Origin: Kiritimatiellia bacterium
Lineage (GTDB): Bacteria > Verrucomicrobiota > Kiritimatiellia > RFP12 > UBA1067
Reading direction: 5' to 3'
DNA length: 64,000 bases
NCBI GenBank assembly: GCA_050949565.1
Contig: JBMNFY010000017.1
Coordinates: 1,431,299 to 1,495,298 of the forward strand
The notes beneath the pieces are model-generated. The model was not told where the DNA came from. It saw nothing but the letters and a program-made list of their open reading frames with translations, and did not search any database. A program made the translations under genes and the position numbers. Below are positions 1 to 64,000 of the stretch, piece by piece. Every line of letters starts with the position of its first letter. Position 1 is the stretch's first letter.

Positions 1-1
1 C

Positions 2-490
2 GATAAGCAGATCGCTGGTTTTCTGGCGAAGCCTTGCGATCCGTCGGACCTGTTGATGGAGGTCAACCGTATCCTGTTCGAGACCGCCGGTGCCGGACAC
101 GTCGCGGCAAGCGCGCCTGCGTTGCGTCGCTTGGTGGTCGCGGAACATGACGCTGTCCTGCGGCAGAAGCTGGAGGTCGAGTTCATACAGGCGGGCTTTG
201 ACGTGAAGGCGGTCGCTACGGGACCGGAGGCGGTCGAGGCGTGCGTCACCTTGCAGCCGCATGCCATCGTGATGCGTCTGGAACTCGCGGAGATGAGCGC
301 GGATGAGGTCGTCGCCATGCTGCGACGTCTCCCGACCACGCGCGAAACGCCAGCGATCGTCTACGGCATGGACCTGCCGGAAGCGCAGCTTGATCATGTG
401 GCCAATCTCGATGTCCCGCAGACCTGCATGCTGAAGGACCTGACGGTCAACTCCATTATTGATCGGACAATGGCCGTGACGGGCGCGTGA
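2..490 (+). CDS. Response-regulator-like protein with tandem receiver (REC) domains; 5'-partial. The second REC has Arg at the phospho-acceptor position, so it is a pseudo-receiver
   Basis: Frame open from nt 2. 'FLAKPCDPSDLL' at the start is the C-terminal end of a CheY-like REC domain. ORF 53..490 is a second CheY-like fold, but 'IVMRLEL' replaces the conserved Asp. Confidence 0.55.
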   Translation, partial: DKQIAGFLAKPCDPSDLLMEVNRILFETAGAGHVAASAPALRRLVVAEHDAVLRQKLEVEFIQAGFDVKAVATGPEAVEACVTLQPHAIVMRLELAEMSADEVVAMLRRLPTTRETPAIVYGMDLPEAQLDHVANLDVPQTCMLKDLTVNSIIDRTMAVTGA

Positions 491-546
491 CAAACGTCAT
501 TTAGGATTTGTGATTTAGGATTTAGGATTTAGGATTTGGCGCTTGG

Positions 547-1711
547 AACCACGGAGACACAGAGACACAGAGGTTTTTTGGGAGGCTCTGCTCCAACCGC
601 AGGTCGCGGGTCGAATGTCGCGGGTCAACCTCTCTTATTGCGACCACAAAGTGGCTCGCAATCTTGAGAGTAAAAGCGCTGCTCGGGTTTGTTTAACCAC
701 AGAGAACACAGAGAGCACAGAGGGTTTTGGAGGGCATGGATGCGTTTTTTTAACGCAGAGACGCAGAGGCGCGGAGGTTTTTTGGAGGGAGCGCTGCTCG
801 GGTTTGTTTAACCACAGAGAACACAGAGAGCACAGAGGGTTTTTGAGGGCAGGGATGCGTTTTTTTAACGCAGAGACGCAGAGGCGCGGAGGTTTTTTGG
901 AGGGAGCGCTGCTCGGGTTTGTTTAACCACAGAGAACACAGAGAGCACAGAGGGTTTTGGAGGGCAGGGATGCGTTTTTTTAACGCAGAGACGCAGAGGC
1001 GCGGAGGTTTTTTGGAGGGAGCGCTGCTCGGGTTTGTTTAACCACAGAGAACACAGAGAGCACAGAGGGTTTTGGAGGGCATGGATGCGTTTTTTTAACG
1101 CAGAGACGCAGAGGCGCGGAGGTTTTTTGGAGGGAGCGCTGCTCGGGTTTGTTTAACCACAGAGAACACAGAGAGCACAGAGGGTTTTGGAGGGCATGGA
1201 TGCGTTTTTTTAACGCAGAGACGCAGAGGCGCGGAGGTTTTTTGGAGGGAGCGCTGCTCGGGTTTGTTTAACCACAGAGAACACAGAGAGCACAGAGGGT
1301 TTTGGAGGGCATGGATGCGTTTTTTTAACGCAGAGACGCAGAGGCGCAGAGGTTTTTTGGAGGGAACGCCTGCTCGGGTTTGTTTAACCACAGAGAACAC
1401 AGAGAGCACAGAGGGTTTTGGAGGGCATGGATGCGTTTTTTTAACGCAGAGACGCAGAGGCGCGGAGGTTTTTTGGAGGGAACGCCTGCTCGGGTTTGTT
1501 TAACCACAGAGAACACAGAGAGCACAGAGGGTTTTGGAGGGCATGGATGCGTTTTTTTAACGCAGAGACGCAGAGGCGCGGAGGTTTTTTGGAGGGAGCG
1601 CTGCTCGGGTTTGTTTAACCACAGAGAACACAGAGAGCACAGAGGGTTTTGGAGGGCATGGATGCGTTTTTTTAACGCAGAGACGCAGAGGCGCAGAGGT
1701 TTTTTGGAGGG
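547..1711. repeat. Tandem satellite array 1: ~10 copies of a 115/116-bp unit. Each unit is two related ~57-bp modules, 'AACCACAGAGAACACAGAGAGCACAGAGGGTTTTGGAGGG' and 'AACGCAGAGACGCAGAGGCGCGGAGGTTTTTTGGAGGG'
   Basis: Direct inspection. The motif GCTGCTCGGG recurs at 678, 793, 908, 1023, 1138, 1253, 1369, 1485 and 1600. There are a few SNPs (gcgcGgagg/gcgcAgagg; gAgcgctgc/aAcgcctgc). The first copy is degenerate. Confidence 0.9.
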
Positions 1712-1756
1712 AGCTGCCCTGTGGGCTCTGCCGGGACTGCGGGATCTGCGAGTGGT

Positions 1757-1774
1757 GGCGGCGTGACCGCCGCC
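1757..1774. repeat. GC hairpin GGCGGCG-tgac-CGCCGCC, a member of a dispersed hairpin family
   Basis: Perfect 7-bp stem. Related copies are at 4844-4861, 9401-9418 and 16706-16723. Confidence 0.5.
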
Positions 1775-1859
1775 GGGCTGTGCGCTGGCGACTAAGTGTG
1801 AGAAACTAAGTGTGAGAAACTCCCAACTCCTAAATCCTAAATCCTAACTGTAAACTCCC

Positions 1860-2306
1860 ATGCGTTGTCCCAAATGTGGCCATTTAGATGATAAGGTGCT
1901 GGACAGCCGCGCGGCGCGTGAAGGCGCGTCGATCCGTCGGCGGCGGCAGTGTCTTGCTTGTGAGCATCGCTTCACGACTTACGAAGAGATCGTGAAGGAC
2001 GAGCTGCGCGTGGTCAAACACGATGGCCGGCGCGAAGAGTTCAGCCGGGAGAAACTTGTGCGCGGCCTGATGCGCGCCTGCGAAAAGCGTCCGATCAGCG
2101 CGGATCAAATACGTGATTTGGTCGATCAGGTCGTCGAAAGCTTCGAAGGCGAGAGCGAAGTGACGACGGAAAAAATCGGACAGGCGGTGATGGCGCGGCT
2201 GCACCGGCTTGATGATGTGGCCTATATCCGCTTTGCTTCGGTCTACCGCCGCTTCGCTGATGTCAACCAGTTCTTGCAAGCGGTCAAGGATATGGTGGAG
2301 AAGTAA
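1860..2306 (+). CDS. nrdR: Transcriptional repressor NrdR (zinc ribbon plus ATP-cone)
   Basis: The 148-aa ORF begins MRCPKCG...CLACEHRFTTYE, followed by an ATP-cone; the length is typical. Confidence 0.9.
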   Translation: MRCPKCGHLDDKVLDSRAAREGASIRRRRQCLACEHRFTTYEEIVKDELRVVKHDGRREEFSREKLVRGLMRACEKRPISADQIRDLVDQVVESFEGESEVTTEKIGQAVMARLHRLDDVAYIRFASVYRRFADVNQFLQAVKDMVEK

Positions 2307-3283
2307 ATTTGGGATTTAGGATTTGGAACCATGAAACACATGAAACTTCATGAAAATCAGAGGCTGCCCCTTGCCGCACAGAGCGCGACCCGCGCTATGT
2401 GTGGAGTTAGAAATTTAGGATTTAGGATTTGGAACCATGAAACACATGAAACTTCATGAAAATCAGAGGCTGCCCCTTGCCGCACAGAGCGCGACCCGCG
2501 CTATGTGTGGAGTTAGAAATTTAGGATTTAGGATTTGGAACCATGAAACACATGAAACTTCATGAAAATCAGAGGCTGCCCCTTGCCGCACAGAGCGCGA
2601 CCCGCGCTATGTGTGGAGTTAGAAATTTAGGATTTAGGATTTGGAACCATGAAACACATGAAACTTCATGAAAATCAGAGGCTGCCCCTTGCCGCACAGA
2701 GCGCGACCCGCGCTATGTGTGGAGTTAGAAATTTAGGATTTAGGATTTGGAACCATGAAACACATGAAACTTCATGAAAATCAGAGGCTGCCCCTTGCCG
2801 CACAGAGCGCGACCCGCGCTATGTGTGGAGTTAGAAATTTAGGATTTAGGATTTGGAACCATGAAACACATGAAACTTCATGAAAATCAGAGGCTGCCCC
2901 TTGCCGCACAGAGCGCGACCCGCGCTATGTGTGGAGTTAGAAATTTAGGATTTAGGATTTGGAACCATGAAACACATGAAACTTCATGAAAAGCAGAGGC
3001 TGCCCCTTGCCGCACAGAGCGCGACCCGCGCTATGTGTGGAGTTAGAAATTTAGGATTTAGGATTTGGAACCATGAAACACATGAAACTTCATGAAAATC
3101 AGAGGCTGCCCCTTGCCGCACAGAGCGCGACCCGCGCTATGTGTGGAGTTAGAAATTTAGGATTTAGGATTTGGAACCATGAAACACATGAAACTTCATG
3201 AAAAGCAGAGGCTGCCCCTTGCCGCACAGAGCGCGACCCGCGCTATGTGTGGAGTTAGAAATTTAGGATTTAGGATTTAGGAT
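2307..3283. repeat. Tandem satellite array 2: ~9 copies of a 106-bp unit. Each unit has an 11-bp-stem hairpin (CACAGAGCGCG-accc-CGCGCTATGTG) and ends in AAATTTAGGATTTAGGATTT
   Basis: ATTTGGAACC recurs at 2321, 2427, 2533, 2639, 2745, 2851, 2957, 3063 and 3169. Variation is aaaaTcag/aaaaGcag. No ORF of 60 aa or more in any frame. Confidence 0.9.
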
Positions 3284-3643
3284 TTGTACAAGTTGACTGT
3301 CTATATTCCGGAGTCGCATCTTGAGGTTGTGAAGGATGCGCTGTTTGCTGCGGGGGCCGGACGTTACGCCGCCTATGACCGTTGCTGCTGGCAGGTGCTG
3401 GGCCAGGGGCAGTTCCGTCCGCTCGCTGGCAGTGATCCGTTCATCGGGACACAGGACCAAGAGGAGCGTCTGCCCGAGTACCGTGTCGAGATGATCTGCG
3501 CCGATGATGTGGTCGCTGCGGTAACGGATGCGCTGCGCGCCGCGCATCCCTATGAGGAGCCGGCGTTTGATTTTGTGCGCTGCTCGGGTGTCGGCTCTGC
3601 CGGGACTGCCGGTGATGCGACGCATGCGCCGACGCACTCCTAA
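3284..3643 (+). CDS. Small conserved protein with a PII/CutA/Nif3-C-terminal-like fold (COG3323-type); function unknown
   Basis: TTG start. The 'MYKLTVYIPESHLEVVKDALFAAGAG...GQFRPL...HPYEEPAFD' pattern matches a widespread family of ~100-aa proteins. The family name is recalled, not computed. Confidence 0.5.
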   Translation: MYKLTVYIPESHLEVVKDALFAAGAGRYAAYDRCCWQVLGQGQFRPLAGSDPFIGTQDQEERLPEYRVEMICADDVVAAVTDALRAAHPYEEPAFDFVRCSGVGSAGTAGDATHAPTHS

Positions 3644-3785
3644 ATCCTTGTCTATAAATTGACAGGATTACATGATTTACATGATTTTCAGGATTGAATA
3701 ACATCATGTTAATCATGTAATCATGTCCTAAACTTACTCCATGGTTTTTTCGTGGCGAAGCCACGCGGCAGGCTAACTCCTAAAT
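3637..3785. mobile_element. 149-bp AT-rich MITE-like or sRNA-like element, copy A. It is bounded by 9-bp direct repeats CTCCTAAAT
   Basis: 100% identical to 43552-43700. It contains a -35-like TTGACA, direct repeats TACATGAT x2 and ATCATGT x2, the palindrome AACATCATGTT and a CGTGGC-gaag-GCCACG hairpin. The TAA stop of the 3284..3643 gene and the TAG stop of the 3780..4697 gene both lie in the terminal repeats. Confidence 0.7.
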
Positions 3786-4697
3786 GCAAACTTCTTCCGC
3801 GCCGGGCGCGGAAGGCACGATCACCGAGAGTGCTTTGGGGCGTACGTTGATCGTTACGGGAGTGGTGCCGATGATGTCGCCGTCGGCCTGTACGACGATC
3901 GGGGTTTCGCAGTCGATGGAAACACTGCGGCTGGCCGGCAGTTCGTGGATGATGCGGTTGACATGGCGCGGAAAGATGCTGCGCGGGAAGAGCTTGCGTA
4001 TGAAGTAGTACCACGGGTACTCAATCGCCACCTTCATGCAGATGATGCAGACATCCACCTGTCCATCGTCGGCTCGGACGTCCGGACAGTTGGGATGCAG
4101 CACGCGCACCAGCATACCGCAGTTTGAGATCAGCACGTCGGTCGCATCATAGGTGCGCGCTTCTTCGCCGTCGATGGAGATGGCCAGGTGTTGCGGCTTG
4201 GCCTGCAGCACTTTCCAGACGGCCGTCCCCACATACGCAGTGCGGCCGAACAGGCTCTTGCCCAGACGTGACGTGCGGTCGATGACCTCGGCATTGATCC
4301 CCACTCCGGCATTCAGCAGATAGGTGAAGCCGTTGATCAGCATGGCATCGATAGCGCGTAGCGCGTGCGGCCCTGCCGCAAGCGCCACGGCCGCACGGAT
4401 GTCGAGCGGGATGCCGAGTTCACGCGCGACCAGATTGCCGGTTCCCGCCGGCACGATGCCAAGCGGCACGTGTGTATCGGTCAAGGCGTGTGCCACGGAT
4501 GAGACCGTGCCATCTCCCCCGACCGCCACCACGCCGTCAAACCCTTCATGCAGGCGCGCGCTGACGACTTCGGGAATCGAAACGTCTGGCGTGACTGCAA
4601 AAATCTCACACTCTGACGAAAGGTCTTGCAGGGCCGTCTTCAGGACGGCGCGTGTCTCCTCGCCTATGGTCGGCGCTACTATGAACAGCAGCTTCAT
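3780..4697 (-). CDS. Lipid kinase of the diacylglycerol kinase catalytic-domain family (YegS/BmrU/DgkA-like)
   Basis: 305-aa ORF with a GGDGT motif and DAGK_cat architecture. Confidence 0.8.
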   Translation of the reverse strand: MKLLFIVAPTIGEETRAVLKTALQDLSSECEIFAVTPDVSIPEVVSARLHEGFDGVVAVGGDGTVSSVAHALTDTHVPLGIVPAGTGNLVARELGIPLDIRAAVALAAGPHALRAIDAMLINGFTYLLNAGVGINAEVIDRTSRLGKSLFGRTAYVGTAVWKVLQAKPQHLAISIDGEEARTYDATDVLISNCGMLVRVLHPNCPDVRADDGQVDVCIICMKVAIEYPWYYFIRKLFPRSIFPRHVNRIIHELPASRSVSIDCETPIVVQADGDIIGTTPVTINVRPKALSVIVPSAPGAEEVCI

Positions 4698-4722
4698 GCC
4701 GCTCAGATTAACAAAACGGTGA

Positions 4723-4806
4723 GCTAGTGGCTAGTGGCTAGTGGTTAGTGGTTAGTGGTTAGTGGTTAGTGGCTAGTGGCTAGTGGCTAGTGGTTAGTGG
4801 CTAGTG
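4723..4806. repeat. Heptanucleotide microsatellite (G[C/T]TAGTG) x12, 26 nt upstream of the lipid-kinase start codon
   Basis: Counted directly: three GCTAGTG, four GTTAGTG, three GCTAGTG, one GTTAGTG, one GCTAGTG. Confidence 0.9.
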
Positions 4807-4843
4807 GGGCGCGGCTACGGGACTGCGGGGTACTACCGGTGGT

Positions 4844-4861
4844 GGCGGCACATGTGCCGCC
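4844..4861. terminator. Perfect 18-nt palindrome GGCGGCACA|TGTGCCGCC just 3' of purB; putative intrinsic terminator without a U-tract
   Basis: Hairpin of the GGCGGC family with a conserved flank (CTACGGGACTGCGGG...GGTGGCGGC). Confidence 0.4.
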
Positions 4862-4902
4862 GGTCAAGCAGACGCTTGACCCTCCCGGTGCTTCGCAGGC
4901 CG

Positions 4903-7387
<2,485 letters not shown>

Positions 7388-7484
7388 CGTCAGCCCTTCG
7401 TTCGTTTTCCGATCATGCAAAAGGTTTCCGCCGCTGACGGAAACCCTCTGCAACGTTCGCGTGTCCGAGCGAACCGACGATGGC

Positions 7485-7664
7485 TTACGCCTCGATCGTC
7501 AGAACTTTGCGTCCTCTGTACATGCCGCAGGACTGGCACACGCGGTGCGTCTGCTGCGGGGCACCGCAACTCGGGCAACTCTGTGTCTGGGCGACGATCG
7601 CCTTGACCTGCCCACGGCGCTGACGCACCCGCATCTTCGACTTTTTCCTCTTTGGAACGGCCAT
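7485..7664 (-). CDS. rpmF: 50S ribosomal protein L32
   Basis: Hand translation gives MAVPKRKKSKMRVRQRRGQVKAIVAQTQSCPSCGAPQQTHRVCQSCGMYRGRKVLTIEA (59 aa). It is below the ORF-track cut-off. Confidence 0.85.
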   Translation of the reverse strand: MAVPKRKKSKMRVRQRRGQVKAIVAQTQSCPSCGAPQQTHRVCQSCGMYRGRKVLTIEA

Positions 7665-7675
7665 TTGTTCTCTCC

Positions 7676-8200
7676 TTACTTCTCTCTCGGTCGTGCGCGT
7701 TTCGAGCGCGACGCATCCAGATCTGTTTTCAACACGTCAAGCGCTGCCCACCGGTGATCTTTGCCCTCTTCGTGGCACCGGCACGCGGCATTGTTCAGGT
7801 TTGTCCCGCAAGTCATGCAGAGACCCCGGCACGATTCGCTACAAACCGGATAACCGGGAAGGGCAAGAATGATAGCTTCCCGGACCTCTTCGGTCAAGTC
7901 CACGAAGTCTGTTGTCGCATTTATTTCGTACGACTGGACAAATTCGGGTTCCACGACCTCCGTCACGAAGTTCTCCGCACAGCGCGAACAGACACACGTC
8001 AGCCGTTGGCGCACCTCGCCCCGCACCAGCAACTCGCTGCCGATCAGTTCCACCTTCAGCGCATAACACATGCCGCCTTCCGGCGTCACGAATTCGCTCT
8101 CGCCCAGATCCAGCAGGTTGTCCGCGGTCTCGCCACGGAACCATTCGCCGTCTTTCGCGAGGCGCGCGACATCAACGATCAAACGCCCCTGTGTCTCCAA
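7676..8200 (-). CDS. yceD: YceD/DUF177 protein (large-subunit rRNA accumulation protein) of the yceD-rpmF-plsX operon
   Basis: Operon context and Cys-rich C-terminus. The ORF to 8287 would overlap coaD by 116 nt, so a TTG at 8198-8200 is proposed as the start; this is uncertain. Confidence 0.6.
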   Translation of the reverse strand: METQGRLIVDVARLAKDGEWFRGETADNLLDLGESEFVTPEGGMCYALKVELIGSELLVRGEVRQRLTCVCSRCAENFVTEVVEPEFVQSYEINATTDFVDLTEEVREAIILALPGYPVCSESCRGLCMTCGTNLNNAACRCHEEGKDHRWAALDVLKTDLDASRSKRARPREK

Positions 8201-8723
8201 CTCCGCCTCCTGTCCGGATACACTGCTCCGGATGCTGGCGCATGTGCGCCTCGATATAGGTCTGAACCTGCGGCGGCACGAATGCACGGGTATCGCCGCC
8301 GTAACGCGCGATCTCGCGGATCATACTGGCCGTCACATAGCTGTAGCTCTCGTTCGGCATCATGAACAACGTCTCGACATCGGGTTCGAGCTTGCGGTTG
8401 GTCAGCGCCATCTGGAACTCATACTCAAAATCAGAATACACGCGCAGGCCGCGCACCACCACACCGATCCCACGGTTGCGACAGTAGTCAACCAATAAGC
8501 AGTCAAGCCGGTCAACCTCCACGTTTTTCATGCCGGCCGCCTCCGCGCTTTCGCGGATCATGGCCATGCGCTCTTGCAAGTCAAACATGCCGGTCGCTTT
8601 GAACGATACGCCGGCGACCACGACGATCACCTTGTCAAATAGCGACGCACTGCGCCGCAACAGATCAAAGTGACCCATCGTCAGCGGGTCGAACGTCCCG
8701 GGATATACCGCGATTTTTTCCAT
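8172..8723 (-). CDS. coaD: Phosphopantetheine adenylyltransferase
   Basis: MEKIAVYPGTFDPLTMGHFDLL... is canonical. Confidence 0.85.
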   Translation of the reverse strand: MEKIAVYPGTFDPLTMGHFDLLRRSASLFDKVIVVVAGVSFKATGMFDLQERMAMIRESAEAAGMKNVEVDRLDCLLVDYCRNRGIGVVVRGLRVYSDFEYEFQMALTNRKLEPDVETLFMMPNESYSYVTASMIREIARYGGDTRAFVPPQVQTYIEAHMRQHPEQCIRTGGGVGDTGAFDR

Positions 8724-8748
8724 ACGCTCCCTCTCTGTTACACGCCGG

Positions 8749-9318
8749 TCATCCGGCGCTTTCCGTACCGTTCATCCGGTAGATCACCAGCCGTGTGCGG
8801 CCGTAAGTCCGGTCGCGCCACAAAACCCAGCCCTCTACCTCTTCAGGCTGCCGCCTCACCGGCATTTCAGCGGCGAACAGCCCGTCCGCGCCCAACACCT
8901 GGTTTTCGCGGATCAGCCGCATCACCCCGGCGAAGCCCTGATCGAGCCCGGCCACATACGGCGGATCGGCGAAAGCGATGGTGGCCTGCCGTCCGCGCCC
9001 GGCACCTTTCAGCCAGCGCGACACGTCACTGCAGACCACCTCGCCCTCGCCCGGCATCAGCGCCGCGACGTTGGCCTTCAGCACGGCCACATTGCGCGGA
9101 TCCTGCTCGACCCACGTCACGTGACGCGCGCCGCGACTGTATGCCTCGATCCCTACCGCGCCCGAACCTGCGAACAGGTCAATGAACACGGCATCAGGGA
9201 TCACCGTCATCAGCATCGCGAAAAGCGCCTCGCGCACACGGTCCTGAGTCGGCCGCACCTTGTCGCCCGGCGGAACCTTCAACTTCCGGCCGCACATCTC
9301 GCCGCCTGAAATTCGCAT
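8749..9318 (-). CDS. rsmD: 16S rRNA (guanine966-N2)-methyltransferase RsmD
   Basis: 'DLFAGSGAVGIEAYSRGA' and 'FADPPY' motifs. The start is at the internal ATG MRISGG. Confidence 0.8.
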   Translation of the reverse strand: MRISGGEMCGRKLKVPPGDKVRPTQDRVREALFAMLMTVIPDAVFIDLFAGSGAVGIEAYSRGARHVTWVEQDPRNVAVLKANVAALMPGEGEVVCSDVSRWLKGAGRGRQATIAFADPPYVAGLDQGFAGVMRLIRENQVLGADGLFAAEMPVRRQPEEVEGWVLWRDRTYGRTRLVIYRMNGTESAG

Positions 9319-9400
9319 AGGGGGATAAGTATAGGGGATCGGGGCGCCTCGGCGCAACCCTCCAAGCGCGCGAGCACGCGGCGCTACCGGTGGCGGTGGT

Positions 9401-9418
9401 GGCGGCGTGAACGCCGCC
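9401..9418. terminator. GGCGGCG-tgaa-CGCCGCC hairpin 3' of the MFS gene
   Basis: Same hairpin family, with flank CCCACAGAACTGGA as at 16724. Confidence 0.4.
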
Positions 9419-9495
9419 CACAGAACTGGAGGGTGCGGCTACGGGCGCTGCCAGGGCTGCCGGTGGCGGCTCGCGGGGACGCTCGCCCTCCAGTG

Positions 9496-10755
9496 CTAAG
9501 TCCCGATCATGCGCCAGGCCTCCGCGCCACGCGCAGGGCGCTTCCCAGGCAGGAGGGCAATGAGGACAGCGCCGGTGAGGGCGAGGACGATCAGGACGGA
9601 GAAGCCGAGTGCATAGCTCTTCGTGGCTTCGTTGTACAACGCGCCGACCAGCATCGGGAAGGCTGATTCGGCCACGCCGTCTGCCACCAGGATGATCCCC
9701 ATGACACGGCCTAATGCGCGTACGCCGAAGAGGTCACCGGCCATCAGCGGGATGATCATGTAGTCGCCGCCCAAGCCGATGCCGAAGATCAGCGCGAAGA
9801 GGTAGATGCGTCCCGGGAAGGCCGGCATGAGCAACAGCGGGATGGCGCACGCCACGAGCATGTAAATCAGTATCATCACGCGTTTGCGGCTGAAACGGTC
9901 GGCCAGCCAGCCCATCAGCACGCGGCCGACAAGGCTCGACAGCAGGACGAGGGAGAGGATGCGTGCCGCGCCTTCTTGGGTAAAGGCTTGGTCGCGCAGA
10001 TAGAGCTTCAGGTGCTGCATCACGCCGCCGACCGCGCCGATCGAGCACATGCTGCCGAATGCCAGCAGATAAAAAGCGGGTGAACGCAGGATCGCGCCGA
10101 TCTCTCCCTTGGGGGCGGCCGGTGGCGGCGCGGGGGCGGCCGGTGGCGGCGCGGCATCGGGGCTCTTAAGGATGAGCGGCAGGGGAAGCGCCAGCAGGAC
10201 GATCAGTCCGCCCAGCGTGAGCAACGCGTAGTGCCAGCCCATGACGTGTTGCAGGCGCGCGGCCAACAACGGCACCAGCGCGCCGCCCGCGCCGATACCG
10301 AGATAGGCGATGCCCATGGCTTTGCCACGGTTTTTTTCAAAGCGCCGCGCGATCAGCACTTGGCAGGGCAGCGGCCCGCCGCAGACGTACGCCAGCGCAT
10401 TGAGGATATAGAAGAGGTAGAAGAGCGGCAGGGTGTCGGCCCTGCTCAGCCCTGCCAGCGCGAGACCGCCCATCAACGCGCCTGCCGCCATCATGCGCTG
10501 CGGCCCGAAGCGGTCGACCATCCATCCGGCGATAAAGCCGAACAGCGGGCCGACCAGCAGTTTGCCCAGCGCGTTACCGCTGGTCACGATGGCGCGTGAC
10601 CAGCCGTATTCCCGGACCATGAAGTCATAGAAAAACGGTAGCCCGTACAGGGCGAACCCCACGAGTGCGAAGAGCGCCAGAAAAGCTGCTACTACAGTGA
10701 GTGCCTTCGAAGAGCGCCAGTTGGCGGTCGTGCGCGAGGGTGTGTTTGTCGTCAT
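9496..10755 (-). CDS. MFS transporter
   Basis: 419 aa, about 12 predicted TM helices, with a central proline/alanine-rich loop. Confidence 0.8.
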   Translation of the reverse strand: MTTNTPSRTTANWRSSKALTVVAAFLALFALVGFALYGLPFFYDFMVREYGWSRAIVTSGNALGKLLVGPLFGFIAGWMVDRFGPQRMMAAGALMGGLALAGLSRADTLPLFYLFYILNALAYVCGGPLPCQVLIARRFEKNRGKAMGIAYLGIGAGGALVPLLAARLQHVMGWHYALLTLGGLIVLLALPLPLILKSPDAAPPPAAPAPPPAAPKGEIGAILRSPAFYLLAFGSMCSIGAVGGVMQHLKLYLRDQAFTQEGAARILSLVLLSSLVGRVLMGWLADRFSRKRVMILIYMLVACAIPLLLMPAFPGRIYLFALIFGIGLGGDYMIIPLMAGDLFGVRALGRVMGIILVADGVAESAFPMLVGALYNEATKSYALGFSVLIVLALTGAVLIALLPGKRPARGAEAWRMIGT

Positions 10756-10874
10756 GGCTTCAAGGTCCGGGGGCTAAATGGTTAACAGTGGGAGCACTTG
10801 CAAAACCCTCGGATCACGGGCAAGATGCCCGTGCCACATCTGCAGGCCAAGAGTTTTGCAAGGAGCTCATCGAA

Positions 10875-13052
10875 TTACTTGACCAGCACGGTCAGACGGC
10901 GGACCTCGTATTGGCCGCCGTTACCCATGAAGGTGTAGTCAGGATGCTCACCGGCGGTGTTGTTGCCGATACCGATATCGCAAGCTGCGCCGCCGTTGAA
11001 GTTGTTGTACGCGAAGAGCGTCATCCTGTTCTTCCAACTGTGGACCTGCATGCAGCCGTAGCTGCCGTCGGCGGCGGGCTTATCGTCGAAGTCATACTTG
11101 GAGCCGTTCGCGCCGGGCAGGTTCAGGCCGTTCGGATTGCCGTAATTCACCGGCCAGAACTCGATGTTGCCGCCGTCCGAGTTGTCCAGCGTGGGGATGC
11201 CCTCGATGTTGGAACGCACCGTCAGGTTGGCGACCTTGGTCTGGTGGTGGATGCCGCTGCGGGCGTGCGGGATGCCCAGTTTCTTGGCGTCTTTCGTGAA
11301 GGCGTCCATGACCGTGCAGACGTAGCGGATGCTCTCGGCCTGCTGAAGCTGGAGCACGTACGCCACGCGCGTGAAGGCGCCTGCGGTGCCGCTGGCGTCG
11401 ACGGAGTACTTGGGCGGCGTCGCACCGAAGTTGCCGTTGAGCGGCAGGTCGATTTCGTAAACTTTGCGGAAGCCCTGAAGCTCGGACATGCCTAGTGCAC
11501 CGTCCAGTTTGGGCTTGTTGCCGCAGCGGAACGCGCCGGCGGGCAGGCCCAGACCGTTGACGAGGTTGGGCTCGGCGAGCTGGTCCCAGGCGAAGCGCAT
11601 CGCCATCGGCGCGGTGATGCCGGAGGCGGAGAGCACAACGCTGTTGCCTTCGATCACGGCGTCGGCCTTGCGATAGAGTCCGTCCTGGCCGCAGAGTTCG
11701 AACCAGGTCGGCGGCTTGCCGTCACGCGTCTTCAGCCCGTCGGCATGGTCAAACGTAACACGCATCTTCGCGCCTTCGATGGCGAAGGATTTGTAGACCG
11801 GTCCTTCCCAGCGGATATCCTTCATGCCGTAAGTGCGGTTGAGCGCCTGGTTGGCCATGCGCAGACCCACATCCTGCTTATTGCGCGGATGGATGTCCTT
11901 GATGTTGCCGATATCGTTGATCACGGTATAGCCGGTGTTGGGAATCGCCGCAGGCACGGCGGCCTGTGCCTCCCAGATACCGGGCAGGTGCGTGGCACGG
12001 GATGCGCCGTAGTTGTAGGGCGCGAGTTGCACCAAGTAGTAAGGGAAGTCGCCTTGGCCCCACACCTTGCGCCAGCCGTTGACGAGCGCCTTGGTCTTCT
12101 CCAGATAGAGCATGCCCTCGCCGTTGTTGGAGCAGCCCTGATACCAGATTGCGCCTTTGATGGCGAAAGGCACGAGGCCCGCCATCATGCCGTTGTAAAG
12201 CACTGTAGGCTCTTGGTGTCTACCCTGGGCGTTCGAGAACACCAGATGCTGCGGGAATCCGGGCGCTTCGCTGAGCGCCTGTCCGGCCGCACTCTTGGCT
12301 TTGGCGTCGGCGATCCACGTCTGCATGGCGGAGATATAATCGCTGAGCACTTTTGTGTGCAACTCGGTACCGGGAATGGCGGTATCGACCCGCGCCTTGA
12401 TGGAGGCCAACGCAGGCAGTCCGTCAAAGCCGCACGGCGGCGTCCACGGCTCAATGCGTGTGCCGCCCCACGAGGAGTTGATGAGGCCCACCGGCACCTT
12501 GAGCACCTGATGCAGGCGGCGTCCGAAGAAGTAGGCCACGGCCGACTCATCGCTGATGCCTTCGGGCGTCGTCACTTCCCATGCGGCCTGAATGTTCTTT
12601 TCCGGCAGGGGCTTGAAGGCCTTGGGTGCCTTGAAGTGACGGATCATCGGGAAATTCGCGGCAGCGCGCTCTTGTTCGGCGTTGTCCACATTCGCCATGC
12701 GCCACTCCATGTTCGACTGTCCGGAACAGAACCAGACTTCGCCCACGACCACGTTGTTGAAGGTGACCGTGTTTGCACCGGAAACGGTGAAGGTCGCGGG
12801 ATCGGACGAGGCTTGCAGCGCCCTCAACGTCACGCGCCACGCGCCGTCTTTGCCGGCCTCGGTTTTCTGCGTCTGTCCCGCGAACGAAACCGTCACCTGC
12901 TCGCCCGGCGCGGCCCAGCCCCAGACTGGTACCGGTTGCCCGCGCTGCAAGACCATGTTGTGGTTAAAGATATTCGGCAAACTGACATCCGCCGAGACCA
13001 CCCCGGCGAACAGTGCGGCACCGGCCGCTAAAACGAACCCCATCCGTTGCAT
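10875..13052 (-). CDS. Secreted sialate O-acetylesterase-like SGNH hydrolase with a C-terminal beta-sandwich region
   Basis: Signal peptide; the 'FCSGQSNMEW' catalytic motif of the SIAE/DUF303 family. Confidence 0.7.
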   Translation of the reverse strand: MQRMGFVLAAGAALFAGVVSADVSLPNIFNHNMVLQRGQPVPVWGWAAPGEQVTVSFAGQTQKTEAGKDGAWRVTLRALQASSDPATFTVSGANTVTFNNVVVGEVWFCSGQSNMEWRMANVDNAEQERAAANFPMIRHFKAPKAFKPLPEKNIQAAWEVTTPEGISDESAVAYFFGRRLHQVLKVPVGLINSSWGGTRIEPWTPPCGFDGLPALASIKARVDTAIPGTELHTKVLSDYISAMQTWIADAKAKSAAGQALSEAPGFPQHLVFSNAQGRHQEPTVLYNGMMAGLVPFAIKGAIWYQGCSNNGEGMLYLEKTKALVNGWRKVWGQGDFPYYLVQLAPYNYGASRATHLPGIWEAQAAVPAAIPNTGYTVINDIGNIKDIHPRNKQDVGLRMANQALNRTYGMKDIRWEGPVYKSFAIEGAKMRVTFDHADGLKTRDGKPPTWFELCGQDGLYRKADAVIEGNSVVLSASGITAPMAMRFAWDQLAEPNLVNGLGLPAGAFRCGNKPKLDGALGMSELQGFRKVYEIDLPLNGNFGATPPKYSVDASGTAGAFTRVAYVLQLQQAESIRYVCTVMDAFTKDAKKLGIPHARSGIHHQTKVANLTVRSNIEGIPTLDNSDGGNIEFWPVNYGNPNGLNLPGANGSKYDFDDKPAADGSYGCMQVHSWKNRMTLFAYNNFNGGAACDIGIGNNTAGEHPDYTFMGNGGQYEVRRLTVLVK

Positions 13053-13157
13053 CTTAACTCCTCTGTTGTGTCCTGCCCGGCCACGAGCCGGGCGTTTGTG
13101 TCAGACCGACGCGGGCTTTGCCCGCAACCCCTTTCGGTCTCACGTAAAAAACGCTGA

Positions 13158-14366
13158 TTACAAACGGCGCGAGCGCCAGTAAGCGGCGAGAAGATGCGCC
13201 GTACGGCAGAGGCCCGCCCGTTCCAGCGGCTCCCTGAGCACGGCATCCTCGAGAAAGCGGCGGTACGGCTCGTCCGGACGGAATCCCGGCACCATCGACT
13301 GCGCCAGCAGCAACTCGCCGTCCCAGCACATGCCGTAGGGCCTGTACTTTGGGTCGAGTTGCGCCCGGACCTGCCGGTCACGGGCGAATCCGGCAAACAC
13401 CTCCAAGGCCTCCTGGATACGGTCCCGGCGCTTCTGATTCTTCTCGTATGCGAGGATGGGATCGAAGGAGATCACGCACTGGAAAAGCGAATAGCACGGC
13501 ATCCGCCCCTGTATCTGATCCTGTGTCTTGTTCTTGAACCCGCCGTACTTGATCTTGAGCGTAATGTCGATCGCCTCGTCGATGTATTTCTCGTACAGTT
13601 CCTTCCAGTGCGGATCGTCGGTCGCCATGAAAGCCGCAACATAGATCATCGGCAGACGCGCCGCCTCGTGCGGCCACACTTCCGGCCCCCACATCGTGCA
13701 GATGGTGCGGTAGTCGGGCTTGGAATAATCGTCCGCGTACCCGAAGTTCCACTGGTTCTCCGCAGTGATGCGCTCCTCCATGAACTTCGCCACCTCGACG
13801 ATTTGCTCCTGATAGCCCTTGACGATCTCAGGATCGGCCATCGACGAATTGCAGTAACGCCAGAGTCCATGCACCCAGTGCGTGTACTGGTCGCGGCTCG
13901 AGAGCGACACCGTCGTCTTGCCGTCATTGCAGAAGCCGCGGCAGACGAACCCCTTGTAGCCGTGGAGGATCGCGAGATTCAATACACCTTTCGCGAGCTT
14001 GGCGGCGTCAGCCTTGACCGCCGGATCGTGTGTGACGTCCCATTTGTCAACGAGTCCGGAAAGCGCGGTCCCGCAGATGAGCGGCGCGTCTCCCACGCCG
14101 GGCGGCCCCCATCCGCCCGGGCGTTTGTCGTACATCGGATAGAGATTGTTCTTCGCGTCCGGCGGCGGCGGTGACTTCGATTTGTCCCTCACCCCCGTGA
14201 CGAGCGACGTCACCGGATCCCAGGTCTCCATCATTTTCGCCCAGCCCCGGTCGCAGGCGGCTCTGAGCTGCGCATCGGGAACCGGCTCGCGCGCAGGCTG
14301 GGCTGACGGTTCTCCGTACGCAGCGAGGACAACACACAAAAAAGCACCTACTGTAAGCCTCTTCAT
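13158..14366 (-). CDS. Secreted hypothetical protein (possible glycoside hydrolase-like), in the glycan-degrading gene cluster
   Basis: Signal peptide MKRLTVGAFLCVVLAAYG; no family recognised. Confidence 0.6.
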   Translation of the reverse strand: MKRLTVGAFLCVVLAAYGEPSAQPAREPVPDAQLRAACDRGWAKMMETWDPVTSLVTGVRDKSKSPPPPDAKNNLYPMYDKRPGGWGPPGVGDAPLICGTALSGLVDKWDVTHDPAVKADAAKLAKGVLNLAILHGYKGFVCRGFCNDGKTTVSLSSRDQYTHWVHGLWRYCNSSMADPEIVKGYQEQIVEVAKFMEERITAENQWNFGYADDYSKPDYRTICTMWGPEVWPHEAARLPMIYVAAFMATDDPHWKELYEKYIDEAIDITLKIKYGGFKNKTQDQIQGRMPCYSLFQCVISFDPILAYEKNQKRRDRIQEALEVFAGFARDRQVRAQLDPKYRPYGMCWDGELLLAQSMVPGFRPDEPYRRFLEDAVLREPLERAGLCRTAHLLAAYWRSRRL

Positions 14367-14389
14367 ACTTCTGCACCCAAACTGAAACG

Positions 14390-16585
14390 TCACCGGCGAG
14401 CCGCCGCGCCCATCTCAAAGACCAGCGTCCCGCCCTTCATGATGTCTGCGTGCGAGAGCTTCATGCCCGGGAATGGCTTGCCGTTGAGCGTGATGCTCTG
14501 CACGTATTTGTTCTCCTGCGAAAGGTTCCGCGCTTCGACCGTGAAGGTGCGGCCGCGCGGCAGGCGCAACGCGATCTTGCTGATCTGCGGCGCGCCGAAC
14601 ACGTAGCCGTCGTTGCACGGGTTGAAGGGATAAAATCCCATCGCGGAAAAGATATACCAAGCAGACATCTGGCCGCAATCATCATTACCGCACAGACCGT
14701 CGGGCTTGTTCTTGTACTGCGTATCGAAAATCTCGCGGATCAGCTCCTGCGTGCGCCACGGCTGGCCTGCGTAATTGAAAAGGTAGGCCGTGTGGTGGCT
14801 GGGCTCGTTGCCGTGCGCGTACTGGCCGATCAGGCCGGTGACATCGAGCACAAAGCCCGCGCCTTCGGTCTTGGTCGGGAGCGTGAAGAGCGTATTGAGT
14901 TTGGCGGCGGTGGCGGCCTTGCCGCCCATGAGCGTGACCAGCCCTTCGGGATCGTGCTGCACATGCCAGGTGTACTGCCAGGCGTTGCCCTCGGTGTAGT
15001 CATAGCCGCTGTGCTCGCCGTGGTTCAGCTTCATCGGATCGAACGGCGTGCGCCAGTTGCCCTTGGAGTCGCGGCCGCGCATGAAGCCGGTTTCCGGGCA
15101 GAAGAGGTTTTTGTAGAACCCCGCCCGCTTGGAGAAAGTTTCCGCGTCGTCGTATTTATCCAGCGCCTTGGCGAACTGCGCGGCGCAATAGTCGTCGTAG
15201 GCATACTCCAGCGTGCGCGAGACGCTCTCGCCCTTGATGATGTCGAACGGCAGATAGCCGTAGCGCGTGTAGACATCCCAGTCCGACTTGGGGTGATTGA
15301 CCGTGAGCGATGTCTTGACGGCGTCGAACGCGGCCTCGGCGTTGAAGCCGCGGAAGCCCTTGAGATAGGCGTCGGCGATGACCGGTATCGAGTGGTTGCC
15401 GATCATGCAGTGGTTCTCCTTGCCCCACAACGTCCAGATCGGCAGATAGCCCTGTGCCTTGTGGTGCGCGATCATGGTTTTGACAAAGCCGTTCACGCGC
15501 TCGGGTGCCAGAATCGTGTAGAGCGGGTGCGCCGCGCGGTAGGTGTCCCAGAGCGAGAGCGTCGAGTAGTAGGTCTTGTCCGGCGCGGTCAGTACTTTGT
15601 CGTCTGCGCCGCGATAGCGTCCGTCCACATCTGTGATATTGTTCGGCTGGATGAACAGGTGGTACATCGCAGTGTAGAAGTTCTCCTTTTGATCGAGCGT
15701 CCCTTCGATCTTGGCGCGAGAGAGCAGGGCGTTCCACGCTGTTTTGGTCTGAGCGCGTACCTTCGTGAAGTTCCAATGCGGGATCTCGGCGGCCAGATTC
15801 TTTTTGGCTCCATCGACGCTGACCGTCGAGAGCGCCACCTTGACCTGCAAGGTCTCGCCGGGCTTGAGGTCGAAGTCCAGCACATAGCGCGGAGCCTTCT
15901 CGCCCTTCTGCGCCGGGAGCTGGCGGATTGCGGCGTAGGGTTTGTCGAACTTGATGACATAGAAGTAGTGGCGCTTGACCCATGCTTGAGCCTGGTTGTG
16001 GCCGCTGATCGTCATGGCGTCTTCGACCGTCACGTCGCTGGCCAGAATGTGCGTGCGCAGCGCATCCTTGCCGCTGACGATGCCGTACTGCAAATCGACC
16101 AGCAGACGTGCGGGCGCGGCGTCCTTGAAGGTGTAGCGGTGGAAGGCCACGCGCGGCGAGGCGGTCAGCTCGACATCCACGCCGAAGTCATCCAAGGTCA
16201 CTGCATAGTAGCCGGGCTTGGCCTGCTGCGTCTCCTTGCGGTAGCGGCTGTGATAATTCTCGCGTTCGATCGGTCCTGTGAACGGCTGGAGCTGGATGTC
16301 GCCGAGGTCGGGGCAACCCGTTCCGTTGAGGTGGGTCTGCGAGAATCCCCAGATTTTCTCGTCAAGGTACATGTAGCCGGAACAGTAGGCCCAGGTGCAG
16401 TTACCGGTATCGGGGCTGGGCTGCACCAGTCCGAACGGGAAGCAGGCACCGGGGAAGGTGTGGCCGTTGTCGGCCGCGCCGATAAAGGGGTTCACGTACT
16501 GCGTGAGATCCCGCTCCGAACTACGGAAGGGGCAGGTGCATCCGGCGATCAGCGCCAGAAGCAAAAGACCAGTGATTTTTTTCAT
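14390..16585 (-). CDS. GH92 alpha-mannosidase (lipoprotein signal)
   Basis: 'YVNPFIGAADNGHTFPGA...PFGLVQPSPDT' N-terminal GH92 signature; 731 aa. Confidence 0.85.
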   Translation of the reverse strand: MKKITGLLLLALIAGCTCPFRSSERDLTQYVNPFIGAADNGHTFPGACFPFGLVQPSPDTGNCTWAYCSGYMYLDEKIWGFSQTHLNGTGCPDLGDIQLQPFTGPIERENYHSRYRKETQQAKPGYYAVTLDDFGVDVELTASPRVAFHRYTFKDAAPARLLVDLQYGIVSGKDALRTHILASDVTVEDAMTISGHNQAQAWVKRHYFYVIKFDKPYAAIRQLPAQKGEKAPRYVLDFDLKPGETLQVKVALSTVSVDGAKKNLAAEIPHWNFTKVRAQTKTAWNALLSRAKIEGTLDQKENFYTAMYHLFIQPNNITDVDGRYRGADDKVLTAPDKTYYSTLSLWDTYRAAHPLYTILAPERVNGFVKTMIAHHKAQGYLPIWTLWGKENHCMIGNHSIPVIADAYLKGFRGFNAEAAFDAVKTSLTVNHPKSDWDVYTRYGYLPFDIIKGESVSRTLEYAYDDYCAAQFAKALDKYDDAETFSKRAGFYKNLFCPETGFMRGRDSKGNWRTPFDPMKLNHGEHSGYDYTEGNAWQYTWHVQHDPEGLVTLMGGKAATAAKLNTLFTLPTKTEGAGFVLDVTGLIGQYAHGNEPSHHTAYLFNYAGQPWRTQELIREIFDTQYKNKPDGLCGNDDCGQMSAWYIFSAMGFYPFNPCNDGYVFGAPQISKIALRLPRGRTFTVEARNLSQENKYVQSITLNGKPFPGMKLSHADIMKGGTLVFEMGAAARR

Positions 16586-16705
16586 AATGCGGGCCTTTCG
16601 GTATAGGACACATATACTATAACAGGCAGAACCTACTCAAACAAGCCGGAGCGTGTTAGCGCATGAGTTTGTTTGGCGCTGCTCGGCTGCCAGGTTGCCG
16701 ACAGT

Positions 16706-16723
16706 GGCGGTGTAAACACCGCC
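16706..16723. terminator. GGCGGTGT-aa-ACACCGCC hairpin 3' of the giant CotH gene
   Basis: Hairpin family plus the CCCACAGGACTGGA flank. Confidence 0.4.
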
Positions 16724-16747
16724 CACAGGACTGGACCGCGCGCCGCC

Positions 16748-19700
16748 TCACTCGCGTGTTTGGCGGATGCGGAAGAAGGCGCGGGCGGGCAAGTTCAGTG
16801 CGGCCGGATCAAGCGTGTAACTGAGCACGGCACCGGTACCCGCGACCGGCGTGTCTGCGTTGACCGGAAGCCAGACGGGAGCGGCCAGGTCCGCGCACCA
16901 CTCAATGGTGTAGAAGGTGTGCGGTTTGCTCGCCCATTTCAGTTCTAGGTTGTCGCCCGCCGCAGTCGTCGTCAGTGCGGTAACGCTCAGATTGCGCGTG
17001 TCGACCACTAGCCTGATCGTCGTGCTCAGCGCTGCGCCGGCACCGTCGAAGGCGCGTACGCGGAAGCTGAATGATCCGGTCTGGTCGGCGCGCGGCTGCC
17101 ACTGCACGTGTCCGGTCTCGGAGTCGATCGTCAGTCCTTCTGGACCATCGGACGACAACCTGTAGGTGAAGACGTTGGGCGGTAGGTCGGGATCGTTGTA
17201 ACGCAGTCGCACGGAGAAGGGCTCTTCTCGCCAGAGCATGAAGGTGGTGGGCGAAACGTAGGTGAAGGGCCGGTTGACCTCGTTGACGCGGATGGTCACC
17301 TGCGCGGTGCTGAAGACGCTCGGATCGTCGGCGTCCTCGGCGATTACGGTGATAAGATAATCGCCCGGCCCGTCCGGCTCATCTGTCTGCCAAGTGAACA
17401 CGCCGGTTTCGGCATTGAAGACGGCGTTCGAGGGCAACGCGCCCTCTAGCCGCAGGCGCGTCGTGGTGGGATAAGGCGGCATCTCTTCCGCGCGCGTGAC
17501 GGTCACGGTGAAAGCGGCGATCTGGCCTTCGTCGACCGTGATATCCACAAGCGGACCGAGTTGCGGGCGGCTGGGTGTTTCCAGTACGCACAGGGTCAGC
17601 AGGGTTTCGTCACAGCCGACTACGCTCAAACCGTCAACCAAGAAGCCGCAGAGGCGCAATGCGTAGAGGCCGGGGCCCTGTGCTTCGCTCGGGGTCCAGG
17701 TCAGTACGCCGCTCTCGGTGTCGAACTGAAGGCCCTCGGGCAGTGCGTCGCCTTCGGTCGGGAAAAGACGGAAGGTGAAAGCGGCGGGCCGCGTCACCGC
17801 GAGGGTGTTGGTGCAGGTGAACGGCTCCTCCTCGCGCAAGACGTAGGGGCCGGGCTGCGCGATCAGCGCTTCCGTGAAGCGTGGGTTGCGGTTGGGCGCG
17901 CCGGGGGTCGGGTTGTCGAAGCGTACGAGATCGCCAGATGCGCCGTTGAACCAGCGGCCCATGCTGGCGGTACCGATCTGTTCGGTCGCGTACTCAAGGC
18001 GATCGGCCAGTGCCAGCGTCGGTGTGAAGAGACAGATGCGGTCGCCGCTCTTGCTGAGGCCGAAGGGCGCCTGGAGGTTCGCGGGATCGACCGGCAGCGA
18101 TGCGGCGTCTTTCGCACCGGTCCAGATACGCAGTGCCGCGCCGGGCGCGAGTACCACACCCGCCGGAATGACCAGCGCTTTGGAGGTGCGCAGGTCCGGC
18201 GTCGGCGGCGATTCGCTGGTCAGGGTGTCGGTGACGACCCAGCCGCCGAGATCGACCGGTTCCGTACCATCGTTGAACAGCTCGAACCAATCATCCTTCT
18301 TGCCGGTAAGCGGGTTGGTAAAGAGGTCGTTCTGCGCCATGAACTCATTGACCACAATGCAGCACTGCGGTCGGTCGGCGCGGTTGGGTGCGCCGGGCGT
18401 GGCGGGGTGGAGCCAACGGCGCTGGTCCGGCGAGCCATCGGGCCAAGCGCCCCATGCCATGTCATCGGCGCAATCGGTAATCTCTAAGGCATCGACCACC
18501 ACCGTGCGGCCATCGAGCGGCGCACGCAGCAGCAGCGTGCCGGAAACAAAATCGAAGCGGAAGCTGGCGTGCAGGTGGCCGGGGGCGCTCTCGTTGGGTT
18601 CGGCATCAAGCCAGACACGCAGGAATGCGCCGGGGTCGATCAAGGTGTCGGGCGGGAAACTCCAACCGGGGTCGCTCTGCGCTGTGGACAGTGTCCAGCC
18701 ATCCAGCGCCACCGCGTTGGTGCCGCTGTTGTAGAGTTCTACCCACGGTTCACGCTCGCCGACGTTGTCGATGGCACCGGTCAGATTGCGCGGCTGGAGT
18801 TCGTTGAGCCAGACCGCCGGCAGGGCCGTGGGCGTCAGCGAGGAGACGTTGGACGCGCCTGGTGTACATGTGACGATTGAGGTCGTCATGATGTCGAGCG
18901 TCATGCCAAATACGAGGTCGGAGCTGGCACCCTGATTCTGATGGACGCTGACAGCCAGAGTATTGAGGCCGTTGTGCAGAGCGGTGGCGGGTAGCTCGAA
19001 GACCCCTTGTATTTGGCCTTCCGGCTGGATGTGTGTGGTCGCGACGCTGCTGTCGGTCAGCGGACCGACAGGCATCAACGACGAACGGTGAATCTCTTCG
19101 CCGTTGAGGTAGAAGGCGGCCGCGTCGTCGAGCATGTAGGTGAGCCGTAGCGTGGCGTTGGCGGGATTGCCGCTGTAAGCGAACTTCGTGCGGAAGTAAT
19201 AGACGACACGTCCGCTCACCTTGGGGATGGTAGTGGCGAGCGGGATCGGCAGCGGGTCGGTTTCGAAACCCAGCGGGCCGCGACCGGCGGACCACGCCGC
19301 GTCGTTAAAGGCGGGCACGGTCCATGTGTCGCCGGGATAGTCAGTGAGATAGGACCAGATGTGCGCCCACGGCACGACGGTCACGGTGTTGCTGGTGACG
19401 GCACTTCCCGCCGCCCAGTTGGCTGGCCGGTTGTTGTCGAGCGCGGGGTTGATGAGTTGCAGGGCGGTGCCCGGCGACACAGCCTCGGGCCAAGGGTAGC
19501 GGTCGCCGTAAGTCACGCGGTCAAGCATTGGGTCGTCAGGCTCGAAGCCCGTCGCGCGCCGGTGCAGGCACAGGGTGCCGGCCAACGGCAGGACACCGCT
19601 GTAGGTGCCGACGACCCGTTGCCGCGCACTGGTGCCGTAGACCTGCGCAATCGCATCAGGGTCAGCCGCGATGATCAGGCACTCGCCGGGGTCTAAGCGT

Positions 19701-22700
19701 GTACCGCTGGGGAAGGCGAAGGTGACCGCTCCGTCCAGATAGACGCCGGTCAGGTTCATGCATGTTGAGGCCGAGCGGTTGGCGATCTCGATGTATGCGG
19801 CGGTGTTGGTGACCGGATGCGCCATGATCTCGCTGATCACGAGGTAACCCTCCAGCGGATCGAGCGGCGTGCCGGTGTAGACGATCGTGCGGGTGATGTT
19901 ACCGCCGGGCAGGCGTGTACCGTCGGCGGTGAAGGCCTCGATCTGGAAGGCGTTGGTACCGTTATTGAGCACCACCTGTGCGCTCCACATGGTGGACGAG
20001 GTCCACGTGACGGGAGTCTCCGCACCGTTGATGCGCAGGGTGGTGACCGCGAAGGGCGCATCACCGGAGAGAGTCAGGATATTGACGGCGGCCTCCGACG
20101 TGGCTGCGGCCGGCGACGTCACGCGGAATGCGCTGGCGTTGGCGGCGGCGAGCTGACTGGCCACGTTGGCGCGCCGCGTCTCGACATTTGCGAAATGGGC
20201 ATTGTAATCGCCGTTGAGCACGGTGGCGTCGGCGCGTAGCGCGTCGTACTTGGCGCGTGTCCAGGTGCGCAGCGCGGGATCAGCCGAGGCGGCGAGCAAC
20301 TTCTCGATGGCCCGCCAGAAGACACGCGCCACGACGGGATGTTTCAAGAAGGTCCGCATCGTCGGGTCATCGGTCATGAATGTGGCGAGCGAAGGATTGA
20401 TCGGATCGGTCAGCGGACGGTTCGCGCCAAACGAGACATCGAGGTCCCAGGCGACGAGTTGCCAGCCGGCAGCGCTGTCGTAGAGGTACATATTTTTGCC
20501 ACGGTTGAAGCCGTAGGTGTCGTAGTTGCCGGCGAACTGGTTCATGGCGATCACGCCGACGAAGCCGTCGAGGTTGATCTCCTGCTGGATGCGCTGCGTG
20601 TAGGTGGCGGGATCGGTCGTGTTAAGCATCTCGACCAGCGAGAAGAAGTTGGCGTAGTCATTGGCGCAGAAATTGTCATAGCCGCGCCTTTGCCAGTTCC
20701 AACGGTAACGACCGGTTTTAAACACCTGACCGCCACCGTCCGGCGCATCGGTCCGATACGGCTGCAGGCGCGCGGTGATGATCGAAAAAGACGAGATATC
20801 GAGTGTGTACTCGAACCAGTCGTCGATCTTGAAGAGGTCGTTGTCGTCGTCTTCCGGGAACCAGTGTTTGATGTAGCTGGCATTGGGTTTCTCGGTGTCC
20901 TCGTAGATCTTTTTACTGAACTGCTCGGTGCCGTTGGCGTAGACGTGAACAAAACGGCGGTGGACATGCGGCAGCCCGAGCGCCTGCACCAACGAGTAGC
21001 AAAACTGCTCGCGGATGCCGATGTCGTCGTTGCCGAGGTTGCCGACGGTCGAGAGCACCATGCCGTCATCATCAAGTACGGTGTCGTCGCTCTGGAAAAC
21101 CGCCTCGTAATCAACGGTGCCGGTGCCGATCGGCGACGAATAGTTGCTGTGAAACGGACTGCCGGCGTACATCATGGCGGCATGGTAAAGCACGCGGTCG
21201 TTGCCATAGATGAAGGTGGCGTCGACCGGCGCGTTACTGGCCCGTTCGCGGCGAGTCCAGTAATCGATATTCTCCTGCGTCATCCAGAAGCGGTAGATGC
21301 CGAAGGCGCGGCTGTCGAGCGGTTCGCTGAAACGTATCAGGCACTCGCGCTCGGGGGCGTTGGCCGGGAAGCGGGCGTAGGCGGTAGGCACGCTGCAATC
21401 CGCAGCTTCGATATGGAAGGCGACCAACGCGCCTGCGGGCATCCCTGCCGGAATGTTAGCCGACAGAAAACCGGCCGCGCACGGCCGCATGGGCACCCGG
21501 TTGGTGACGGCCTGGCCTTGCACGCGATAGACAAGGTACGCCCGCGCGAGGCCGTCGGGATCGTGCAACCGCGCATAGACGGTGACCTCTTCACCGGTGC
21601 GCGGCAGGAGAGGCTGGTGGATCACGTCATAGATCGCGGGGGCGGCGTTGGCGGCGCGGCTGTTGGGTTGGCCGGGTGAACCGAGCGCGCGCGTGGTGAG
21701 AATCGGAGCACAGGCTTCCAGCCAGTTGCCGCGCGTGCGGATCAGCAACTCGGGGCAGCCGGAGATCCAGCGGACACGGGCACGGATGGTGCCGGTGCCG
21801 CTCTTGGGCAGCGTGGCGCTCATGGCGCCGCGGATGACGTTCATGCCGGTGTGGACGCGGTCGGAGGCGCGTAACCTGAGCACGCGCTGGCTATCGAAAG
21901 CGTCGGCGACCGGTTCGATCGCGGAGCGGTCGTGCGTGCCCATGAAACGCCAGTCGGGCGTATCGTGCTCGAACGACGGATTGTTGACGAGGTTCGCGCC
22001 GCCCGCCGCGCGCACCTCGACGGCATCGATCAAGCATTCGCCGGCATCCATTAGCCCGATGTGCATCTCGTTCGGGTCGCCGTTGGAACTGGCGGTGAAG
22101 CCGTGGTCGATGCGTCCGGTGAACTCGATCGTGGTCCACGCGCTCTTCTGCGATTCGTCGCTGGCGGCCCAACTGCGTGCGAGTGTGGGGTCGGTGCGCG
22201 GATCAATCCGTTCGAGCGAACTGCCGCCGCCGTCCGCCAGTATGTGCCACTCGCCGCCGTCGCGGTAGGTGACACGCTCCACGACCGTGTTGTTTGTGGT
22301 GACGGAAGGCGCGAGCGGGTCGGTCGTGTCCATCACCGGCACCGGTTGCGAGAGTGTGACGGTATCGCGTTTATTACCGAGTGAGCCGCTGAAACCATCG
22401 GGCGTGGCGAGCGCCGCGCAATCGGGATAGAGCTGTGCAAAAGCGGCGGGATTGCGCGGCACGACCAGATAGCCGCCGGCCGGGATGCTGAGCGACCTGA
22501 AGGTATACGCGATGCCGCCGCCCAGCTTCCAGCCGTCGAGGTTTACGCTCTGCGTGCCGGGGTTGAAGAGTTCGACATACTCCTCGTCTTTGCGCTCGGA
22601 GATGGGGTTGTACATGATCTCATTGAGCACAACCGGCGCGGGGCGGCGCGGGGTGTTGGGCTCACCCGGCGTAGGCGTCACCAGAATATTCCAGCGCGCA

Positions 22701-24700
22701 TCGCCATCGGGGAAACGGCCGTGCGCGACACCGATCTGCTGGTCGTCCAGGCGCAGAGCGTCGATCACATAGCCGCCGGACGCGGCGGGTGCGAAGAGCC
22801 AGACGGTGTCGCCGCTACCGTTGATCAGGAAGCCGAGCGTAGATTCGTGAAAGACGAGGAAACCGCGCGCGGGGAGTTGGGTGCCGTCGGGGATGAGGTA
22901 GCCGGGTGCGCTGAGGTCGCTGCGTTTGAGCACGCAGCCGCCGAGCGCGAGCGGGGTGTCGGCGAGATTGTGCAACTCGATGAAGCCGGGGGTCGCGCCG
23001 GAGTGGGCCAGCACTTCGTTGATCAGCACGGCCTCGAAGGCGGTGGGACGCGCGGGGTCTGCCGCGCCGGGCGAACCGCCGGGCAAGGCCGAGGCCGACC
23101 AGCCGTCGGCATCACGCTCACCGTAGGAGGGGCGGGCGAGGACCAGAGTGTGGCCCGAGCCGTTGGCGGCGACCGGCCACGACGGGCCGTCGCCGTAGGT
23201 CACGGTGCTGAGCCAAGCGCCGTGCTCGTCGTACAGCGTGATTTCGCCGCTGTCGTCGAAGGCGTAGGCCTCGAAACCGCCCAACACCCGTTGCAGGCCG
23301 GTGACCGCCATGACATCGGCGGGCGACGGTGCCACGACAAGATAGCCGTTGGCGGCCAGCACGGTGCCGGTCGGGAGCGTGTAGTCGAAGACGCCGGAGA
23401 GGCGGTAGCCGCTGATGTCCTGAAAGAACGGGTTGGAGTTGTACAGCTCCACAAAGCGCAGGTCGCGGCCATCGCTGCGGGCGGCGGGCGTGTGGTTGAT
23501 CTCGGTGATGGCGATCGAGGTACGGCGCGAGGAGGGGCCGGGCGATTCGCGTCCGCCGTACACGAGAGCCGCAGGCACCGGTGCATTAAGCGGCGGGGTG
23601 AAGGCATAGCTGGTGAGCGTCAGCGTGTTCGCCGGCACGGCGCAATCCTGCACAGTGAGCGTCAACGTGTGGGACACGCCGGCGGTCAGCGGGGTGTCCA
23701 TGTGCAACGCCACACCGGAACCGTCTTCCAGCAACGTCGCGCGAAGCACCGCGTGGCCGCTGACAGCATAGTTGGCGGGGTTGGTGGCCGAAGCGGGAGC
23801 GAGCGGCTCGGAGAAGGAAAGCGCTAGGATACGGCGGTCGTGGAAAACACTCCAGTCGGTCAGCGCAGGCGTGGTGACGTCCGGCACGAGGCGGTAGCAG
23901 GCGGCGGCGCTGGTGACGGTACCGACCAGATTGGAGAGCACACAGCGGAAGAGGCGGTTGCTGTTGGCGAAATCGGCCGTCAGCGTGTAGCTAGGTGCCG
24001 TCGCGCCGGGAATGTTCACGCCGTCGCGCTGCCACTGATAGGTAACGCCGCCTCGGCGCACGGCTTCGACCGAGAAGGTGGCGTTGCGCAGGCCGGCCCA
24101 TTGCTCCTCGATGTCAAGCGAGACCGGCTGCGTCCGGATGACAGGCGGATCGAGGTAGGGCGTCAGCACGGCGGCCGGGATGACATTGGTGGCGGTGGTG
24201 CCGGGCACTTGCCAGGCCACAGCGAGGTTATCGCCGCCGCTGTTTTCCTTCTGGAGCACCTCGATGTAGTAGCGCGTGCCGGCGGTGAGGGTGATCGGTG
24301 CGGACTTCTGATTGGCCTCTTTGGTCCACTCGCGTGAACTGGTCCAGCCCGAGACATAGGCGATGCGCCGACGCGAGGCGGGTGTGTGGTCGGTGCCGAG
24401 CCAGAGTTCGCCGCCGTCGTCGGTCGCCACCCAGAAGGTGTAGGAACCGGTGACCGACGGGGTCAGCAACGCCCGCACGCGCTGGCCGTAGTAGTCGGCC
24501 ACGTTGACGCCGGTTTCGAGCTGATTGTTGACGACCTCTTCGACGGTCGGCGAATCAGGAAACGCGGCGGCAGCGGTCAGGTCCGCGACGCGGTTGCCGG
24601 GGATGCCGGCATAGTATTCACGGTAAAAGCCCTGCTGAGCGCCGAGCGGCAAGCTGACGCAAGCGAGAGCGACGGCTACTAAACAGAGCGACACACGCAT
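16748..24700 (-). CDS. Giant secreted protein (~2650 aa): N-terminal PA14, at least six lamin-tail (LTD) domains, a central CotH kinase-like domain and C-terminal cadherin/Ig-like repeats
   Basis: Signal peptide MRVSLCLVAVALACVSLPLGAQQ. PA14-like 'GSYTFWVATDDGGELWL'. LTD motifs (LINEV...ELHN; LNEIMYNP...ELFNPG). CotH-like 'FWMTQENIDYW...LYHAAMMYAGSPF...IDDWFEY'. Confidence 0.8.
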   Translation of the reverse strand: MRVSLCLVAVALACVSLPLGAQQGFYREYYAGIPGNRVADLTAAAAFPDSPTVEEVVNNQLETGVNVADYYGQRVRALLTPSVTGSYTFWVATDDGGELWLGTDHTPASRRRIAYVSGWTSSREWTKEANQKSAPITLTAGTRYYIEVLQKENSGGDNLAVAWQVPGTTATNVIPAAVLTPYLDPPVIRTQPVSLDIEEQWAGLRNATFSVEAVRRGGVTYQWQRDGVNIPGATAPSYTLTADFANSNRLFRCVLSNLVGTVTSAAACYRLVPDVTTPALTDWSVFHDRRILALSFSEPLAPASATNPANYAVSGHAVLRATLLEDGSGVALHMDTPLTAGVSHTLTLTVQDCAVPANTLTLTSYAFTPPLNAPVPAALVYGGRESPGPSSRRTSIAITEINHTPAARSDGRDLRFVELYNSNPFFQDISGYRLSGVFDYTLPTGTVLAANGYLVVAPSPADVMAVTGLQRVLGGFEAYAFDDSGEITLYDEHGAWLSTVTYGDGPSWPVAANGSGHTLVLARPSYGERDADGWSASALPGGSPGAADPARPTAFEAVLINEVLAHSGATPGFIELHNLADTPLALGGCVLKRSDLSAPGYLIPDGTQLPARGFLVFHESTLGFLINGSGDTVWLFAPAASGGYVIDALRLDDQQIGVAHGRFPDGDARWNILVTPTPGEPNTPRRPAPVVLNEIMYNPISERKDEEYVELFNPGTQSVNLDGWKLGGGIAYTFRSLSIPAGGYLVVPRNPAAFAQLYPDCAALATPDGFSGSLGNKRDTVTLSQPVPVMDTTDPLAPSVTTNNTVVERVTYRDGGEWHILADGGGSSLERIDPRTDPTLARSWAASDESQKSAWTTIEFTGRIDHGFTASSNGDPNEMHIGLMDAGECLIDAVEVRAAGGANLVNNPSFEHDTPDWRFMGTHDRSAIEPVADAFDSQRVLRLRASDRVHTGMNVIRGAMSATLPKSGTGTIRARVRWISGCPELLIRTRGNWLEACAPILTTRALGSPGQPNSRAANAAPAIYDVIHQPLLPRTGEEVTVYARLHDPDGLARAYLVYRVQGQAVTNRVPMRPCAAGFLSANIPAGMPAGALVAFHIEAADCSVPTAYARFPANAPERECLIRFSEPLDSRAFGIYRFWMTQENIDYWTRRERASNAPVDATFIYGNDRVLYHAAMMYAGSPFHSNYSSPIGTGTVDYEAVFQSDDTVLDDDGMVLSTVGNLGNDDIGIREQFCYSLVQALGLPHVHRRFVHVYANGTEQFSKKIYEDTEKPNASYIKHWFPEDDDNDLFKIDDWFEYTLDISSFSIITARLQPYRTDAPDGGGQVFKTGRYRWNWQRRGYDNFCANDYANFFSLVEMLNTTDPATYTQRIQQEINLDGFVGVIAMNQFAGNYDTYGFNRGKNMYLYDSAAGWQLVAWDLDVSFGANRPLTDPINPSLATFMTDDPTMRTFLKHPVVARVFWRAIEKLLAASADPALRTWTRAKYDALRADATVLNGDYNAHFANVETRRANVASQLAAANASAFRVTSPAAATSEAAVNILTLSGDAPFAVTTLRINGAETPVTWTSSTMWSAQVVLNNGTNAFQIEAFTADGTRLPGGNITRTIVYTGTPLDPLEGYLVISEIMAHPVTNTAAYIEIANRSASTCMNLTGVYLDGAVTFAFPSGTRLDPGECLIIAADPDAIAQVYGTSARQRVVGTYSGVLPLAGTLCLHRRATGFEPDDPMLDRVTYGDRYPWPEAVSPGTALQLINPALDNNRPANWAAGSAVTSNTVTVVPWAHIWSYLTDYPGDTWTVPAFNDAAWSAGRGPLGFETDPLPIPLATTIPKVSGRVVYYFRTKFAYSGNPANATLRLTYMLDDAAAFYLNGEEIHRSSLMPVGPLTDSSVATTHIQPEGQIQGVFELPATALHNGLNTLAVSVHQNQGASSDLVFGMTLDIMTTSIVTCTPGASNVSSLTPTALPAVWLNELQPRNLTGAIDNVGEREPWVELYNSGTNAVALDGWTLSTAQSDPGWSFPPDTLIDPGAFLRVWLDAEPNESAPGHLHASFRFDFVSGTLLLRAPLDGRTVVVDALEITDCADDMAWGAWPDGSPDQRRWLHPATPGAPNRADRPQCCIVVNEFMAQNDLFTNPLTGKKDDWFELFNDGTEPVDLGGWVVTDTLTSESPPTPDLRTSKALVIPAGVVLAPGAALRIWTGAKDAASLPVDPANLQAPFGLSKSGDRICLFTPTLALADRLEYATEQIGTASMGRWFNGASGDLVRFDNPTPGAPNRNPRFTEALIAQPGPYVLREEEPFTCTNTLAVTRPAAFTFRLFPTEGDALPEGLQFDTESGVLTWTPSEAQGPGLYALRLCGFLVDGLSVVGCDETLLTLCVLETPSRPQLGPLVDITVDEGQIAAFTVTVTRAEEMPPYPTTTRLRLEGALPSNAVFNAETGVFTWQTDEPDGPGDYLITVIAEDADDPSVFSTAQVTIRVNEVNRPFTYVSPTTFMLWREEPFSVRLRYNDPDLPPNVFTYRLSSDGPEGLTIDSETGHVQWQPRADQTGSFSFRVRAFDGAGAALSTTIRLVVDTRNLSVTALTTTAAGDNLELKWASKPHTFYTIEWCADLAAPVWLPVNADTPVAGTGAVLSYTLDPAALNLPARAFFRIRQTRE

Positions 24701-24809
24701 GAGGGCATCCTTCGGTCCGAAGACCAGAAACAAACAGACCTTCTGCCCGCTATTGTAGCGTGTCAGGGGGAGGGTGAACAGCGAATAACGAATTCAGTCT
24801 TTTAGGCTT

Positions 24810-25031
24810 TTATATCACGCGTTCGACCACGATCTCAGGGTCGATCGACTCCCGCAAGCAGCGCTCGATGCCCTGCTTGAGCGTCATTGTGGCGTGCGGG
24901 CAACTCCCGCAGGCACCGCGCAGGCGCAGCTTGACCGTTTTACCTTCAATCGCCACCACGTCCATGTCGCCGCCATCCGACTGCAACATGCCGCGAAGTT
25001 CTTCCAGTTTGGCCTGAATCTGTTCCGTCAT
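24810..25031 (-). CDS. NifU-like (Nfu-type) Fe-S cluster scaffold domain protein
   Basis: 'GGDMDVVAIEGKTVKLRLRGACGSCP'; the start is at the internal ATG MTEQIQ. Confidence 0.75.
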   Translation of the reverse strand: MTEQIQAKLEELRGMLQSDGGDMDVVAIEGKTVKLRLRGACGSCPHATMTLKQGIERCLRESIDPEIVVERVI

Positions 25032-25091
25032 TGTGGACTCCTTCTCAAAAGGCGGTATGATGCCGAAAACGCGCCGTGCCGTCAAGGGGCG

Positions 25092-25222
25092 GCCGTCTAA
25101 ATAGTCGATGCTGGACCGTCTAAATACCTGTCCCTTAGTCGTCTGTTTTGTTCCGCACGCACACGGAGGTGCGTGGGTACGGGAAGGGGCGGCCGTCTAA
25201 ATACCTGTCCCTTAGTCGTCGC
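25092..25222. repeat. Divergent promoter region carrying a direct repeat of ~35 bp, 'GGGGCGGCCGTCTAAATACCTGTCCCTTAGTCGTC' x2. The first copy has an internal 23-bp duplication
   Basis: Direct inspection. The core GTCTAAATACCTGTCCCTTAG also occurs, reverse-complemented, at 43208, 48543 and 48805. Confidence 0.7.
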
Positions 25223-25329
25223 ACAGCCCATCGCGGGCTTTGCCCGCGCACGGGAGCGAAACACGTTGACTGCAAAACAGAAGGCATTTATGATGGCTGC
25301 GTAACTGGTATTAGTTTGAGGAGTTTAAA

Positions 25330-27240
25330 ATGAAAAGAGTGATGATTTCTGCGGTTGCTGTCATGATGGTTTTCGCCGCGGCCGCCCAAGATTCCGGGAA
25401 GGCGCGGGCACCGGTCCGCAGCGAGATCGGTGATGTGCGGCTCAAGGGTTTTCTCGGCGAGCGGCTTGATCTGATGATCGAACGTCATGTGATCGGAACA
25501 GATGTCGATTACATCACCGCCGTGTTCCAAGAAAAGACCGAGACCAAGCGCTGGTGGCAGACGGAATTTTGGGGCAAGTACATGCACTCTGCCATGCCGT
25601 ATCTGCAATACACCGGCTCCGCAAAGCTGAAGACGGCTGTCGACCGCGGCATCGAGCGCATGCTCGCTTCGCAGGAGAAAAACGGTTACATCGGCAACTA
25701 TCCGGATGAGCTGCGTTGCGGCGAAGGGTGGGACGTCTGGGGCATGAAGTACACCATGCTGGGGTTCTTGCACTACTATGACGTGACGAAGTCGCAGGAG
25801 GTTTTGGATGCGTGCAAGCGGCTTTGCGATTACGTGATTGCAGAGCTGGGGCCGGACGGCAAGCGCGGCCGGCGCCTGTATCAGACCGGCAACTGGTCCG
25901 GCTATGCCAGTTCGTCGATCTTGGAGCCGGTGATGTGGCTCTATAAGCGGACGCAGGACAAGAAGTACCTCGATTTCGCGACCTACCTCGTCAAGGACAT
26001 GACCGAGGTGGAAGACGGCCCGCGGCTGCTCGACCTCGCCCTGAAGGGCATTTCCGTGGCGGATCGCAACGGTTACGGTAACAAAGCCGAAGCTCACGGC
26101 GGCTACGTGATGAAGCACAACCGCTGGAAGGCCTACGAGATGATGAGCTGTTATCAGGGTATGCTTGAGTACTTCGAGGTGACCGGGCGCAAGGACCTTT
26201 TCGATGCGGCGGTCATGACGGGCAACGACATTATCAAAGAAGAGATCAATCTCGCCGGCGGCTGCGCGTGCTCTGAGGCGTGGTTCCACGGCGCGCGGAA
26301 GCAACACCTGCCCTATCTGCGGCTTCAGGAAACATGTGTCACAACGACGTGGATGCGCTTTTGCGAAAAGCTGCTCGATATGACGGGCGACCCGAAGTGG
26401 GCGGATGAGATTGAGCGCACATTCTACAACGCCTATCTCGGCGCCATGAAGCTGGACGGATCGGAGTTCGCCGGTTACACGCCGCTTTCCGGCAATCGCT
26501 ATCACGGTCAGCACCACTGCTACATGCACACGGACTGCTGCACGGCGAACGGCCCGCGAGGTTTTCTCTGCTTCCTCAAGGGGTTCTTCCGCACGACGGG
26601 CAATACGGCGATCTTCAACTTCTATGCATCCGCGCTGGTGAAGAGCGTCATTCCCGAGACCGGCAAGACGGTTGCCTTTGACATGTACTCGCTCTATCCG
26701 CGCTCGAATGCTGCCCGGATCGTCAGTCACACCGAAAACGCCGGCGTGGTTCCGCTCAAGCTGCGCATCCCGAAATGGAGCGAAAAGACGGTTGTTAAAG
26801 TGAACGGCCAGGAGCAGCAGGGCGTCGCGCCCGGAGCATACTTCACGATCGAGCGCGAGTGGAAGCTCGGCGACATCGTTGAAATCTACTTTGACATGCC
26901 GGTCATTGCGCACAAACTTGAGCACAACATCGCTTTTACCCGCGGTCCGGTCCTTCTGGCCCGCGACAGCCGCTTCGGCGATGGCGATTTCACCGAGCCG
27001 TTCCGGCAGGGCATCAAGGATGGACAGCGCATGACAGGGTTCTCCGACGTGCGCACGCCGTCGGGTGATATCTGGATGGCGTTTTCAGCGACGCTGCCGA
27101 TTGGCTCGCATCATGAAAACCCGGAAGGGCGACTGCCGAGCACCGTCTTCTTCTGCGATTATGCGTCAGCCGGCAACACCTGGCAGCGCGACAACTACTA
27201 CCGCACCTGGTTCCCGGAAGAGTACGGCCCGACGGAGTAG
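25330..27240 (+). CDS. Secreted GH127/DUF1680-family glycoside hydrolase (beta-L-arabinofuranosidase-like)
   Basis: 636 aa, signal peptide, Cys-rich C-terminal region typical of DUF1680. Confidence 0.65.
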   Translation: MKRVMISAVAVMMVFAAAAQDSGKARAPVRSEIGDVRLKGFLGERLDLMIERHVIGTDVDYITAVFQEKTETKRWWQTEFWGKYMHSAMPYLQYTGSAKLKTAVDRGIERMLASQEKNGYIGNYPDELRCGEGWDVWGMKYTMLGFLHYYDVTKSQEVLDACKRLCDYVIAELGPDGKRGRRLYQTGNWSGYASSSILEPVMWLYKRTQDKKYLDFATYLVKDMTEVEDGPRLLDLALKGISVADRNGYGNKAEAHGGYVMKHNRWKAYEMMSCYQGMLEYFEVTGRKDLFDAAVMTGNDIIKEEINLAGGCACSEAWFHGARKQHLPYLRLQETCVTTTWMRFCEKLLDMTGDPKWADEIERTFYNAYLGAMKLDGSEFAGYTPLSGNRYHGQHHCYMHTDCCTANGPRGFLCFLKGFFRTTGNTAIFNFYASALVKSVIPETGKTVAFDMYSLYPRSNAARIVSHTENAGVVPLKLRIPKWSEKTVVKVNGQEQQGVAPGAYFTIEREWKLGDIVEIYFDMPVIAHKLEHNIAFTRGPVLLARDSRFGDGDFTEPFRQGIKDGQRMTGFSDVRTPSGDIWMAFSATLPIGSHHENPEGRLPSTVFFCDYASAGNTWQRDNYYRTWFPEEYGPTE

Positions 27241-27286
27241 GGAACGCAGAACGCAGAACATCGAACGCAGAACGTATAGCGGTTTG

Positions 27287-27318
27287 CAGGGACGCGCGAG
27301 CGTCCCTGTTTTTTTTTT
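27287..27318 (+). terminator. Rho-independent terminator of the GH127-like gene
   Basis: CAGGGACGC-gcga-GCGTCCCTG followed by T10. Confidence 0.85.
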
Positions 27319-27428
27319 GACTGGCGACCGGCGAGGCCAAACTCCTTGCCTATAAATTGACGGTATTTCCCGCTCCGCGGGCACATGTATCCAGAGTTTT
27401 CAGGATTGAACAACATCATGTTTTGTGT

Positions 27429-27724
27429 GTGCGCAGTCGGGAGCGCGGGCGTCCCCGCCCGCTCTGTGAAAGGCCGATCGAGATTCCGATGCGCGGCATC
27501 CGGGCTCGCGGAGCGCCGGGAGGGGCAAGCGTCTGCTTGCCCGCGGACGAGCAGACGCTCGTCCCTCCCCCTGCGGGCAAAACAAAAAAAATCTGCGCAA
27601 TCTGTGCAAATCTGCGGATAAAACCGGAAAACCGCAAGACACGTTGTTGCGGGCGAGGACGCCCGCGCTCCCGACTCCCTGTCCTCCTTTTCACCAGAAA
27701 CGCATGATTTTCGCCCCCTGTCGC
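27429..27724. mobile_element. Composite REP/MITE-like element. Inverted 32-bp arms (GCGCAGTCGGGAGCGCGGGCGTCCCCGCCCGC) at 27431-27462 and 27645-27676 enclose nested GC hairpins, and a right-end TIR CGCCCCCTGTCGCTAACC follows
   Basis: Arm and TIR sequences recur at 32140-32175, 48372-48465 and 55180-55310. There is a minus-strand T8 tract at 27585-27592 after a hairpin. Confidence 0.65.
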
Positions 27725-28659
27725 TAACCAACTCCGCGCGTAGCGCGGCGACCGCCCCACTTCTTCGATGCGTTTTCGCGGATCCAGGCGCGGGAGACGT
27801 TCACGGCATCAAGATTCATGTCCACGAGCGGGGTGCAGTGGAAGATCAGCCCGTCGATCGCTCCGGCGGCGAGGAGCCGCGAGGCCTGCGCGAGTTGGTT
27901 TTCCATCACCGCGCCCGGCATCTGTTTGCGGCCGCCGAAGTCGTACATGTATTGCCCGAGCAGGATCGGCTTCTCCGATCCGATCAAATCCCTGAGTTTC
28001 TCGACCCGCGCCTCAATGGTGCCGACGTTCTTACCGTGCCAGAACCAGAATGTGACTTCGTCGCAAAGGTCAAGGACGCTCTTGAATTCGGGCTTGATGT
28101 CGTTCGCATCGGAGTAGAGCACGACACCGAGCTTCATGCCGCGTTCGCTGGTACCGCGCTGTACTTCACGAATCGCGTCGAGCGAAAGCCCGTAGCCCTT
28201 GTAGCTGAAGAAATCATCCATGATGAGCGTCGTCAGGTTCGGCATCTTGTCGGCGTACTCGAAGCCCAGCCTGACCTTCTCCTCGAAGCTCTCTTCCGCG
28301 CTGTCGGTGATTGAGAAACCGATCCGCTTCATATTGCGGAACTGCTTCATGTATTCCGGCAACTCCGCTTTCTTGGGGTTGTTCGTCCAGCGGACGACAA
28401 AGCATCCCGGAATGCCCATGGACTTACAGGCATCAGCCATATCAATGCGCGTATCGTAGGGAAGGTTGTACTGCTCCTTGCTACCCTTGAGCGCCTTGAA
28501 CGAATCGCGGTGGTGCCCCCACATCCACAGGCGATCGCCGATTGTGTCCCCGTATGGCACACGTCCGTCGCGCCCGACTCCACCGCATATCCGGCACCCG
28601 CCGGTCACCGCCGCCGCAGCCGTGAGAGCGGACACTTTCATGAATTCTTGTCTGTTCAT
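27724..28659 (-). CDS. Tat-secreted hypothetical protein (TIM-barrel glycosidase-like?)
   Basis: MNRQEFMKVSALTAAAAV Tat-like signal; no confident family. Confidence 0.55.
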   Translation of the reverse strand: MNRQEFMKVSALTAAAAVTGGCRICGGVGRDGRVPYGDTIGDRLWMWGHHRDSFKALKGSKEQYNLPYDTRIDMADACKSMGIPGCFVVRWTNNPKKAELPEYMKQFRNMKRIGFSITDSAEESFEEKVRLGFEYADKMPNLTTLIMDDFFSYKGYGLSLDAIREVQRGTSERGMKLGVVLYSDANDIKPEFKSVLDLCDEVTFWFWHGKNVGTIEARVEKLRDLIGSEKPILLGQYMYDFGGRKQMPGAVMENQLAQASRLLAAGAIDGLIFHCTPLVDMNLDAVNVSRAWIRENASKKWGGRRATRGVG

Positions 28660-28780
28660 CGAAGCAAAACGCTGCATGCTCTTCCTCCTTTTTACAGACG
28701 CGCTACTGACAGCCTGACGCGGAGCAACGCCCGCAGCACCGGCGGCACCCGCAGTATCGGGAAAACCTCCGCGCGCAACG

Positions 28781-30067
28781 CTACGCCAGCAGGCGCGCGG
28801 CGGCGGTACCGCCGTCTTGCGCGAGGGCGTCCACCATCTCTGCGGTGATGCGGATATCCTTGAGCTTGGCGTTGCTCGGAGCCTCGAACATGATCTCCAT
28901 CATCAGGTCTTCCATGACAGCCCGCAGACCGCGTGCGCCGGTTTTGCGTTGCGTGGCCAGCTTGGCAATGCCGCGCAGCGCGTCGTCATCAAAAGCAAGC
29001 GAGACGCCACCCATGGCGAGTAGCTTCTGGTACTGGCGCACCAGACAGTTCTTGGGCTCGGTAAGAATACGCACCAGATCGTCTTCGGTCATCTCGCTCA
29101 TTGAGGTGATCACCGGCAGACGACCGACAAATTCCGGGATCAGGCCGAAGCGGATCAGGTCTTCCGGCTGTACAGACAGCGGCGCAGGACGCCCGTCCTT
29201 GGCGGTGGATTTGCGCGTGTTCTTGTGCTGCTCGCCATAGCCGATGGTCTGACGTCCTTCGCGCTGGCGTACGATGGTTTCCAGCCCCACGAAGGAGCCG
29301 CCGCAGATGAAGAGGACATTGCGCGTATTGATCGCGATGTACTCCTGCTGCGGGTGTTTGCGGCCGCCCTGCGGCGGCACACGCGAAATGACGCCCTCAA
29401 GGATCTTGAGCAACGCCTGCTGCACGCCTTCACCGGAGACGTCGCGTGTGATCGAGACGTTCTCGGTCTTGCGGGCGATCTTGTCGATCTCATCGATATA
29501 GACGATGCCGCGCTCGGCCTTGGCGACATCCATATCCGCCGCTTGAAGCAGGTAGAGCAGGATGTTTTCGACGTCCTCGCCCACATAACCGGCCTCGGTG
29601 ATGGTGGTAGCGTCGGCAATCGCGAACGGCACATCCAGCAGGCGCGCCAGCGTGCGCGCAAAGAGCGTCTTGCCGCAACCGGTGGGACCGATGAGCAGGA
29701 TATTGCTCTTTTCGATCTCCACGTCTGCGAAAGGATCAGACTTGCCGCCAGTCGGCTGGTTCAAGCGTTTGTAGTGGTTATGCACCGCGACCGCGAGCAT
29801 TCTCTTGGTGTGGTCGTGGCCGATGATGTACTGGTCGAGGAATTCCTTGATCTCAGCGGGCGGCGGCACTTTAAGGGCCGGTAGCGTAGACGCATCACTG
29901 CTCTTCTTTTGCGGCGAGTTTTCACTGATGATCCTGGCGCAGATATCGACGCACTCTTCGCAGATGTTCACGTCGGGGCCAGGAATGATCAGCACACCGG
30001 AGCGTGCATTCCTGCCGCAAAATGAGCAGGCCAAGTCGCCTGACGAACTTGAAGAGCGACGGGCCAT
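28781..30067 (-). CDS. clpX: ATP-dependent Clp protease ATP-binding subunit ClpX
   Basis: N-terminal C4 zinc finger, Walker A 'GPTGCGKT', IGF-loop region. Confidence 0.95.
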
Positions 30068-30068
30068 C

Positions 30069-30680
30069 TTATTTCTCCTGCACGCGTTTTACCAAAACCT
30101 CGTCAACAAGCCCGTACGTCTTGGCTTCGTCGGCAGACATGAAGAAGTCGCGTTCGGTATCTTTCGCCAGCGTGGTGGCTTTCTTGCCGGTGTGTGCGGC
30201 GAGGATTTCGTTGAGGCGGTCTTTGAGGCGCAGGATCTCTTTGGCCGCAATGCTGATATCGGTCGCCTTGCCTTCCGCGCCGCCCCAGGGCTGGTGGATC
30301 ATGATACGCGCGTTGGGTAGCGAGTAGCGCTTGCCCTTGGTGCCAGCCGCCAACAGTACAGCACCCATGCTCGCCGCCTGGCCCACGCAATAAGTCGCGA
30401 TGTCGCAAGTGACGAACTGCATGGTGTCGTAGATAGCGAGGCCAGCGGTCACCGAACCGCCCGGCGAGTTGATGTAGACCGAGATGTCCTTGGTGGCATC
30501 CTGCGACTGCAGGAAGAGCAGTTGGGCGATGACCAGATTGCTGATCTCATCGCTGATTGCCGTGCCGATGAACACAATGCGGTCTTGCAACAACCGCGAA
30601 TAGATATCGTAGGCGCGTTCGCCGCGACCGGTCTGTTCAACCACGATCGGCACGAGAACGCTGTCTTGGGGATTGATCAT
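30069..30680 (-). CDS. clpP: ATP-dependent Clp protease proteolytic subunit ClpP
   Basis: 203 aa; '[15 protein letters not shown]...GQAASMGA' catalytic region. Confidence 0.95.
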
Positions 30681-30692
30681 AGTGGGCCTCGT

Positions 30693-31985
30693 TTATTTCT
30701 TGGCTGCATCCAGCAGGCTCTGCATGGTCTTCTCGTCGCGGATCCGGGAACGCAACATATCCATGCGGTCGTTCTTTTCGATCTGAGCGCGGATCTTCTC
30801 GGGCGTGGAACGTTGTCCTGCGGCCAGCGTCTGAATCTTGGCGTCGACCTCGTCATCGCTAACCGTGATGCCTTCCTCCTCCGCGATGCGGCCAAGCAGG
30901 TAGCGCAAGCGCAGTTGGCGCTTGGCGGTGAGGGTGGCGCTCTCAATGATTGCATCGCGGTTCTGCTCCAACTCTTCGCGCGTGAGACCGCGGTAATGCG
31001 CCTCGTTCACCACGGTGTCGAGCACGGCATTGATCTCGTCCGCGACAAGTGACTCGGGCAGGTCGAACTCGGCTTTCTTGAGCAGAAACTCGACCACGGT
31101 GTCTCTACGGCGCTGCTCCTCGGCCTGTACCGCAGCCTCCAGCATACGTTTGCGGGTCTGGTCGCGCAGTTGGTCAAGCGTTTCGAGCTTGAACTGCGCC
31201 AGCAGTTCGGCGTCTTCCGCCACCTGACGCGTGCGAACAAGTTTGGGTGTCACAGTGTACACGGCTTTCTTGCCGCGCAGCGCTTCGATCGGATGATCCT
31301 TGGGAAACTTGACCTTGACCTCTTGGGTCTCGCCGACCTTCACGCCAACGAGCGCATCGAGAACCTCTTGGACAAAGCGTCCTTCCTCAATCTGCACCCA
31401 GAAACCGGTGCCTTCGGAGATCGGCTTGGCCTCCTCCGCCAGCGTGTGGATCGGCTGGTCATCCACAAGACCCGTGAAATCGATACTGACCAGATCGCCG
31501 GCCGCGATCGCGTATTCAGGAGCTGCTTCTTCAAATTTGGCAAAGGCTTTGCGCAACTGGTCGAGTTGCTCATCGACCTGTTCTTCGGTGACGGTCGGCT
31601 CATCGAAAGTGACCGGAATCTTCTTGTACTTCGGCAGGTCAAACTCCGGCTCGGCATCGACCGTCATTGTAAAGGTGATGCCGGTTTCGGGCGAGAAGAG
31701 CACGTTGTCGATATCGCGCAGTGCCACCATTTTGACACCGGCCTGTTCCAGCGCAGGCTTGTAGAAGGCCTGGAAGAGCCGTCTCTGCACCTCCTCCATA
31801 ATCTGCGAATGGAACTCGCGCTTGATGATCTCGCGCGGCACCTTGCCGGGACGGAAGCCGGGGACGCGTCCTTCGCGCATAAAGACCTTCAGCACTTCGT
31901 CATAGTCGTTGCGGGTCTCATCCGCCTCGGCCTTTACGATCAGCTTGACCTTACACGGGCCGACATTCTGGGTATCCACTTTCAT
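30693..31985 (-). CDS. tig: Trigger factor
   Basis: 430 aa; the 'GFRPGKVP' ribosome-binding motif; tig-clpP-clpX synteny. Confidence 0.9.
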   Translation of the reverse strand: MKVDTQNVGPCKVKLIVKAEADETRNDYDEVLKVFMREGRVPGFRPGKVPREIIKREFHSQIMEEVQRRLFQAFYKPALEQAGVKMVALRDIDNVLFSPETGITFTMTVDAEPEFDLPKYKKIPVTFDEPTVTEEQVDEQLDQLRKAFAKFEEAAPEYAIAAGDLVSIDFTGLVDDQPIHTLAEEAKPISEGTGFWVQIEEGRFVQEVLDALVGVKVGETQEVKVKFPKDHPIEALRGKKAVYTVTPKLVRTRQVAEDAELLAQFKLETLDQLRDQTRKRMLEAAVQAEEQRRRDTVVEFLLKKAEFDLPESLVADEINAVLDTVVNEAHYRGLTREELEQNRDAIIESATLTAKRQLRLRYLLGRIAEEEGITVSDDEVDAKIQTLAAGQRSTPEKIRAQIEKNDRMDMLRSRIRDEKTMQSLLDAAKK

Positions 31986-32287
31986 CCGATTTCAAAACCT
32001 TTCGCTACTTTCGCCTCTTCCGCTATCAAAAAAGTCAGACAGGGTAACATGCCTCCACCCCGAATTCACGCAAAAAAGCACACCGCGCGGTAATTGGTAA
32101 TCGTTTAGTAACAAGGAGCATGCGAGTTTAGTGCGTGGTTTGTGTGTGCGCAGTCGGGAGCGCGGGCGTCCCCGCCCGCAGAAAGTTGAACGTTGAGCGT
32201 TAAACGTTTTTTAACTCTGAACGCTGAACGTCGAATGCTGAACGCTGAAGTGAAAAACTCCTAAATCCCAACTCCTAAATTCTCCTT

Positions 32288-32320
32288 CGGGTGCTGATTC
32301 AACCGGTTGAATCAGCACCC
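32288..32320 (-). terminator. Perfect 32-nt palindrome (GGGTGCTGATTCAACC|GGTTGAATCAGCACCC) 5 nt 3' of rho
   Basis: Direct inspection; no U-tract. Confidence 0.4.
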
Positions 32321-32324
32321 GTCA

Positions 32325-33960
<1,636 letters not shown>

Positions 33961-33986
<26 letters not shown>

Positions 33987-34578
33987 TGGCTTTCTCCATC
34001 AAGAAGCGGTAGACTTTTTTCGCTTCCCTCGCCAACGCCTCAGCATCGGCATCATTATGAACCACGAGATGCGATCGGGCGGCTTTTTCCGCAACCGGCA
34101 TCTGCGCGGCGATACGTTTACGGGCCTGTTCATCAGTCAGACCTCTAAAACGCATCAGTCGTTCGCGTTGAAGCGCCTCGTTTGAAACGAGGCAGATGAT
34201 GATATCCCAGTCGTCCGTCCATCCCGCCTCAAACAAAAGCGGGATCACGACAATCCTCAGTGTATCTGAAGGTTCCTCCAGCCAGCGCCGCAGGGCCGTC
34301 CGCACCAGCGGGTGCACAACCGCATTCACCTGCCGTCTGGCTTCCGGATCACTGAACACGCGTTCAGCGAGCACGGCACGGTTGATTCCGCCATGCTCAT
34401 CGAGAACGGAGGAGCCGAACAGGCGCACCAAATCAGGCACGGCCGCACCGCCGGGCGCCTCCAGGCGGTGCACCACGTCGTCGGCGTCCAACAATTCCAC
34501 GCCTAATTGCTCAAGGGCTCGGGAAAAGAGACTTTTACCGCACGCAATGCCGCCGGTTATCGCTACACGCATGACCAT
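33961..34578 (-). CDS. coaE: Dephospho-CoA kinase
   Basis: '[10 protein letters not shown]' P-loop; 205 aa. Confidence 0.85.
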
Positions 34579-34695
34579 GCAGGATCGTCAACAGGGGATA
34601 AATAACAGGGGCGGGATGGACACACGTCCATCCCATCCCGTAGTACGTACACTGCTGTTGACCAGCGGCGTCCCGTCCCTTGGGGGACTCAGGCC

Positions 34696-35349
34696 TTATT
34701 GGACGGCCGCATCCGGTGCCGGTGCCGCGCCACCTTCCGGCGCACTCGGAGCCGAAGGCGTACCCGCCGCCAGCAACGCAGACTCGCCGCCGGTCCGCAC
34801 CACGCGGCCGGCAGGATCCACCAAGCGCGCCGTCACGAATACCAGCAGATTACGTTTGATCGACTGCTCAGAACGGCTCCGGAACAGACGGCCGAGGAAC
34901 GGCAGATCGCCGAGGAACGGGATCTTGTCCTCCATCGTCTTGCGGTCTTCCGTGATCAGGCCGCCCATGACGACCGTCGCGCCGTTGTAAACCGAAAGCT
35001 GTGTCTGCACCGAGCGCACATGGAAGAAGGGCTGCTCCATCGGCAGATCGTGTACTCGGCTCTCTGCGACACCATAAATGACTCCTCCAGGAGACTCGCT
35101 CCCAGACCCGCTTACGCACGGCCTCGGAATCTTTGTGCCGTAGTTCTTCCAGACCGGCTCAGAAACCACCTGCGGGTTCAGCAACAGGTTGATCATCTGG
35201 CCCTCAGCCGAAACTTCCGGCACCACCTGCAGGATCACGCCCACCTCGCGCATCTCGAAGTTCTGCGGCTCAACCATGAAGGGACCGGACACCGTAGGTG
35301 GCTGAGGAGGTACTGCTGCCGCCCGATGTATTGACCTCTTGGACTTCAA
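34696..35349 (-). pseudogene. C-terminal secretin-domain fragment of a PilQ/GspD-family secretin. It is out of frame with the upstream N-terminal part
   Basis: 'IPFLGDLPFLGRLFRS...NLLVFVTARLV' secretin signature. Overlaps the 35270..37897 ORF by 80 nt in a different frame. Confidence 0.7.
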
Positions 35350-37897
35350 ATTCGGTCGGATAGATGTACTCGGTGACGACCTTCATGATGGCTTCCTGCC
35401 CCGACTTGGTAACCACCTTGGGGGCCGACAGCAGATCCGTATCTGAACGCTGGCTCAGCATGTGCAGGATCATAGAGAGGTCAGCATTGCCAAGGAAAGC
35501 GTTGATACGCATGAAATTGTCGTTGATCCTGTTGCCTTCGCCGGCGATTGCGTTACCCTCGGTGCTCAGGTAGCGCTGACCGGTGCTGTAATTGACGCCA
35601 TCGATGGCATCAATGCTTGCGTTGTGATTGGGTGCGAGCACCGTGCCGTATTGGCCGGCACCGACCGCACCGGGCTTCAATGTGGCCCCGTCCCATCTAT
35701 AGCCACCCTGTCCGGCTGCGCTTCCGGGACGCGTATAGGGCGCATAGCCCATCAGCGGTGTCTCGCCATCAGCCGCAAACAGCGGGTGGCCCGCCGCATC
35801 CGTGAGCTGAGTCGGCTTGTTGCTGAACTCGCGCATGTTGAGCGCTTTGTCGAGGAAACCGCCAGCGTCGAAGCTGAAGTCGCTGTTCAGCAGCCACTCG
35901 AAACCGAGCGAGTTGAGGTCTTCCTGCGCGACCTCCACGAAGCGCGCCTCAATCTCGATCAAGCGGGGCGTGACGTTAAGGTCTTCCAGAACCTGCTCAA
36001 AGACAGCGAGTTGCTCAGCCGTATTGGTGACACGCAGCTTGCCGATGGTGGCGAGGTAGGAGATCGAGGAGCCGTCCGGCCACTTCACGCCCAACTGCTC
36101 GAAGAAGACCTTCCAGTCCTGCTTCTGACCCATGTCCGCCGTCTGCATAAAGGTTGTATCGCCGCCGCCGCCCTGCGGCCCCATCTCGCTGATCGCAGCC
36201 GTTACGCGGTCAGTCAGAGACGAGAGCACGTTGTAAGAGCGGGTCATCAGTTCGGTGTCCGGTTCGTTGGCCGGCACGATCATCACGATGTTGCCGCGGA
36301 TCTTGAACTTCATGCCGGTCACGTCGCAGACCAGCTTGAGAGCGTCGTAAAGGCTGATGAAGCGGGCGCTCAACGCCGAGATGGTCGGTGCCCCGCCCGG
36401 TGCCGGAGCGGCAGAGACCGGCGCGAAGGGATCCGGATTTTCCGGGGCAGGAGCAGCGGCGGTCGGGGTGGTGCTCAGCTTGAGCACGAGGTTCACGCCG
36501 CGCTGCTCGAGCGGAATTTCGGGCTTGTCGAAATCCCGGCTGGCCTGCTTAAAGAAGTCCACCGCATCGATAATGGTGGCGGGCGGACGGAAAGTGACTT
36601 CCGGAATGACGATATCGCGCAGCTTCTGCTGGACAACCTGCTCGGCCGTCTTGGTGCCCAGTGGATCGATGGTCGGCTCTTTACTTGTGAGATCGCCGCT
36701 CCCCTTGGGGCGCTGTGCACTATCGATGGCGTAGCGATCCGGCGTCCATGACGCACGCACGTCTCGGATCATCTTGCTGCGAGTGGCTTCAAACTCAATG
36801 TCCGAAACAGTTTTCATGCGGTCGGCGATGCGGTCGCGCAACTCCATGGCCTCAACCTCGTAGGGATGATCGCGCAGAATCAACTCACACTCCTCCATCG
36901 CTTTGTCATACTCGGCGGTGGTATAATACTGGCGCGAACGGCGCAGACGGCGCCGGATCTCGTCACGCTGCGTCTTGTATTCTTCCTCGTTGACGCGGTG
37001 CGAAATGCTGGAAGTATCGGCTTCGACCTTCGGCGGCTGACGCTTCAGTGCTTCAATCATACGCTCGGCCTGCGGATGGCCGTACTCTTTGGCCTGTGCG
37101 GCCAGCGGCAGCGCCTTCTCGACATCGGCCGCCTTCATCGCCTGCTTGGCATCCAGATAGAAGGCTTCGGCCATGCCGGCCTTGGCTTCATCGCGTGCAG
37201 CCTGGGTGGCGGGACGATTGCCGATGAACTCAAGCGCTTGCTTGTATTGATCCCGAGCCAACTCGTAGTCGCCAGCAGCCAAAGCTTTACGCGCGGCCTC
37301 CAGCGAGGCGAAGCCGTGGCTATCGAGCGACTTGCGGCGGATGGTCTCCAACGTCACCAGTTCCGATATCAAGCTGGCAGTGTCACCGTCCTGCTGCGCG
37401 ACAGCCGGAGTGGCAGGCGCGGGGGCCGCAGCGGGCTCAGCCGCCGGTGCGGGCGCAGGTTCTGCCGCCGGTGCAGGCGCAGGCTCTGCCGCCGGGGCAG
37501 GTGCGGGCTTTTCCTCAGCCTTGGGCTCTGCTGCGGGAGCAGGAGCGGGCGCAGGCTTTTCTTCAGCCTTAGGCTCTGCTGCGGGAGCAGGTGCCGGGGC
37601 GGGTTTTTCCTCGGCCTTCGGCTCTGCCGCCGGGGCAGGCGCGGGCTTTTCTTCAGCTTTCGGTTCCGCTGCAGGTGCGGGCGCGGGCGCAGGAGCCGGT
37701 TCGGCGGGTTTGGCCTCCGCCTTGGGCGCCGCCTCTGCGGCTGGAGCCGCCGGTTGCGCCGCCGCCGGTTTCTTACGCTGCCCACCCAAATCCTGCAACA
37801 GCGCTTCGAGATCATCTTGCGCGTACAGGCCGGTCACGGCTCCACAAGCCATGGCCGAAACACTCAACACTAACAACCACCGTTTACTATGCGTCAT
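35270..37897 (-). CDS. N-terminal part of the secretin: signal peptide, (PAPAPAAEPKAEEK)n low-complexity linker, TPR-like region and secretin N domains
   Basis: 'RLIEIEARFVEVAQEDLNSLGFEWLL' N-domain motif. The frame ends at 35270 before the secretin C-domain. Confidence 0.7.
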   Translation of the reverse strand: MTHSKRWLLVLSVSAMACGAVTGLYAQDDLEALLQDLGGQRKKPAAAQPAAPAAEAAPKAEAKPAEPAPAPAPAPAAEPKAEEKPAPAPAAEPKAEEKPAPAPAPAAEPKAEEKPAPAPAPAAEPKAEEKPAPAPAAEPAPAPAAEPAPAPAAEPAAAPAPATPAVAQQDGDTASLISELVTLETIRRKSLDSHGFASLEAARKALAAGDYELARDQYKQALEFIGNRPATQAARDEAKAGMAEAFYLDAKQAMKAADVEKALPLAAQAKEYGHPQAERMIEALKRQPPKVEADTSSISHRVNEEEYKTQRDEIRRRLRRSRQYYTTAEYDKAMEECELILRDHPYEVEAMELRDRIADRMKTVSDIEFEATRSKMIRDVRASWTPDRYAIDSAQRPKGSGDLTSKEPTIDPLGTKTAEQVVQQKLRDIVIPEVTFRPPATIIDAVDFFKQASRDFDKPEIPLEQRGVNLVLKLSTTPTAAAPAPENPDPFAPVSAAPAPGGAPTISALSARFISLYDALKLVCDVTGMKFKIRGNIVMIVPANEPDTELMTRSYNVLSSLTDRVTAAISEMGPQGGGGDTTFMQTADMGQKQDWKVFFEQLGVKWPDGSSISYLATIGKLRVTNTAEQLAVFEQVLEDLNVTPRLIEIEARFVEVAQEDLNSLGFEWLLNSDFSFDAGGFLDKALNMREFSNKPTQLTDAAGHPLFAADGETPLMGYAPYTRPGSAAGQGGYRWDGATLKPGAVGAGQYGTVLAPNHNASIDAIDGVNYSTGQRYLSTEGNAIAGEGNRINDNFMRINAFLGNADLSMILHMLSQRSDTDLLSAPKVVTKSGQEAIMKVVTEYIYPTEFEVQEVNTSGGSSTSSATYGVRSLHG

Positions 37898-37978
37898 CTG
37901 GAGAGACTCCTAATTTGTGGCAGCATCTTTTCCTTCAACAGGCAATAAAGGGTACCCATATTAGCTTGTGTGACATCA

Positions 37979-39052
37979 CTAATCAAGCTTGGGAATAACT
38001 TTTTGTTGCCCGTTAGCCTCGTTCTCTATCGTGACAACCGTTTTCTCACCATCCACGGTAAGGACGCGGTATGTTTCTTCGCGGACTTTGAACGTGCCAC
38101 CCTCCAACACCGTGTACTCGGCATTGTCGAGCGGGAACACGATCACCGCTTCAACATCTGTGACCTTTCCGCCTTCGTTGATTGTCAACGTCATCACCTT
38201 GTTGTCCGACAGTCTTTTCACTTCTACGGTCGAGACGTCCACCCGCATTTTGATGCCGGGCATATTAGGATTCTCGCGCTCGACGGATTTTGCCGTGACC
38301 GTTCCCGCAGCATAACCGGTCTCGCCGATCGGCTCATTCTCGCGCACCCAGTGGGTCCTGCGGATCGGTTCGACTTGGTTAAACACAATCTGGTTTTTGC
38401 CATCAGGCATCTTGTTGACGCCGCTGAAAATCAATGGCATGCGTTTGCCGCGCAACTCTTTCACGCGCAGGAGACTGACCAGCGGCGGATGTGATTTGGG
38501 GTCTTTCGGATCCGTCTTGGCGATGAACTCCTGAAGGTTGGTAAAGCCGTCGCCGTCGAGGTCGCCGTGGGCGTCCGCAGGGTCGTTCGGATTCAGACCA
38601 AGCGCAATCTCGATGCGATCCGGGATACCGTCGCCGTCGGTATCCAAGTCTGGATCCGCCTCCGCAGGTTTCGGTTGGCCGCCCCCGCAGAAGGGGCATT
38701 TCTCGGCGGCGTAGGGGATGGGTTTCTGGCACTCTTTAACCACGCAGGTCACACGCCGCTCCGGCATCAAAAAACCTGCCTTCTGGGCATCGGGAGTAGC
38801 AAGCTGCAACGGTGTGCGCGCCAACCGGATGGCGTCTTCAAACTCCGTCATGTCGATGGCTTTGAGGGCAGTGGAATCAGGCTTCAGCGAATCGATCCTG
38901 AGCTTGTAGTTCGCCTCTTCACGCTGCCGGGCAGGCCCTGCCGAGCGCGTGAGGTAAAACAGGGAGATGACGAGGCCAATCAGCACCACGACCACGATCA
39001 CTTTGTCGTAGTACTTGACGATGGGGTTATTCGCGTTGAATTTCAAGGCCAC
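37979..39052 (-). CDS. Membrane-anchored protein in the PilP position, with a CxxxC...CxxC zinc-ribbon-like motif and thrombospondin-type-3 Ca-binding repeats
   Basis: N-terminal TM; 'DTDGDGIPD...DLDGDGFTN'; sits between the PilO-like gene and the secretin. Confidence 0.45.
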   Translation of the reverse strand: MALKFNANNPIVKYYDKVIVVVVLIGLVISLFYLTRSAGPARQREEANYKLRIDSLKPDSTALKAIDMTEFEDAIRLARTPLQLATPDAQKAGFLMPERRVTCVVKECQKPIPYAAEKCPFCGGGQPKPAEADPDLDTDGDGIPDRIEIALGLNPNDPADAHGDLDGDGFTNLQEFIAKTDPKDPKSHPPLVSLLRVKELRGKRMPLIFSGVNKMPDGKNQIVFNQVEPIRRTHWVRENEPIGETGYAAGTVTAKSVERENPNMPGIKMRVDVSTVEVKRLSDNKVMTLTINEGGKVTDVEAVIVFPLDNAEYTVLEGGTFKVREETYRVLTVDGEKTVVTIENEANGQQKVIPKLD

Positions 39053-39055
39053 GGT

Positions 39056-40024
39056 TTATACTCCCTCAAACGAGTAGACATCGATCTCAAGTTTCACTGC
39101 CACCGGCGGTTCCAGTTCGGGATCGGTCACAATCCGTTCGACATGCGACAACTTGGCCGGATCGACAGGTTCCGCCGCGCCTTCGGCGGCAGCCTTCGAA
39201 GAACTCTCTTTTCTCTTGGCGTTGAACTGCGCCAAGGGATCGGCCGTCTTGCGCAACTCGGCTTCGGCCACAACCACAAACATATCCATGGCCGCCAGCC
39301 GGTTCAGCGCCTCAATGAGCGCAACAGGGCGCGCGACGAATTCGAGCGTAAAGCGCTGGCTGGTCCAATACGCCGACTCCGTGCGTGCGGCGGCCCCGGA
39401 TGCTCTGGCACTTCCGCCGCTGTCATCCCGGCGACGGGAACGGCGGCGCGAGGACGACTCCTGTTCCTCTTCCTCTTTTTTCACGACGTCAAAGACCTCG
39501 CGGGAAACGCTTCTCAACTCCATGATGCCGGCTGCGTAAAGCTCCTCACAGAGCTTCTCGATGATGGTCAGTTGCGCGGTCAGGCGATCCACATGTTCTG
39601 ACGCAGGCAGACTGTCGGACTGGCCAAGGTATTGGTCGAAGCCGAAGTTAAATCCGGGGGCGACAACCCTGCCCTGCACCGCACCGGCCTGAGCGGAGAG
39701 TTTGCGGACCGTAGCTTGAAGCGTCTGCTTGAAACTGGTCGGCGTTTTGGATTCAATCTGGAGGTCGCCTTTGTGAAGCTGATTGGAGGCGGTCACGAGC
39801 CAGCCTTCCAGCACCTTCTGATCCTCGCCGACGCGCGCGATATTCTCGTCGCTGGGGAAAACCTTGCCCCGGTAGATCTGCTGCAACGCCTGATATGCCT
39901 GGTCACGCTCTTCTGCCGCCCTGTTTTTGGCGGTTGTTTGGGTAAAGAGGAACCAGCCGGCAACGCCGCAGACAGCGGCCATCACGATGCCGCAAACGAT
40001 CATTATGATCTGTTGACGTTTCAT
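39056..40024 (-). CDS. PilO-like pilus assembly protein (TM plus coiled coil)
   Basis: Called from position and architecture only. Confidence 0.45.
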   Translation of the reverse strand: MKRQQIIMIVCGIVMAAVCGVAGWFLFTQTTAKNRAAEERDQAYQALQQIYRGKVFPSDENIARVGEDQKVLEGWLVTASNQLHKGDLQIESKTPTSFKQTLQATVRKLSAQAGAVQGRVVAPGFNFGFDQYLGQSDSLPASEHVDRLTAQLTIIEKLCEELYAAGIMELRSVSREVFDVVKKEEEEQESSSRRRSRRRDDSGGSARASGAAARTESAYWTSQRFTLEFVARPVALIEALNRLAAMDMFVVVAEAELRKTADPLAQFNAKRKESSSKAAAEGAAEPVDPAKLSHVERIVTDPELEPPVAVKLEIDVYSFEGV

Positions 40025-41712
40025 TTCGTTTCGGTATCCTTCGCGGCTGCTTCGGCCAACGTCGCCTCGATTGTAAACTCAATCAAATACGCCTCGATAT
40101 CCTTCTGGCCGGTGATTTTGACATCTTTCGGTCCATTGCCGAACACTGGCTGCGTCTTCAGACGGTCGCGCAACACCTCCAACGCTGTCGCACTGCGTCC
40201 GGCTTCGCGCTCTTTCTCCTCGACCGCCTTGAGCTTGTCCACCCAACCGCGTCCGACAATGCGCAATCCGGTCACAACGCCGCCCTCGTCCTTGATCGGC
40301 ACCAGTTCGGTGAGCCAGACCCCATCCAGCAGGCTTTTGCGCACGGCGTCCACGCGTTTCAGCCATGCCGTCCGCTGCAAGATCACGTCTCGCATCGCCT
40401 CGGCCTTCTTCGCGACCTCTCCTTCGGCAGCCTGCGCCTTGTTGAGCCGGGCCAGATCGCCCTTGCGCACGTCCAGCGCCGCGTTCACCTGCGCGCTCTG
40501 GGCATGGTAGAGTTCTGCGAGTTGCTTGGCGTGCACCGCCCAGATGAACAGGCAGAGCAACACGCCGGCCGCCGCCAGAGCAAAGTACGGCACGCGCTTC
40601 TTGAACGACTTGCGCTTCACGATCTCGGGCGGCATCAGGTTGATTTCAACCGGACACGCCAACGAGCGGCGCAGCGCCAATCCCACGCTCTCGGCCAACA
40701 CGAAGGCGTCTATGCTAACCCGGTCGCTATTGATCCGGTTGCTGATCCCGACGTTCTCAAACGGGTTGAGGTAGGTGACCTCAATCTGCAACTTGTCGTG
40801 AAAGAAGGTGTCCAGATGCGGCATAACCGACGAACCACCCGTCAGGAACATCCGGACCGGTGCGTTGCCGCCCTGCTGGCTACGATAAAAGTTAACGGAA
40901 CGATTGATTTCGGCGTGCAGACGCGTCACCACGTTGCGCACGATTTTCGAAACCCGCTCGGATGTCTCGTCCTCCGAGACGGTCACCCCGCCCAGCGATA
41001 CGAAAGCAACCTGCCGTTTCAATGCCTCGGCCTCTTCAAAGGAAATCTGGAAGCTCTTGGCGACCTCTTGCGTGATGGCATTACCGGCCACCGGGATGCA
41101 GCGGGTGTAAATTTTCTCGTCTTCAATAAAAATCAGATTGGTCGAACGCGAACCGATATCAAGCAACACCGTGCAGCCGTCCAACTGCGAGTAGTTGTAG
41201 CGCAGGCAGTTGTAGAGCGCCATCGGTGCCACATCGACGACCTCGGGCTCCAGCCCCATCTCCACGATGCGGTCGGTAATCTCGCGGACGTTCTCGGTCT
41301 TGGCCGCGACGATCATCGCACACTGCTCGCCCATTGTGGCGTCGCCGATGAACTGGTGGTTCCAAACGATCTCGCTCATCGGGAACGGGACGTTCTGCTC
41401 CACCTCGTACTGCACCATCTGGAGCAGTTTGTCCTCGGCGACGGCAGGCAACCGCACGAAACGCGGAAATACCATCTGACCGGAGAGCGAGAGCATCAGC
41501 GGCGCGGGGCGGATCCCGCATGTCTTCATGATCTCGCGGATAGCGGACTCCAGATTCGGACCAACACCTGTGTCGGTCTCCGGATTGCCTCCCACCTCGG
41601 CCATGCCGTAGTTGGTCAGCTCCGGCGCGCGCCCGCTCCTGACGGCGAATTCGGCCAATACAACTTTGCTCGCGCCCACATTGAGCGCGAGGATACGATC
41701 AGACGAGAACAC
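40021..41712 (-). CDS. pilM: Type IV pilus assembly ATPase-like PilM (actin/FtsA fold) fused to a PilN-like TM/coiled-coil C-terminus
   Basis: N-terminal 'ILALNVGASKV...' actin-like fold; TM 'VPYFALAAAGVLLCLFIWAV' at about aa 370, then coiled coil. Confidence 0.7.
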   Translation of the reverse strand: MFSSDRILALNVGASKVVLAEFAVRSGRAPELTNYGMAEVGGNPETDTGVGPNLESAIREIMKTCGIRPAPLMLSLSGQMVFPRFVRLPAVAEDKLLQMVQYEVEQNVPFPMSEIVWNHQFIGDATMGEQCAMIVAAKTENVREITDRIVEMGLEPEVVDVAPMALYNCLRYNYSQLDGCTVLLDIGSRSTNLIFIEDEKIYTRCIPVAGNAITQEVAKSFQISFEEAEALKRQVAFVSLGGVTVSEDETSERVSKIVRNVVTRLHAEINRSVNFYRSQQGGNAPVRMFLTGGSSVMPHLDTFFHDKLQIEVTYLNPFENVGISNRINSDRVSIDAFVLAESVGLALRRSLACPVEINLMPPEIVKRKSFKKRVPYFALAAAGVLLCLFIWAVHAKQLAELYHAQSAQVNAALDVRKGDLARLNKAQAAEGEVAKKAEAMRDVILQRTAWLKRVDAVRKSLLDGVWLTELVPIKDEGGVVTGLRIVGRGWVDKLKAVEEKEREAGRSATALEVLRDRLKTQPVFGNGPKDVKITGQKDIEAYLIEFTIEATLAEAAAKDTETK

Positions 41713-42413
41713 TATTGCACCACCTCGTAATCGTCCGGGTTAACCAAGGCAAACGGCGTCTTCGAACGCTCCAACAGCCCTGGGCGCCGGACCAAGAACG
41801 GATTGCCAGCCGCATCGCGCCTGTCCATCACGTTGGTGTCGCGCCACCACTCCTGCGGCAGTTGAATGCCGGTGGCCAGCGCCTCGCTGGCCACCACCTT
41901 ACCGTCCTTACCGGAAATTTCGAGTGCGATCGCGACCGGCTCGCCGTAGCGTTCCACGAGACTCGGCGGCAGAGCCACGCAACTCATGTGGCTGCCTTTC
42001 GGGATGTCGATGTACTTGACCGTCGCGGTGTAGTAACTGTAAATATCCTTGTTGTCGTCATCGCGGCCCTTGGTCATCACGTGGTAGATGAAGGTCAACT
42101 CGTCGGTCCACTTGGCGGAAGTTTCGTACCTCACCTCGAAGAGCGCCCACTCGCGCGGCCTGCGGCTGACTCTGGGCTGGACGTTGTTCACCGAATAGTT
42201 GAACTCGGGGGTTCTCACCATCGCCGTCTTGCCCGGCGGCGGGAAGCGCGTAATCTTGACCGTCTCCTCTTTCTTGGCCGTGGCCTGCGTAGCCGTACGC
42301 TGACTCAGCCGCCCGACCTGAGCCACAGCAGACTCAGCCAGACAGAAGAGGGCTGCTACCACACACACCGTTCGCAGAAACGTTTGCTCTCTTTTCATGT
42401 CGACGATCTCCAA
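41712..42413 (-). CDS. Secreted hypothetical protein, first gene of the pilus-like operon
   Basis: Signal peptide; shares a 1-nt overlap (coordinate 41712) with pilM. Confidence 0.5.
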   Translation of the reverse strand: MEIVDMKREQTFLRTVCVVAALFCLAESAVAQVGRLSQRTATQATAKKEETVKITRFPPPGKTAMVRTPEFNYSVNNVQPRVSRRPREWALFEVRYETSAKWTDELTFIYHVMTKGRDDDNKDIYSYYTATVKYIDIPKGSHMSCVALPPSLVERYGEPVAIALEISGKDGKVVASEALATGIQLPQEWWRDTNVMDRRDAAGNPFLVRRPGLLERSKTPFALVNPDDYEVVQ

Positions 42414-42684
42414 TCCGGGCCGAGGGAACCATCCTCTCTACGTCACCCTTTTATCATTTAGCACATCCAATTTAATCACATGCGGCGCAGAATGCAACAC
42501 AGAAACACAAATTTTTTCAGGAAATTTTTTCAAGGGCATAACTCCTAACTCCTAAATCCTAACTCCTAAATCTTCCTTGGAAGGAGATATCGCATTGCCT
42601 CCAGGGCGGTTTACGTGCCATAATCCCGCCTCACACATGCCGCATGGTCCCGGATGGTCGGGACAACGGCCTGAAGACACAGCT

Positions 42685-43155
42685 ATGATCGCCGATCTCA
42701 ATCCGCTTCATTATTTTACCACCCCTTGGTTCTGGTCCTCTTTCATCGGTTGGACCCTCGCCCAATCGATCAAGATGACCGTCGGCTTTGTCCGGACCCG
42801 GAAGATTGATTTCCGCTACCTGCTCAGCACCGGCGGCATGCCCAGCGCCCACTCTGCCATGGTCTGCGGCCTCTGCACGTCGGTCGGCCTGACCGAGGGA
42901 TTCGACTCGCCGGTCGCCGCGCTCGCGCTCGGCATCGCCGCCATCACAATGTTCGACGCCACCAATGTCCGGCGTGCCGCCGGCCATCAGGCGCGCGTGC
43001 TCAACGTGATGATCGAGGAGCTGTTCAAAGAGCATAAGCTACGCCACACGCGCCTCAAGGAATTACTCGGCCACACGCGCAAAGAGGTCTTTGCCGGTAT
43101 GCTCGTCGGCATCGCGGTGGCGCTGCTGGTCGTGCACTTCTGGCCGGCCGCGTAA
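42685..43155 (+). CDS. Divergent PAP2 / DUF212 (YuiD-like) membrane protein
   Basis: 'GGMPSAHSAMVCGL...' acid-phosphatase-like motif; the start is at an internal ATG. Confidence 0.6.
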   Translation: MIADLNPLHYFTTPWFWSSFIGWTLAQSIKMTVGFVRTRKIDFRYLLSTGGMPSAHSAMVCGLCTSVGLTEGFDSPVAALALGIAAITMFDATNVRRAAGHQARVLNVMIEELFKEHKLRHTRLKELLGHTRKEVFAGMLVGIAVALLVVHFWPAA

Positions 43156-43156
43156 G

Positions 43157-43545
43157 GCGCTGCTCGGTTTAACCACAGAGGCACGGAGGCACAGAGGTTT
43201 TTTGGAGCAACTAAGGGGCAGGTAATTAGACGACCACAAGAGGTTCAAGGGTTCAAGGGTTCAAGAGGTTCATCGGGATCGGGATCGCTATCGGGATCGG
43301 ACAGAACAGACAAAAACAGCGCAGCACTTTTACTCTCGCGGCTGCGGGGCGCTGCGTGGCCCAACAAAGAGAGGCTGACCCGCGACATTCGACCCGCGAC
43401 CTGCGGCGGTAGCGATACCGATACCGATAGCGATACCGATAGCGAACTAATGCGGGCGGAGCCCGCAACCCAATTCTTACCACGAAGTCACGAAGGAACA
43501 CGAGGGGTCCAAAAACCTCTGTGCCTCCGTGTCTCCGTGGTTCAA
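43157..43545. mobile_element. MITE-like element of ~385 bp with ~35-bp terminal inverted repeats (AACCACAGAGGCACGGAGGCACAGAGGTTTTTTGG / reverse complement). Internal (GGTTCAAG)x3, GGGATCGGGATCGCTATCGGGATCG and its near-inverse CGATACCGATACCGATAGCGATACCGATAGCG
   Basis: Direct inspection. The TIR module matches the units of array 1 (547-1711) and partial copies at 48190-48272 and 63582-63710. Confidence 0.7.
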
Positions 43546-43551
43546 CAAAAA

Positions 43552-43700
43552 CTCCTAAATCCTTGTCTATAAATTGACAGGATTACATGATTTACATGAT
43601 TTTCAGGATTGAATAACATCATGTTAATCATGTAATCATGTCCTAAACTTACTCCATGGTTTTTTCGTGGCGAAGCCACGCGGCAGGCTAACTCCTAAAT
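43552..43700. mobile_element. 149-bp AT-rich element, copy B (identical to 3637-3785), flanked by CTCCTAAAT direct repeats
   Basis: Base-by-base identical to copy A. The TAG stop of cimA (43695-43697, minus strand) lies inside the right repeat. Confidence 0.7.
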
Positions 43701-45296
43701 CCGCGCGCTGCGAGGCTGCGCGGCCGCGCGGGTTTCGAAGAGCTTGTGCTCGATGCTGTCCAGCAACGCTTGCCACGACGCCTCGATAATGTTTTCGGAG
43801 ACGCCCACAGTGCTCCACTGGCGTGTGCCGTCGCCGGACTCGATCAGTACGCGCGTCACCGCCCGGGTCGCCTCTTCCGGATCAAGGATGCGCACCCGGT
43901 AGTCCGTCAGCGCGATCTGCTCGATCTCAGGATAGAAGCGCGTCAGGGCCTGGCGTAGCGCCGCGTTGAGCGCGTCAACCGGACCCTGCCCTTCGCCGGC
44001 CGTCAGCCCGGTCACGCCGCCGACCTTGATCTTGACCGTGGCTTCAGAGAGGCACGGCTCTTCGTTGCCGCGCTTCTCGACAATCACGCGGAAGCCCTCT
44101 AACTCGAAGAAGGGATGGTGCTGGTTGAGCACTTTCTGCAGCAGGATCTTAAAGGAGCCATCCGCCGACTCGTAGGAATAGCCCTGCTCCTCGCGCCGCT
44201 TGACCTCGTCCAGAATCGCCCGCGCCCGCTCTTTGTCCAATCCGCTGAAATCGGTGCCCAACTCGGCGGCCTTCATCATCACGTTGGACGCGCCCGATAA
44301 TTCGGAGACCAGCACATGGCGCTGATTGCCCACCGCCTCGGGGGCGATGTGCTCGAAGGTGCGCGTGTTTTTCTGGATGGCATTGACATGCGCGCCCGCC
44401 TTGTGACTGAAGGCTGAGCGTCCCGTGTAAGGCTGACGCGGGTCCGGCCGCTGATTGGCCAGGTCGTCGGTCACCAGTGAAACCTCGCGCAGCCGGCGCA
44501 GCCGCTCGGCGCCCACGCACTCAAACCCCATCTTCAGTTCGAGCGCGGGGATGATCGTGGTCATGTTGGCGTTACCGGTGCGTTCGCCGTAGCCGTTGAT
44601 GCAGCCCTGCACCTGACGCGCACCGGCACGCACGGCTTCCAGCGAACTGGCCACCGCCAACCCGCCGTCATTGTGCGTATGGATGCCGACCTGCGCATCG
44701 GGCAATGCCGCGCACACTGCCTGTGTGATCGTGAAAACCTCGTGCGGCAGGGTACCGCCGTTGGTATCGCAGAGCACCACACCAGCGGCCCCCTCGCGCA
44801 TCGCCATCTGTAGCGTGTTCAGCGCATATTCTGGATCATCCTTGTAGCCATCGAAAAAATGCTCGGCATCAAAAAACACGCTCCGCCCCGCCGCCCGCAG
44901 GAAACCCACGGTGTCGGCGATCATCTGCAAGTTGTTCTCGCCGGTGGTGCGTAGCACATCGCGCACGTGCATCAGCCATGATTTGCCGTAGATCGTGACC
45001 CACTCGGTCTCTGCCGCCAGCAGGCCGGCGAGTTGCGGGTCGCCCTGCGCGTCCAGATCCACGCGCCGCGTGCTGCCGAACGCGACGATGCGGGCGTGCG
45101 ACAATTGCTCCTTGCGGATGTCGTCGAAAAAACGGCGGTCACGCGGGTTTGACCCCGCAAACCCTCCCTCGATAAAATCGACCCCGAACTCATCCAGCAG
45201 ATGCGCGAAACGCACCTTGGCTGTATCCGAGAAGGAGATGCCCTCGCCCTGCGCCCCGTCGCGCAGCGTCGTGTCGTAGATGTAGACTTTTTCCAT
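43695..45296 (-). CDS. cimA: (R)-citramalate synthase / 2-isopropylmalate synthase family (CimA-like)
   Basis: 'YDTTLRDGAQ...EGGFAGSNPRD' resembles the Geobacter-type CimA N-terminus; C-terminal LeuA-dimer-like region; 533 aa. Confidence 0.7.
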   Translation of the reverse strand: MEKVYIYDTTLRDGAQGEGISFSDTAKVRFAHLLDEFGVDFIEGGFAGSNPRDRRFFDDIRKEQLSHARIVAFGSTRRVDLDAQGDPQLAGLLAAETEWVTIYGKSWLMHVRDVLRTTGENNLQMIADTVGFLRAAGRSVFFDAEHFFDGYKDDPEYALNTLQMAMREGAAGVVLCDTNGGTLPHEVFTITQAVCAALPDAQVGIHTHNDGGLAVASSLEAVRAGARQVQGCINGYGERTGNANMTTIIPALELKMGFECVGAERLRRLREVSLVTDDLANQRPDPRQPYTGRSAFSHKAGAHVNAIQKNTRTFEHIAPEAVGNQRHVLVSELSGASNVMMKAAELGTDFSGLDKERARAILDEVKRREEQGYSYESADGSFKILLQKVLNQHHPFFELEGFRVIVEKRGNEEPCLSEATVKIKVGGVTGLTAGEGQGPVDALNAALRQALTRFYPEIEQIALTDYRVRILDPEEATRAVTRVLIESGDGTRQWSTVGVSENIIEASWQALLDSIEHKLFETRAAAQPRSARI

Positions 45297-45310
45297 AGGC
45301 TTCGCCCGCG

Positions 45311-46663
45311 TCAGAAGAACGCTTTGTAGAGCGCTTGCACGGCCTTGGCGCGCTGCTCGGCTTTGACGCCGAACATCATGCTGATTTCGGAAGAGCCCTG
45401 GTTCATCATCTCAATGTTGACCCCGGCGTCGGAGAGCGCCCGGGTGGCCTTGGCGGCCATGCCCACTGTGTAGTAGAGCCCCTCGCCCACCACCATGATC
45501 AACGCATAGCCGCGTTCGACCAGCACAGCGTCAGGGTTGAGGTCACGCTTGATGCGCTCCACCACGCGGCGCTCGCACTCCGGACTGAAGTTCTTGTCGC
45601 GGATCACCACGGAGACGTTGTCGATACCCGAGGGCATGTGTTCGTATGAGACGCCTTCCCACTCCAGGATCTGCAACAGGTGACGCCCGAAACCAACCTC
45701 GCGGTTCATCATGTACTTGTCGACAAAGATGTTGCAGAAGCCGTCGTCGCTCGCGATGCCCACGACACATCCCGCCAGCACACGGCGCGTCTGCACGATC
45801 ATCGTGCCCGGCTCTTCGGGCCGGTTGGTGTTGCGCACGTTGATCGGCACGCCGGCCTTGATCGCCGGGACGACCGCCTCGTCGTGGAAAACACCGAACC
45901 CGGCATAGGAAAGCTCACGCATCTCACGGTAGGTCATCACCGGTATCCCGGACTTGACCTCCGGCACCAGACGCGGGTCGACCGGATAGACCGAGTCGAC
46001 ATCCGTGAAATTCTCGTAGACACTGGCCTTGACCGCCGCCGCCAAGATCGCTCCGGTAATGTCCGAACCGCCACGCGGGAAGGTCGCCACCTGGCCCTCT
46101 TTTGTATAACCGAAAAACCCGGGGAAGATCACCAGCTCATCATGGTCGATCAACGTCTTGGCGATGTTCTGATACGATTCGTCAAGCAGCCGCGCGTTGT
46201 CGTAGTCATTCGTCAGATACATGCCGGCATCCTGGGGGCTCATATACGTCGCACGCGCGCCGCGTGACTGGAAGGCCTGGGCCACCAGCTTGGCGCTGTT
46301 ATCCTCGCCGGCCGCCTTCATGCTGGCCAGAAAAATGCCGCGGTGCGACTTGTCGCCCGCCAGGCGGAAGCGCAGGTCTTTTTCGATTTCGGCGGTGATG
46401 CCGTCCGGCAGACCCAACTCACGCTGGATTTCAGCATAGCGTTCCACAATAGCGGCGAGTGCCGCCTCGTAATCTCCGTCCACCAGCGCCAGTTCAGCGC
46501 ACGCCATCAGCAGATCGGTGACCTTGACGTCGTCCTTTGTGCGTTTGCCTGGTGCCGACACGACCACGATGCGGCGCTCCGGATCGGCCAGCACGATATC
46601 CACAATCTTGGCCACTTGCTCCGCGTTGGCGAGTGATGTCCCGCCGAATTTACATACCTTCAT
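45311..46663 (-). CDS. Aspartate kinase
   Basis: 'KFGGTSLA' N-terminus and C-terminal ACT domains. The ATG at 46663 is preceded by a GGGAG ribosome-binding site. Confidence 0.9.
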   Translation of the reverse strand: MKVCKFGGTSLANAEQVAKIVDIVLADPERRIVVVSAPGKRTKDDVKVTDLLMACAELALVDGDYEAALAAIVERYAEIQRELGLPDGITAEIEKDLRFRLAGDKSHRGIFLASMKAAGEDNSAKLVAQAFQSRGARATYMSPQDAGMYLTNDYDNARLLDESYQNIAKTLIDHDELVIFPGFFGYTKEGQVATFPRGGSDITGAILAAAVKASVYENFTDVDSVYPVDPRLVPEVKSGIPVMTYREMRELSYAGFGVFHDEAVVPAIKAGVPINVRNTNRPEEPGTMIVQTRRVLAGCVVGIASDDGFCNIFVDKYMMNREVGFGRHLLQILEWEGVSYEHMPSGIDNVSVVIRDKNFSPECERRVVERIKRDLNPDAVLVERGYALIMVVGEGLYYTVGMAAKATRALSDAGVNIEMMNQGSSEISMMFGVKAEQRAKAVQALYKAFF

Positions 46664-46683
46664 CGCCACATCCACTCCCTCTG

Positions 46684-47991
46684 CTAGATCATTCTCAGTT
46701 TAACCGGCTCTTCATTCAGTACGCCCGCGGCCCGGATTTCGCGCAGCGCCGCGTCCATCTCTGCGCCTTTAGCCGGATGTGTCAGGATCACCACCGGCAC
46801 ATATCCGGCATCGGCCGCCAACTCAGCGGGCGGCTCTTGCTGCGTGGCCGCCAGGATGCTCACGCCGTGACGGCCGAGAATGGTCGTCATCGTGCCCAGC
46901 GAACCGGCCTTGTCCAGCACCATCAACCGCACGTAGTAGCGGCTGACAATCTCTGCGGCGGGGCGCACGCGCAACTGACCCTGATTGGCCGTACACACGC
47001 CGCGCCGATAGCGCGACCGGCCCGACATCAGGTTGCGCGCGATGTCGCCGATATCGCCGATCACGGTGCTGGCCGTAGGTTCGCGTCCGGCCCCGCGCCC
47101 GTAATAGAGCGTATCGCCGCTGAGGTCGCCGTGCACCATCGCCGCGTTGAACACTTGGTTCACCGAAGCCAGCATGTGCGTGAGCGGCACCAGCGTGGGA
47201 TGCACGCGCACCTCCACCTCGCCGGCATCGCGCTTGACCACGGCCAGCAGCTTGATGCGGTATCCGAACCCGGCCGCGAATTTGACGTCCATGCCCGACA
47301 GATTGCGGATGCCCTCCACCAGCACCTGATCCAGCGGCACGTGAAAGCCGTACGCCAGCGAAGCCAGAATGACCGCCTTGTGCGCCGTATCCAGCCCATC
47401 GATATCCAAGGCTGGATCGGCTTCGGCATAACCGGCCTTCTGCGCCTCTTTCAACACTTTGGCAAACGGCAACCCCTCGCGCTCCATGCGTGTCAGGATG
47501 TAATTGCAGGTGCCGTTGAGAATCCCGTGGATGCTCTGGATCTCATTGCCCGCCAGCCCCTCGCGCAACACGCGGATGATCGGGATGCCGCCGCCCACGC
47601 TCGCACCGAAATAGATGTCTACGCCGTTCTTCTCGGCGGCGCCGAAAATCTCCTCGCCGCATTCAGCCAGCAGCTTCTTGTTGGCCGTGACCACCGACTT
47701 GCCGGCATTCAGCGCGGCCAGCACGAAGGTTTTAGCCACACCGGTGCCGCCGATGAGTTCCACGACGATCTGGATGGCGGGGTCATTGATGATCGTCATC
47801 GCGTCGGTCGTCAGCAACGCAGGATCGACCTTCACACCACGGTCAGTCGTGATGTCGACATCCGCGATACGCTTGAGCACGGTCTCAACGCCCAGCCGCT
47901 GCGCCATCACCTTGCGGTTGCGCTGCAGGCCGTCCACGACGCCCGCGCCCACAGTCCCGAATCCGATAAGCCCTACACCGATCTGCTTCAT
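46684..47991 (-). CDS. hom: Homoserine dehydrogenase
   Basis: 'IGVGLIGFGTVG' Rossmann motif and C-terminal ACT domain; 435 aa. Confidence 0.9.
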   Translation of the reverse strand: MKQIGVGLIGFGTVGAGVVDGLQRNRKVMAQRLGVETVLKRIADVDITTDRGVKVDPALLTTDAMTIINDPAIQIVVELIGGTGVAKTFVLAALNAGKSVVTANKKLLAECGEEIFGAAEKNGVDIYFGASVGGGIPIIRVLREGLAGNEIQSIHGILNGTCNYILTRMEREGLPFAKVLKEAQKAGYAEADPALDIDGLDTAHKAVILASLAYGFHVPLDQVLVEGIRNLSGMDVKFAAGFGYRIKLLAVVKRDAGEVEVRVHPTLVPLTHMLASVNQVFNAAMVHGDLSGDTLYYGRGAGREPTASTVIGDIGDIARNLMSGRSRYRRGVCTANQGQLRVRPAAEIVSRYYVRLMVLDKAGSLGTMTTILGRHGVSILAATQQEPPAELAADAGYVPVVILTHPAKGAEMDAALREIRAAGVLNEEPVKLRMI

Positions 47992-48189
47992 ACCCTTTGC
48001 CTTCCTGTGGCTGTCAAAAAAACGAAGGCTATAGGGTAGTAAAAAACAGGAAGAGGAACAAGCTTAAGACGAAGCCGAAGATCGGTTAGCCTAAAAAGAG
48101 CAGTTGAACCGTCAACTCTCTTTGGTTTCTGGTTTCAAGGCTTCATGGTTTCATCCAAATCGGGATCGGGATCGCTATCGGGATCGATT

Positions 48190-48272
48190 GTTTAACCACG
48201 GAACACACCGAACACACGGAAAGGCATGGCTCTGTTTCCGTGTGTTTAGTGTGTTCCGTGGTTCCAATCAGA
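48190..48272. repeat. Long hairpin: a 29-bp stem with two mismatches, AACCACGGAACACACCGAACACACGGAAA ... TTTCCGTGTGTTTAGTGTGTTCCGTGGTT. It is a MITE-TIR-like 'GTTTAACCAC' module folded on itself. GGGATCGGGATCGCTATCGGGATCG sits upstream at 48161
   Basis: Direct inspection. Confidence 0.7.
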
Positions 48273-48371
48273 AATTGCGTTCTGCACCAAACAGGTGCGG
48301 CGAGGATCGCGATGAAAGCCAATGTTTACGCGGCTTTGCTCAAAATCCGTACGCCCAACTGCCGTTTTTAG

Positions 48372-48465
48372 GGTTAGTGACAGGGGGTGCGAGTCGGGCG
48401 TTTCTGGTGAAAAGGGGGGCAGGGAGTCGGGAGCGTGGGCGTCCTCGCCCGCAACAACGTGTCTC
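48372..48465. repeat. Partial REP/MITE copy: left TIR GGTTAGTGACAGGGGGTGCGAGTCG plus the core ...GTTTCTGGTGAAAAGGGGGGCAGGGAGTCGGGAGCGTGGGCGTCCTCGCCCGC
   Basis: Same family as 55180-55310 and 27645-27724. Confidence 0.65.
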
Positions 48466-48879
48466 GCAAAAGGCTGATGCTTACACATACTCGTTTTTAG
48501 GTTTTTTGACAGGATTTACATGATTAACATGATTTGACAACACTAAGGGACAGGTGTTTTGGCCACGCTAAAAATGCCCAAGTTATGGGCAAGGAAAGGA
48601 GCACGGACATTCCTGTCCGTGCCACGGGTTGGAAAACCCGTGCCCCTGTTTTAATGCCAAGTTATAGGCAAGACGATTGATTTAGACGATTCTCAAGTGG
48701 CGTGGCTCGCGGAGCGCTGGGAGGGACGAGCGTTGCTCGTCCGGGCGGCGTTTCACGCCGCCACACGGGCAAGATGCCCGTGCCACACAGCCCGGCACCT
48801 GCAACTAGGGGACAGGTATTTAGACCCCCAAAAAACCTTCGTGCCCTTTGTGCCTTTGTGTGAGAAAAAACTCCTGCCT

Positions 48880-50298
48880 CTAGCCGATTATGTCGAAGCC
48901 GAAGTACCGCACCGCATTGCGGTAGCAGATGTCTTTGACGATCTCGCCGACCCACGGGATGTCGTCGGGAATCCTGCCGTCCGTAATGTCGCCGCCCAGC
49001 AGATTACAGAGGATGCGGCGGAAGTATTCGTGGCGCGTATAGCTTAGGAAAGAGCGGCTATCCGTCAGCATGCCGACGAAACGGCTGAGCAGCCCGAGTT
49101 GCGAGAGCGCCTCTAACTGGCGCAACATGCCATCGCGCTGATCGTTGAACCACCAGCCGCTGCCGAACTGCATGCGGCCGGCCACCGGACCGCGCTGGAA
49201 ATTGCCGATCATCGTGCCGACCACTTCGTTGTCGCGCGGATTGAGCGTATAGATCACGACGCGCGGCAGGGCGTCTGCCTGCTCCAGCCGGTCAAACAGT
49301 CGCGCCATAGGCACCGCCACGTTCCAGTCGCCGATGCTGTCGAATCCGGTGTCCGGGCCGAGCGCCTCGAACATCCGAGTGTTGTTGTTGCGCAGAGCGC
49401 CGTAGTGGATCTGGGCGCTCCAATCACTGCGCGCGTCCATACTCAGCGCTTCAAACAAAAACGCCGAACGGAACGCGGCGATCTCATCAGCCGTGGCGGT
49501 GCCGCCTTGGCGTACACGCGCGAAGAGTTCGCGGATCGCGGCATCGCGGTAGGGCGTGGCATAGAGCGTATCCAGCCCGTAGTCGGAAAGACAACAACCG
49601 TTCTGCGCAAAGAAGTCGTGGCGCTTCTGCAAAGCGCAGAGCAGGTCGTCCCACGTCGCGACCGGCATGGCTGCGGCGGCGGCGAGCCGATCCAGCCACG
49701 CATTCCAAAAGGCGGGCCGGTCGATGGCCAGCGCCTTGTCCGGACGCCAGGTGGGCAGAACCTGCACCTCAAAGCCCGAGGCCTTCACCGCCGCATGGTG
49801 TTCGAGCGTGTCACAGGGATCGTCCGTGGTGCAGACCAGCCGCACGTTGCTGCGCGTCATCAGGCCACGCGCGCTGAAAGCGGGCTCTGCCAGACGTTCG
49901 GCGGTCGTCGACCAGACCGCCTCCGCCGTGGCGGGCGTCAGCAGATCGTAAATGTCGAAATAGCGCGCGAGTTCAAGCTGCGACCAATCGAAGAGCGGGT
50001 TGCGCAACAGGTAGGGCATGGTTTCGGCGAACTTCTGGAACTTCTCGCGGTCGGGCGCGTCGCCGGTGATAAAGCGCTCGTCGATCCCGTTGGAGCGCAT
50101 GGCGCGCCACTTATAGTGGTCGCCGCCGAGCCACACCTGCGCCATATTCTCCCAGCGCTTGTCTTGCGCGATCTCCGCCGGCGGCAGGTGGCAGTGGTAG
50201 TCAATGATCGGCATCTGCGCGGCGTAGCCGTGATACAACTCGCACGCCGCCGGGCTCTGAAGTAAAAAATCGTCGTGGATAAAAGGTTTTGCAGTCAT
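48880..50298 (-). CDS. uxaC: Glucuronate isomerase
   Basis: 'MPIIDYHCHL' N-terminus; about 470 aa. Confidence 0.85.
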   Translation of the reverse strand: MTAKPFIHDDFLLQSPAACELYHGYAAQMPIIDYHCHLPPAEIAQDKRWENMAQVWLGGDHYKWRAMRSNGIDERFITGDAPDREKFQKFAETMPYLLRNPLFDWSQLELARYFDIYDLLTPATAEAVWSTTAERLAEPAFSARGLMTRSNVRLVCTTDDPCDTLEHHAAVKASGFEVQVLPTWRPDKALAIDRPAFWNAWLDRLAAAAAMPVATWDDLLCALQKRHDFFAQNGCCLSDYGLDTLYATPYRDAAIRELFARVRQGGTATADEIAAFRSAFLFEALSMDARSDWSAQIHYGALRNNNTRMFEALGPDTGFDSIGDWNVAVPMARLFDRLEQADALPRVVIYTLNPRDNEVVGTMIGNFQRGPVAGRMQFGSGWWFNDQRDGMLRQLEALSQLGLLSRFVGMLTDSRSFLSYTRHEYFRRILCNLLGGDITDGRIPDDIPWVGEIVKDICYRNAVRYFGFDIIG

Positions 50299-50412
50299 GG
50301 TTCCATGGTATCCTAACGGCTGACGCCGGGTCAATGAAACCGACGTTTACTTTTTAGACCAGCCCCCTCCCACCCTCGAACGAAATCCATCCCTTGCGAT
50401 GGGATTGTGCTG

Positions 50413-52350
50413 CTATTTGGCGAAGCCTCGCACGCCCCTGACCTTGAGCTTGATTGAATAGACGCCTCTCTTGCCGCAAACATACAGGATGTTCTTGTCC
50501 GGCCCGCCGATGCAGCAGTTCCCGCACCAGAACTCCGGAATCCTGATGACGCCGAGCTTCTCGCCGTTCCGGTCCCACACGTTGATGTCTTCCGCCGTCA
50601 TGTACAGTCGTCCGTCCGCATCGATCGTCATGCCGTCGGTTCCGAACCCTATGTCGCAGAAAAGACGCTTGTCCGAGAGACGTCCGTTCTCGTCGATGGA
50701 ATACGCCCAGCATTTCCTGCCGCGGTGGTCGGCCACGTAGAGCGTCTTGCCGTCCGGCGTTCCCGTGATGCCGTTCGGTTCCACGAGGTCGTCGGTCACG
50801 CGGATCACTTCACCGTTTGCGGTCACATAATAGACCTGCTTCGTGTCCATCGGCGGTTGCGCGTATTTCGACCATTCTTTCCACCGGTAGAAGGGATCGG
50901 TAAAATACCATCCCGATCCGTCAGGACGCTCCCACACGTCGTTCGGCCCGTTGAAGTCCCGGCCGCCGAAGCCCTTGGCCAGCACCTTCCGGTCCGTGCC
51001 GTCGCGGTTCAGCAGTCGCAGTTCATTCTCGCCCATCGAGCAGGCCAGCAGCGTTCCGTCTTTCCGGAACAGCATGCCGTTGACATGTCCTGCTGGTCTT
51101 TTGAAGAGCCTGACGCCGTCCGCCTCGTTCCAGCGCAGGATCTCGTCCGACATGAAATCGCTGAAGAACAGGTCTCCGCTCACCGGGTCGACCGTCGCGC
51201 CCTCGGCGGTCTTGAAAACGTCACCGAGCGTGCGCACGTACTCCCCTTCCTCGACAATCTCCCGCATCCGCTCGCCTTCGACGACGTATTGCCACACGTC
51301 GCCGCCCTTCACGCCGCGCCACGTCGCTGGCACGTCGCTCACCGCCAGCGCGCGAAACAGGTCCGGACGCTCCCGATAGGCCCTCACGGCGGCTTCACAG
51401 ACGTTTCCACTGGCTTCGAGATAGATTTTCTCTTTGCCGCCCGGCTGCGCCATGATCTGCTGCGCCCGTTCAAGGATCAGGGATTTCTGGTTCTCGATGT
51501 CGTTGCACGCTTTTCCGCGGCAGCCGGGATCCTTCGCGAAGATCCGTCGCCCGCCGCCCCATCGGACGGGTTCGACGAACTCCACGCCGTGAATCACCTC
51601 ACGTATGCCGTTCCCGCCAAAAGGCGCGGTCGGCTCGTGCCCAAGCAGGATGCGATACTTCGGATCTGCATAGCGTTCAAAAAAAGCCGCGCTTTCGGCC
51701 GCGTTTCCCGTTGATGCGGTCGGTATCTTCCGCACGAGGTTGTCCGGCGAATAGCAGGCATCGCCGGCAATCACGTAAACCTGTCCGCACGCGAGCGGAA
51801 TCTCGACGACCGAATGCCCCGAAGTGTGACCGCCGACCCGGCGCAGGATCATGCGTCCGCCGAAAAGTTCAAGCTGCTCGTCGAATGTCGTGACCGCGCG
51901 TCCATACAGCAGTTTCTTCGCACGTTCCGCCTCCTTCGCTTGAATGTAAACGCGCGCGTCGGGAAATGACGCAAGAGCCCCGATGTGGTCGTCATGGTGA
52001 TGCGTGATAAGGCAGTCGGTAATGGTTTCGGGCGCGATGCCGTTTTTCCTGAGCAATTCGTCGGGGCGGATGAAATGCTCGGCCGTTCGCCCGAGGAAGA
52101 AAAACTTATCGCACCCGACGTCGACGAGAATGCGGCGTTCGCCGAAATCAATGAAGTGGAACAGGAGCGATATCGTCTGCAGCTTCTCCTTTGATCCGCC
52201 CGGAAAGATCATGTTCTCCGGCAGGTCGAACTCGCCATACTTGCAGGTCCAGAGGCGCGGTTTCGGCGCATCGTTCTCACCGTGCGACATGCCAAGGAGC
52301 GGATAAAGGCCGCTCAGCGAAACAAACAAAAACACAAGCACTGTTCTCAT
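50413..52350 (-). CDS. Secreted fusion protein: an N-terminal MBL-fold metallohydrolase (HxHxDH) and a C-terminal SMP-30/gluconolactonase/LRE-like beta-propeller
   Basis: Signal peptide. 'ITHHHDDHIG' metal-binding motif. The C-terminal half has SGL-type repeats ('TDG...LYV...'). Confidence 0.65.
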   Translation of the reverse strand: MRTVLVFLFVSLSGLYPLLGMSHGENDAPKPRLWTCKYGEFDLPENMIFPGGSKEKLQTISLLFHFIDFGERRILVDVGCDKFFFLGRTAEHFIRPDELLRKNGIAPETITDCLITHHHDDHIGALASFPDARVYIQAKEAERAKKLLYGRAVTTFDEQLELFGGRMILRRVGGHTSGHSVVEIPLACGQVYVIAGDACYSPDNLVRKIPTASTGNAAESAAFFERYADPKYRILLGHEPTAPFGGNGIREVIHGVEFVEPVRWGGGRRIFAKDPGCRGKACNDIENQKSLILERAQQIMAQPGGKEKIYLEASGNVCEAAVRAYRERPDLFRALAVSDVPATWRGVKGGDVWQYVVEGERMREIVEEGEYVRTLGDVFKTAEGATVDPVSGDLFFSDFMSDEILRWNEADGVRLFKRPAGHVNGMLFRKDGTLLACSMGENELRLLNRDGTDRKVLAKGFGGRDFNGPNDVWERPDGSGWYFTDPFYRWKEWSKYAQPPMDTKQVYYVTANGEVIRVTDDLVEPNGITGTPDGKTLYVADHRGRKCWAYSIDENGRLSDKRLFCDIGFGTDGMTIDADGRLYMTAEDINVWDRNGEKLGVIRIPEFWCGNCCIGGPDKNILYVCGKRGVYSIKLKVRGVRGFAK

Positions 52351-52425
52351 GGGGCTCCCTAGGTTAAGTCATGTTGGGCCTTCGCCGCGTCTTTTGTCCA
52401 TTCTACAGATCTCTTTTCGAAGCGA

Positions 52426-53622
52426 TCACCGGATTTCGGAAAGATCGACCGTCGGCAGGTTGCAGGCGTCGAGCGAGACCTTGTGAACGAGCAGGTCATG
52501 TTCGTAGAGCCCGGGCGGATTGGGAATTTCGCCGCGGATGATGCGCGCCAACTCCTGAAGCTGTCCCGCATAGCGATCCGTCGGCACCGGGAACGAAATG
52601 CGGTTGATGCCGGTGTGGTACCCCGCCGCCTTCGCCGCGCCGTTCACGACCTTCAAATACATTTTCACTTCGAGCTTGTCAACGCGGGCAAGACCTTCAT
52701 TCAGCCCCGTCGTGTGCTTGACTGTCCTGAAGTCCTCGATCGGTTCGAGCGCCATCGACCCGTTGGTCCCGTCGATCCGAATGTGGCGGCACGGCTGCGT
52801 GCCGCGCGAGCAAACGCGGATCACGACGTTTGCACGCGGATATTCGAGAATTGTCAACGAATGCGTGAGCGCATCCTCCGGATCTCCCGGCGCCGCCTTG
52901 AGAATCGAATACGTCTTCGCCGGCAACGCATCGTTGAAGATCGGCATCGCCCACTCGATCACGTGGCACGCGAGAAGGTAGGCCGTGCCCCCAGGGTAAA
53001 ACGATGCGTATTCGGGATATTTCGGATAGCCGTAACTGTGATCGAGATCGGCTTCGACTGAGTAGATCTCCCCGAGCGCTCCCGACTTCGCGATTTCCAC
53101 CATCTTGTTGATGGCCGCGTTGGAGCGGAACATGTAGCCGATTTGGAGCGGCACACCCAGACGTTCACAGATGCGACTCATCTTCGCGAACCCGGCCTGA
53201 TCCGTGCCGAGGGGCTTGTCCATGTGCATCGGGATTCCATGGTGCGCGATTTCGGTCGCGACACCGACCAGTTCCGAGTTGGAACACTCAATGACGATGA
53301 GGTCCGGCTTCACCTCGTCGAAAACCTGCTGCGGCGTGAAACACGGATAGTTGGTGTAGCCTTTCAACGACGGCTCAGTCATCCGCATCGCCGTCGAGGC
53401 GCGGTCATCCACCCAGCCGACCATCTCGAAGTCATTCGTGAGCTTCAGCACCGCATCCCACTTGCCGCGCGAATGGTTGTGAATAATTCCCCAATGGACG
53501 ACCCGCGCCTTGCGGTTTCCGATTGGTTTCCATTGCTCCCCCACCGCCCTCTCGCAGACCACGCAGCCGACCAACAACATCGCCGCCACGCCGAAAATTC
53601 CCTTCAGCCTGTTCGTGCTCAT
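52426..53622 (-). CDS. Gfo/Idh/MocA-family NAD(P)-dependent oxidoreductase (lipoprotein-type signal)
   Basis: Rossmann N-terminus. The start at the internal ATG abuts the upstream stop. Confidence 0.7.
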   Translation of the reverse strand: MSTNRLKGIFGVAAMLLVGCVVCERAVGEQWKPIGNRKARVVHWGIIHNHSRGKWDAVLKLTNDFEMVGWVDDRASTAMRMTEPSLKGYTNYPCFTPQQVFDEVKPDLIVIECSNSELVGVATEIAHHGIPMHMDKPLGTDQAGFAKMSRICERLGVPLQIGYMFRSNAAINKMVEIAKSGALGEIYSVEADLDHSYGYPKYPEYASFYPGGTAYLLACHVIEWAMPIFNDALPAKTYSILKAAPGDPEDALTHSLTILEYPRANVVIRVCSRGTQPCRHIRIDGTNGSMALEPIEDFRTVKHTTGLNEGLARVDKLEVKMYLKVVNGAAKAAGYHTGINRISFPVPTDRYAGQLQELARIIRGEIPNPPGLYEHDLLVHKVSLDACNLPTVDLSEIR

Positions 53623-53623
53623 T

Positions 53624-55105
53624 TCATCCCCTCGCAAACGGATCCCAGCCCTTGCGATAGGCCTTCGTGACATTCTTGTCGGCTTCCGCATTGTTCGTCA
53701 CATGATGGCCGTCCCACTCCAGCACCGAGCCCTTTCCGGCCACTGACGAGATGTTGCCGAGGCAGACCGTCTTCGCGAGCGGAACCGAATACTCAAAGTT
53801 GTCGTTCGCTTCGCGCTGTTCGCGGATCGCCTTGTAGAATTCGTAGAAGTGCATCGGCGTCACGCGGCGGTAGTTGAAGTCGTGCGGACGGTCCACGCGC
53901 GGGATGCACCAGCCCGCCGAACGCGGCATGAAGCGATAGCCGCCGTGATGCGTGAACCAGAGATTCGCCTTCGTGCCGACGAAAAGGACCCCGTTCTTGT
54001 AAAACGGATCGTTCTCAAAGCCGTTTGCCTTCTCGACCTCGAGAACCTTCGGCGGGATATTGAGATGCTCGCGCTTATGGGGCATACCGAACTTGTTGAC
54101 GAATTCCTTCGTGTAGGGCACGCCTTCGTTGAGTCCGTCCCACCAGTGCATCGTCACCTCGTGGCCGAACTTCGAGGTCGGATAGTGGAACTCGAACGCA
54201 TCGCGGAAGCCCCAGGCGCCTTCAAGCGCGAACTGCGCATCGTGACACGTCACGCGATCGGGATCCTTGAGGCCGAGCGCCCAGAACGCGACATCCATGA
54301 TGTGCATGCCGAGGTTGCCGATCGACCCGTTGCCATAGCCGATCCAACTGTGCCAGCCGTGCGGATGCATGCCGTCCTGGTCAGGAGTTTCTGGGTAGTA
54401 GTCGCAGATGGGCGAGCCGCCGCACCAGAGATCCCAGTCCATCCCCTTCGGCGGCGGAGCGGCCGCGGGACGCTGGTAGATGGAATTACAACGGTCGTCG
54501 TAAGCCCAGACCTCCTTCACCTCTCCGAGATTCCCCTCGGCGATGCGGTCGACACAGTACTTCATTGACGGGAAGGAGTGTCCGTACGTGCCGCACTGCG
54601 TCACGATACCCGGACGCTTACGCGCCTCGGCGAGGATGAGGTCGCATTCGGCCACTGTAAGACAGAGAGGCTTGTCGAGATAAACGTGGATGCCGCGGCG
54701 CAGCGCCATCACCGCCGGCAGCGTGTGCTGATGGTTCGGGGTTTCAACGACGATGGCATCGATCTCGTCACCCATCTGATCAAACATGTCCTGATAGGTG
54801 GAGAAGCGCCGCGCGGACGCGAAGTTCGCCTTGTCTGCGGCACTGCACGTCTTGGCGACGAGCTTTTCAAGAATGTCGAAACGGACCGGATCGGGATCGA
54901 CGATCGCAACGAGATTTTCGCAGAGAACCCCGTCGATCATACATCCCGTCTGCAATCCGCATCCGATCAGCGCGACGCGGATTTTCGCGCCCTTGGCGAT
55001 CTGGCGGTTACGCGAGAGGCCGAAGCCTGCGCAACCGATATTAAAGAGCGGCAAGGCCGAAGCCGCCGCGACGCCCTTCAGAAGATTCCGTCGATTGGTG
55101 TTCAT
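53624..55105 (-). CDS. Tat-secreted Gfo/Idh/MocA-fold protein, GH109-like (NAD-dependent glycosidase candidate)
   Basis: Tat motif 'NRRNLLKGVAAASALP'; 'ALIGCG' Rossmann motif; about 490 aa, typical of GH109. Confidence 0.6.
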   Translation of the reverse strand: MNTNRRNLLKGVAAASALPLFNIGCAGFGLSRNRQIAKGAKIRVALIGCGLQTGCMIDGVLCENLVAIVDPDPVRFDILEKLVAKTCSAADKANFASARRFSTYQDMFDQMGDEIDAIVVETPNHQHTLPAVMALRRGIHVYLDKPLCLTVAECDLILAEARKRPGIVTQCGTYGHSFPSMKYCVDRIAEGNLGEVKEVWAYDDRCNSIYQRPAAAPPPKGMDWDLWCGGSPICDYYPETPDQDGMHPHGWHSWIGYGNGSIGNLGMHIMDVAFWALGLKDPDRVTCHDAQFALEGAWGFRDAFEFHYPTSKFGHEVTMHWWDGLNEGVPYTKEFVNKFGMPHKREHLNIPPKVLEVEKANGFENDPFYKNGVLFVGTKANLWFTHHGGYRFMPRSAGWCIPRVDRPHDFNYRRVTPMHFYEFYKAIREQREANDNFEYSVPLAKTVCLGNISSVAGKGSVLEWDGHHVTNNAEADKNVTKAYRKGWDPFARG

Positions 55106-55179
55106 GTTCCCGCTCCTTTTGATGCTCATGTTACCATCTTCTTTCCGGGATTTCATCCTCAACCTCATGCCGAACAGCA

Positions 55180-55310
55180 ATCGGTTAGTGACGGGGGCAC
55201 GCGAGGATCATGCGTTTCTGGTGAAAAGGGGAGCCGAGAGTCGGTTTTTGGACATGATAGACATGAGCACCAACCACGCACTCGACTCGCACCCCCTGTC
55301 ACTAACCGAT
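55180..55310. mobile_element. Complete ~130-bp MITE with 26-bp TIRs (ATCGGTTAGTGACGGGGGCACGCGAG / CTCGACTCGCACCCCCTGTCACTAACCGAT)
   Basis: Direct inspection; lies between the GH109-like gene start and the giant gene. Confidence 0.7.
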
Positions 55311-55484
55311 TATTTTTTACGCGCTGTTTTCGCTTGATCGTGAAAGCGTATAGGCGTTAAGCTACGGGCGATCTATCCCCTGTATCTTTAGGTGAAGAAC
55401 GATTCGCACGACGAAAGGAGATTGACATGATCCGTCATTGTGTCCGTAGTTCACGCTTGGCCGCGTTTGTGACCTCTGGTAGCC

Positions 55485-58400
55485 GTGAGCGCTGTCTCGG
55501 CAGTGGATTCTGTTTGGATTGGAGGTGCCACAGGCTCGTGGACAGACGCCGCCAACTGGTCGGACGGCGTGCCGCAAGCCGCGTCCGACACGGCAACCTT
55601 CAACACCCCGGCGGTTGTCACGATCCCGGCAAGCATCACGCTGAAAACGATCTTCGCCAATGCCCCGGCCACCGTCACGGTCGCGGCGGGTGCAACGCTC
55701 GCCCTCTCGAACGGCGGCGGCGATATTCTGGTCGCCAGTGCGGACTTCATCCTCGGCGGCGACGGCGACATTACGGTCTCGCGCAACGGCACGTCCACCA
55801 CCGATTTTGCGAATATCAAGCCAGCGGCAGGCACCACCCTCACAATCGCCGCCCGCATCACCGGCGTGGAGGGTTCGGGCGTCGAGTTGAACGCGGCGGG
55901 TACCCTGCTGCTGACGAATCCCGGCAACTCCTTCACAGGGACAACCCGCATCTCGAGGGGCAACGGCACCGTCGTGTTCACCGATCCCGCCGCGCTGGGC
56001 GTGACGGCCGTGCGCTCCGACGGCAGCCCGTCCAAATTCGTCTACACCGGCACCTCGCAAGCCACGCTAACGCTCCCCGTCCAACTCAGCGCCGGCAGCA
56101 CGTCGTTCGAAAACGCAGGCGGCGGTCCCTTGACCTTCAGCGGTGCCATCGCCCCCATTTCCTCCGGCACCAAAACGCTGACCTTCAGCGGTACGCAGAC
56201 CAACATCCTCAGCGGCACGCTCTCCAACGGCACCGGTGCCCTGAATGTCGTCGTAGCAGGCGGCGGCACGCTCGTTTTCTCCGGTACGGCCACTGACAAC
56301 GCCTTTACCGTCAACGAAGGCGGCACGCTGGCAGTCGGTCCCGGCGCGACCTTCAACACCACCTTGCTCACTTGTCAGGCAGGCAGTACCCTAGCGTTCA
56401 ACCCGGCGGCGGCAGACAATTTTGCCGTCACCCTGCCGCTGACCAACGCGCTCAACGGTGCCGGTGTCCGCTGGTTGATCCCGAACGCCCCCTCTGCTTC
56501 GACCGTCGCCGTACCGACGCTCGAACGTGTCACAGGTGCCACTCTGGACGTCGTGGCTCCGGCGCTGGGCACCCCTTCCAACCGACTCGTGATCCAGAAC
56601 CTGACCCCCGGCCCGCTGCCCGCCTGGTTCACCGTCAACGGCCAGCCCGCCGTTTATGATGCCGCGCTGGGCGTGTTGGCCGCGAGCGCCACCGGCCCGA
56701 CCGTTTCCCTGACAGCGCTCGGCCCTTCGGTGATCCCGGACGACGCGACCGCCGCCGCCGTCATCGACGCCGCCGGCACAGCGGGCGGCATCACGCTTGC
56801 CGCTGATCCCACGCACCTCTTCTCGCTCACGCAACAACATGCGGACAATCCTGCGGCCGTCGACCTCGGCGGGCAGACCCTCGCCGCTTCACTTGTTGCC
56901 ATCGACGCGAACGGCAACAACCTGACACTCGCCAACGGTACGCTGACCACGCCCTCCGCCCAGACCCCGCCCAGCGGCGCCGCCGTGCTGCCCACGCTTC
57001 CGGCCGCCCCGCTGGCCTGGTACGACCTCGCCGACGCCGCGACCGTCACCACCGATGCCGACGGTCGTATCACACGGGTGGCCAACAAAGGCTCGCGCGG
57101 TAGCGAGTTGGACGCCGCCGTGCCCGGCGACCGTATCGGACCGCGCTATGTCCCGGGGGCGGTCAACGGACTCGGCGTCGCGCGGGCCGACGGCATCGCG
57201 CCGCCGCAGGGCCTCGCCTCGCTTGGCACCCCCGGCATCTCCGGTAAGGCCCCGCGCACCACCTTTTTGGTCGCAGCGCGCCATCCCACCTCGCGAAACA
57301 ACTTCTACGCCCTCTATCTTGGTTCCGATGCCGGCAACAACCAAGACTTCACCACCTGCGAGCGCTATTACGTCACGTCCTTCTCCACCAAGGACAATGA
57401 CCTCGACATCACCACGCCCTCGCCCGCCGGGCATAATGTACTGACCTTTATCTCGGGCCTCAACGACATACCGGACGCCGGCGCGGGCTATCGCAACGGC
57501 GTGCTGCTCGGCACCAAGACCTTCGCCTTTGCCACGGTCGACGCCCCCATCCACCTGCTGCACCGCCCGAACACCGCCGCCAATTTCTCGGGGCCCGGCG
57601 ATGTGGCCGAAGTGCTTGTCTTCGACTACACGCTCTCGGACACCGACCGCGCGGCCGTCGAAGCCTACCTTATGCAGAAATGGCGGATCACTGCGCAACG
57701 CGATGAGACGTTGCTGGCATTGCGTAACGACAACCCAGACGCTGAACTGACCGTCACGGCCAACGTGGCCGACGCCTACGGCACGCACCTCGCGCTCGCC
57801 AAGTCCGGCCCCGGCAACGTGACGCTTGGTGGTCCGCTCGACTTCACCGGGCCACTCCTGATTCAGGACGGATTTCTCACGTTTGACATACCCGCCGATC
57901 GCTCCGCTGTCGTGAACGCGGCCATCAGCGGTCTCGGAACGCTGTGCAAGACCGGGGCCGGTGGCCTGGCCCTCTCCCTGCCCAGTCCCTTCTCGGGCGG
58001 TACCCTTATCCAGGGCGGCACCCTCTACCCCGGACACAACGGCTCGCTTGGTAGCGGTCCCGTCTCCATCGCGAACGGCGGCGCGCTGGATATCGCCAAC
58101 GCGCCGGCCACCGCCAACCCCGTCACAGGTACCGCGTCCATCGCCAATCCGATCACAGCGGAAGGCACCGGCCCGGACGGCTTGGGCGCCCTGCGCCACA
58201 GCGGCGGCGTCAGCCAGCAGAACGCCTTCAGGAACGTGGCGCTCTCAGGTGACACGGCCGTCTATTCGGCCTCGCGCTTCGATGTGCGCGGCGGCGCCTT
58301 CGATTTCGGCGGCCACGCGCTGACCGTCAACGGCGGCGGCGAATTCTCCATCGTGCAGTCGGCGGTCTCCAATGTGACCGCCGCTACTTCCGTGCAGATC

Positions 58401-61400
58401 GCCGACGGCATGTTCCGCTTTGAGCAGAGCGACTTCCAAGGCTCGGCGGCCACGGTCGCCGACGCCGCCGCCGGCGCGGGCGTCTGCCTGTATCAGATGA
58501 CAGCGCCCCTGCTGTGGTCGCTGAATCTTGCGGACAACGCCTATTTCCGCGTCAACAACGGCAACATGGACACCAATCTGAATGTCTGGGCCGGGCCGGT
58601 GACGCTCGCCGCAGGCACGTCGCGCCTCAATGCCCTGCCCGGCGGAACCGCCGCCATCACCGGCGCCGTCGGCGGAGACGGCGGCCTGCTCAAGGAGGGC
58701 GAAGGCTGGTTCTGGCTCTTCAACCCGGCCAACACGTACGCCGGCGCCACCACCGTGACACAGGGCAACCTCTACGCCGTCGCGCCCGGTACACTGGGTG
58801 CGCAGGCCGTCGCGGGCCTCACCGTTTCCGACACCGGCGCCTTCATCGCCCGTGTCGCCTCCGGCACCTCCGCCGACGGCTTCAGCCACGCGCAGCTCAC
58901 GGCCCTGGCCGATACAACGTTCTCCACGGCACCCGCCTCCACCGCCCTCGGCTTCGACACCTGTTACGAGGATTTCGCCTTCACGAGCGACTTCCCGTTC
59001 ATCGGACTGAAAAAACTCGGGACGCACACGCTCAGCCTCACGGGCAGCGCTCCCGATCTGGGTCCGGTCGATGTGTACAACGGGGAACTCGACCTGACCG
59101 CCACCGGCAACCACGCGCTGCACACCTATTCGGTCGCCGTCGGCGCAGCACCCGACGCCTCCGCACGCGCCGTCCTGCGACTGGCCGGCACCGCGCTCAA
59201 CACGGATGATCCCGGCTACAGCCGGACCGGTCCGGCGCTGCTCGTCGGCGCGGCATCCGACTCCCGCGCCATTCTGCATGTCGGCGAGGGCGCCGTCGCC
59301 AACGGACGGCTGCTCGTCGGCAACGGCACCGGCTCCGCCGGCGCCGTCTATCAGACCGCAGGGGTCGTGACCAACACGGGCGGCACCGCCAACGACAGTC
59401 GCATCGGCGAAAACGGTTTCGGTTATTACCGCCTCGACGGCGGCGAACTGGCCAACAAGGGCTATGTCCAGCTCGGCCGCAACAGCGGGGCCACGGGTAT
59501 CATCGAACAGCGTGGCGGCACGCTGCGTATCAACACCGGTGTCGCCCCCGCCAGCGGCGTCATCGGCGACTACTACAACGGCACCCTCTCCTGCCGCGCC
59601 GGCGTGGGCATCTTCCATCTGGCGGGCGGCGTGTTCGACACAGGCGGCCACTCCCTCCAGCTCGGCGAGTGGGCAGGTGAGAACAACTACTCCAACGGGT
59701 TCGCCGTGCTCACGCTCGAAAACGACGCCCAAGCCGTCGTCAACAGTGAGATCCGCCTCGCCAATCGCAACGGGGCGCCGGAAGCGTACGTCAACCTCAA
59801 CGGCGGCGCGCTGACCGCCCGCTACTTCCAAAAGGGCGGCAACAACGCTGCCGGCAATGCGTCGGCCGCCGCGATCGCCTTCAACGGCGGCGTGCTGCGC
59901 GTGGCCGATCAGGGCAATACCGCGTCGTCCTTGGTCCGTACCGGCAGCAACAACAGCCCGGCCATGCTCAACGTCTACGCGGGCGGCGCCGTGATCGAAA
60001 CGCCCGGCGCCGGCGGCGGCACCACAGCTCGACCAGCCGCTGCAGCGCGCCGTCCGGCCTCGGCGTCGCATCCGTCACCGTCACCGCGCCCGGTAGCAGG
60101 CTACATCGCGCCGCCGGCCGTGCTCTTCTCGGGCGGCAACGGCTCCGGCGCCACGGCCATCGCAGAGATCGACACCGCGACCGGTACGCTGACTGCCATC
60201 CGCGTGACCTCGCCCGGCACGGGATATACATCCGCGCCGACCGTCGTCCTGCGTGGCGGAGGCGGCACCGCAGCCGCGGCCTCGGCTGCCGTTGCCACGT
60301 CCGCCAGCGGCGGCCTCACCAAGCTCGGCACCGGCCTGCTCAACCTGGCCGCCGCCAACACCTACACCGGCCCCACCATCGTCTCCAACGGCACCCTGCG
60401 CCTCGCGGCCGGCAACCAAACCCTCTCGCCGGCCAGCGCGCTCACCCTCGCCGGCGGCACGCTGGATCTGGCGGCGCCACGGTCACCAACTTCCAGCCCG
60501 TGGCCATCGAGAGCGGACGCCTCGTCAACGGCAGCCTCTCGGCCCAGTCCTTCACCAAGACCGGCCCAGGCACGGCCACCCTCACGGCCGCGCCGGTGGT
60601 TCCATCGCCCGAAGCCCTTTTCCAAAGTTACGTACGGACCCTCGCTCCCGTGGCGCTGGTACGACCCCTCGGACTCGTCCGCCGTCACCCTCAACGGGGC
60701 AGGGCGCGTCGTTGCGCTCGCCAACAAGGGCACGCGCGGCGCCGCCCTCGACGCCGCCCCCACGGCCGCGCCCAACCTCTCCAACCCGCCTCTCCTCGCC
60801 ACCGGCACGCTCTCCTACGCCGCCTCTGGCCTGCCCATGCTCAAGATCGACGCCAACAATACCGGGCTCGTCTCGACAGAAGCCCTCGGCATCACCGGCG
60901 CCGTCCCCCGTACGGTTGTCACCGTCCTCACCCGCGAGTCCGACACCACCGCCGCCTACACCTGCTTCGGTGCCGCCTCCGCCGGCCAGATGTGGGAAGT
61001 CGGCGACCGCGCCGACAACTCTTCCGTCGTCATTGGCGGCTACTCCGACTTCGACCTGAGCATGTCGCCCCGGCCCACGGCCAAGGTCGCCCACGTCGTC
61101 TATTCCCAGCTCACGACCGCCAAAAAATCGGAGGCCTGGCGCACCGGCGACGGCCAGAATTACAATTCCCTGACCACCGCCGGGGACTTCAACACCGCCG
61201 ACTCGCGCTTCGTCATCGGCAACCGCATCGACGCCGGCAAGACCACGGCGCGCGGCGAGATCGGCGAAATCCTCATCTTCGACCGCCTTCTCTCTGCTGG
61301 CGAACGCGAGCAGCTCATGGAGATGCTCCGGCAGAAATGGACAACCGCCGAAGGCTTGGCCGAGCCGGAAGACGCCGCCGAGCCCGTCACCGTCGCCGAA

Positions 61401-62600
61401 GGCACACTGCGGCTCGCGCCCGGCGCGGAGGCGATCGCGGCCCTCGCGCCGACCGTCTGGTATGACCCGTCCGATCCCGCCACCGTCACCACCGACGCCG
61501 CCGGACGTGTCACCGCCCTCGCCAACAAAGGCACGCGCGGAACATCCATGGATGCCGGTATCCAGCCCAACTACCAAGGTCCGCTGCTGGTGACCGACGC
61601 CGACTCCTACTCCGCAGCCGGACGACCGATGCTCAAGATCGACAGCAACACCACCGGCCTCCGTTCCGCCTCCAACACCGGCATCAGCGGCGCGATGCCG
61701 CGCATCTTGATCGCCGTGCTCTCGCGCGATGTCGGAACCGGATCGGACGACCAGCAGGCGGTCGTCGCCTTCGGCAATCAGAGCGCACCCCGCGCGATGT
61801 ACGAGTTGACCGATCGGGCGTTCGGCAACTGTTTCGGTAACAACAGCGACGATCTTTCCATCTCGCCGGTGCTCCCTCCGGCCGCCGCCAACGTCTACAT
61901 GATGGAAGCCACGGCGGCCGACATCATCACCGGCTGGCGCTCGGGAGGCGTTCCCTCCAAGGTCAGCAAAGTGCTGGGCGGCGACTGGGTTACGGTCGAC
62001 ACGCCGATCTGCCTCGGCTACCGGCCTCACACTCACCGCACCACGTTCCGCGGCCAGATCGGCGAGGTGCTGCTCTTCGACCGGCTGCTCAGCGAACGGG
62101 AGCGTGCCGACGTCGAGGACTACCTCGTCAACAAATGGACGCGGGCGGATGGCGCGGACGGCCTCTTTGACGGTGCGGTGTTCGATGTCGCCGCCGGTGC
62201 CACGCTTGACTTGGGTGGTGCGCGTTCCGGTGTCACCGTCACTGGCAGTGGCACGCTGGCGAACGGCACGCTCGGCGCGGGCTTCATCATCAGTCCCGCC
62301 GGTGATGACGCGATCGGCGAGCTTGCGCTGAACGGCGTCACCTTCGGTGCGGGTGCAGAATACCGCCTGACCGTCCTCGACACGGCCAGTGATCGCCTGT
62401 TGGTTGACGGCGACCTCAGCGCCCTGACGGTCGTGCCCGCCACCGCTGCGGAACTCACCGGCACCAGTTACGTCATTGCGACCGGTGCCATCACCGGCAA
62501 GCCCGCGCTCAGCGGCTTCCCGGAGAAGTTCAAGGTGATCCAGCAGGGTAATGACCTGCTGCTCACCAGTATTGGGGGCACGGTTCTGATGCTGCGCTGA
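55485..62600 (+). CDS. Giant surface protein (2371 aa) with many autotransporter-associated beta-strand repeats and three LamG/ConA-like domains
   Basis: Repeated 'G.LTL.G.NTYTG.T.V..GTL' modules. Three '...VLVFDYTLSDTDRAAVEAYLMQKW'-type LamG endings. GTG start with no signal peptide; see the start-site finding. Confidence 0.75.
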   Translation: MSAVSAVDSVWIGGATGSWTDAANWSDGVPQAASDTATFNTPAVVTIPASITLKTIFANAPATVTVAAGATLALSNGGGDILVASADFILGGDGDITVSRNGTSTTDFANIKPAAGTTLTIAARITGVEGSGVELNAAGTLLLTNPGNSFTGTTRISRGNGTVVFTDPAALGVTAVRSDGSPSKFVYTGTSQATLTLPVQLSAGSTSFENAGGGPLTFSGAIAPISSGTKTLTFSGTQTNILSGTLSNGTGALNVVVAGGGTLVFSGTATDNAFTVNEGGTLAVGPGATFNTTLLTCQAGSTLAFNPAAADNFAVTLPLTNALNGAGVRWLIPNAPSASTVAVPTLERVTGATLDVVAPALGTPSNRLVIQNLTPGPLPAWFTVNGQPAVYDAALGVLAASATGPTVSLTALGPSVIPDDATAAAVIDAAGTAGGITLAADPTHLFSLTQQHADNPAAVDLGGQTLAASLVAIDANGNNLTLANGTLTTPSAQTPPSGAAVLPTLPAAPLAWYDLADAATVTTDADGRITRVANKGSRGSELDAAVPGDRIGPRYVPGAVNGLGVARADGIAPPQGLASLGTPGISGKAPRTTFLVAARHPTSRNNFYALYLGSDAGNNQDFTTCERYYVTSFSTKDNDLDITTPSPAGHNVLTFISGLNDIPDAGAGYRNGVLLGTKTFAFATVDAPIHLLHRPNTAANFSGPGDVAEVLVFDYTLSDTDRAAVEAYLMQKWRITAQRDETLLALRNDNPDAELTVTANVADAYGTHLALAKSGPGNVTLGGPLDFTGPLLIQDGFLTFDIPADRSAVVNAAISGLGTLCKTGAGGLALSLPSPFSGGTLIQGGTLYPGHNGSLGSGPVSIANGGALDIANAPATANPVTGTASIANPITAEGTGPDGLGALRHSGGVSQQNAFRNVALSGDTAVYSASRFDVRGGAFDFGGHALTVNGGGEFSIVQSAVSNVTAATSVQIADGMFRFEQSDFQGSAATVADAAAGAGVCLYQMTAPLLWSLNLADNAYFRVNNGNMDTNLNVWAGPVTLAAGTSRLNALPGGTAAITGAVGGDGGLLKEGEGWFWLFNPANTYAGATTVTQGNLYAVAPGTLGAQAVAGLTVSDTGAFIARVASGTSADGFSHAQLTALADTTFSTAPASTALGFDTCYEDFAFTSDFPFIGLKKLGTHTLSLTGSAPDLGPVDVYNGELDLTATGNHALHTYSVAVGAAPDASARAVLRLAGTALNTDDPGYSRTGPALLVGAASDSRAILHVGEGAVANGRLLVGNGTGSAGAVYQTAGVVTNTGGTANDSRIGENGFGYYRLDGGELANKGYVQLGRNSGATGIIEQRGGTLRINTGVAPASGVIGDYYNGTLSCRAGVGIFHLAGGVFDTGGHSLQLGEWAGENNYSNGFAVLTLENDAQAVVNSEIRLANRNGAPEAYVNLNGGALTARYFQKGGNNAAGNASAAAIAFNGGVLRVADQGNTASSLVRTGSNNSPAMLNVYAGGAVIETPGAGGGTTARPAAAARRPASASHPSPSPRPVAGYIAPPAVLFSGGNGSGATAIAEIDTATGTLTAIRVTSPGTGYTSAPTVVLRGGGGTAAAASAAVATSASGGLTKLGTGLLNLAAANTYTGPTIVSNGTLRLAAGNQTLSPASALTLAGGTLDLAAPRSPTSSPWPSRADASSTAASRPSPSPRPAQARPPSRPRRWFHRPKPFSKVTYGPSLPWRWYDPSDSSAVTLNGAGRVVALANKGTRGAALDAAPTAAPNLSNPPLLATGTLSYAASGLPMLKIDANNTGLVSTEALGITGAVPRTVVTVLTRESDTTAAYTCFGAASAGQMWEVGDRADNSSVVIGGYSDFDLSMSPRPTAKVAHVVYSQLTTAKKSEAWRTGDGQNYNSLTTAGDFNTADSRFVIGNRIDAGKTTARGEIGEILIFDRLLSAGEREQLMEMLRQKWTTAEGLAEPEDAAEPVTVAEGTLRLAPGAEAIAALAPTVWYDPSDPATVTTDAAGRVTALANKGTRGTSMDAGIQPNYQGPLLVTDADSYSAAGRPMLKIDSNTTGLRSASNTGISGAMPRILIAVLSRDVGTGSDDQQAVVAFGNQSAPRAMYELTDRAFGNCFGNNSDDLSISPVLPPAAANVYMMEATAADIITGWRSGGVPSKVSKVLGGDWVTVDTPICLGYRPHTHRTTFRGQIGEVLLFDRLLSERERADVEDYLVNKWTRADGADGLFDGAVFDVAAGATLDLGGARSGVTVTGSGTLANGTLGAGFIISPAGDDAIGELALNGVTFGAGAEYRLTVLDTASDRLLVDGDLSALTVVPATAAELTGTSYVIATGAITGKPALSGFPEKFKVIQQGNDLLLTSIGGTVLMLR

Positions 62601-62608
62601 CCATTGAG

Positions 62609-63166
62609 TTATTCACCCAGCGGAATCACCGCCTTGACGCGGTAGAACTGCGCGGCGGGCGGCGGACCGGCGGGGGGTGCGGTGTCGACCTCGCGCGTCA
62701 TGGTGGCGCCCGCGTCGGGAACCATCACGCCCAAGCCCGTCGGCGACCGGTCATTGGTCGACAGCGTCGGCGACCGCCACAGTTCGTAGAAGCGGGTCTG
62801 CTCAACGGTCCACGTCAGGCGGTTGGTCGTGCTGGACCGCGAGAACGCGGTGAAGGCCAGTCGCGACTGGCCGTCCAGCGGGTCGGTGTCGGCGCCGTAT
62901 TCGTCAATGTCGCACACGCCGTCGCCGTCCGCGTCGTGCGCCCCGCCCTCCAGGGCGGTGAGGCCGCCGGTCATCCGCATCTCCCACGGGTCGGGGATGC
63001 CGTCACCATCGCTGTCCGGGCCCGCGCTCAGCACCGTCGTGCGGACGCCGCCGAGGCTGATCCAGCCGAGGTTTGCGCCCCACGCGCAGCCGCTCAGGTC
63101 GCCGGTTACGAGATTCACCTGCGGGTCGCCCGTCTCCTCAAAGGCGATCCAGCCCGCGTTCGCGCT
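62609..63166 (-). pseudogene. N-terminally truncated remnant of a repeat protein (G-W-I repeats plus TSP3 Ca-binding motifs)
   Basis: The frame is open upstream to a stop at 63167-63169 with no ATG. 'DSDGDGIPD...DADGDGVCD'. It overlaps the AraC fragment. Confidence 0.5.
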
Positions 63167-63195
63167 TCACCCACACCCGCGTCATCACCCGGCTC

Positions 63196-63546
63196 TCGAC
63201 CGATGCGGATGCCCTCGACGATCCCTTTGTCGCCGCCGCCCTGCGCTTCGTGCGCAACAACCTCTCCCAGAAACTCGATGCCGCCATGATCGCACGCAAG
63301 GTCGGCTACTCGAAACGGATGCTCCAGATCCGGGCCGAACATGCGCTCGGGCACACCCTTGGCGAGGAAATCCGGCGCATCCGCCTGGCCGCTGCACGTG
63401 AACTCATCGCCGAGACCGACAATCCCCTTGCCGAAATCGCCGAGGACTGCGGCTTCAGCTCCGTCTCGCACCTCACGCTCCGCTTTCGTGAAGCGTTCAA
63501 TATGACGCCGCTCGCGTTCCGGCATTCACAGCCCTACCACCGTTAG
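63196..63546 (+). pseudogene. C-terminal AraC/XylS-type HTH DNA-binding domain fragment; the N-terminal sensor domain is missing
   Basis: 'IAEDCGFSSVSHLTLRFREAFNMTPLAFR' AraC HTH signature. Upstream in-frame sequence is Arg-rich nonsense overlapping the opposite-strand ORF. Confidence 0.6.
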
Positions 63547-63581
63547 TGCCTTATCGACCGATAAGGCCAATAAAAAACAAG

Positions 63582-63710
63582 TTGTTTGTTTAACGCAGAG
63601 GCGCAGAGACGCAGAGGTTTTTTTGGAGGGAACGCGCTCCCGGACAAACTAATGCACTAAGTAACTAACGCACTAATTAACTTGGGTTGCGGGCTGCGCC
63701 CGCATTAGCA
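63582..63710. repeat. Partial MITE copy: GTTTAACGCAGAGGCGCAGAGACGCAGAGGTTTTTTTGGAGGG plus TTGGGTTGCGGGCTGCGCCCGCATTAG (reverse complement of 43441-43467)
   Basis: Direct comparison with 43157-43545. Confidence 0.65.
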
Positions 63711-63779
63711 ACCCGCCGATTGACAAATCGGCGAGGCTGGCGTAACGTAGCCTTGTGTTGTGAGTCGGGAGGTTTTGTT

Positions 63780-64000
63780 TTGGTCGTCAACACAGACGCG
63801 ATAAGACTGGCGCTTTCTGCGCAGACAAAGGACGGCAAGAAGGCTCAACTTGGGCAGTTCTTGACGCCCTCGTCTGTTGCGTGCTTCATGGCGTCTCTTT
63901 TCTGCGCAGGCTCATTTTCAAAGTGCCGCCTTCTGGATCCGGGCGCAGGCATCGGTACGCTTTCTGCGGCCTTTCTTGACCGATGCATTGCGGGAAAGCT
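63780..64000 (+). CDS. N6-adenine DNA methyltransferase (gamma-class, TaqI/Eco57I-like), 5' end only; continues beyond the window
   Basis: TTG start 8 nt after a GGGAGG ribosome-binding site. 'GQFLTPSSVACFMASLF...LLDPGAGIGTLSAAF' carries motif X (GxFxTP) and motif I. Confidence 0.65.
   Translation, partial: MVVNTDAIRLALSAQTKDGKKAQLGQFLTPSSVACFMASLFCAGSFSKCRLLDPGAGIGTLSAAFLDRCIAGK

Follow-up and report, generated by a model that had tools for sequence, protein, structure and literature searches.

The locus and its neighborhood

The DNA analyzed here is a 64-kb stretch of a Kiritimatiellia genome, referred to below as the window. At 43157-43545 it carries a repeat block of ~390 bp without coding capacity (element A), which lies in a 539-bp spacer between two convergent genes encoding a DUF212 protein and citramalate synthase. 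The wider gene neighborhood includes an Amuc_1100/1102-type pilus cluster and, like the names of the homologs, points to Kiritimatiellia. The listed TTG start of the DUF212 ORF is probably too far upstream. The remainder of the spacer is filled by a separate repeat, family C. The features of the region and the related loci elsewhere in the window are presented in Table 1.

Table 1. Features of the DUF212/citramalate synthase spacer and related repeats in the window
Feature	Coordinates	Strand	Basis or remark
DUF212 gene	listed ORF 42577-43155, stop 43153-43155	+	Pfam hit
Tail motif of the recurrent repeat unit, GCGCTGCTCGG	43157-43167	+	starts right behind the DUF212 stop
Left arm: GTTTAAC, then CACAGAGG CACGGAGG CACAGAGG, then T6 GG	43167-43205	+	inverted repeat I1
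Small module CAACTAAGGGGCAGGTAATTAGACGA	43206-43233	+	variants elsewhere
(GGTTCAAG)n word run	43234-43272	+	tandem repeat, period 8
(GGGATC)n run TCGGGATCGGGATCGCTATCGGGATCG, left arm of inner inverted repeat	43273-43299	+	inverted repeat I3
Degenerate conserved "unit"	43312-43407	-	nhmmer E = 3e-15
(CGATAC)n run, right arm of inner inverted repeat	43410-43445	+	inverted and tandem repeat finding
GC hairpin module CTAATGCGGGCGGAGCCCGCAACCCAA	43447-43473	+	inverted copy at 63682-63708, 96%
(CACGAAGN)x3 word triplet, ACCACGAAGTCACGAAGGAACACGAGGGG	43479-43507	+	read from the sequence
Right arm: octamer-triplet module and T5	43509-43546	-	inverted repeat I1; 94% identical to 546-578
Family C, 150-bp repeat bounded by ACTCCTAAAT direct repeats	43551-43700		100% identical to 3636-3785
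Citramalate synthase gene (cimA), 533 aa	43695-45296	-	
Octamer module and complete unit	546-700	+	3' of response-regulator gene
Array 1: nine 115-bp units, each with two octamer-triplet and T-run modules	675-1714	+	
Family B, 283 bp	48090-48372	+	20-bp inverted termini CCTAAAAAGAGCAGTTGAAC / CAACTGCCGTTTTTAGG
Octamer module, T-run, (CACTAAYG)n and GC hairpin	63584-63708	+	

The copy of family C in the spacer contains a hairpin of its own (43576-43603/43615-43642), and diverged copies with 76-80% identity were detected in three contigs (L147, L232, and L251). The stop codon of citramalate synthase lies within this repeat, and small repeats of this kind provide neighboring genes with stop codons. 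Two contigs (L004 and L005) connect loci 40 kb apart via the exact 150-bp repeat. Repeats like these probably mislead short-read assemblers.

Sister Kiritimatiellia retain this convergent gene pair, with citramalate synthases 84-91% identical to that of the window. The length of the spacer varies among them, being 0 bp in L132 and L133, 14 bp in L134, 18 bp in L261, 124 bp in L130 and L131 and ~370 bp in L258-L260. The element A block is missing from the spacer in five sister lineages, and the filler is unrelated among the three lineages with a substantial spacer (L130/L131, L258-L260, and the window). The spacer was ancestrally near 0 bp, and the whole 539 bp, not element A alone, is a lineage-specific insertion. 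Since separate lineages carry unrelated filler, the spacer has been refilled independently and quickly. Within the species of the window the 539-bp block is fixed, being identical in nine out of 10 contigs with an identical synthase and differing by one SNP in the tenth. Word runs other than those of element A were seen to occupy the same spacer in sister lineages. These Kiritimatiellia are found mostly in anaerobic-digester and sediment metagenomes.

The initial annotation of this DNA had also stated that no transposase is encoded nearby, which agrees with our scans. Among the precomputed Pfam hits of genes called on contigs L001 (approximately window 1-12,300 plus 8 kb upstream of the window) and L007 (approximately window 37,700-51,300) there was no transposase domain, and none was detected in 17 further window ORFs. 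Rfam gave no match over the whole window at the gathering score, while its E-value mode returned weak, chance-level hits for 43100-43750 (E >= 0.08). A scan of 43000-43800 with the intrinsic terminator consensus yielded no site.

Internal structure of element A

Element A had been described as a MITE with near-perfect 35-bp terminal inverted repeats. The arms are real and span 36 nt (43167-43202/43511-43546, 308 nt between them), but at 92% complementarity "near-perfect" is slightly generous, since a hand alignment places two A/G differences between them and a T-run of six T in one arm against five in the other. The internal microsatellites and the long imperfect inverted repeat noticed earlier were both recovered. 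Tandem Repeats Finder reported word runs with a period of 8 at 43237-43272 and of 6/12/18 at 43410-43445, and the inner inverted repeat was located at 43273-43300/43418-43445 (28 nt, 86%). The octamer CACAGAGG, which makes up part of the left arm, has 13 occurrences in the window where 1.76 would be expected, a count that none of 100 shuffles reached. On either strand, as DNA or as RNA, a stretch of 394 nt is predicted to fold into a single long hairpin (z = -5.4 to -6.7), and none of 100 shuffles folds as well.

Our analysis revealed that element A consists of at least eight modules which recur elsewhere in other orders and orientations. The 11-mer GCGCTGCTCGG at its left edge stands before the octamer module in seven array-1 units and closes the conserved unit (...GTAAAAGCnCTGCTCGG) in 20 aligned copies. 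Variants of CAACTAAGGGGCAGGTAATTAGACGA were recognized by eye at ~48545 and ~48840 of the window and also in L063, L165, and L211 (inverted), in differing neighborhoods. In family B and in dozens of metagenome contigs, the GGGATC run is preceded by a (GGTTTCAWGG)n run, of which the (GGTTCAAG)n run of element A is a homolog. The GGGATC run itself (43272-43299, 28 bases) is 100% identical to 48159-48186 in family B, and the exact 27-mer TCGGGATCGGGATCGCTATCGGGATCG was found in at least 119 metagenome contigs, almost entirely in different genomic contexts and with word-run copy numbers that differ between copies. The GC hairpin module CTAATGCGGGCGGAGCCCGCAACCCAA is also present in L074 and L201. 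The (CACGAAGN)x3 triplet matches the octamer module in architecture, and a CACGAAG variant of its word, followed by a T-run, was seen in L003.

The interior between the two word runs of the inner inverted repeat holds (GTCGCRR)n, GTCAACCTCTC, a hairpin ATTGCGACCAC-NCA-GTGGTCGCAAT and then GAGWGTAAAAG, and the sequence of 590-690 recurs here in inverted orientation at 43313-43413 (101 nt, 78%). Together with the right arm, which lies on the strand of citramalate synthase, the gene upstream of it, this segment forms a recurrent unit on the minus strand. Its order is octamer triplet, T-run, GGRGG, (GTCGCRR)n, GTCAACCTCTC, the hairpin and GAGWGTAAAAG-CnCTGCTCGG. The unit is also found at 546-700, where the minus-strand half of element A has its intact equivalent, and in other PVC-group MAGs (L087, L063, and L019). 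Compared with these MAGs, the unit in element A has ~100 extra nt, which are built from other modules. In an alignment of 20 copies of the unit the 11-bp hairpin is retained, with two covarying pairs. The stretch 43157-43545 is thus a nested patchwork of small repeat modules and probably not one transposon.

Related repeats in the window

Several relationships proposed in the initial annotation were confirmed. In array 1, both halves of the 115-bp unit are related to the arm of element A, as had been suggested for the shared module. The 29-bp-stem hairpin reported at 48190-48272 was located at 48194-48222/48235-48263 (29 nt, 93%) inside family B, next to the GGGATC run that is identical in element A. 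The partial inverted copy reported at 63582-63710 comprises a 96% match of 43447-43473 to 63682-63708 and an octamer module at 63584-63623; a copy of this locus with ~90% identity, as judged visually, is present in a further Kiritimatiellia MAG (L103). Related modules therefore form dispersed copies as well as tandem arrays, in line with the view that this family of sequences seeds both.

Family B, which carries the GGGATC run and the hairpin, lies 4.5 kb from element A and is a genuine MITE that is currently polymorphic. It is flanked on either side by a duplication of GTTAG (48085-48089 and 48373-48377). Among the contigs with an identical citramalate synthase, the site is filled in L008, L010, L012, and L014, as in the window, while the exact empty site GATCGGTTAGTGACAGG could be aligned in L007, L009, L013, and L015; L011 has the same short spacer as the contigs with the empty site. 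The filled site reads GATCGGTTAG, the element, then GTTAGTGACAGG, with a 5-bp duplication, and the difference in length between filled and empty sites is 288 bp, i.e., 283 + 5. Two further copies of family B are located just upstream of the window and ~25 other insertion sites were detected in metagenome contigs, several of them with 5-bp duplications (CTAAA, TTGAA, TTTAC, GTAAT, and CTTAA). Family B passes every sequence test for a MITE, because it combines inverted termini, target duplication, filled and empty alleles and many sites. It is the sole repeat here for which mobility in trans was demonstrated.

A search for an autonomous partner of element A or family B was unsuccessful in the sequences covered. 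Inward-facing pairs of modules 0.3-6 kb apart were collected among the loci of the motif scan described below; in the five pairs read by eye none of the longest ORFs was transposase-like, the encoded proteins being, e.g., metallophosphoesterase-like or aldehyde-dehydrogenase-like. Among 119 repeat-bearing contigs no recurrent transposase was found, as no ORF cluster was common to more than three loci. The sole ORF in these contigs resembling a mobile-element gene was a weak RAYT-like Y1 gene (L241, L139, and L228), scoring 24.2 bits against Pfam Y1_Tnp (cut-off 23) and 45 bits against NCBIfam REP_Tyr_transpos (cut-off 80); its flanks in the three contigs do not contain the modules.

The arm motif across phyla

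The arm motif can be written as TTnAC-(CRCRGAGR)x3-T5+. Scanning one genome per species (596 Gb) with the pattern CRCRGAGRCRCRGAGGTTTTT gave at least 124 matches in at least 113 stretches, against ~9 expected by our own estimate from the information content of the pattern. The motif occurs in more than 10 bacterial phyla; the phyla and groups concerned are Planctomycetota, Verrucomicrobiota, Kiritimatiellia, Chloroflexota, Acidobacteriota, Bacteroidota, Cyanobacteria, Alpha-, Gamma-, and Deltaproteobacteria, Spirochaetota, Chlamydiia, Nitrospirae, KSB1, Cloacimonadota, and Bacillota. Cultured carriers belong to Nostoc, Lewinella, Sphingomonas, and Kouleothrix. Positions outside the search pattern are conserved too, namely a third octamer upstream, with 69-79% consensus at its core positions, and the TTnAC prefix, which varies over the phyla (TTAAC, TTCAC, CTCAC, and TTCGC). 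The left arm of element A is 92-97% identical over 31-40 nt to sequences from Dehalococcoidia, Phycisphaeraceae, Pirellula, a deltaproteobacterium, Desulfurivibrionaceae, and Acidobacteriaceae.

Among the matches listed, 88 out of 124 are intergenic, and spacers between convergent genes are the commonest context (28 of the 66 fully classified cases). An inverted partner lies downstream in 55 of these 124 matches and upstream in three, with the T-run on the loop side. Besides singlets and hairpin doublets, tandem arrays of the motif exist; arrays containing the module, like array 1, were found on a spirochaete chromosome (L054 and L118). In a Phycisphaeraceae MAG (L017), two inverted modules ~180 bp apart bound an element of ~220 bp and share at least 60 nt. 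Many of the cross-phylum matches are situated 10-40 nt past the stop codon of an ORF on the same strand. In the window, each of the five octamer-module sites has the same orientation as its upstream gene. Across phyla, no significant polarity with respect to the upstream gene was seen among the matches listed, and in the co-directional spacers of that set 12 matches run with the genes and 15 against them.

The IMG/VR collection of viral contigs gave two hits, which is about chance by our estimate, and plasmids gave one weak hit, in Calothrix. The octamer strings of both strands were absent from the full-text literature searched, and no paper on intergenic repeats of Kiritimatiellia was found in our literature search. 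A coding reading of the module was rejected from the sequences listed, since any stop codon in the prefix (TGA or TAA) falls in different frames between variants and no conserved peptide results. Readings as a CsrA site, G-quadruplex, Rho rut site, ECF promoter, DnaA box or attC were also dismissed on account of A/G variation or misfitting spacing. In the case of the integron attC, the left GTTTAAC fits RYYYAAC, while the right GTTCAAC does not fit GTTRRRY, and a cassette ORF is absent.

It is possible, and we put this forward tentatively, that the arm motif represents an undescribed pan-bacterial class of repeats with 90-97% identity over ~30-40 nt in at least a dozen phyla. If this were true, its conservation would imply shared recognition machinery, e.g., a widespread mobilizing enzyme specific for hairpins or single-stranded DNA, or alternatively a universal function at the RNA or DNA level at the 3' ends of genes. 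In either case the motif would define an unrecognized and very widespread class of elements. The cross-phylum arm motif is the part of the present findings that is worth following.

Origin of element A

We believe, with moderate confidence, that 43157-43545 is a REPIN/BIME-like composite cluster of selfish miniature repeats in a permissive spacer between convergent genes. The outer "terminal inverted repeats" would then be an inverted doublet of a polar module composed of a T-rich lead, three CRCRGAGR words and a T-run, with each arm module pointing away from the gene that precedes it, as in REPINs. Between the arms there would be an inner palindromic element, made of the (GGGATC)n run, the hairpin "unit" and the (CGATAC)n run, which occurs independently and is surrounded by several modules of ~25-40 nt. 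The modules may spread via an enzyme supplied in trans. For relatives that duplicate their target, such as family B, a DDE transposase is the candidate, while the doublets could be mobilized by a hairpin-recognizing enzyme of the Y1/RAYT type, by analogy with REPINs that are mobilized by RAYTs (PMC3116915, PMC3733652). Recombination and slippage between word runs would reshuffle the copies, and the outcome would be a sequence of ~390 nt which, as single-stranded DNA or as RNA, could fold into a long hairpin. The sequence of nesting events is presumptive, and so is any influence on the mRNAs of the two adjoining genes.

The main proposal of the initial annotation, that the block is a single non-autonomous transposon with inverted termini of ~36 bp moved as a unit by a transposase encoded elsewhere, now appears improbable. 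Its complementary arms, small size and non-coding interior are what such an element should have, and so is its absence from sister lineages; that part of the proposal stands, since the block is inserted repeat DNA which five of these lineages lack. The true MITE next to it with related modules, as well as the inverted pair bounding a short element in L017, also speak for this explanation. However, no target-site duplication exists at any plausible boundary of element A, the flanks being ...GCTGCTCG before GTTTAACC on the left and GGTTCAAC before AAAAACTC on the right. Neither the 64-kb window nor the adjoining 8 kb on its upstream side (L001) contains a second full-length copy, and none was found in the at least 119 contigs containing the 27-mer of element A, where the best partial match is the inner core alone (43272-43445; 176 nt, 78%), a separate piece in L145 and L233. 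Element A is invariant in the same 10 strain contigs in which family B is polymorphic, with no filled and empty alleles, and being monomorphic it has never been observed to move; because sister lineages carry other filler at the site, no precise empty site can be aligned either. In addition, its interior is made of modules that recur independently in other orders, and arm-like modules also occur singly and in tandem. Given that the arm motif is common to many phyla, the "TIR" does not mark the end of a family-specific transposon.

A functional role in RNA is the natural alternative, because of the conservation across phyla and the co-orientation of the five module sites in the window. The octamer/T-run modules and the long hairpin would benefit the host through an effect on the two convergent transcripts, possibly by blocking read-through, by protecting 3' ends from exonucleases or by pausing or sequestering ribosomes through SD-like GGAGG/AGAGG words. 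The module of the window begins 12 nt past the DUF212 stop, a position comparable to that of many matches in other phyla, the folding is strong, conservation includes parts that the search pattern did not constrain, and viral contigs and plasmids show no enrichment of the motif. Nevertheless, we consider this explanation rather unlikely. Element A is not kept at the locus even where citramalate synthase is ~90% identical, and this non-conservation, the lack of terminator features in the spacer, where the T-run lies on the loop side of the hairpins, and the missing cross-phylum polarity among the matches listed weigh against a locus-specific function. The lack of an Rfam match and the A/G variation that breaks the GGA/GGAGG words in many copies point the same way. 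A purely local origin by slippage, duplication and inversion of short words, without transposition and with resemblances due to convergence of low-complexity sequence, is very improbable. The region is indeed full of runs of 6-9-nt words in about three or more copies, their copy number varies and other word runs occur at the same site in sister lineages, but the long matches between loci (101 nt at 78%, 176 nt at 78%, 28 nt at 100% and 27 nt at 96%, inverted) are not convergent and largely refute such an origin, and the related family B has truly been inserted, with a duplication.

Several observations do not sit easily with the composite cluster of selfish repeats that we favor. No enzyme could be linked to the modules in the contigs searched, element A is monomorphic, and the octamer module is no classical REP. 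Near-identity over 30 nt across phyla is unexplained by selfish spread alone and hints at a function or at conserved recognition machinery. The shared orientation of the five window modules relative to their upstream genes could point to a role at the RNA level. For the locus itself the result is mostly corrective: an apparently tidy MITE is a nested repeat cluster. As a mosaic of miniature repeats it is of an ordinary kind, in a clade that has received little study. These Kiritimatiellia rebuild their intergenic spacers very quickly from a common kit of small modules, and one spacer varies from 0 to 539 bp among lineages whose citramalate synthases are 84-91% identical.

Comparison with known systems

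Bacterial MITEs, e.g., Correia/NEMIS and Nezha, are non-autonomous derivatives of DDE transposons, whose transposase is of the classical cut-and-paste type. Element A is similar to them in being small and non-coding, in having terminal inverted repeats and in being inserted relative to related genomes, but it differs in its lack of a duplication, of polymorphism and, in the sequences searched, of further full-length copies, and in its internal patchwork. Intrinsic, bidirectional terminators share with element A the hairpin between convergent genes and the T-runs nearby. In element A, however, the T-run is inside, on the loop side, and not after the 3' arm, and the stems are 24-36 bp long. In cyanobacteria, very small modules termed SDR reportedly insert into repeats and into heptamer runs (STRR), and their insertions are said to produce nested mosaics in intergenic DNA. 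SDR are not known to have a mobilizing enzyme. Element A would resemble them as a nested mosaic, but phylum and sequences are different.

REP and BIME elements are thought to have roles at the 3' ends of RNA, such as blocking read-through and protecting against exonucleases. The REP unit is an imperfect palindrome of 20-40 nt with a GTAG or CGTC head (PMC3733652). REPINs are doublets of REP sequences that form hairpins and are linked to the Y1 transposases known as RAYTs (Bertels and Rainey, 2011, PMC3116915; Di Nocera et al., 2013, PMC3733652), and tandem clusters of them have been described (PMC3116915). The arm module differs from REP in being a triplet of 8-nt direct words flanked by T-runs instead of a palindrome. 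It also lacks the GTAG or CGTC head and so falls outside the classical REP definition. Related contigs yielded no RAYT gene with the modules on its flanks. Furthermore, REP families are mostly specific to a species or clade (PMC3116915, PMC3733652), whereas the arm motif is nearly the same across many phyla. On the other hand, the arm module resembles REPIN, REP, and BIME elements in occurring as short extragenic singlets, as inverted doublets with a predicted hairpin and as ordered tandem clusters, and in being enriched between convergent genes and downstream of coding regions. As with those elements, the repeats described here form mosaic clusters with other repeats and have no adjacent transposase.

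Repeats at Gene Ends and Spacer Boundaries

The 150-bp repeat of family C is bounded by the direct repeats ACTCCTAAAT, encloses a 28-nt hairpin and supplies, from its ends, the stop codons of the three flanking genes (see table). Diverged copies were found in three other loci (L147, L232, and L251). In the metagenome contigs L004 and L005, when compared with 3290-3785 and 43551-45296 of the window, nrdR and the next ORF are joined directly to citramalate synthase via an exact copy of the 150-bp repeat. Either a 40-kb deletion or recombinant is present in some strains, or the join is an assembly chimera. The k141 of the contig name suggests a 141-nt k-mer, which is below the length of the repeat. 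Contig L003 likewise has a different upstream gene joined on, in this case via the octamer unit.

Intergenic blocks are edged by runs of the heptamers (ATTTAGG)n / (CCTAAAT)n and (GCTAGTG)n, which often form inverted pairs enclosing the entire spacer, as at 504-539 and 1823-1858. As 7 cannot be divided evenly by 3, a run of three heptamer copies puts a stop codon into all reading frames of both strands. Each unit of array 2 combines ATTTAGG runs with the word triplet (CATGAAAC)x3 and a GC-rich hairpin. The copy number of this array differs among assemblies, the spacer being 130, 236, 342 or 978 bp long, and these differences may represent real variation or collapse of the repeats during short-read assembly.

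A conserved unit of ~110 nt was also recognized, consisting of the hairpin ATTGCGACCAC-NCA-GTGGTCGCAAT followed by GAGWGTAAAAG-CnCTGCTCGG, and the next word-triplet module usually comes straight after it. Alignment of 20 copies revealed two covarying base pairs in the hairpin.

Locations of the repeats and genes described (bare coordinates, the window; L numbers, other loci and contigs)
Feature	Location	Remarks
150-bp repeat (family C)	3636-3785; 43551-43700	100% identity; loci 40 kb apart
Stop codons from the 150-bp repeat	ORF ending 3649; diacylglycerol kinase-like gene; citramalate synthase	TAA; ATT TAG; ATT TAG
Heptamer runs	499-537; 1818-1858; 2305-3285; 4723-4807; 42539-42572; L001:4918-4950	
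Array 2	2305-3278	nine 106-bp units
Conserved ~110-nt unit	584-696; L087:2948-3070; L063:541-656; L145, L172, L237 etc.	
Family B, two extra copies	L001:5767-6057; L001:6198-6480	
GGTTAGTGACAGGGGGTGCGAGTCGGG ... GAGTCGGGAGCGYGGGCGTCCYCGCCCGC family	27435-27729; 32136-32180; 48372-48467; 55201-55307	separate dispersed repeat family
RAYT-like Y1 transposase gene	L241:11245-12210; also L139, L228	HUH motif HFH
Octamer motif, example loci	L043, L091, L098, L105, L125	
Spirochaete arrays	L054:4867-7850; L118:169-5616	Spirochaetaceae chromosome OZ245363.1

The Family B MITE and a RAYT-Like Gene

The family B MITE spans 283 bp (48090-48372, or 48085-48377 with its flanking 5-bp duplications, GTTAG) and has 20-bp inverted termini. 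Its site is precisely empty in some near-identical strains and filled in others, and about 25 further insertion sites were found among the metagenome contigs listed. The insertion point coincides with the edge of a GGTTAGTGACAGGGGGTGCGAGTCGGG ... GAGTCGGGAGCGYGGGCGTCCYCGCCCGC repeat, copies of which match over up to 96 nt at 89%. In one strain, GCA_040772185.1, the spacer between UxaC and homoserine dehydrogenase (L007:2326-3306 vs. 47992-48879 of the window) lacks the MITE and carries a tandem duplication of ~379 bp.

The product of a RAYT-like gene scored 24.2 bits against Pfam Y1_Tnp and 45 bits, under the cut-off, against NCBIfam REP_Tyr_transpos. The contigs that carry this gene also hold the GGGATC module, 3.6-7.6 kb away. 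By reading of the sequence, a CRISPR-associated-like gene adjoins it, and in two contigs (L139 and L228) its reading frame continues into the following gene.

Distribution of the Octamer Motif

Among the matches listed from the genome scan (L017-L129), the arm motif of element A, TTnAC-(CRCRGAGR)x3-T5+, greatly exceeded its chance frequency and was present in over 10 bacterial phyla. Its copies are frequently paired as doublets that form a hairpin, the stem of which is 24 bp long; it had no match in Rfam or the literature. Its loci in Nostocales include L025, L031, L032, and L068. According to hand translation, in at least three of these (L025, L031, and L068) it lies at the 3' end of apparently the same coding region, where it is read as the C-terminal residues ...SRRGAEVF and the stop codon after them, indicating that genes can absorb the motif. 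The octamer module is also present in every unit of tandem arrays on the spirochaete chromosome OZ245363.1; these arrays extend over kilobases, are spaced at ~111 and ~188 bp, and parallel array 1 of the window.

Follow-up and report, generated by a model that had tools for sequence, protein, structure and literature searches.

In the CC1224-CC1225 operon of Caulobacter, a Tat-exported oxidoreductase of the GFOR type is encoded together with a gluconolactonase (PMC4628093). Rpa3624, a characterised lactonase with the SGL fold, hydrolysed none of the homoserine lactones tested (PMC9843451). Glycoside 3-dehydrogenases oxidise their substrates at C3, a reaction that yields no lactone, and their pathway requires accessory periplasmic enzymes (bioRxiv 10.1101/2024.03.25.586180). 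Here we describe a gene from an uncultured Kiritimatiellia bacterium, within a stretch of 64,000 nucleotides (the window), that joins an AiiA-type MBL-fold domain to an SGL propeller (Table 1). It is a new domain architecture built from known kinds of enzyme, and the chemistry predicted for it, the opening of sugar-derived lactones, is ordinary and conventional. We put at about even odds (roughly 0.5) the reading that its product is an exported, periplasmic, two-headed lactonase acting on sugar-derived lactones that arise from oxidation by the neighbouring Gfo1 and Gfo2.

Table 1. Positions of the fusion gene, its parts and its neighbours within the window.
Feature	Position	Strand	Remarks
Gfo1, Tat-signal Gfo/Idh/MocA oxidoreductase, 493 aa	53624..55105	-	First gene of the cluster; Pfam, motifs
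Gfo2, Gfo/Idh/MocA-like, 398 aa	52426..53622	-	Lipoprotein-type signal LLVGC; translation, Pfam
MBL-SGL fusion gene	50413..52350	-	Single uninterrupted ORF, 645 aa
Predicted Sec signal peptide, residues ~1-24 (MRTVLVFLFVSLSGLYPLLGMSHG)	52279..52350	-	Hydropathy, pLDDT, family start sites
AiiA-type MBL-fold domain, residues ~29-240	51631..52266	-	Pfam Lactamase_B, AlphaFold, Foldseek
Connector, ~110-125 aa, residues ~241-365	51256..51630	-	Lies between MBL and SGL
SGL (SMP-30/gluconolactonase/LRE) six-bladed beta-propeller, residues ~366-641	50428..51255	-	Pfam, PDB, AlphaFold, Foldseek
uxaC, glucuronate isomerase	48880..50334, probable start near 50298	-	114 nt downstream of the fusion

The 645 codons of the fusion gene start at an ATG, preceded at 4 nt by a Shine-Dalgarno-like GGGAG, and contain no internal stops. 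The uninterrupted ORF was also found, at 98.6-100% identity, in L002, L007, L008, L090, L091 and L092, all with the gene order Gfo1-Gfo2-fusion; in all, seven independent assemblies carry the intact gene (identity at least 98.6%). This rules out a missed stop or frameshift, and an earlier note on this DNA was right to read the two folds as one polypeptide. It had also called such fusions uncommon, which the homologue search bore out: no second fusion of an AiiA-type MBL domain to SGL was found among 1.84 billion representative proteins, nor among 185,579 species genomes. The architecture is almost unique and is confined to one species-level lineage. The sole diverged relative, L087, is 86-89% identical in DNA and lacks residues 1-144 and 364-508. 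This copy, from a sister lineage, looks truncated, internally deleted and decayed, but may be an assembly chimera instead of a pseudogene; the gene upstream of it matches nothing in the window. Given so narrow a distribution and the apparent decay in the sister lineage, joining the two heads may bring little advantage.

The N-terminus of the fusion has the features of an export signal, in keeping with the earlier description of the protein as secreted. Behind R2 comes a hydrophobic core that gives way to a polar stretch, and the Kyte-Doolittle mean over 11 residues is 2.0-2.5 at residues 1-6 and below 0 from residue 16. AlphaFold pLDDT is below 50 at residues 1-15 and 19-21, and P0061 and P0179, among other cytoplasmic proteins of the MBL family, begin at the equivalent of residue 31. 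All three cluster proteins (3/3) carry predicted export signals, these being of the Tat type in Gfo1, the lipoprotein type in Gfo2 and the Sec type in the fusion.

Both catalytic domains scored above their Pfam cut-offs. Lactamase_B (PF00753) matched residues 66-237 (E 2.8e-13, 50.7 bits vs a cut-off of 22.7), and the tail of the MBL family reaches to approximately residue 258. The HxHxDH motif reads H117-H-H119-D-D121-H122 and the set of di-metal ligands is complete (H117, H119, D121, H122, H175, D197, H238); all seven, together with Y200, the tyrosine that would polarise the lactone, are invariant across 48 aligned family members. The site aligns to the AiiA motifs SHLHFDH, GHSPGH and DASY. 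In particular, D197-A-C-Y200 aligns to D-A-S-Y, with the tyrosine three residues past the bridging aspartate, corresponding to what we take to be the AiiA active-site pair D191/Y194. The motif of AHL-lactonase type that had been described as intact is thus complete, and alignment of the MBL domain gave no sign of lost metal ligands. The fusion was modelled with AlphaFold as two overlapping halves. The MBL model (pLDDT >93 over residues 31-240) retrieved the AiiA entries 2a7m, 2br6 and 5eht in Foldseek (E ~1e-16, TM to target 0.72-0.78), and lactonases other than those for AHLs also share its fold.

The SGL domain (PF08450) matched residues 382-624 (E 9.6e-39, 133.9 bits vs a cut-off of 26.3) and retains all four metal ligands (E383, N470, N526, D572), each of them invariant across 54 sequences or conserved in at least 90% of them. 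In the PDB it matched 3e5z (E 2.7e-31) and 3dr2 (E 4.3e-19). The ligand columns line up, the four residues falling on E48, N134, N191 and D242 of XC5397 (3DR2), presumably the divalent-metal ligands of that protein. The model (pLDDT >94) gave Foldseek TM scores of 0.90 to 3e5z and 0.86-0.87 to 3dr2. The C-terminal half is, as proposed, an SGL propeller with the fold of gluconolactonases. Among close relatives of this domain, the fusion partners include aldose 1-epimerase, DUF6807, esterases and CBMs, and others adjoin sugar transporters and glycosidases.

The earlier domain description had both domains right and overlooked the connector of ~110-125 aa between them. This segment has no Pfam match at E <= 1. 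A word-index search with it returned zero matches, but since even P0001 was missed this result is uninformative on absence. Among 273 fetched proteins it was matched by P0001 and P0007 alone. AlphaFold pLDDT at connector residues 280-340 is 63-84 and the two models disagree on the topology, which is beta-alpha-beta-alpha-beta in one and made of long helices in the other. Judged by its dN/dS against L087 (0.25, with 0.19 and 0.31 in the flanking domains), the connector is under selective constraint. Two possible origins were considered and rejected. The existence of esterase-SGL fusions (P0018, P0077) raised that of an alpha/beta-hydrolase (esterase) relic; besides the empty Pfam search, BLASTP against P0018, P0077 and P0143 aligned little beyond the start of SGL, and unfiltered phmmer against 60 pre-SGL regions gave a best E of 0.025. 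Weak matches to the blade-2 motif raised that of a degenerate partial SGL repeat. However, the connector scored -2.5 bits against an HMM of 53 SGL homologues, a score equalled or beaten by 314 of 1256 scored shuffles.

The gene neighbourhood is as the earlier note had it, with uxaC downstream and two Gfo/Idh/MocA genes upstream, the first with a twin-arginine motif. Gfo1 (493 aa also in the JGI gene call) carries NRRNLLKG (MNTNRRNLLKG) followed by a hydrophobic stretch, a signal judged by eye, with the Rossmann motif IGCGLQTG, the DKP motif as YLDKP and a Pfam GFO_IDH_MocA match (E 9e-16, 59.1 bits). It had been called GH109-like, which did not hold. The best NCBIfam model is the glycoside 3-dehydrogenase BT_2158_fam, with 177 bits where the cut-off is 750. 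In the PDB, 8tdf and 8tdh match best (E 2e-24), both deposited only as dehydrogenases. None of the 27 PDB matches at E <= 1e-5 is named as a GH109 or alpha-N-acetylgalactosaminidase entry. By these comparisons it is glycoside 3-dehydrogenases, not GH109, that Gfo1 resembles; literature searches on 8TDF, and on the MBL entry 8X78, gave nothing useful. Gfo2 begins 1 nt past the Gfo1 stop. Its dinucleotide-binding motif is degenerate, GFO_IDH_MocA_C3 matches at 33.5 bits with the NAD-binding domain under its cut-off, and its best PDB match is the aldose-aldose oxidoreductase 5a02 (E 3e-6). UxaC is assigned above its equivalog cut-off (Pfam UxaC 647.7 bits; NCBIfam PRK02925 619.6 bits vs a cut-off of 387). 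Its location is presumably the cytoplasm, and the gene may be transcribed from a separate promoter.

The intergenic gaps flanking the fusion are 75 nt and 114 nt, and a strong terminator is absent inside the cluster. The gap between the fusion and uxaC has one weak hairpin without a T-run, and terminator-like hairpins lie downstream of uxaC at 48575-48623 (-). A promoter and terminator scan was not above shuffled expectation, and an Rfam scan of 47500-56000 gave one sub-threshold chance match only. The tight Gfo1-Gfo2 pairing is kept in at least 20 metagenome loci. A conserved Gfo-Gfo-lactonase synteny was looked for and not found: relatives with 64-86% identical Gfo1-Gfo2 pairs have an unrelated 260-aa protein as their third gene; neither a lactonase nor uxaC was detected beside these pairs on the stretches examined. 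The tie of the fusion to the pair is therefore specific to its own lineage. The weight that the earlier note gave to the gene cluster has to be reduced accordingly, and the neighbouring genes support the function less than first appears. Its idea of a bifunctional sugar lactonase keeps the part that rests on ligands and folds, from which we infer that both halves are lactonases, and loses the part that rested on the cluster.

The family of the MBL head has more than 1000 members at E <= 1e-10, is compact (~220-255 aa) and lacks a stretch of ~20 residues present in AiiA after the DTG strand. Stand-alone relatives are found in AraC-regulated operons, overlapping sugar-metabolism genes, among them those for Zn-ADH or glycosidases. 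Examples are the orders Zn-ADH, Gfo/Idh/MocA, Zn-ADH, MBL, GH2; Zn-ADH, MBL, SDR, NmrA-like protein; and xylose-isomerase-like TIM-barrel protein, GH39, MBL. In P0002, from another Kiritimatiellia MAG, an MBL domain of the same clade is joined to a GH78-like glycosidase. These contexts point to sugar lactones rather than acyl-homoserine lactones. Moreover, the MBL head stayed below every NCBIfam AHL-lactonase equivalog cut-off (bits/cut-off: AttM/AiiB 36.2/390, AiiA 30.9/375, AidB 22.1/360, YtnP 22.0/425, AhlS 20.1/475), and neither domain of the fusion reaches any equivalog-level model in NCBIfam. The contexts and the failed cut-offs together favour a role on sugar lactones over one in quorum quenching.

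On the favoured reading, the fusion would be exported through Sec and act as a hydrolase in the periplasm. Its two lactonase heads, each metal-dependent and independent of the other, would be an AiiA-type di-zinc MBL and a Ca/Zn/Fe-type SGL gluconolactonase propeller, joined by a lineage-specific, constrained connector of ~110-125 aa. The likeliest substrates would be sugar-derived lactones (aldono- or urono-lactones, in gamma and/or delta forms), supplied by Gfo1 and the lipoprotein Gfo2 as they oxidise sugars or the reducing ends of oligosaccharides in the periplasm. Gfo1-Gfo2 would form a Tat-exported, NAD-bound dehydrogenase module, co-oriented and probably co-transcribed with the fusion. 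Opening of the lactone ring would make the Gfo oxidation irreversible, and the resulting sugar acids would be taken up and broken down in the cytoplasm, perhaps with the participation of UxaC. The Caulobacter operon is a precedent that counts for the proposed coupling of Gfo proteins to a lactonase, whereas the likeness of Gfo1 to C3-oxidising glycoside 3-dehydrogenases counts against the supply of lactones.

Three rival explanations were weighed against this reading. The first is an exported quorum-quenching enzyme, which the earlier note had also suggested; the MBL head would cleave N-acyl-homoserine lactones in the periplasm or the environment, and a PON- or Drp35-like SGL head would broaden the range. 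In its favour, the motif is of the AiiA type, with the DxxY tyrosine conserved; the closest solved MBL structures are AHL lactonases (AiiA, AiiB, GcL, AhlX and 8x78 from Pseudomonas poae), and NCBI names one member of the family 'N-acyl homoserine lactonase family protein'. However, equivalog scores of 20-36 bits fall against cut-offs of 360-475, the compact family lacks the AiiA stretch and lies in sugar dehydrogenase or glycosidase operons, not near signalling genes, and the SGL-fold Rpa3624 was inactive on the homoserine lactones tested. We consider quorum quenching very unlikely. It is also unlikely, if less so, that at least one head is a different metal-dependent hydrolase or lyase on glycan-derived substrates, such as an esterase for acylated or methyl-esterified uronates, a phosphotriesterase-like enzyme or a step on 3-keto-glycosides started by Gfo1. 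Both superfamilies are promiscuous, with MPH, OPHC2 and DFPase among the structural neighbours; Gfo1 is closest to enzymes of the glycoside 3-dehydrogenase type, whose pathway needs periplasmic accessories, and esterases, a metallophosphatase and ApbE are among the fusion partners of SGL relatives. Against this, each half has lactonases as its top neighbours in structure and in sequence, and the lactonase-specific tyrosine of the MBL head and the full gluconolactonase ligand set of the SGL head are kept. MBL or SGL proteins occur in no known 3-keto-glycoside cluster, and the term 'lactonase' is absent from the account of that pathway (bioRxiv 10.1101/2024.03.25.586180).

Doubtful to a similar degree is that the fusion is young and essentially neutral. 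A rearrangement would have joined two unrelated exported hydrolases and displaced the usual third gene of the module, leaving independent heads with no functional tie to their neighbours, in an architecture that is evolutionarily short-lived. This would fit an intact gene known solely at 98.6% identity or above, the gaps in L087, the different third gene beside related Gfo pairs, a connector without homologues and a GC3 of 0.70 in the MBL part vs 0.77-0.81 in the rest. However, the dN/dS values (0.25 in the connector, 0.19-0.31 in the domains) argue against neutrality, as do the retention of all catalytic residues, the short gaps without a strong internal terminator and the chance that L087 is a chimera and not a pseudogene. 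Moreover, a separate fusion of SGL to an MBL fold, P0025, exists, and its independence suggests that the combination recurs.

If both heads of the preferred two-headed sugar lactonase are active, two convergent lactonase folds have been naturally combined in one exported enzyme, which would be of use in comparing lactonase specificities and as a candidate biocatalyst in the production of sugar acids. Gene contexts further suggest a role in carbohydrate catabolism for the large, compact MBL family that automatic annotation calls 'N-acyl homoserine lactonase family'. If true, this would correct a misleading annotation and lower metagenomic estimates of quorum-quenching potential. A more ambitious joint reading, which strikes us as improbable, would make the two heads and the constrained connector one machine, either for a substrate with two different ester or lactone linkages or for handling one oxidised sugar successively as its delta- and its gamma-lactone. 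The machine would be a hitherto unrecognised accessory of periplasmic, cofactor-recycling glycan oxidation by Gfo/Idh/MocA proteins in anaerobic Kiritimatiellia, and the more than 1000 members of the 'AHL lactonase family' would be sugar lactonases.

Compared with AiiA-type lactonases (Bacillus thuringiensis AiiA 2A7M/2BR6/3DHA; AiiB 2R2D; GcL 6N9I; 8X78), the MBL head shares the alpha-beta/beta-alpha fold (TM 0.72-0.78) and the same succession of HxHxDH, His, bridging Asp and His, with a Tyr three past that Asp. However, identity is just 18-22% and its loops are shorter; it also differs in being exported and fused, and in belonging to a family found in sugar-catabolic operons. With the SGL gluconolactonases (Deinococcus 3E5Z, Xanthomonas XC5397 3DR2, Caulobacter XylC xylonolactonase 7PLB, human SMP30) the fusion shares the six-bladed propeller (TM 0.86-0.90 to 3E5Z and 3DR2) and the four conserved metal ligands, and XC5397 is exported according to its depositors. 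Here, identity is 25-27% and the SGL domain makes up the C-terminal half of a longer polypeptide. The modules of the fusion also recur in other multidomain proteins. Tandem SGL-SGL proteins (P0008-P0014) belong to the SGL clade of the fusion (P0008 at 38-42% identity, the other tandems at 33-36%), as does P0025 (SGL + Lactamase_B_3, 38-42%), in which the domain order is reversed and the MBL domain is from a different Pfam family (Lactamase_B_3/Lactamase_B_2). P0002 (GH78-like + MBL) belongs to its MBL clade at 56% identity. All of these use the modules in exported proteins, and such fusions often have a carbohydrate-active partner, but none pairs an AiiA-type MBL with SGL, and the connector is absent from all. 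Finally, the periplasmic GFOR/AAOR and gluconolactonase systems (Zymomonas mobilis GFOR; CC1224-CC1225) share a Tat-exported Gfo/Idh/MocA protein beside an exported lactonase (PMC4628093). Gfo1 is distant from GFOR (E ~5e-6) and nearer to enzymes of the 3-dehydrogenase type. Moreover, the present cluster adds a Gfo-like lipoprotein (Gfo2) without GxGxxG, its synteny is lineage-specific, and its lactonase is a fusion of two folds.

The two domains of the fusion protein are encoded by one intact gene, and the two-gene split through a missed stop or frameshift that the earlier note had allowed for is excluded by the uninterrupted ORF and by its recurrence, at 98.6-100% identity, in six further contigs. 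These are a JGI metagenome contig (L002), two MAG contigs (L007 and L008) and three metagenome contigs (L090-L092), and in each the same two Gfo/Idh/MocA genes (Gfo1 and Gfo2) precede the fusion. Pfam assigns residues 66-237 to Lactamase_B (E = 2.8e-13) and residues 382-624 to SGL (E = 9.6e-39), with a weak Arylesterase match within the SGL region. GC and GC3 of the gene are close to those of its neighbours, the MBL part being slightly lower (GC3 0.70 vs 0.77-0.81). L007 (5 kb) was binned as 'Candidatus Hydrogenedentota' and L008 as 'Kiritimatiellia'; the two contigs are near-identical (99-100% protein identity) and the clash probably reflects a binning error in one of the two assignments.

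Features discussed in the text (positions in the window unless another locus is named)
Feature	Position	Strand	Description
MBL-SGL fusion gene	50413..52350	-	one ATG-initiated ORF, 645 codons, no internal stops
Connector	residues ~241-365 of fusion protein		between MBL and SGL domains
Gfo1	53624..55105	-	Tat motif NRRNLLKG
Gfo2	52426..53622	-	starts 1 nt past Gfo1 stop; lipobox LLVGC
Hairpins 3' of uxaC	48575..48840		several, GC-rich
Direct repeat 3' of uxaC	48542-48573 and 48804-48835		75% identity
Giant ORF	55485..62600	+	2371 aa
Giant ORF	16748..24733	-	2661 aa
GH127-type beta-L-arabinofuranosidase gene	25330..27240	+	
Type IV pilus/secretin cluster	35270..41712		PilM-like, secretin
~260-aa third gene of relatives	L108:3490-4269, L099:7865-8650, L124:6046-6825, at least 10 other loci		63-86% identical among loci
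Diverged copy of fusion	L087:1731-2595		Logan contig
P0002 gene	L001:145-3330		1061 aa
P0025 gene	L132:4205-5794		exported

The N-terminus is predicted, by eye only, to be a Sec signal peptide: residues 1 to ~24 comprise one basic residue, a ~17-residue hydrophobic core and a polar end, and in cytoplasmic members of the MBL family the first residue corresponds to position 31 here. M1 has GGGAG 4 nt upstream, while the alternative start M21 lacks a Shine-Dalgarno motif.

Both domains are very probably catalytically competent metal hydrolases. In the MBL half, the metal ligands proved to be intact on alignment, as had been claimed from the sequence for the HxHxDH motif: H117, H119, D121, H122, H175, D197 and H238, together with Y200, are invariant among 48 family members. 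In the profile of that alignment the ligands and Y200 match the SHLHFDH, GHSPGH and DASY motifs of AiiA, the Bacillus thuringiensis AHL lactonase, at AiiA residues H104, H106, D108, H109, H169, D191 and Y194. In an AlphaFold model of residues 1-380, pLDDT exceeds 93 across residues 31-240; the top structural neighbours of the model are without exception MBL-fold lactonases, headed by AiiA (TM to target 0.72-0.78) and followed by GcL, AhlX, 4-pyridoxolactonase and the Pseudomonas poae AHL lactonase 8x78. In the PDB, the SGL half is closest in sequence to 3e5z, a putative gluconolactonase (E = 2.7e-31), and to XC5397/3dr2, an exported gluconolactonase (E = 4.3e-19). E383, N470, N526 and D572, invariant or nearly so in 54 sequences, align with E48, N134, N191 and D242 of 3dr2, its Ca ligands. 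The SGL model (pLDDT >94) superposes on 3e5z with a TM of 0.90 and on 3dr2 with 0.86-0.87; the broad-range lactonase Rpa3624, SMP30 and the xylonolactonase XylC follow.

The connector had no Pfam family match, and no homologues were found apart from the near-identical P0001 and an 84%-identical fragment, P0007. Its dN/dS against the diverged L087 copy, 0.25, lies between the values for the MBL (0.19) and SGL (0.31) segments; the connector therefore behaves as constrained protein rather than as a spacer. AlphaFold confidence is moderate here, and since topology differs between two models we assign the connector no fold.

The rarity suspected earlier held up, in that a second MBL-connector-SGL example was not found among 1.84 billion cluster representatives or in the genomes of 185,579 species. 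A phmmer search of those representatives with the whole protein gave 9,998 matches; among the best 150 (E <= 6e-37), the two-stretch matches checked were all tandem SGL-SGL proteins, and any fusion of both families totalling more than ~144 bits would have appeared. Of the 273 proteins collected, all searched locally, only P0001, a 99% copy, has both domains, and a pattern scan of one genome per species recovered the full-length gene from L007 and L008 alone. The single diverged relative, L087 (DNA identity 86-89%), joins residues 145-363 directly and out of frame to 509-582, lacking residues 1-144 and 364-508. Its homology begins abruptly 3' of a 483-aa gene that is unrelated and has no counterpart in the window; the copy is either a pseudogene that has decayed or the product of a chimeric assembly. 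Intact, the gene is restricted to a single species-level lineage; in a sister lineage it may be decaying.

Both modules are used promiscuously in other proteins. The MBL clade otherwise consists of stand-alone proteins, numbering more than 1000 and 207-282 aa long. A closely related MBL domain (56% identity) was seen in just one other protein, P0002 from Kiritimatiellia, which is also the single other fusion seen; together with the label of L008, this makes a Kiritimatiellia bacterium the most likely host of the fusion gene. P0002 has a GH78-like (alpha/alpha)6 glycosidase region and a C-terminal compact MBL domain, and there is a GH16 gene in its vicinity. The SGL clade is fused elsewhere to DUF6807, esterases, aldose 1-epimerase (in one relative of the SGL half), ApbE, metallophosphatase and laminin-G/dockerin, and relatives of the SGL half adjoin sodium:solute symporter, cellulase or arabinofuranosidase genes. 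At least one independent joining of the MBL and SGL folds has occurred, in P0025, but there the SGL propeller is N-terminal and the MBL domain (motif HEHGDH) belongs to a different Pfam family, Lactamase_B_3. The novelty lies in the architecture, with an AiiA-type MBL domain and an SGL propeller on either side of a connector that has no detectable relatives. Taken singly, the halves belong distantly but clearly to known superfamilies, and the chemistry predicted for them is known too.

The clustering of the fusion with uxaC and two Gfo genes, pointed out in the earlier note, is present as adjacency in the window but does not extend to relatives of the Gfo pair. Gfo1, Gfo2, fusion and uxaC follow one another on the minus strand, with gaps of 75 nt (Gfo2-fusion) and 114 nt (fusion-uxaC, holding only a weak hairpin); terminator-like hairpins come ~260-300 nt past uxaC, and then the unrelated amino-acid biosynthesis genes hom, aspartate kinase and citramalate synthase. 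The hairpins and short imperfect direct repeats in the 300 nt 3' of uxaC may be REP-like or terminator elements. Gfo1 had been called GH109-like, yet GH109 entries are absent from its structure matches, which are led by 8tdf and 8tdh (E = 2e-24), with GFOR and aldose-aldose oxidoreductase at ~5e-6. Among curated models Gfo1 scores best with BT_2158, a glycoside 3-dehydrogenase (177 bits vs a cut-off of 750). Gfo2 (lipoprotein-type signal MSTNRLKGIFGVAAMLLVGC) best matches the Caulobacter aldose-aldose oxidoreductase 5a02 (3e-6); it carries a degenerate Rossmann motif, WGIIHNHSRG, at the GxGxxG position and keeps the DKP motif. Gfo2 appears to be Sec-exported and translationally coupled to its Tat-exported paralogue and may not bind NAD; its role could be that of a partner to Gfo1, either non-catalytic or redox-recycling.

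A metagenome scan with Gfo2 gave 42 loci, of which ~20 hold a tight Gfo1-Gfo2 pair at 64-86% identity. In these relatives the pair is followed by a conserved ~260-aa gene overlapping the Gfo2 stop, then by variable glycosidase or esterase genes (GH5, GH39, SASA). The ~260-aa protein has no Pfam match, and its ...GGIGLRLRF end is reminiscent of the C-terminus of an outer-membrane beta-barrel. The window contains neither the ~260-aa gene nor a relative of it, and the fusion fills the slot that this gene takes elsewhere. MBL, SGL and uxaC had no matches in the relatives' loci, so the fusion neighbourhood is lineage-specific. The pilus/secretin cluster and the housekeeping genes rho, tig and clpX point to a chromosomal rather than a mobile context. 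Divergent from the Gfo1 cluster, the plus-strand giant ORF has a PATR autotransporter-type repeat and a laminin-G-like region and is set in a stretch of 67-70% GC.

The contexts of seven stand-alone MBL family members bear on the substrate. In three, the MBL start overlaps the preceding gene's stop in an operon beside an AraC-type regulator; the gene orders are Zn-ADH, Gfo/Idh/MocA, Zn-ADH, MBL, GH2; Zn-ADH, MBL, SDR, NmrA-like protein, type I dehydroquinase; and xylose-isomerase-like TIM-barrel protein, GH39, MBL. The other four, L006 among them, are uninformative or only loosely carbohydrate-related. This operon pattern argues for a sugar-lactone hydrolase working alongside sugar dehydrogenases and against quorum quenching by AHL hydrolysis. 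Moreover, every AHL lactonase equivalog model scores an order of magnitude under its cut-off with the MBL half. Quorum quenching on AHLs is improbable. Between the two roles proposed earlier, the uronate/aldonolactone one is thus favoured in its sugar-lactone part. More widely, compact MBL proteins of the 'AHL lactonase family' are indicated to act in carbohydrate catabolism.

Building on the folds, ligands and single ORF established for the fusion, we infer activities, substrates, location and coupling as follows, and give the composite a probability of about 0.5. The exported protein would fold as two autonomous metal-dependent hydrolase heads, each opening lactone rings through a metal-activated water: the MBL head with a di-zinc centre and an oxyanion contact from Tyr200, the SGL head with a single divalent ion held by its four ligands. 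Substrates would most probably be sugar-derived lactones, possibly differing in ring size or sugar between heads, generated in the periplasm by the upstream Gfo1/Gfo2 dehydrogenase module; the sugar acids so formed would supply cytoplasmic pathways. In the 3-keto-glycoside pathway of Bacteroides/Alistipes, periplasmic Gfo-type enzymes hold tightly bound, internally recycled NAD(H) (bioRxiv 10.1101/2024.03.25.586180); however, that pathway makes no lactone. A precedent for the pairing itself is found in Caulobacter, where CC1224-CC1225 combine a Tat-exported Gfo/Idh/MocA oxidoreductase and a gluconolactonase in one operon (PMC4628093).
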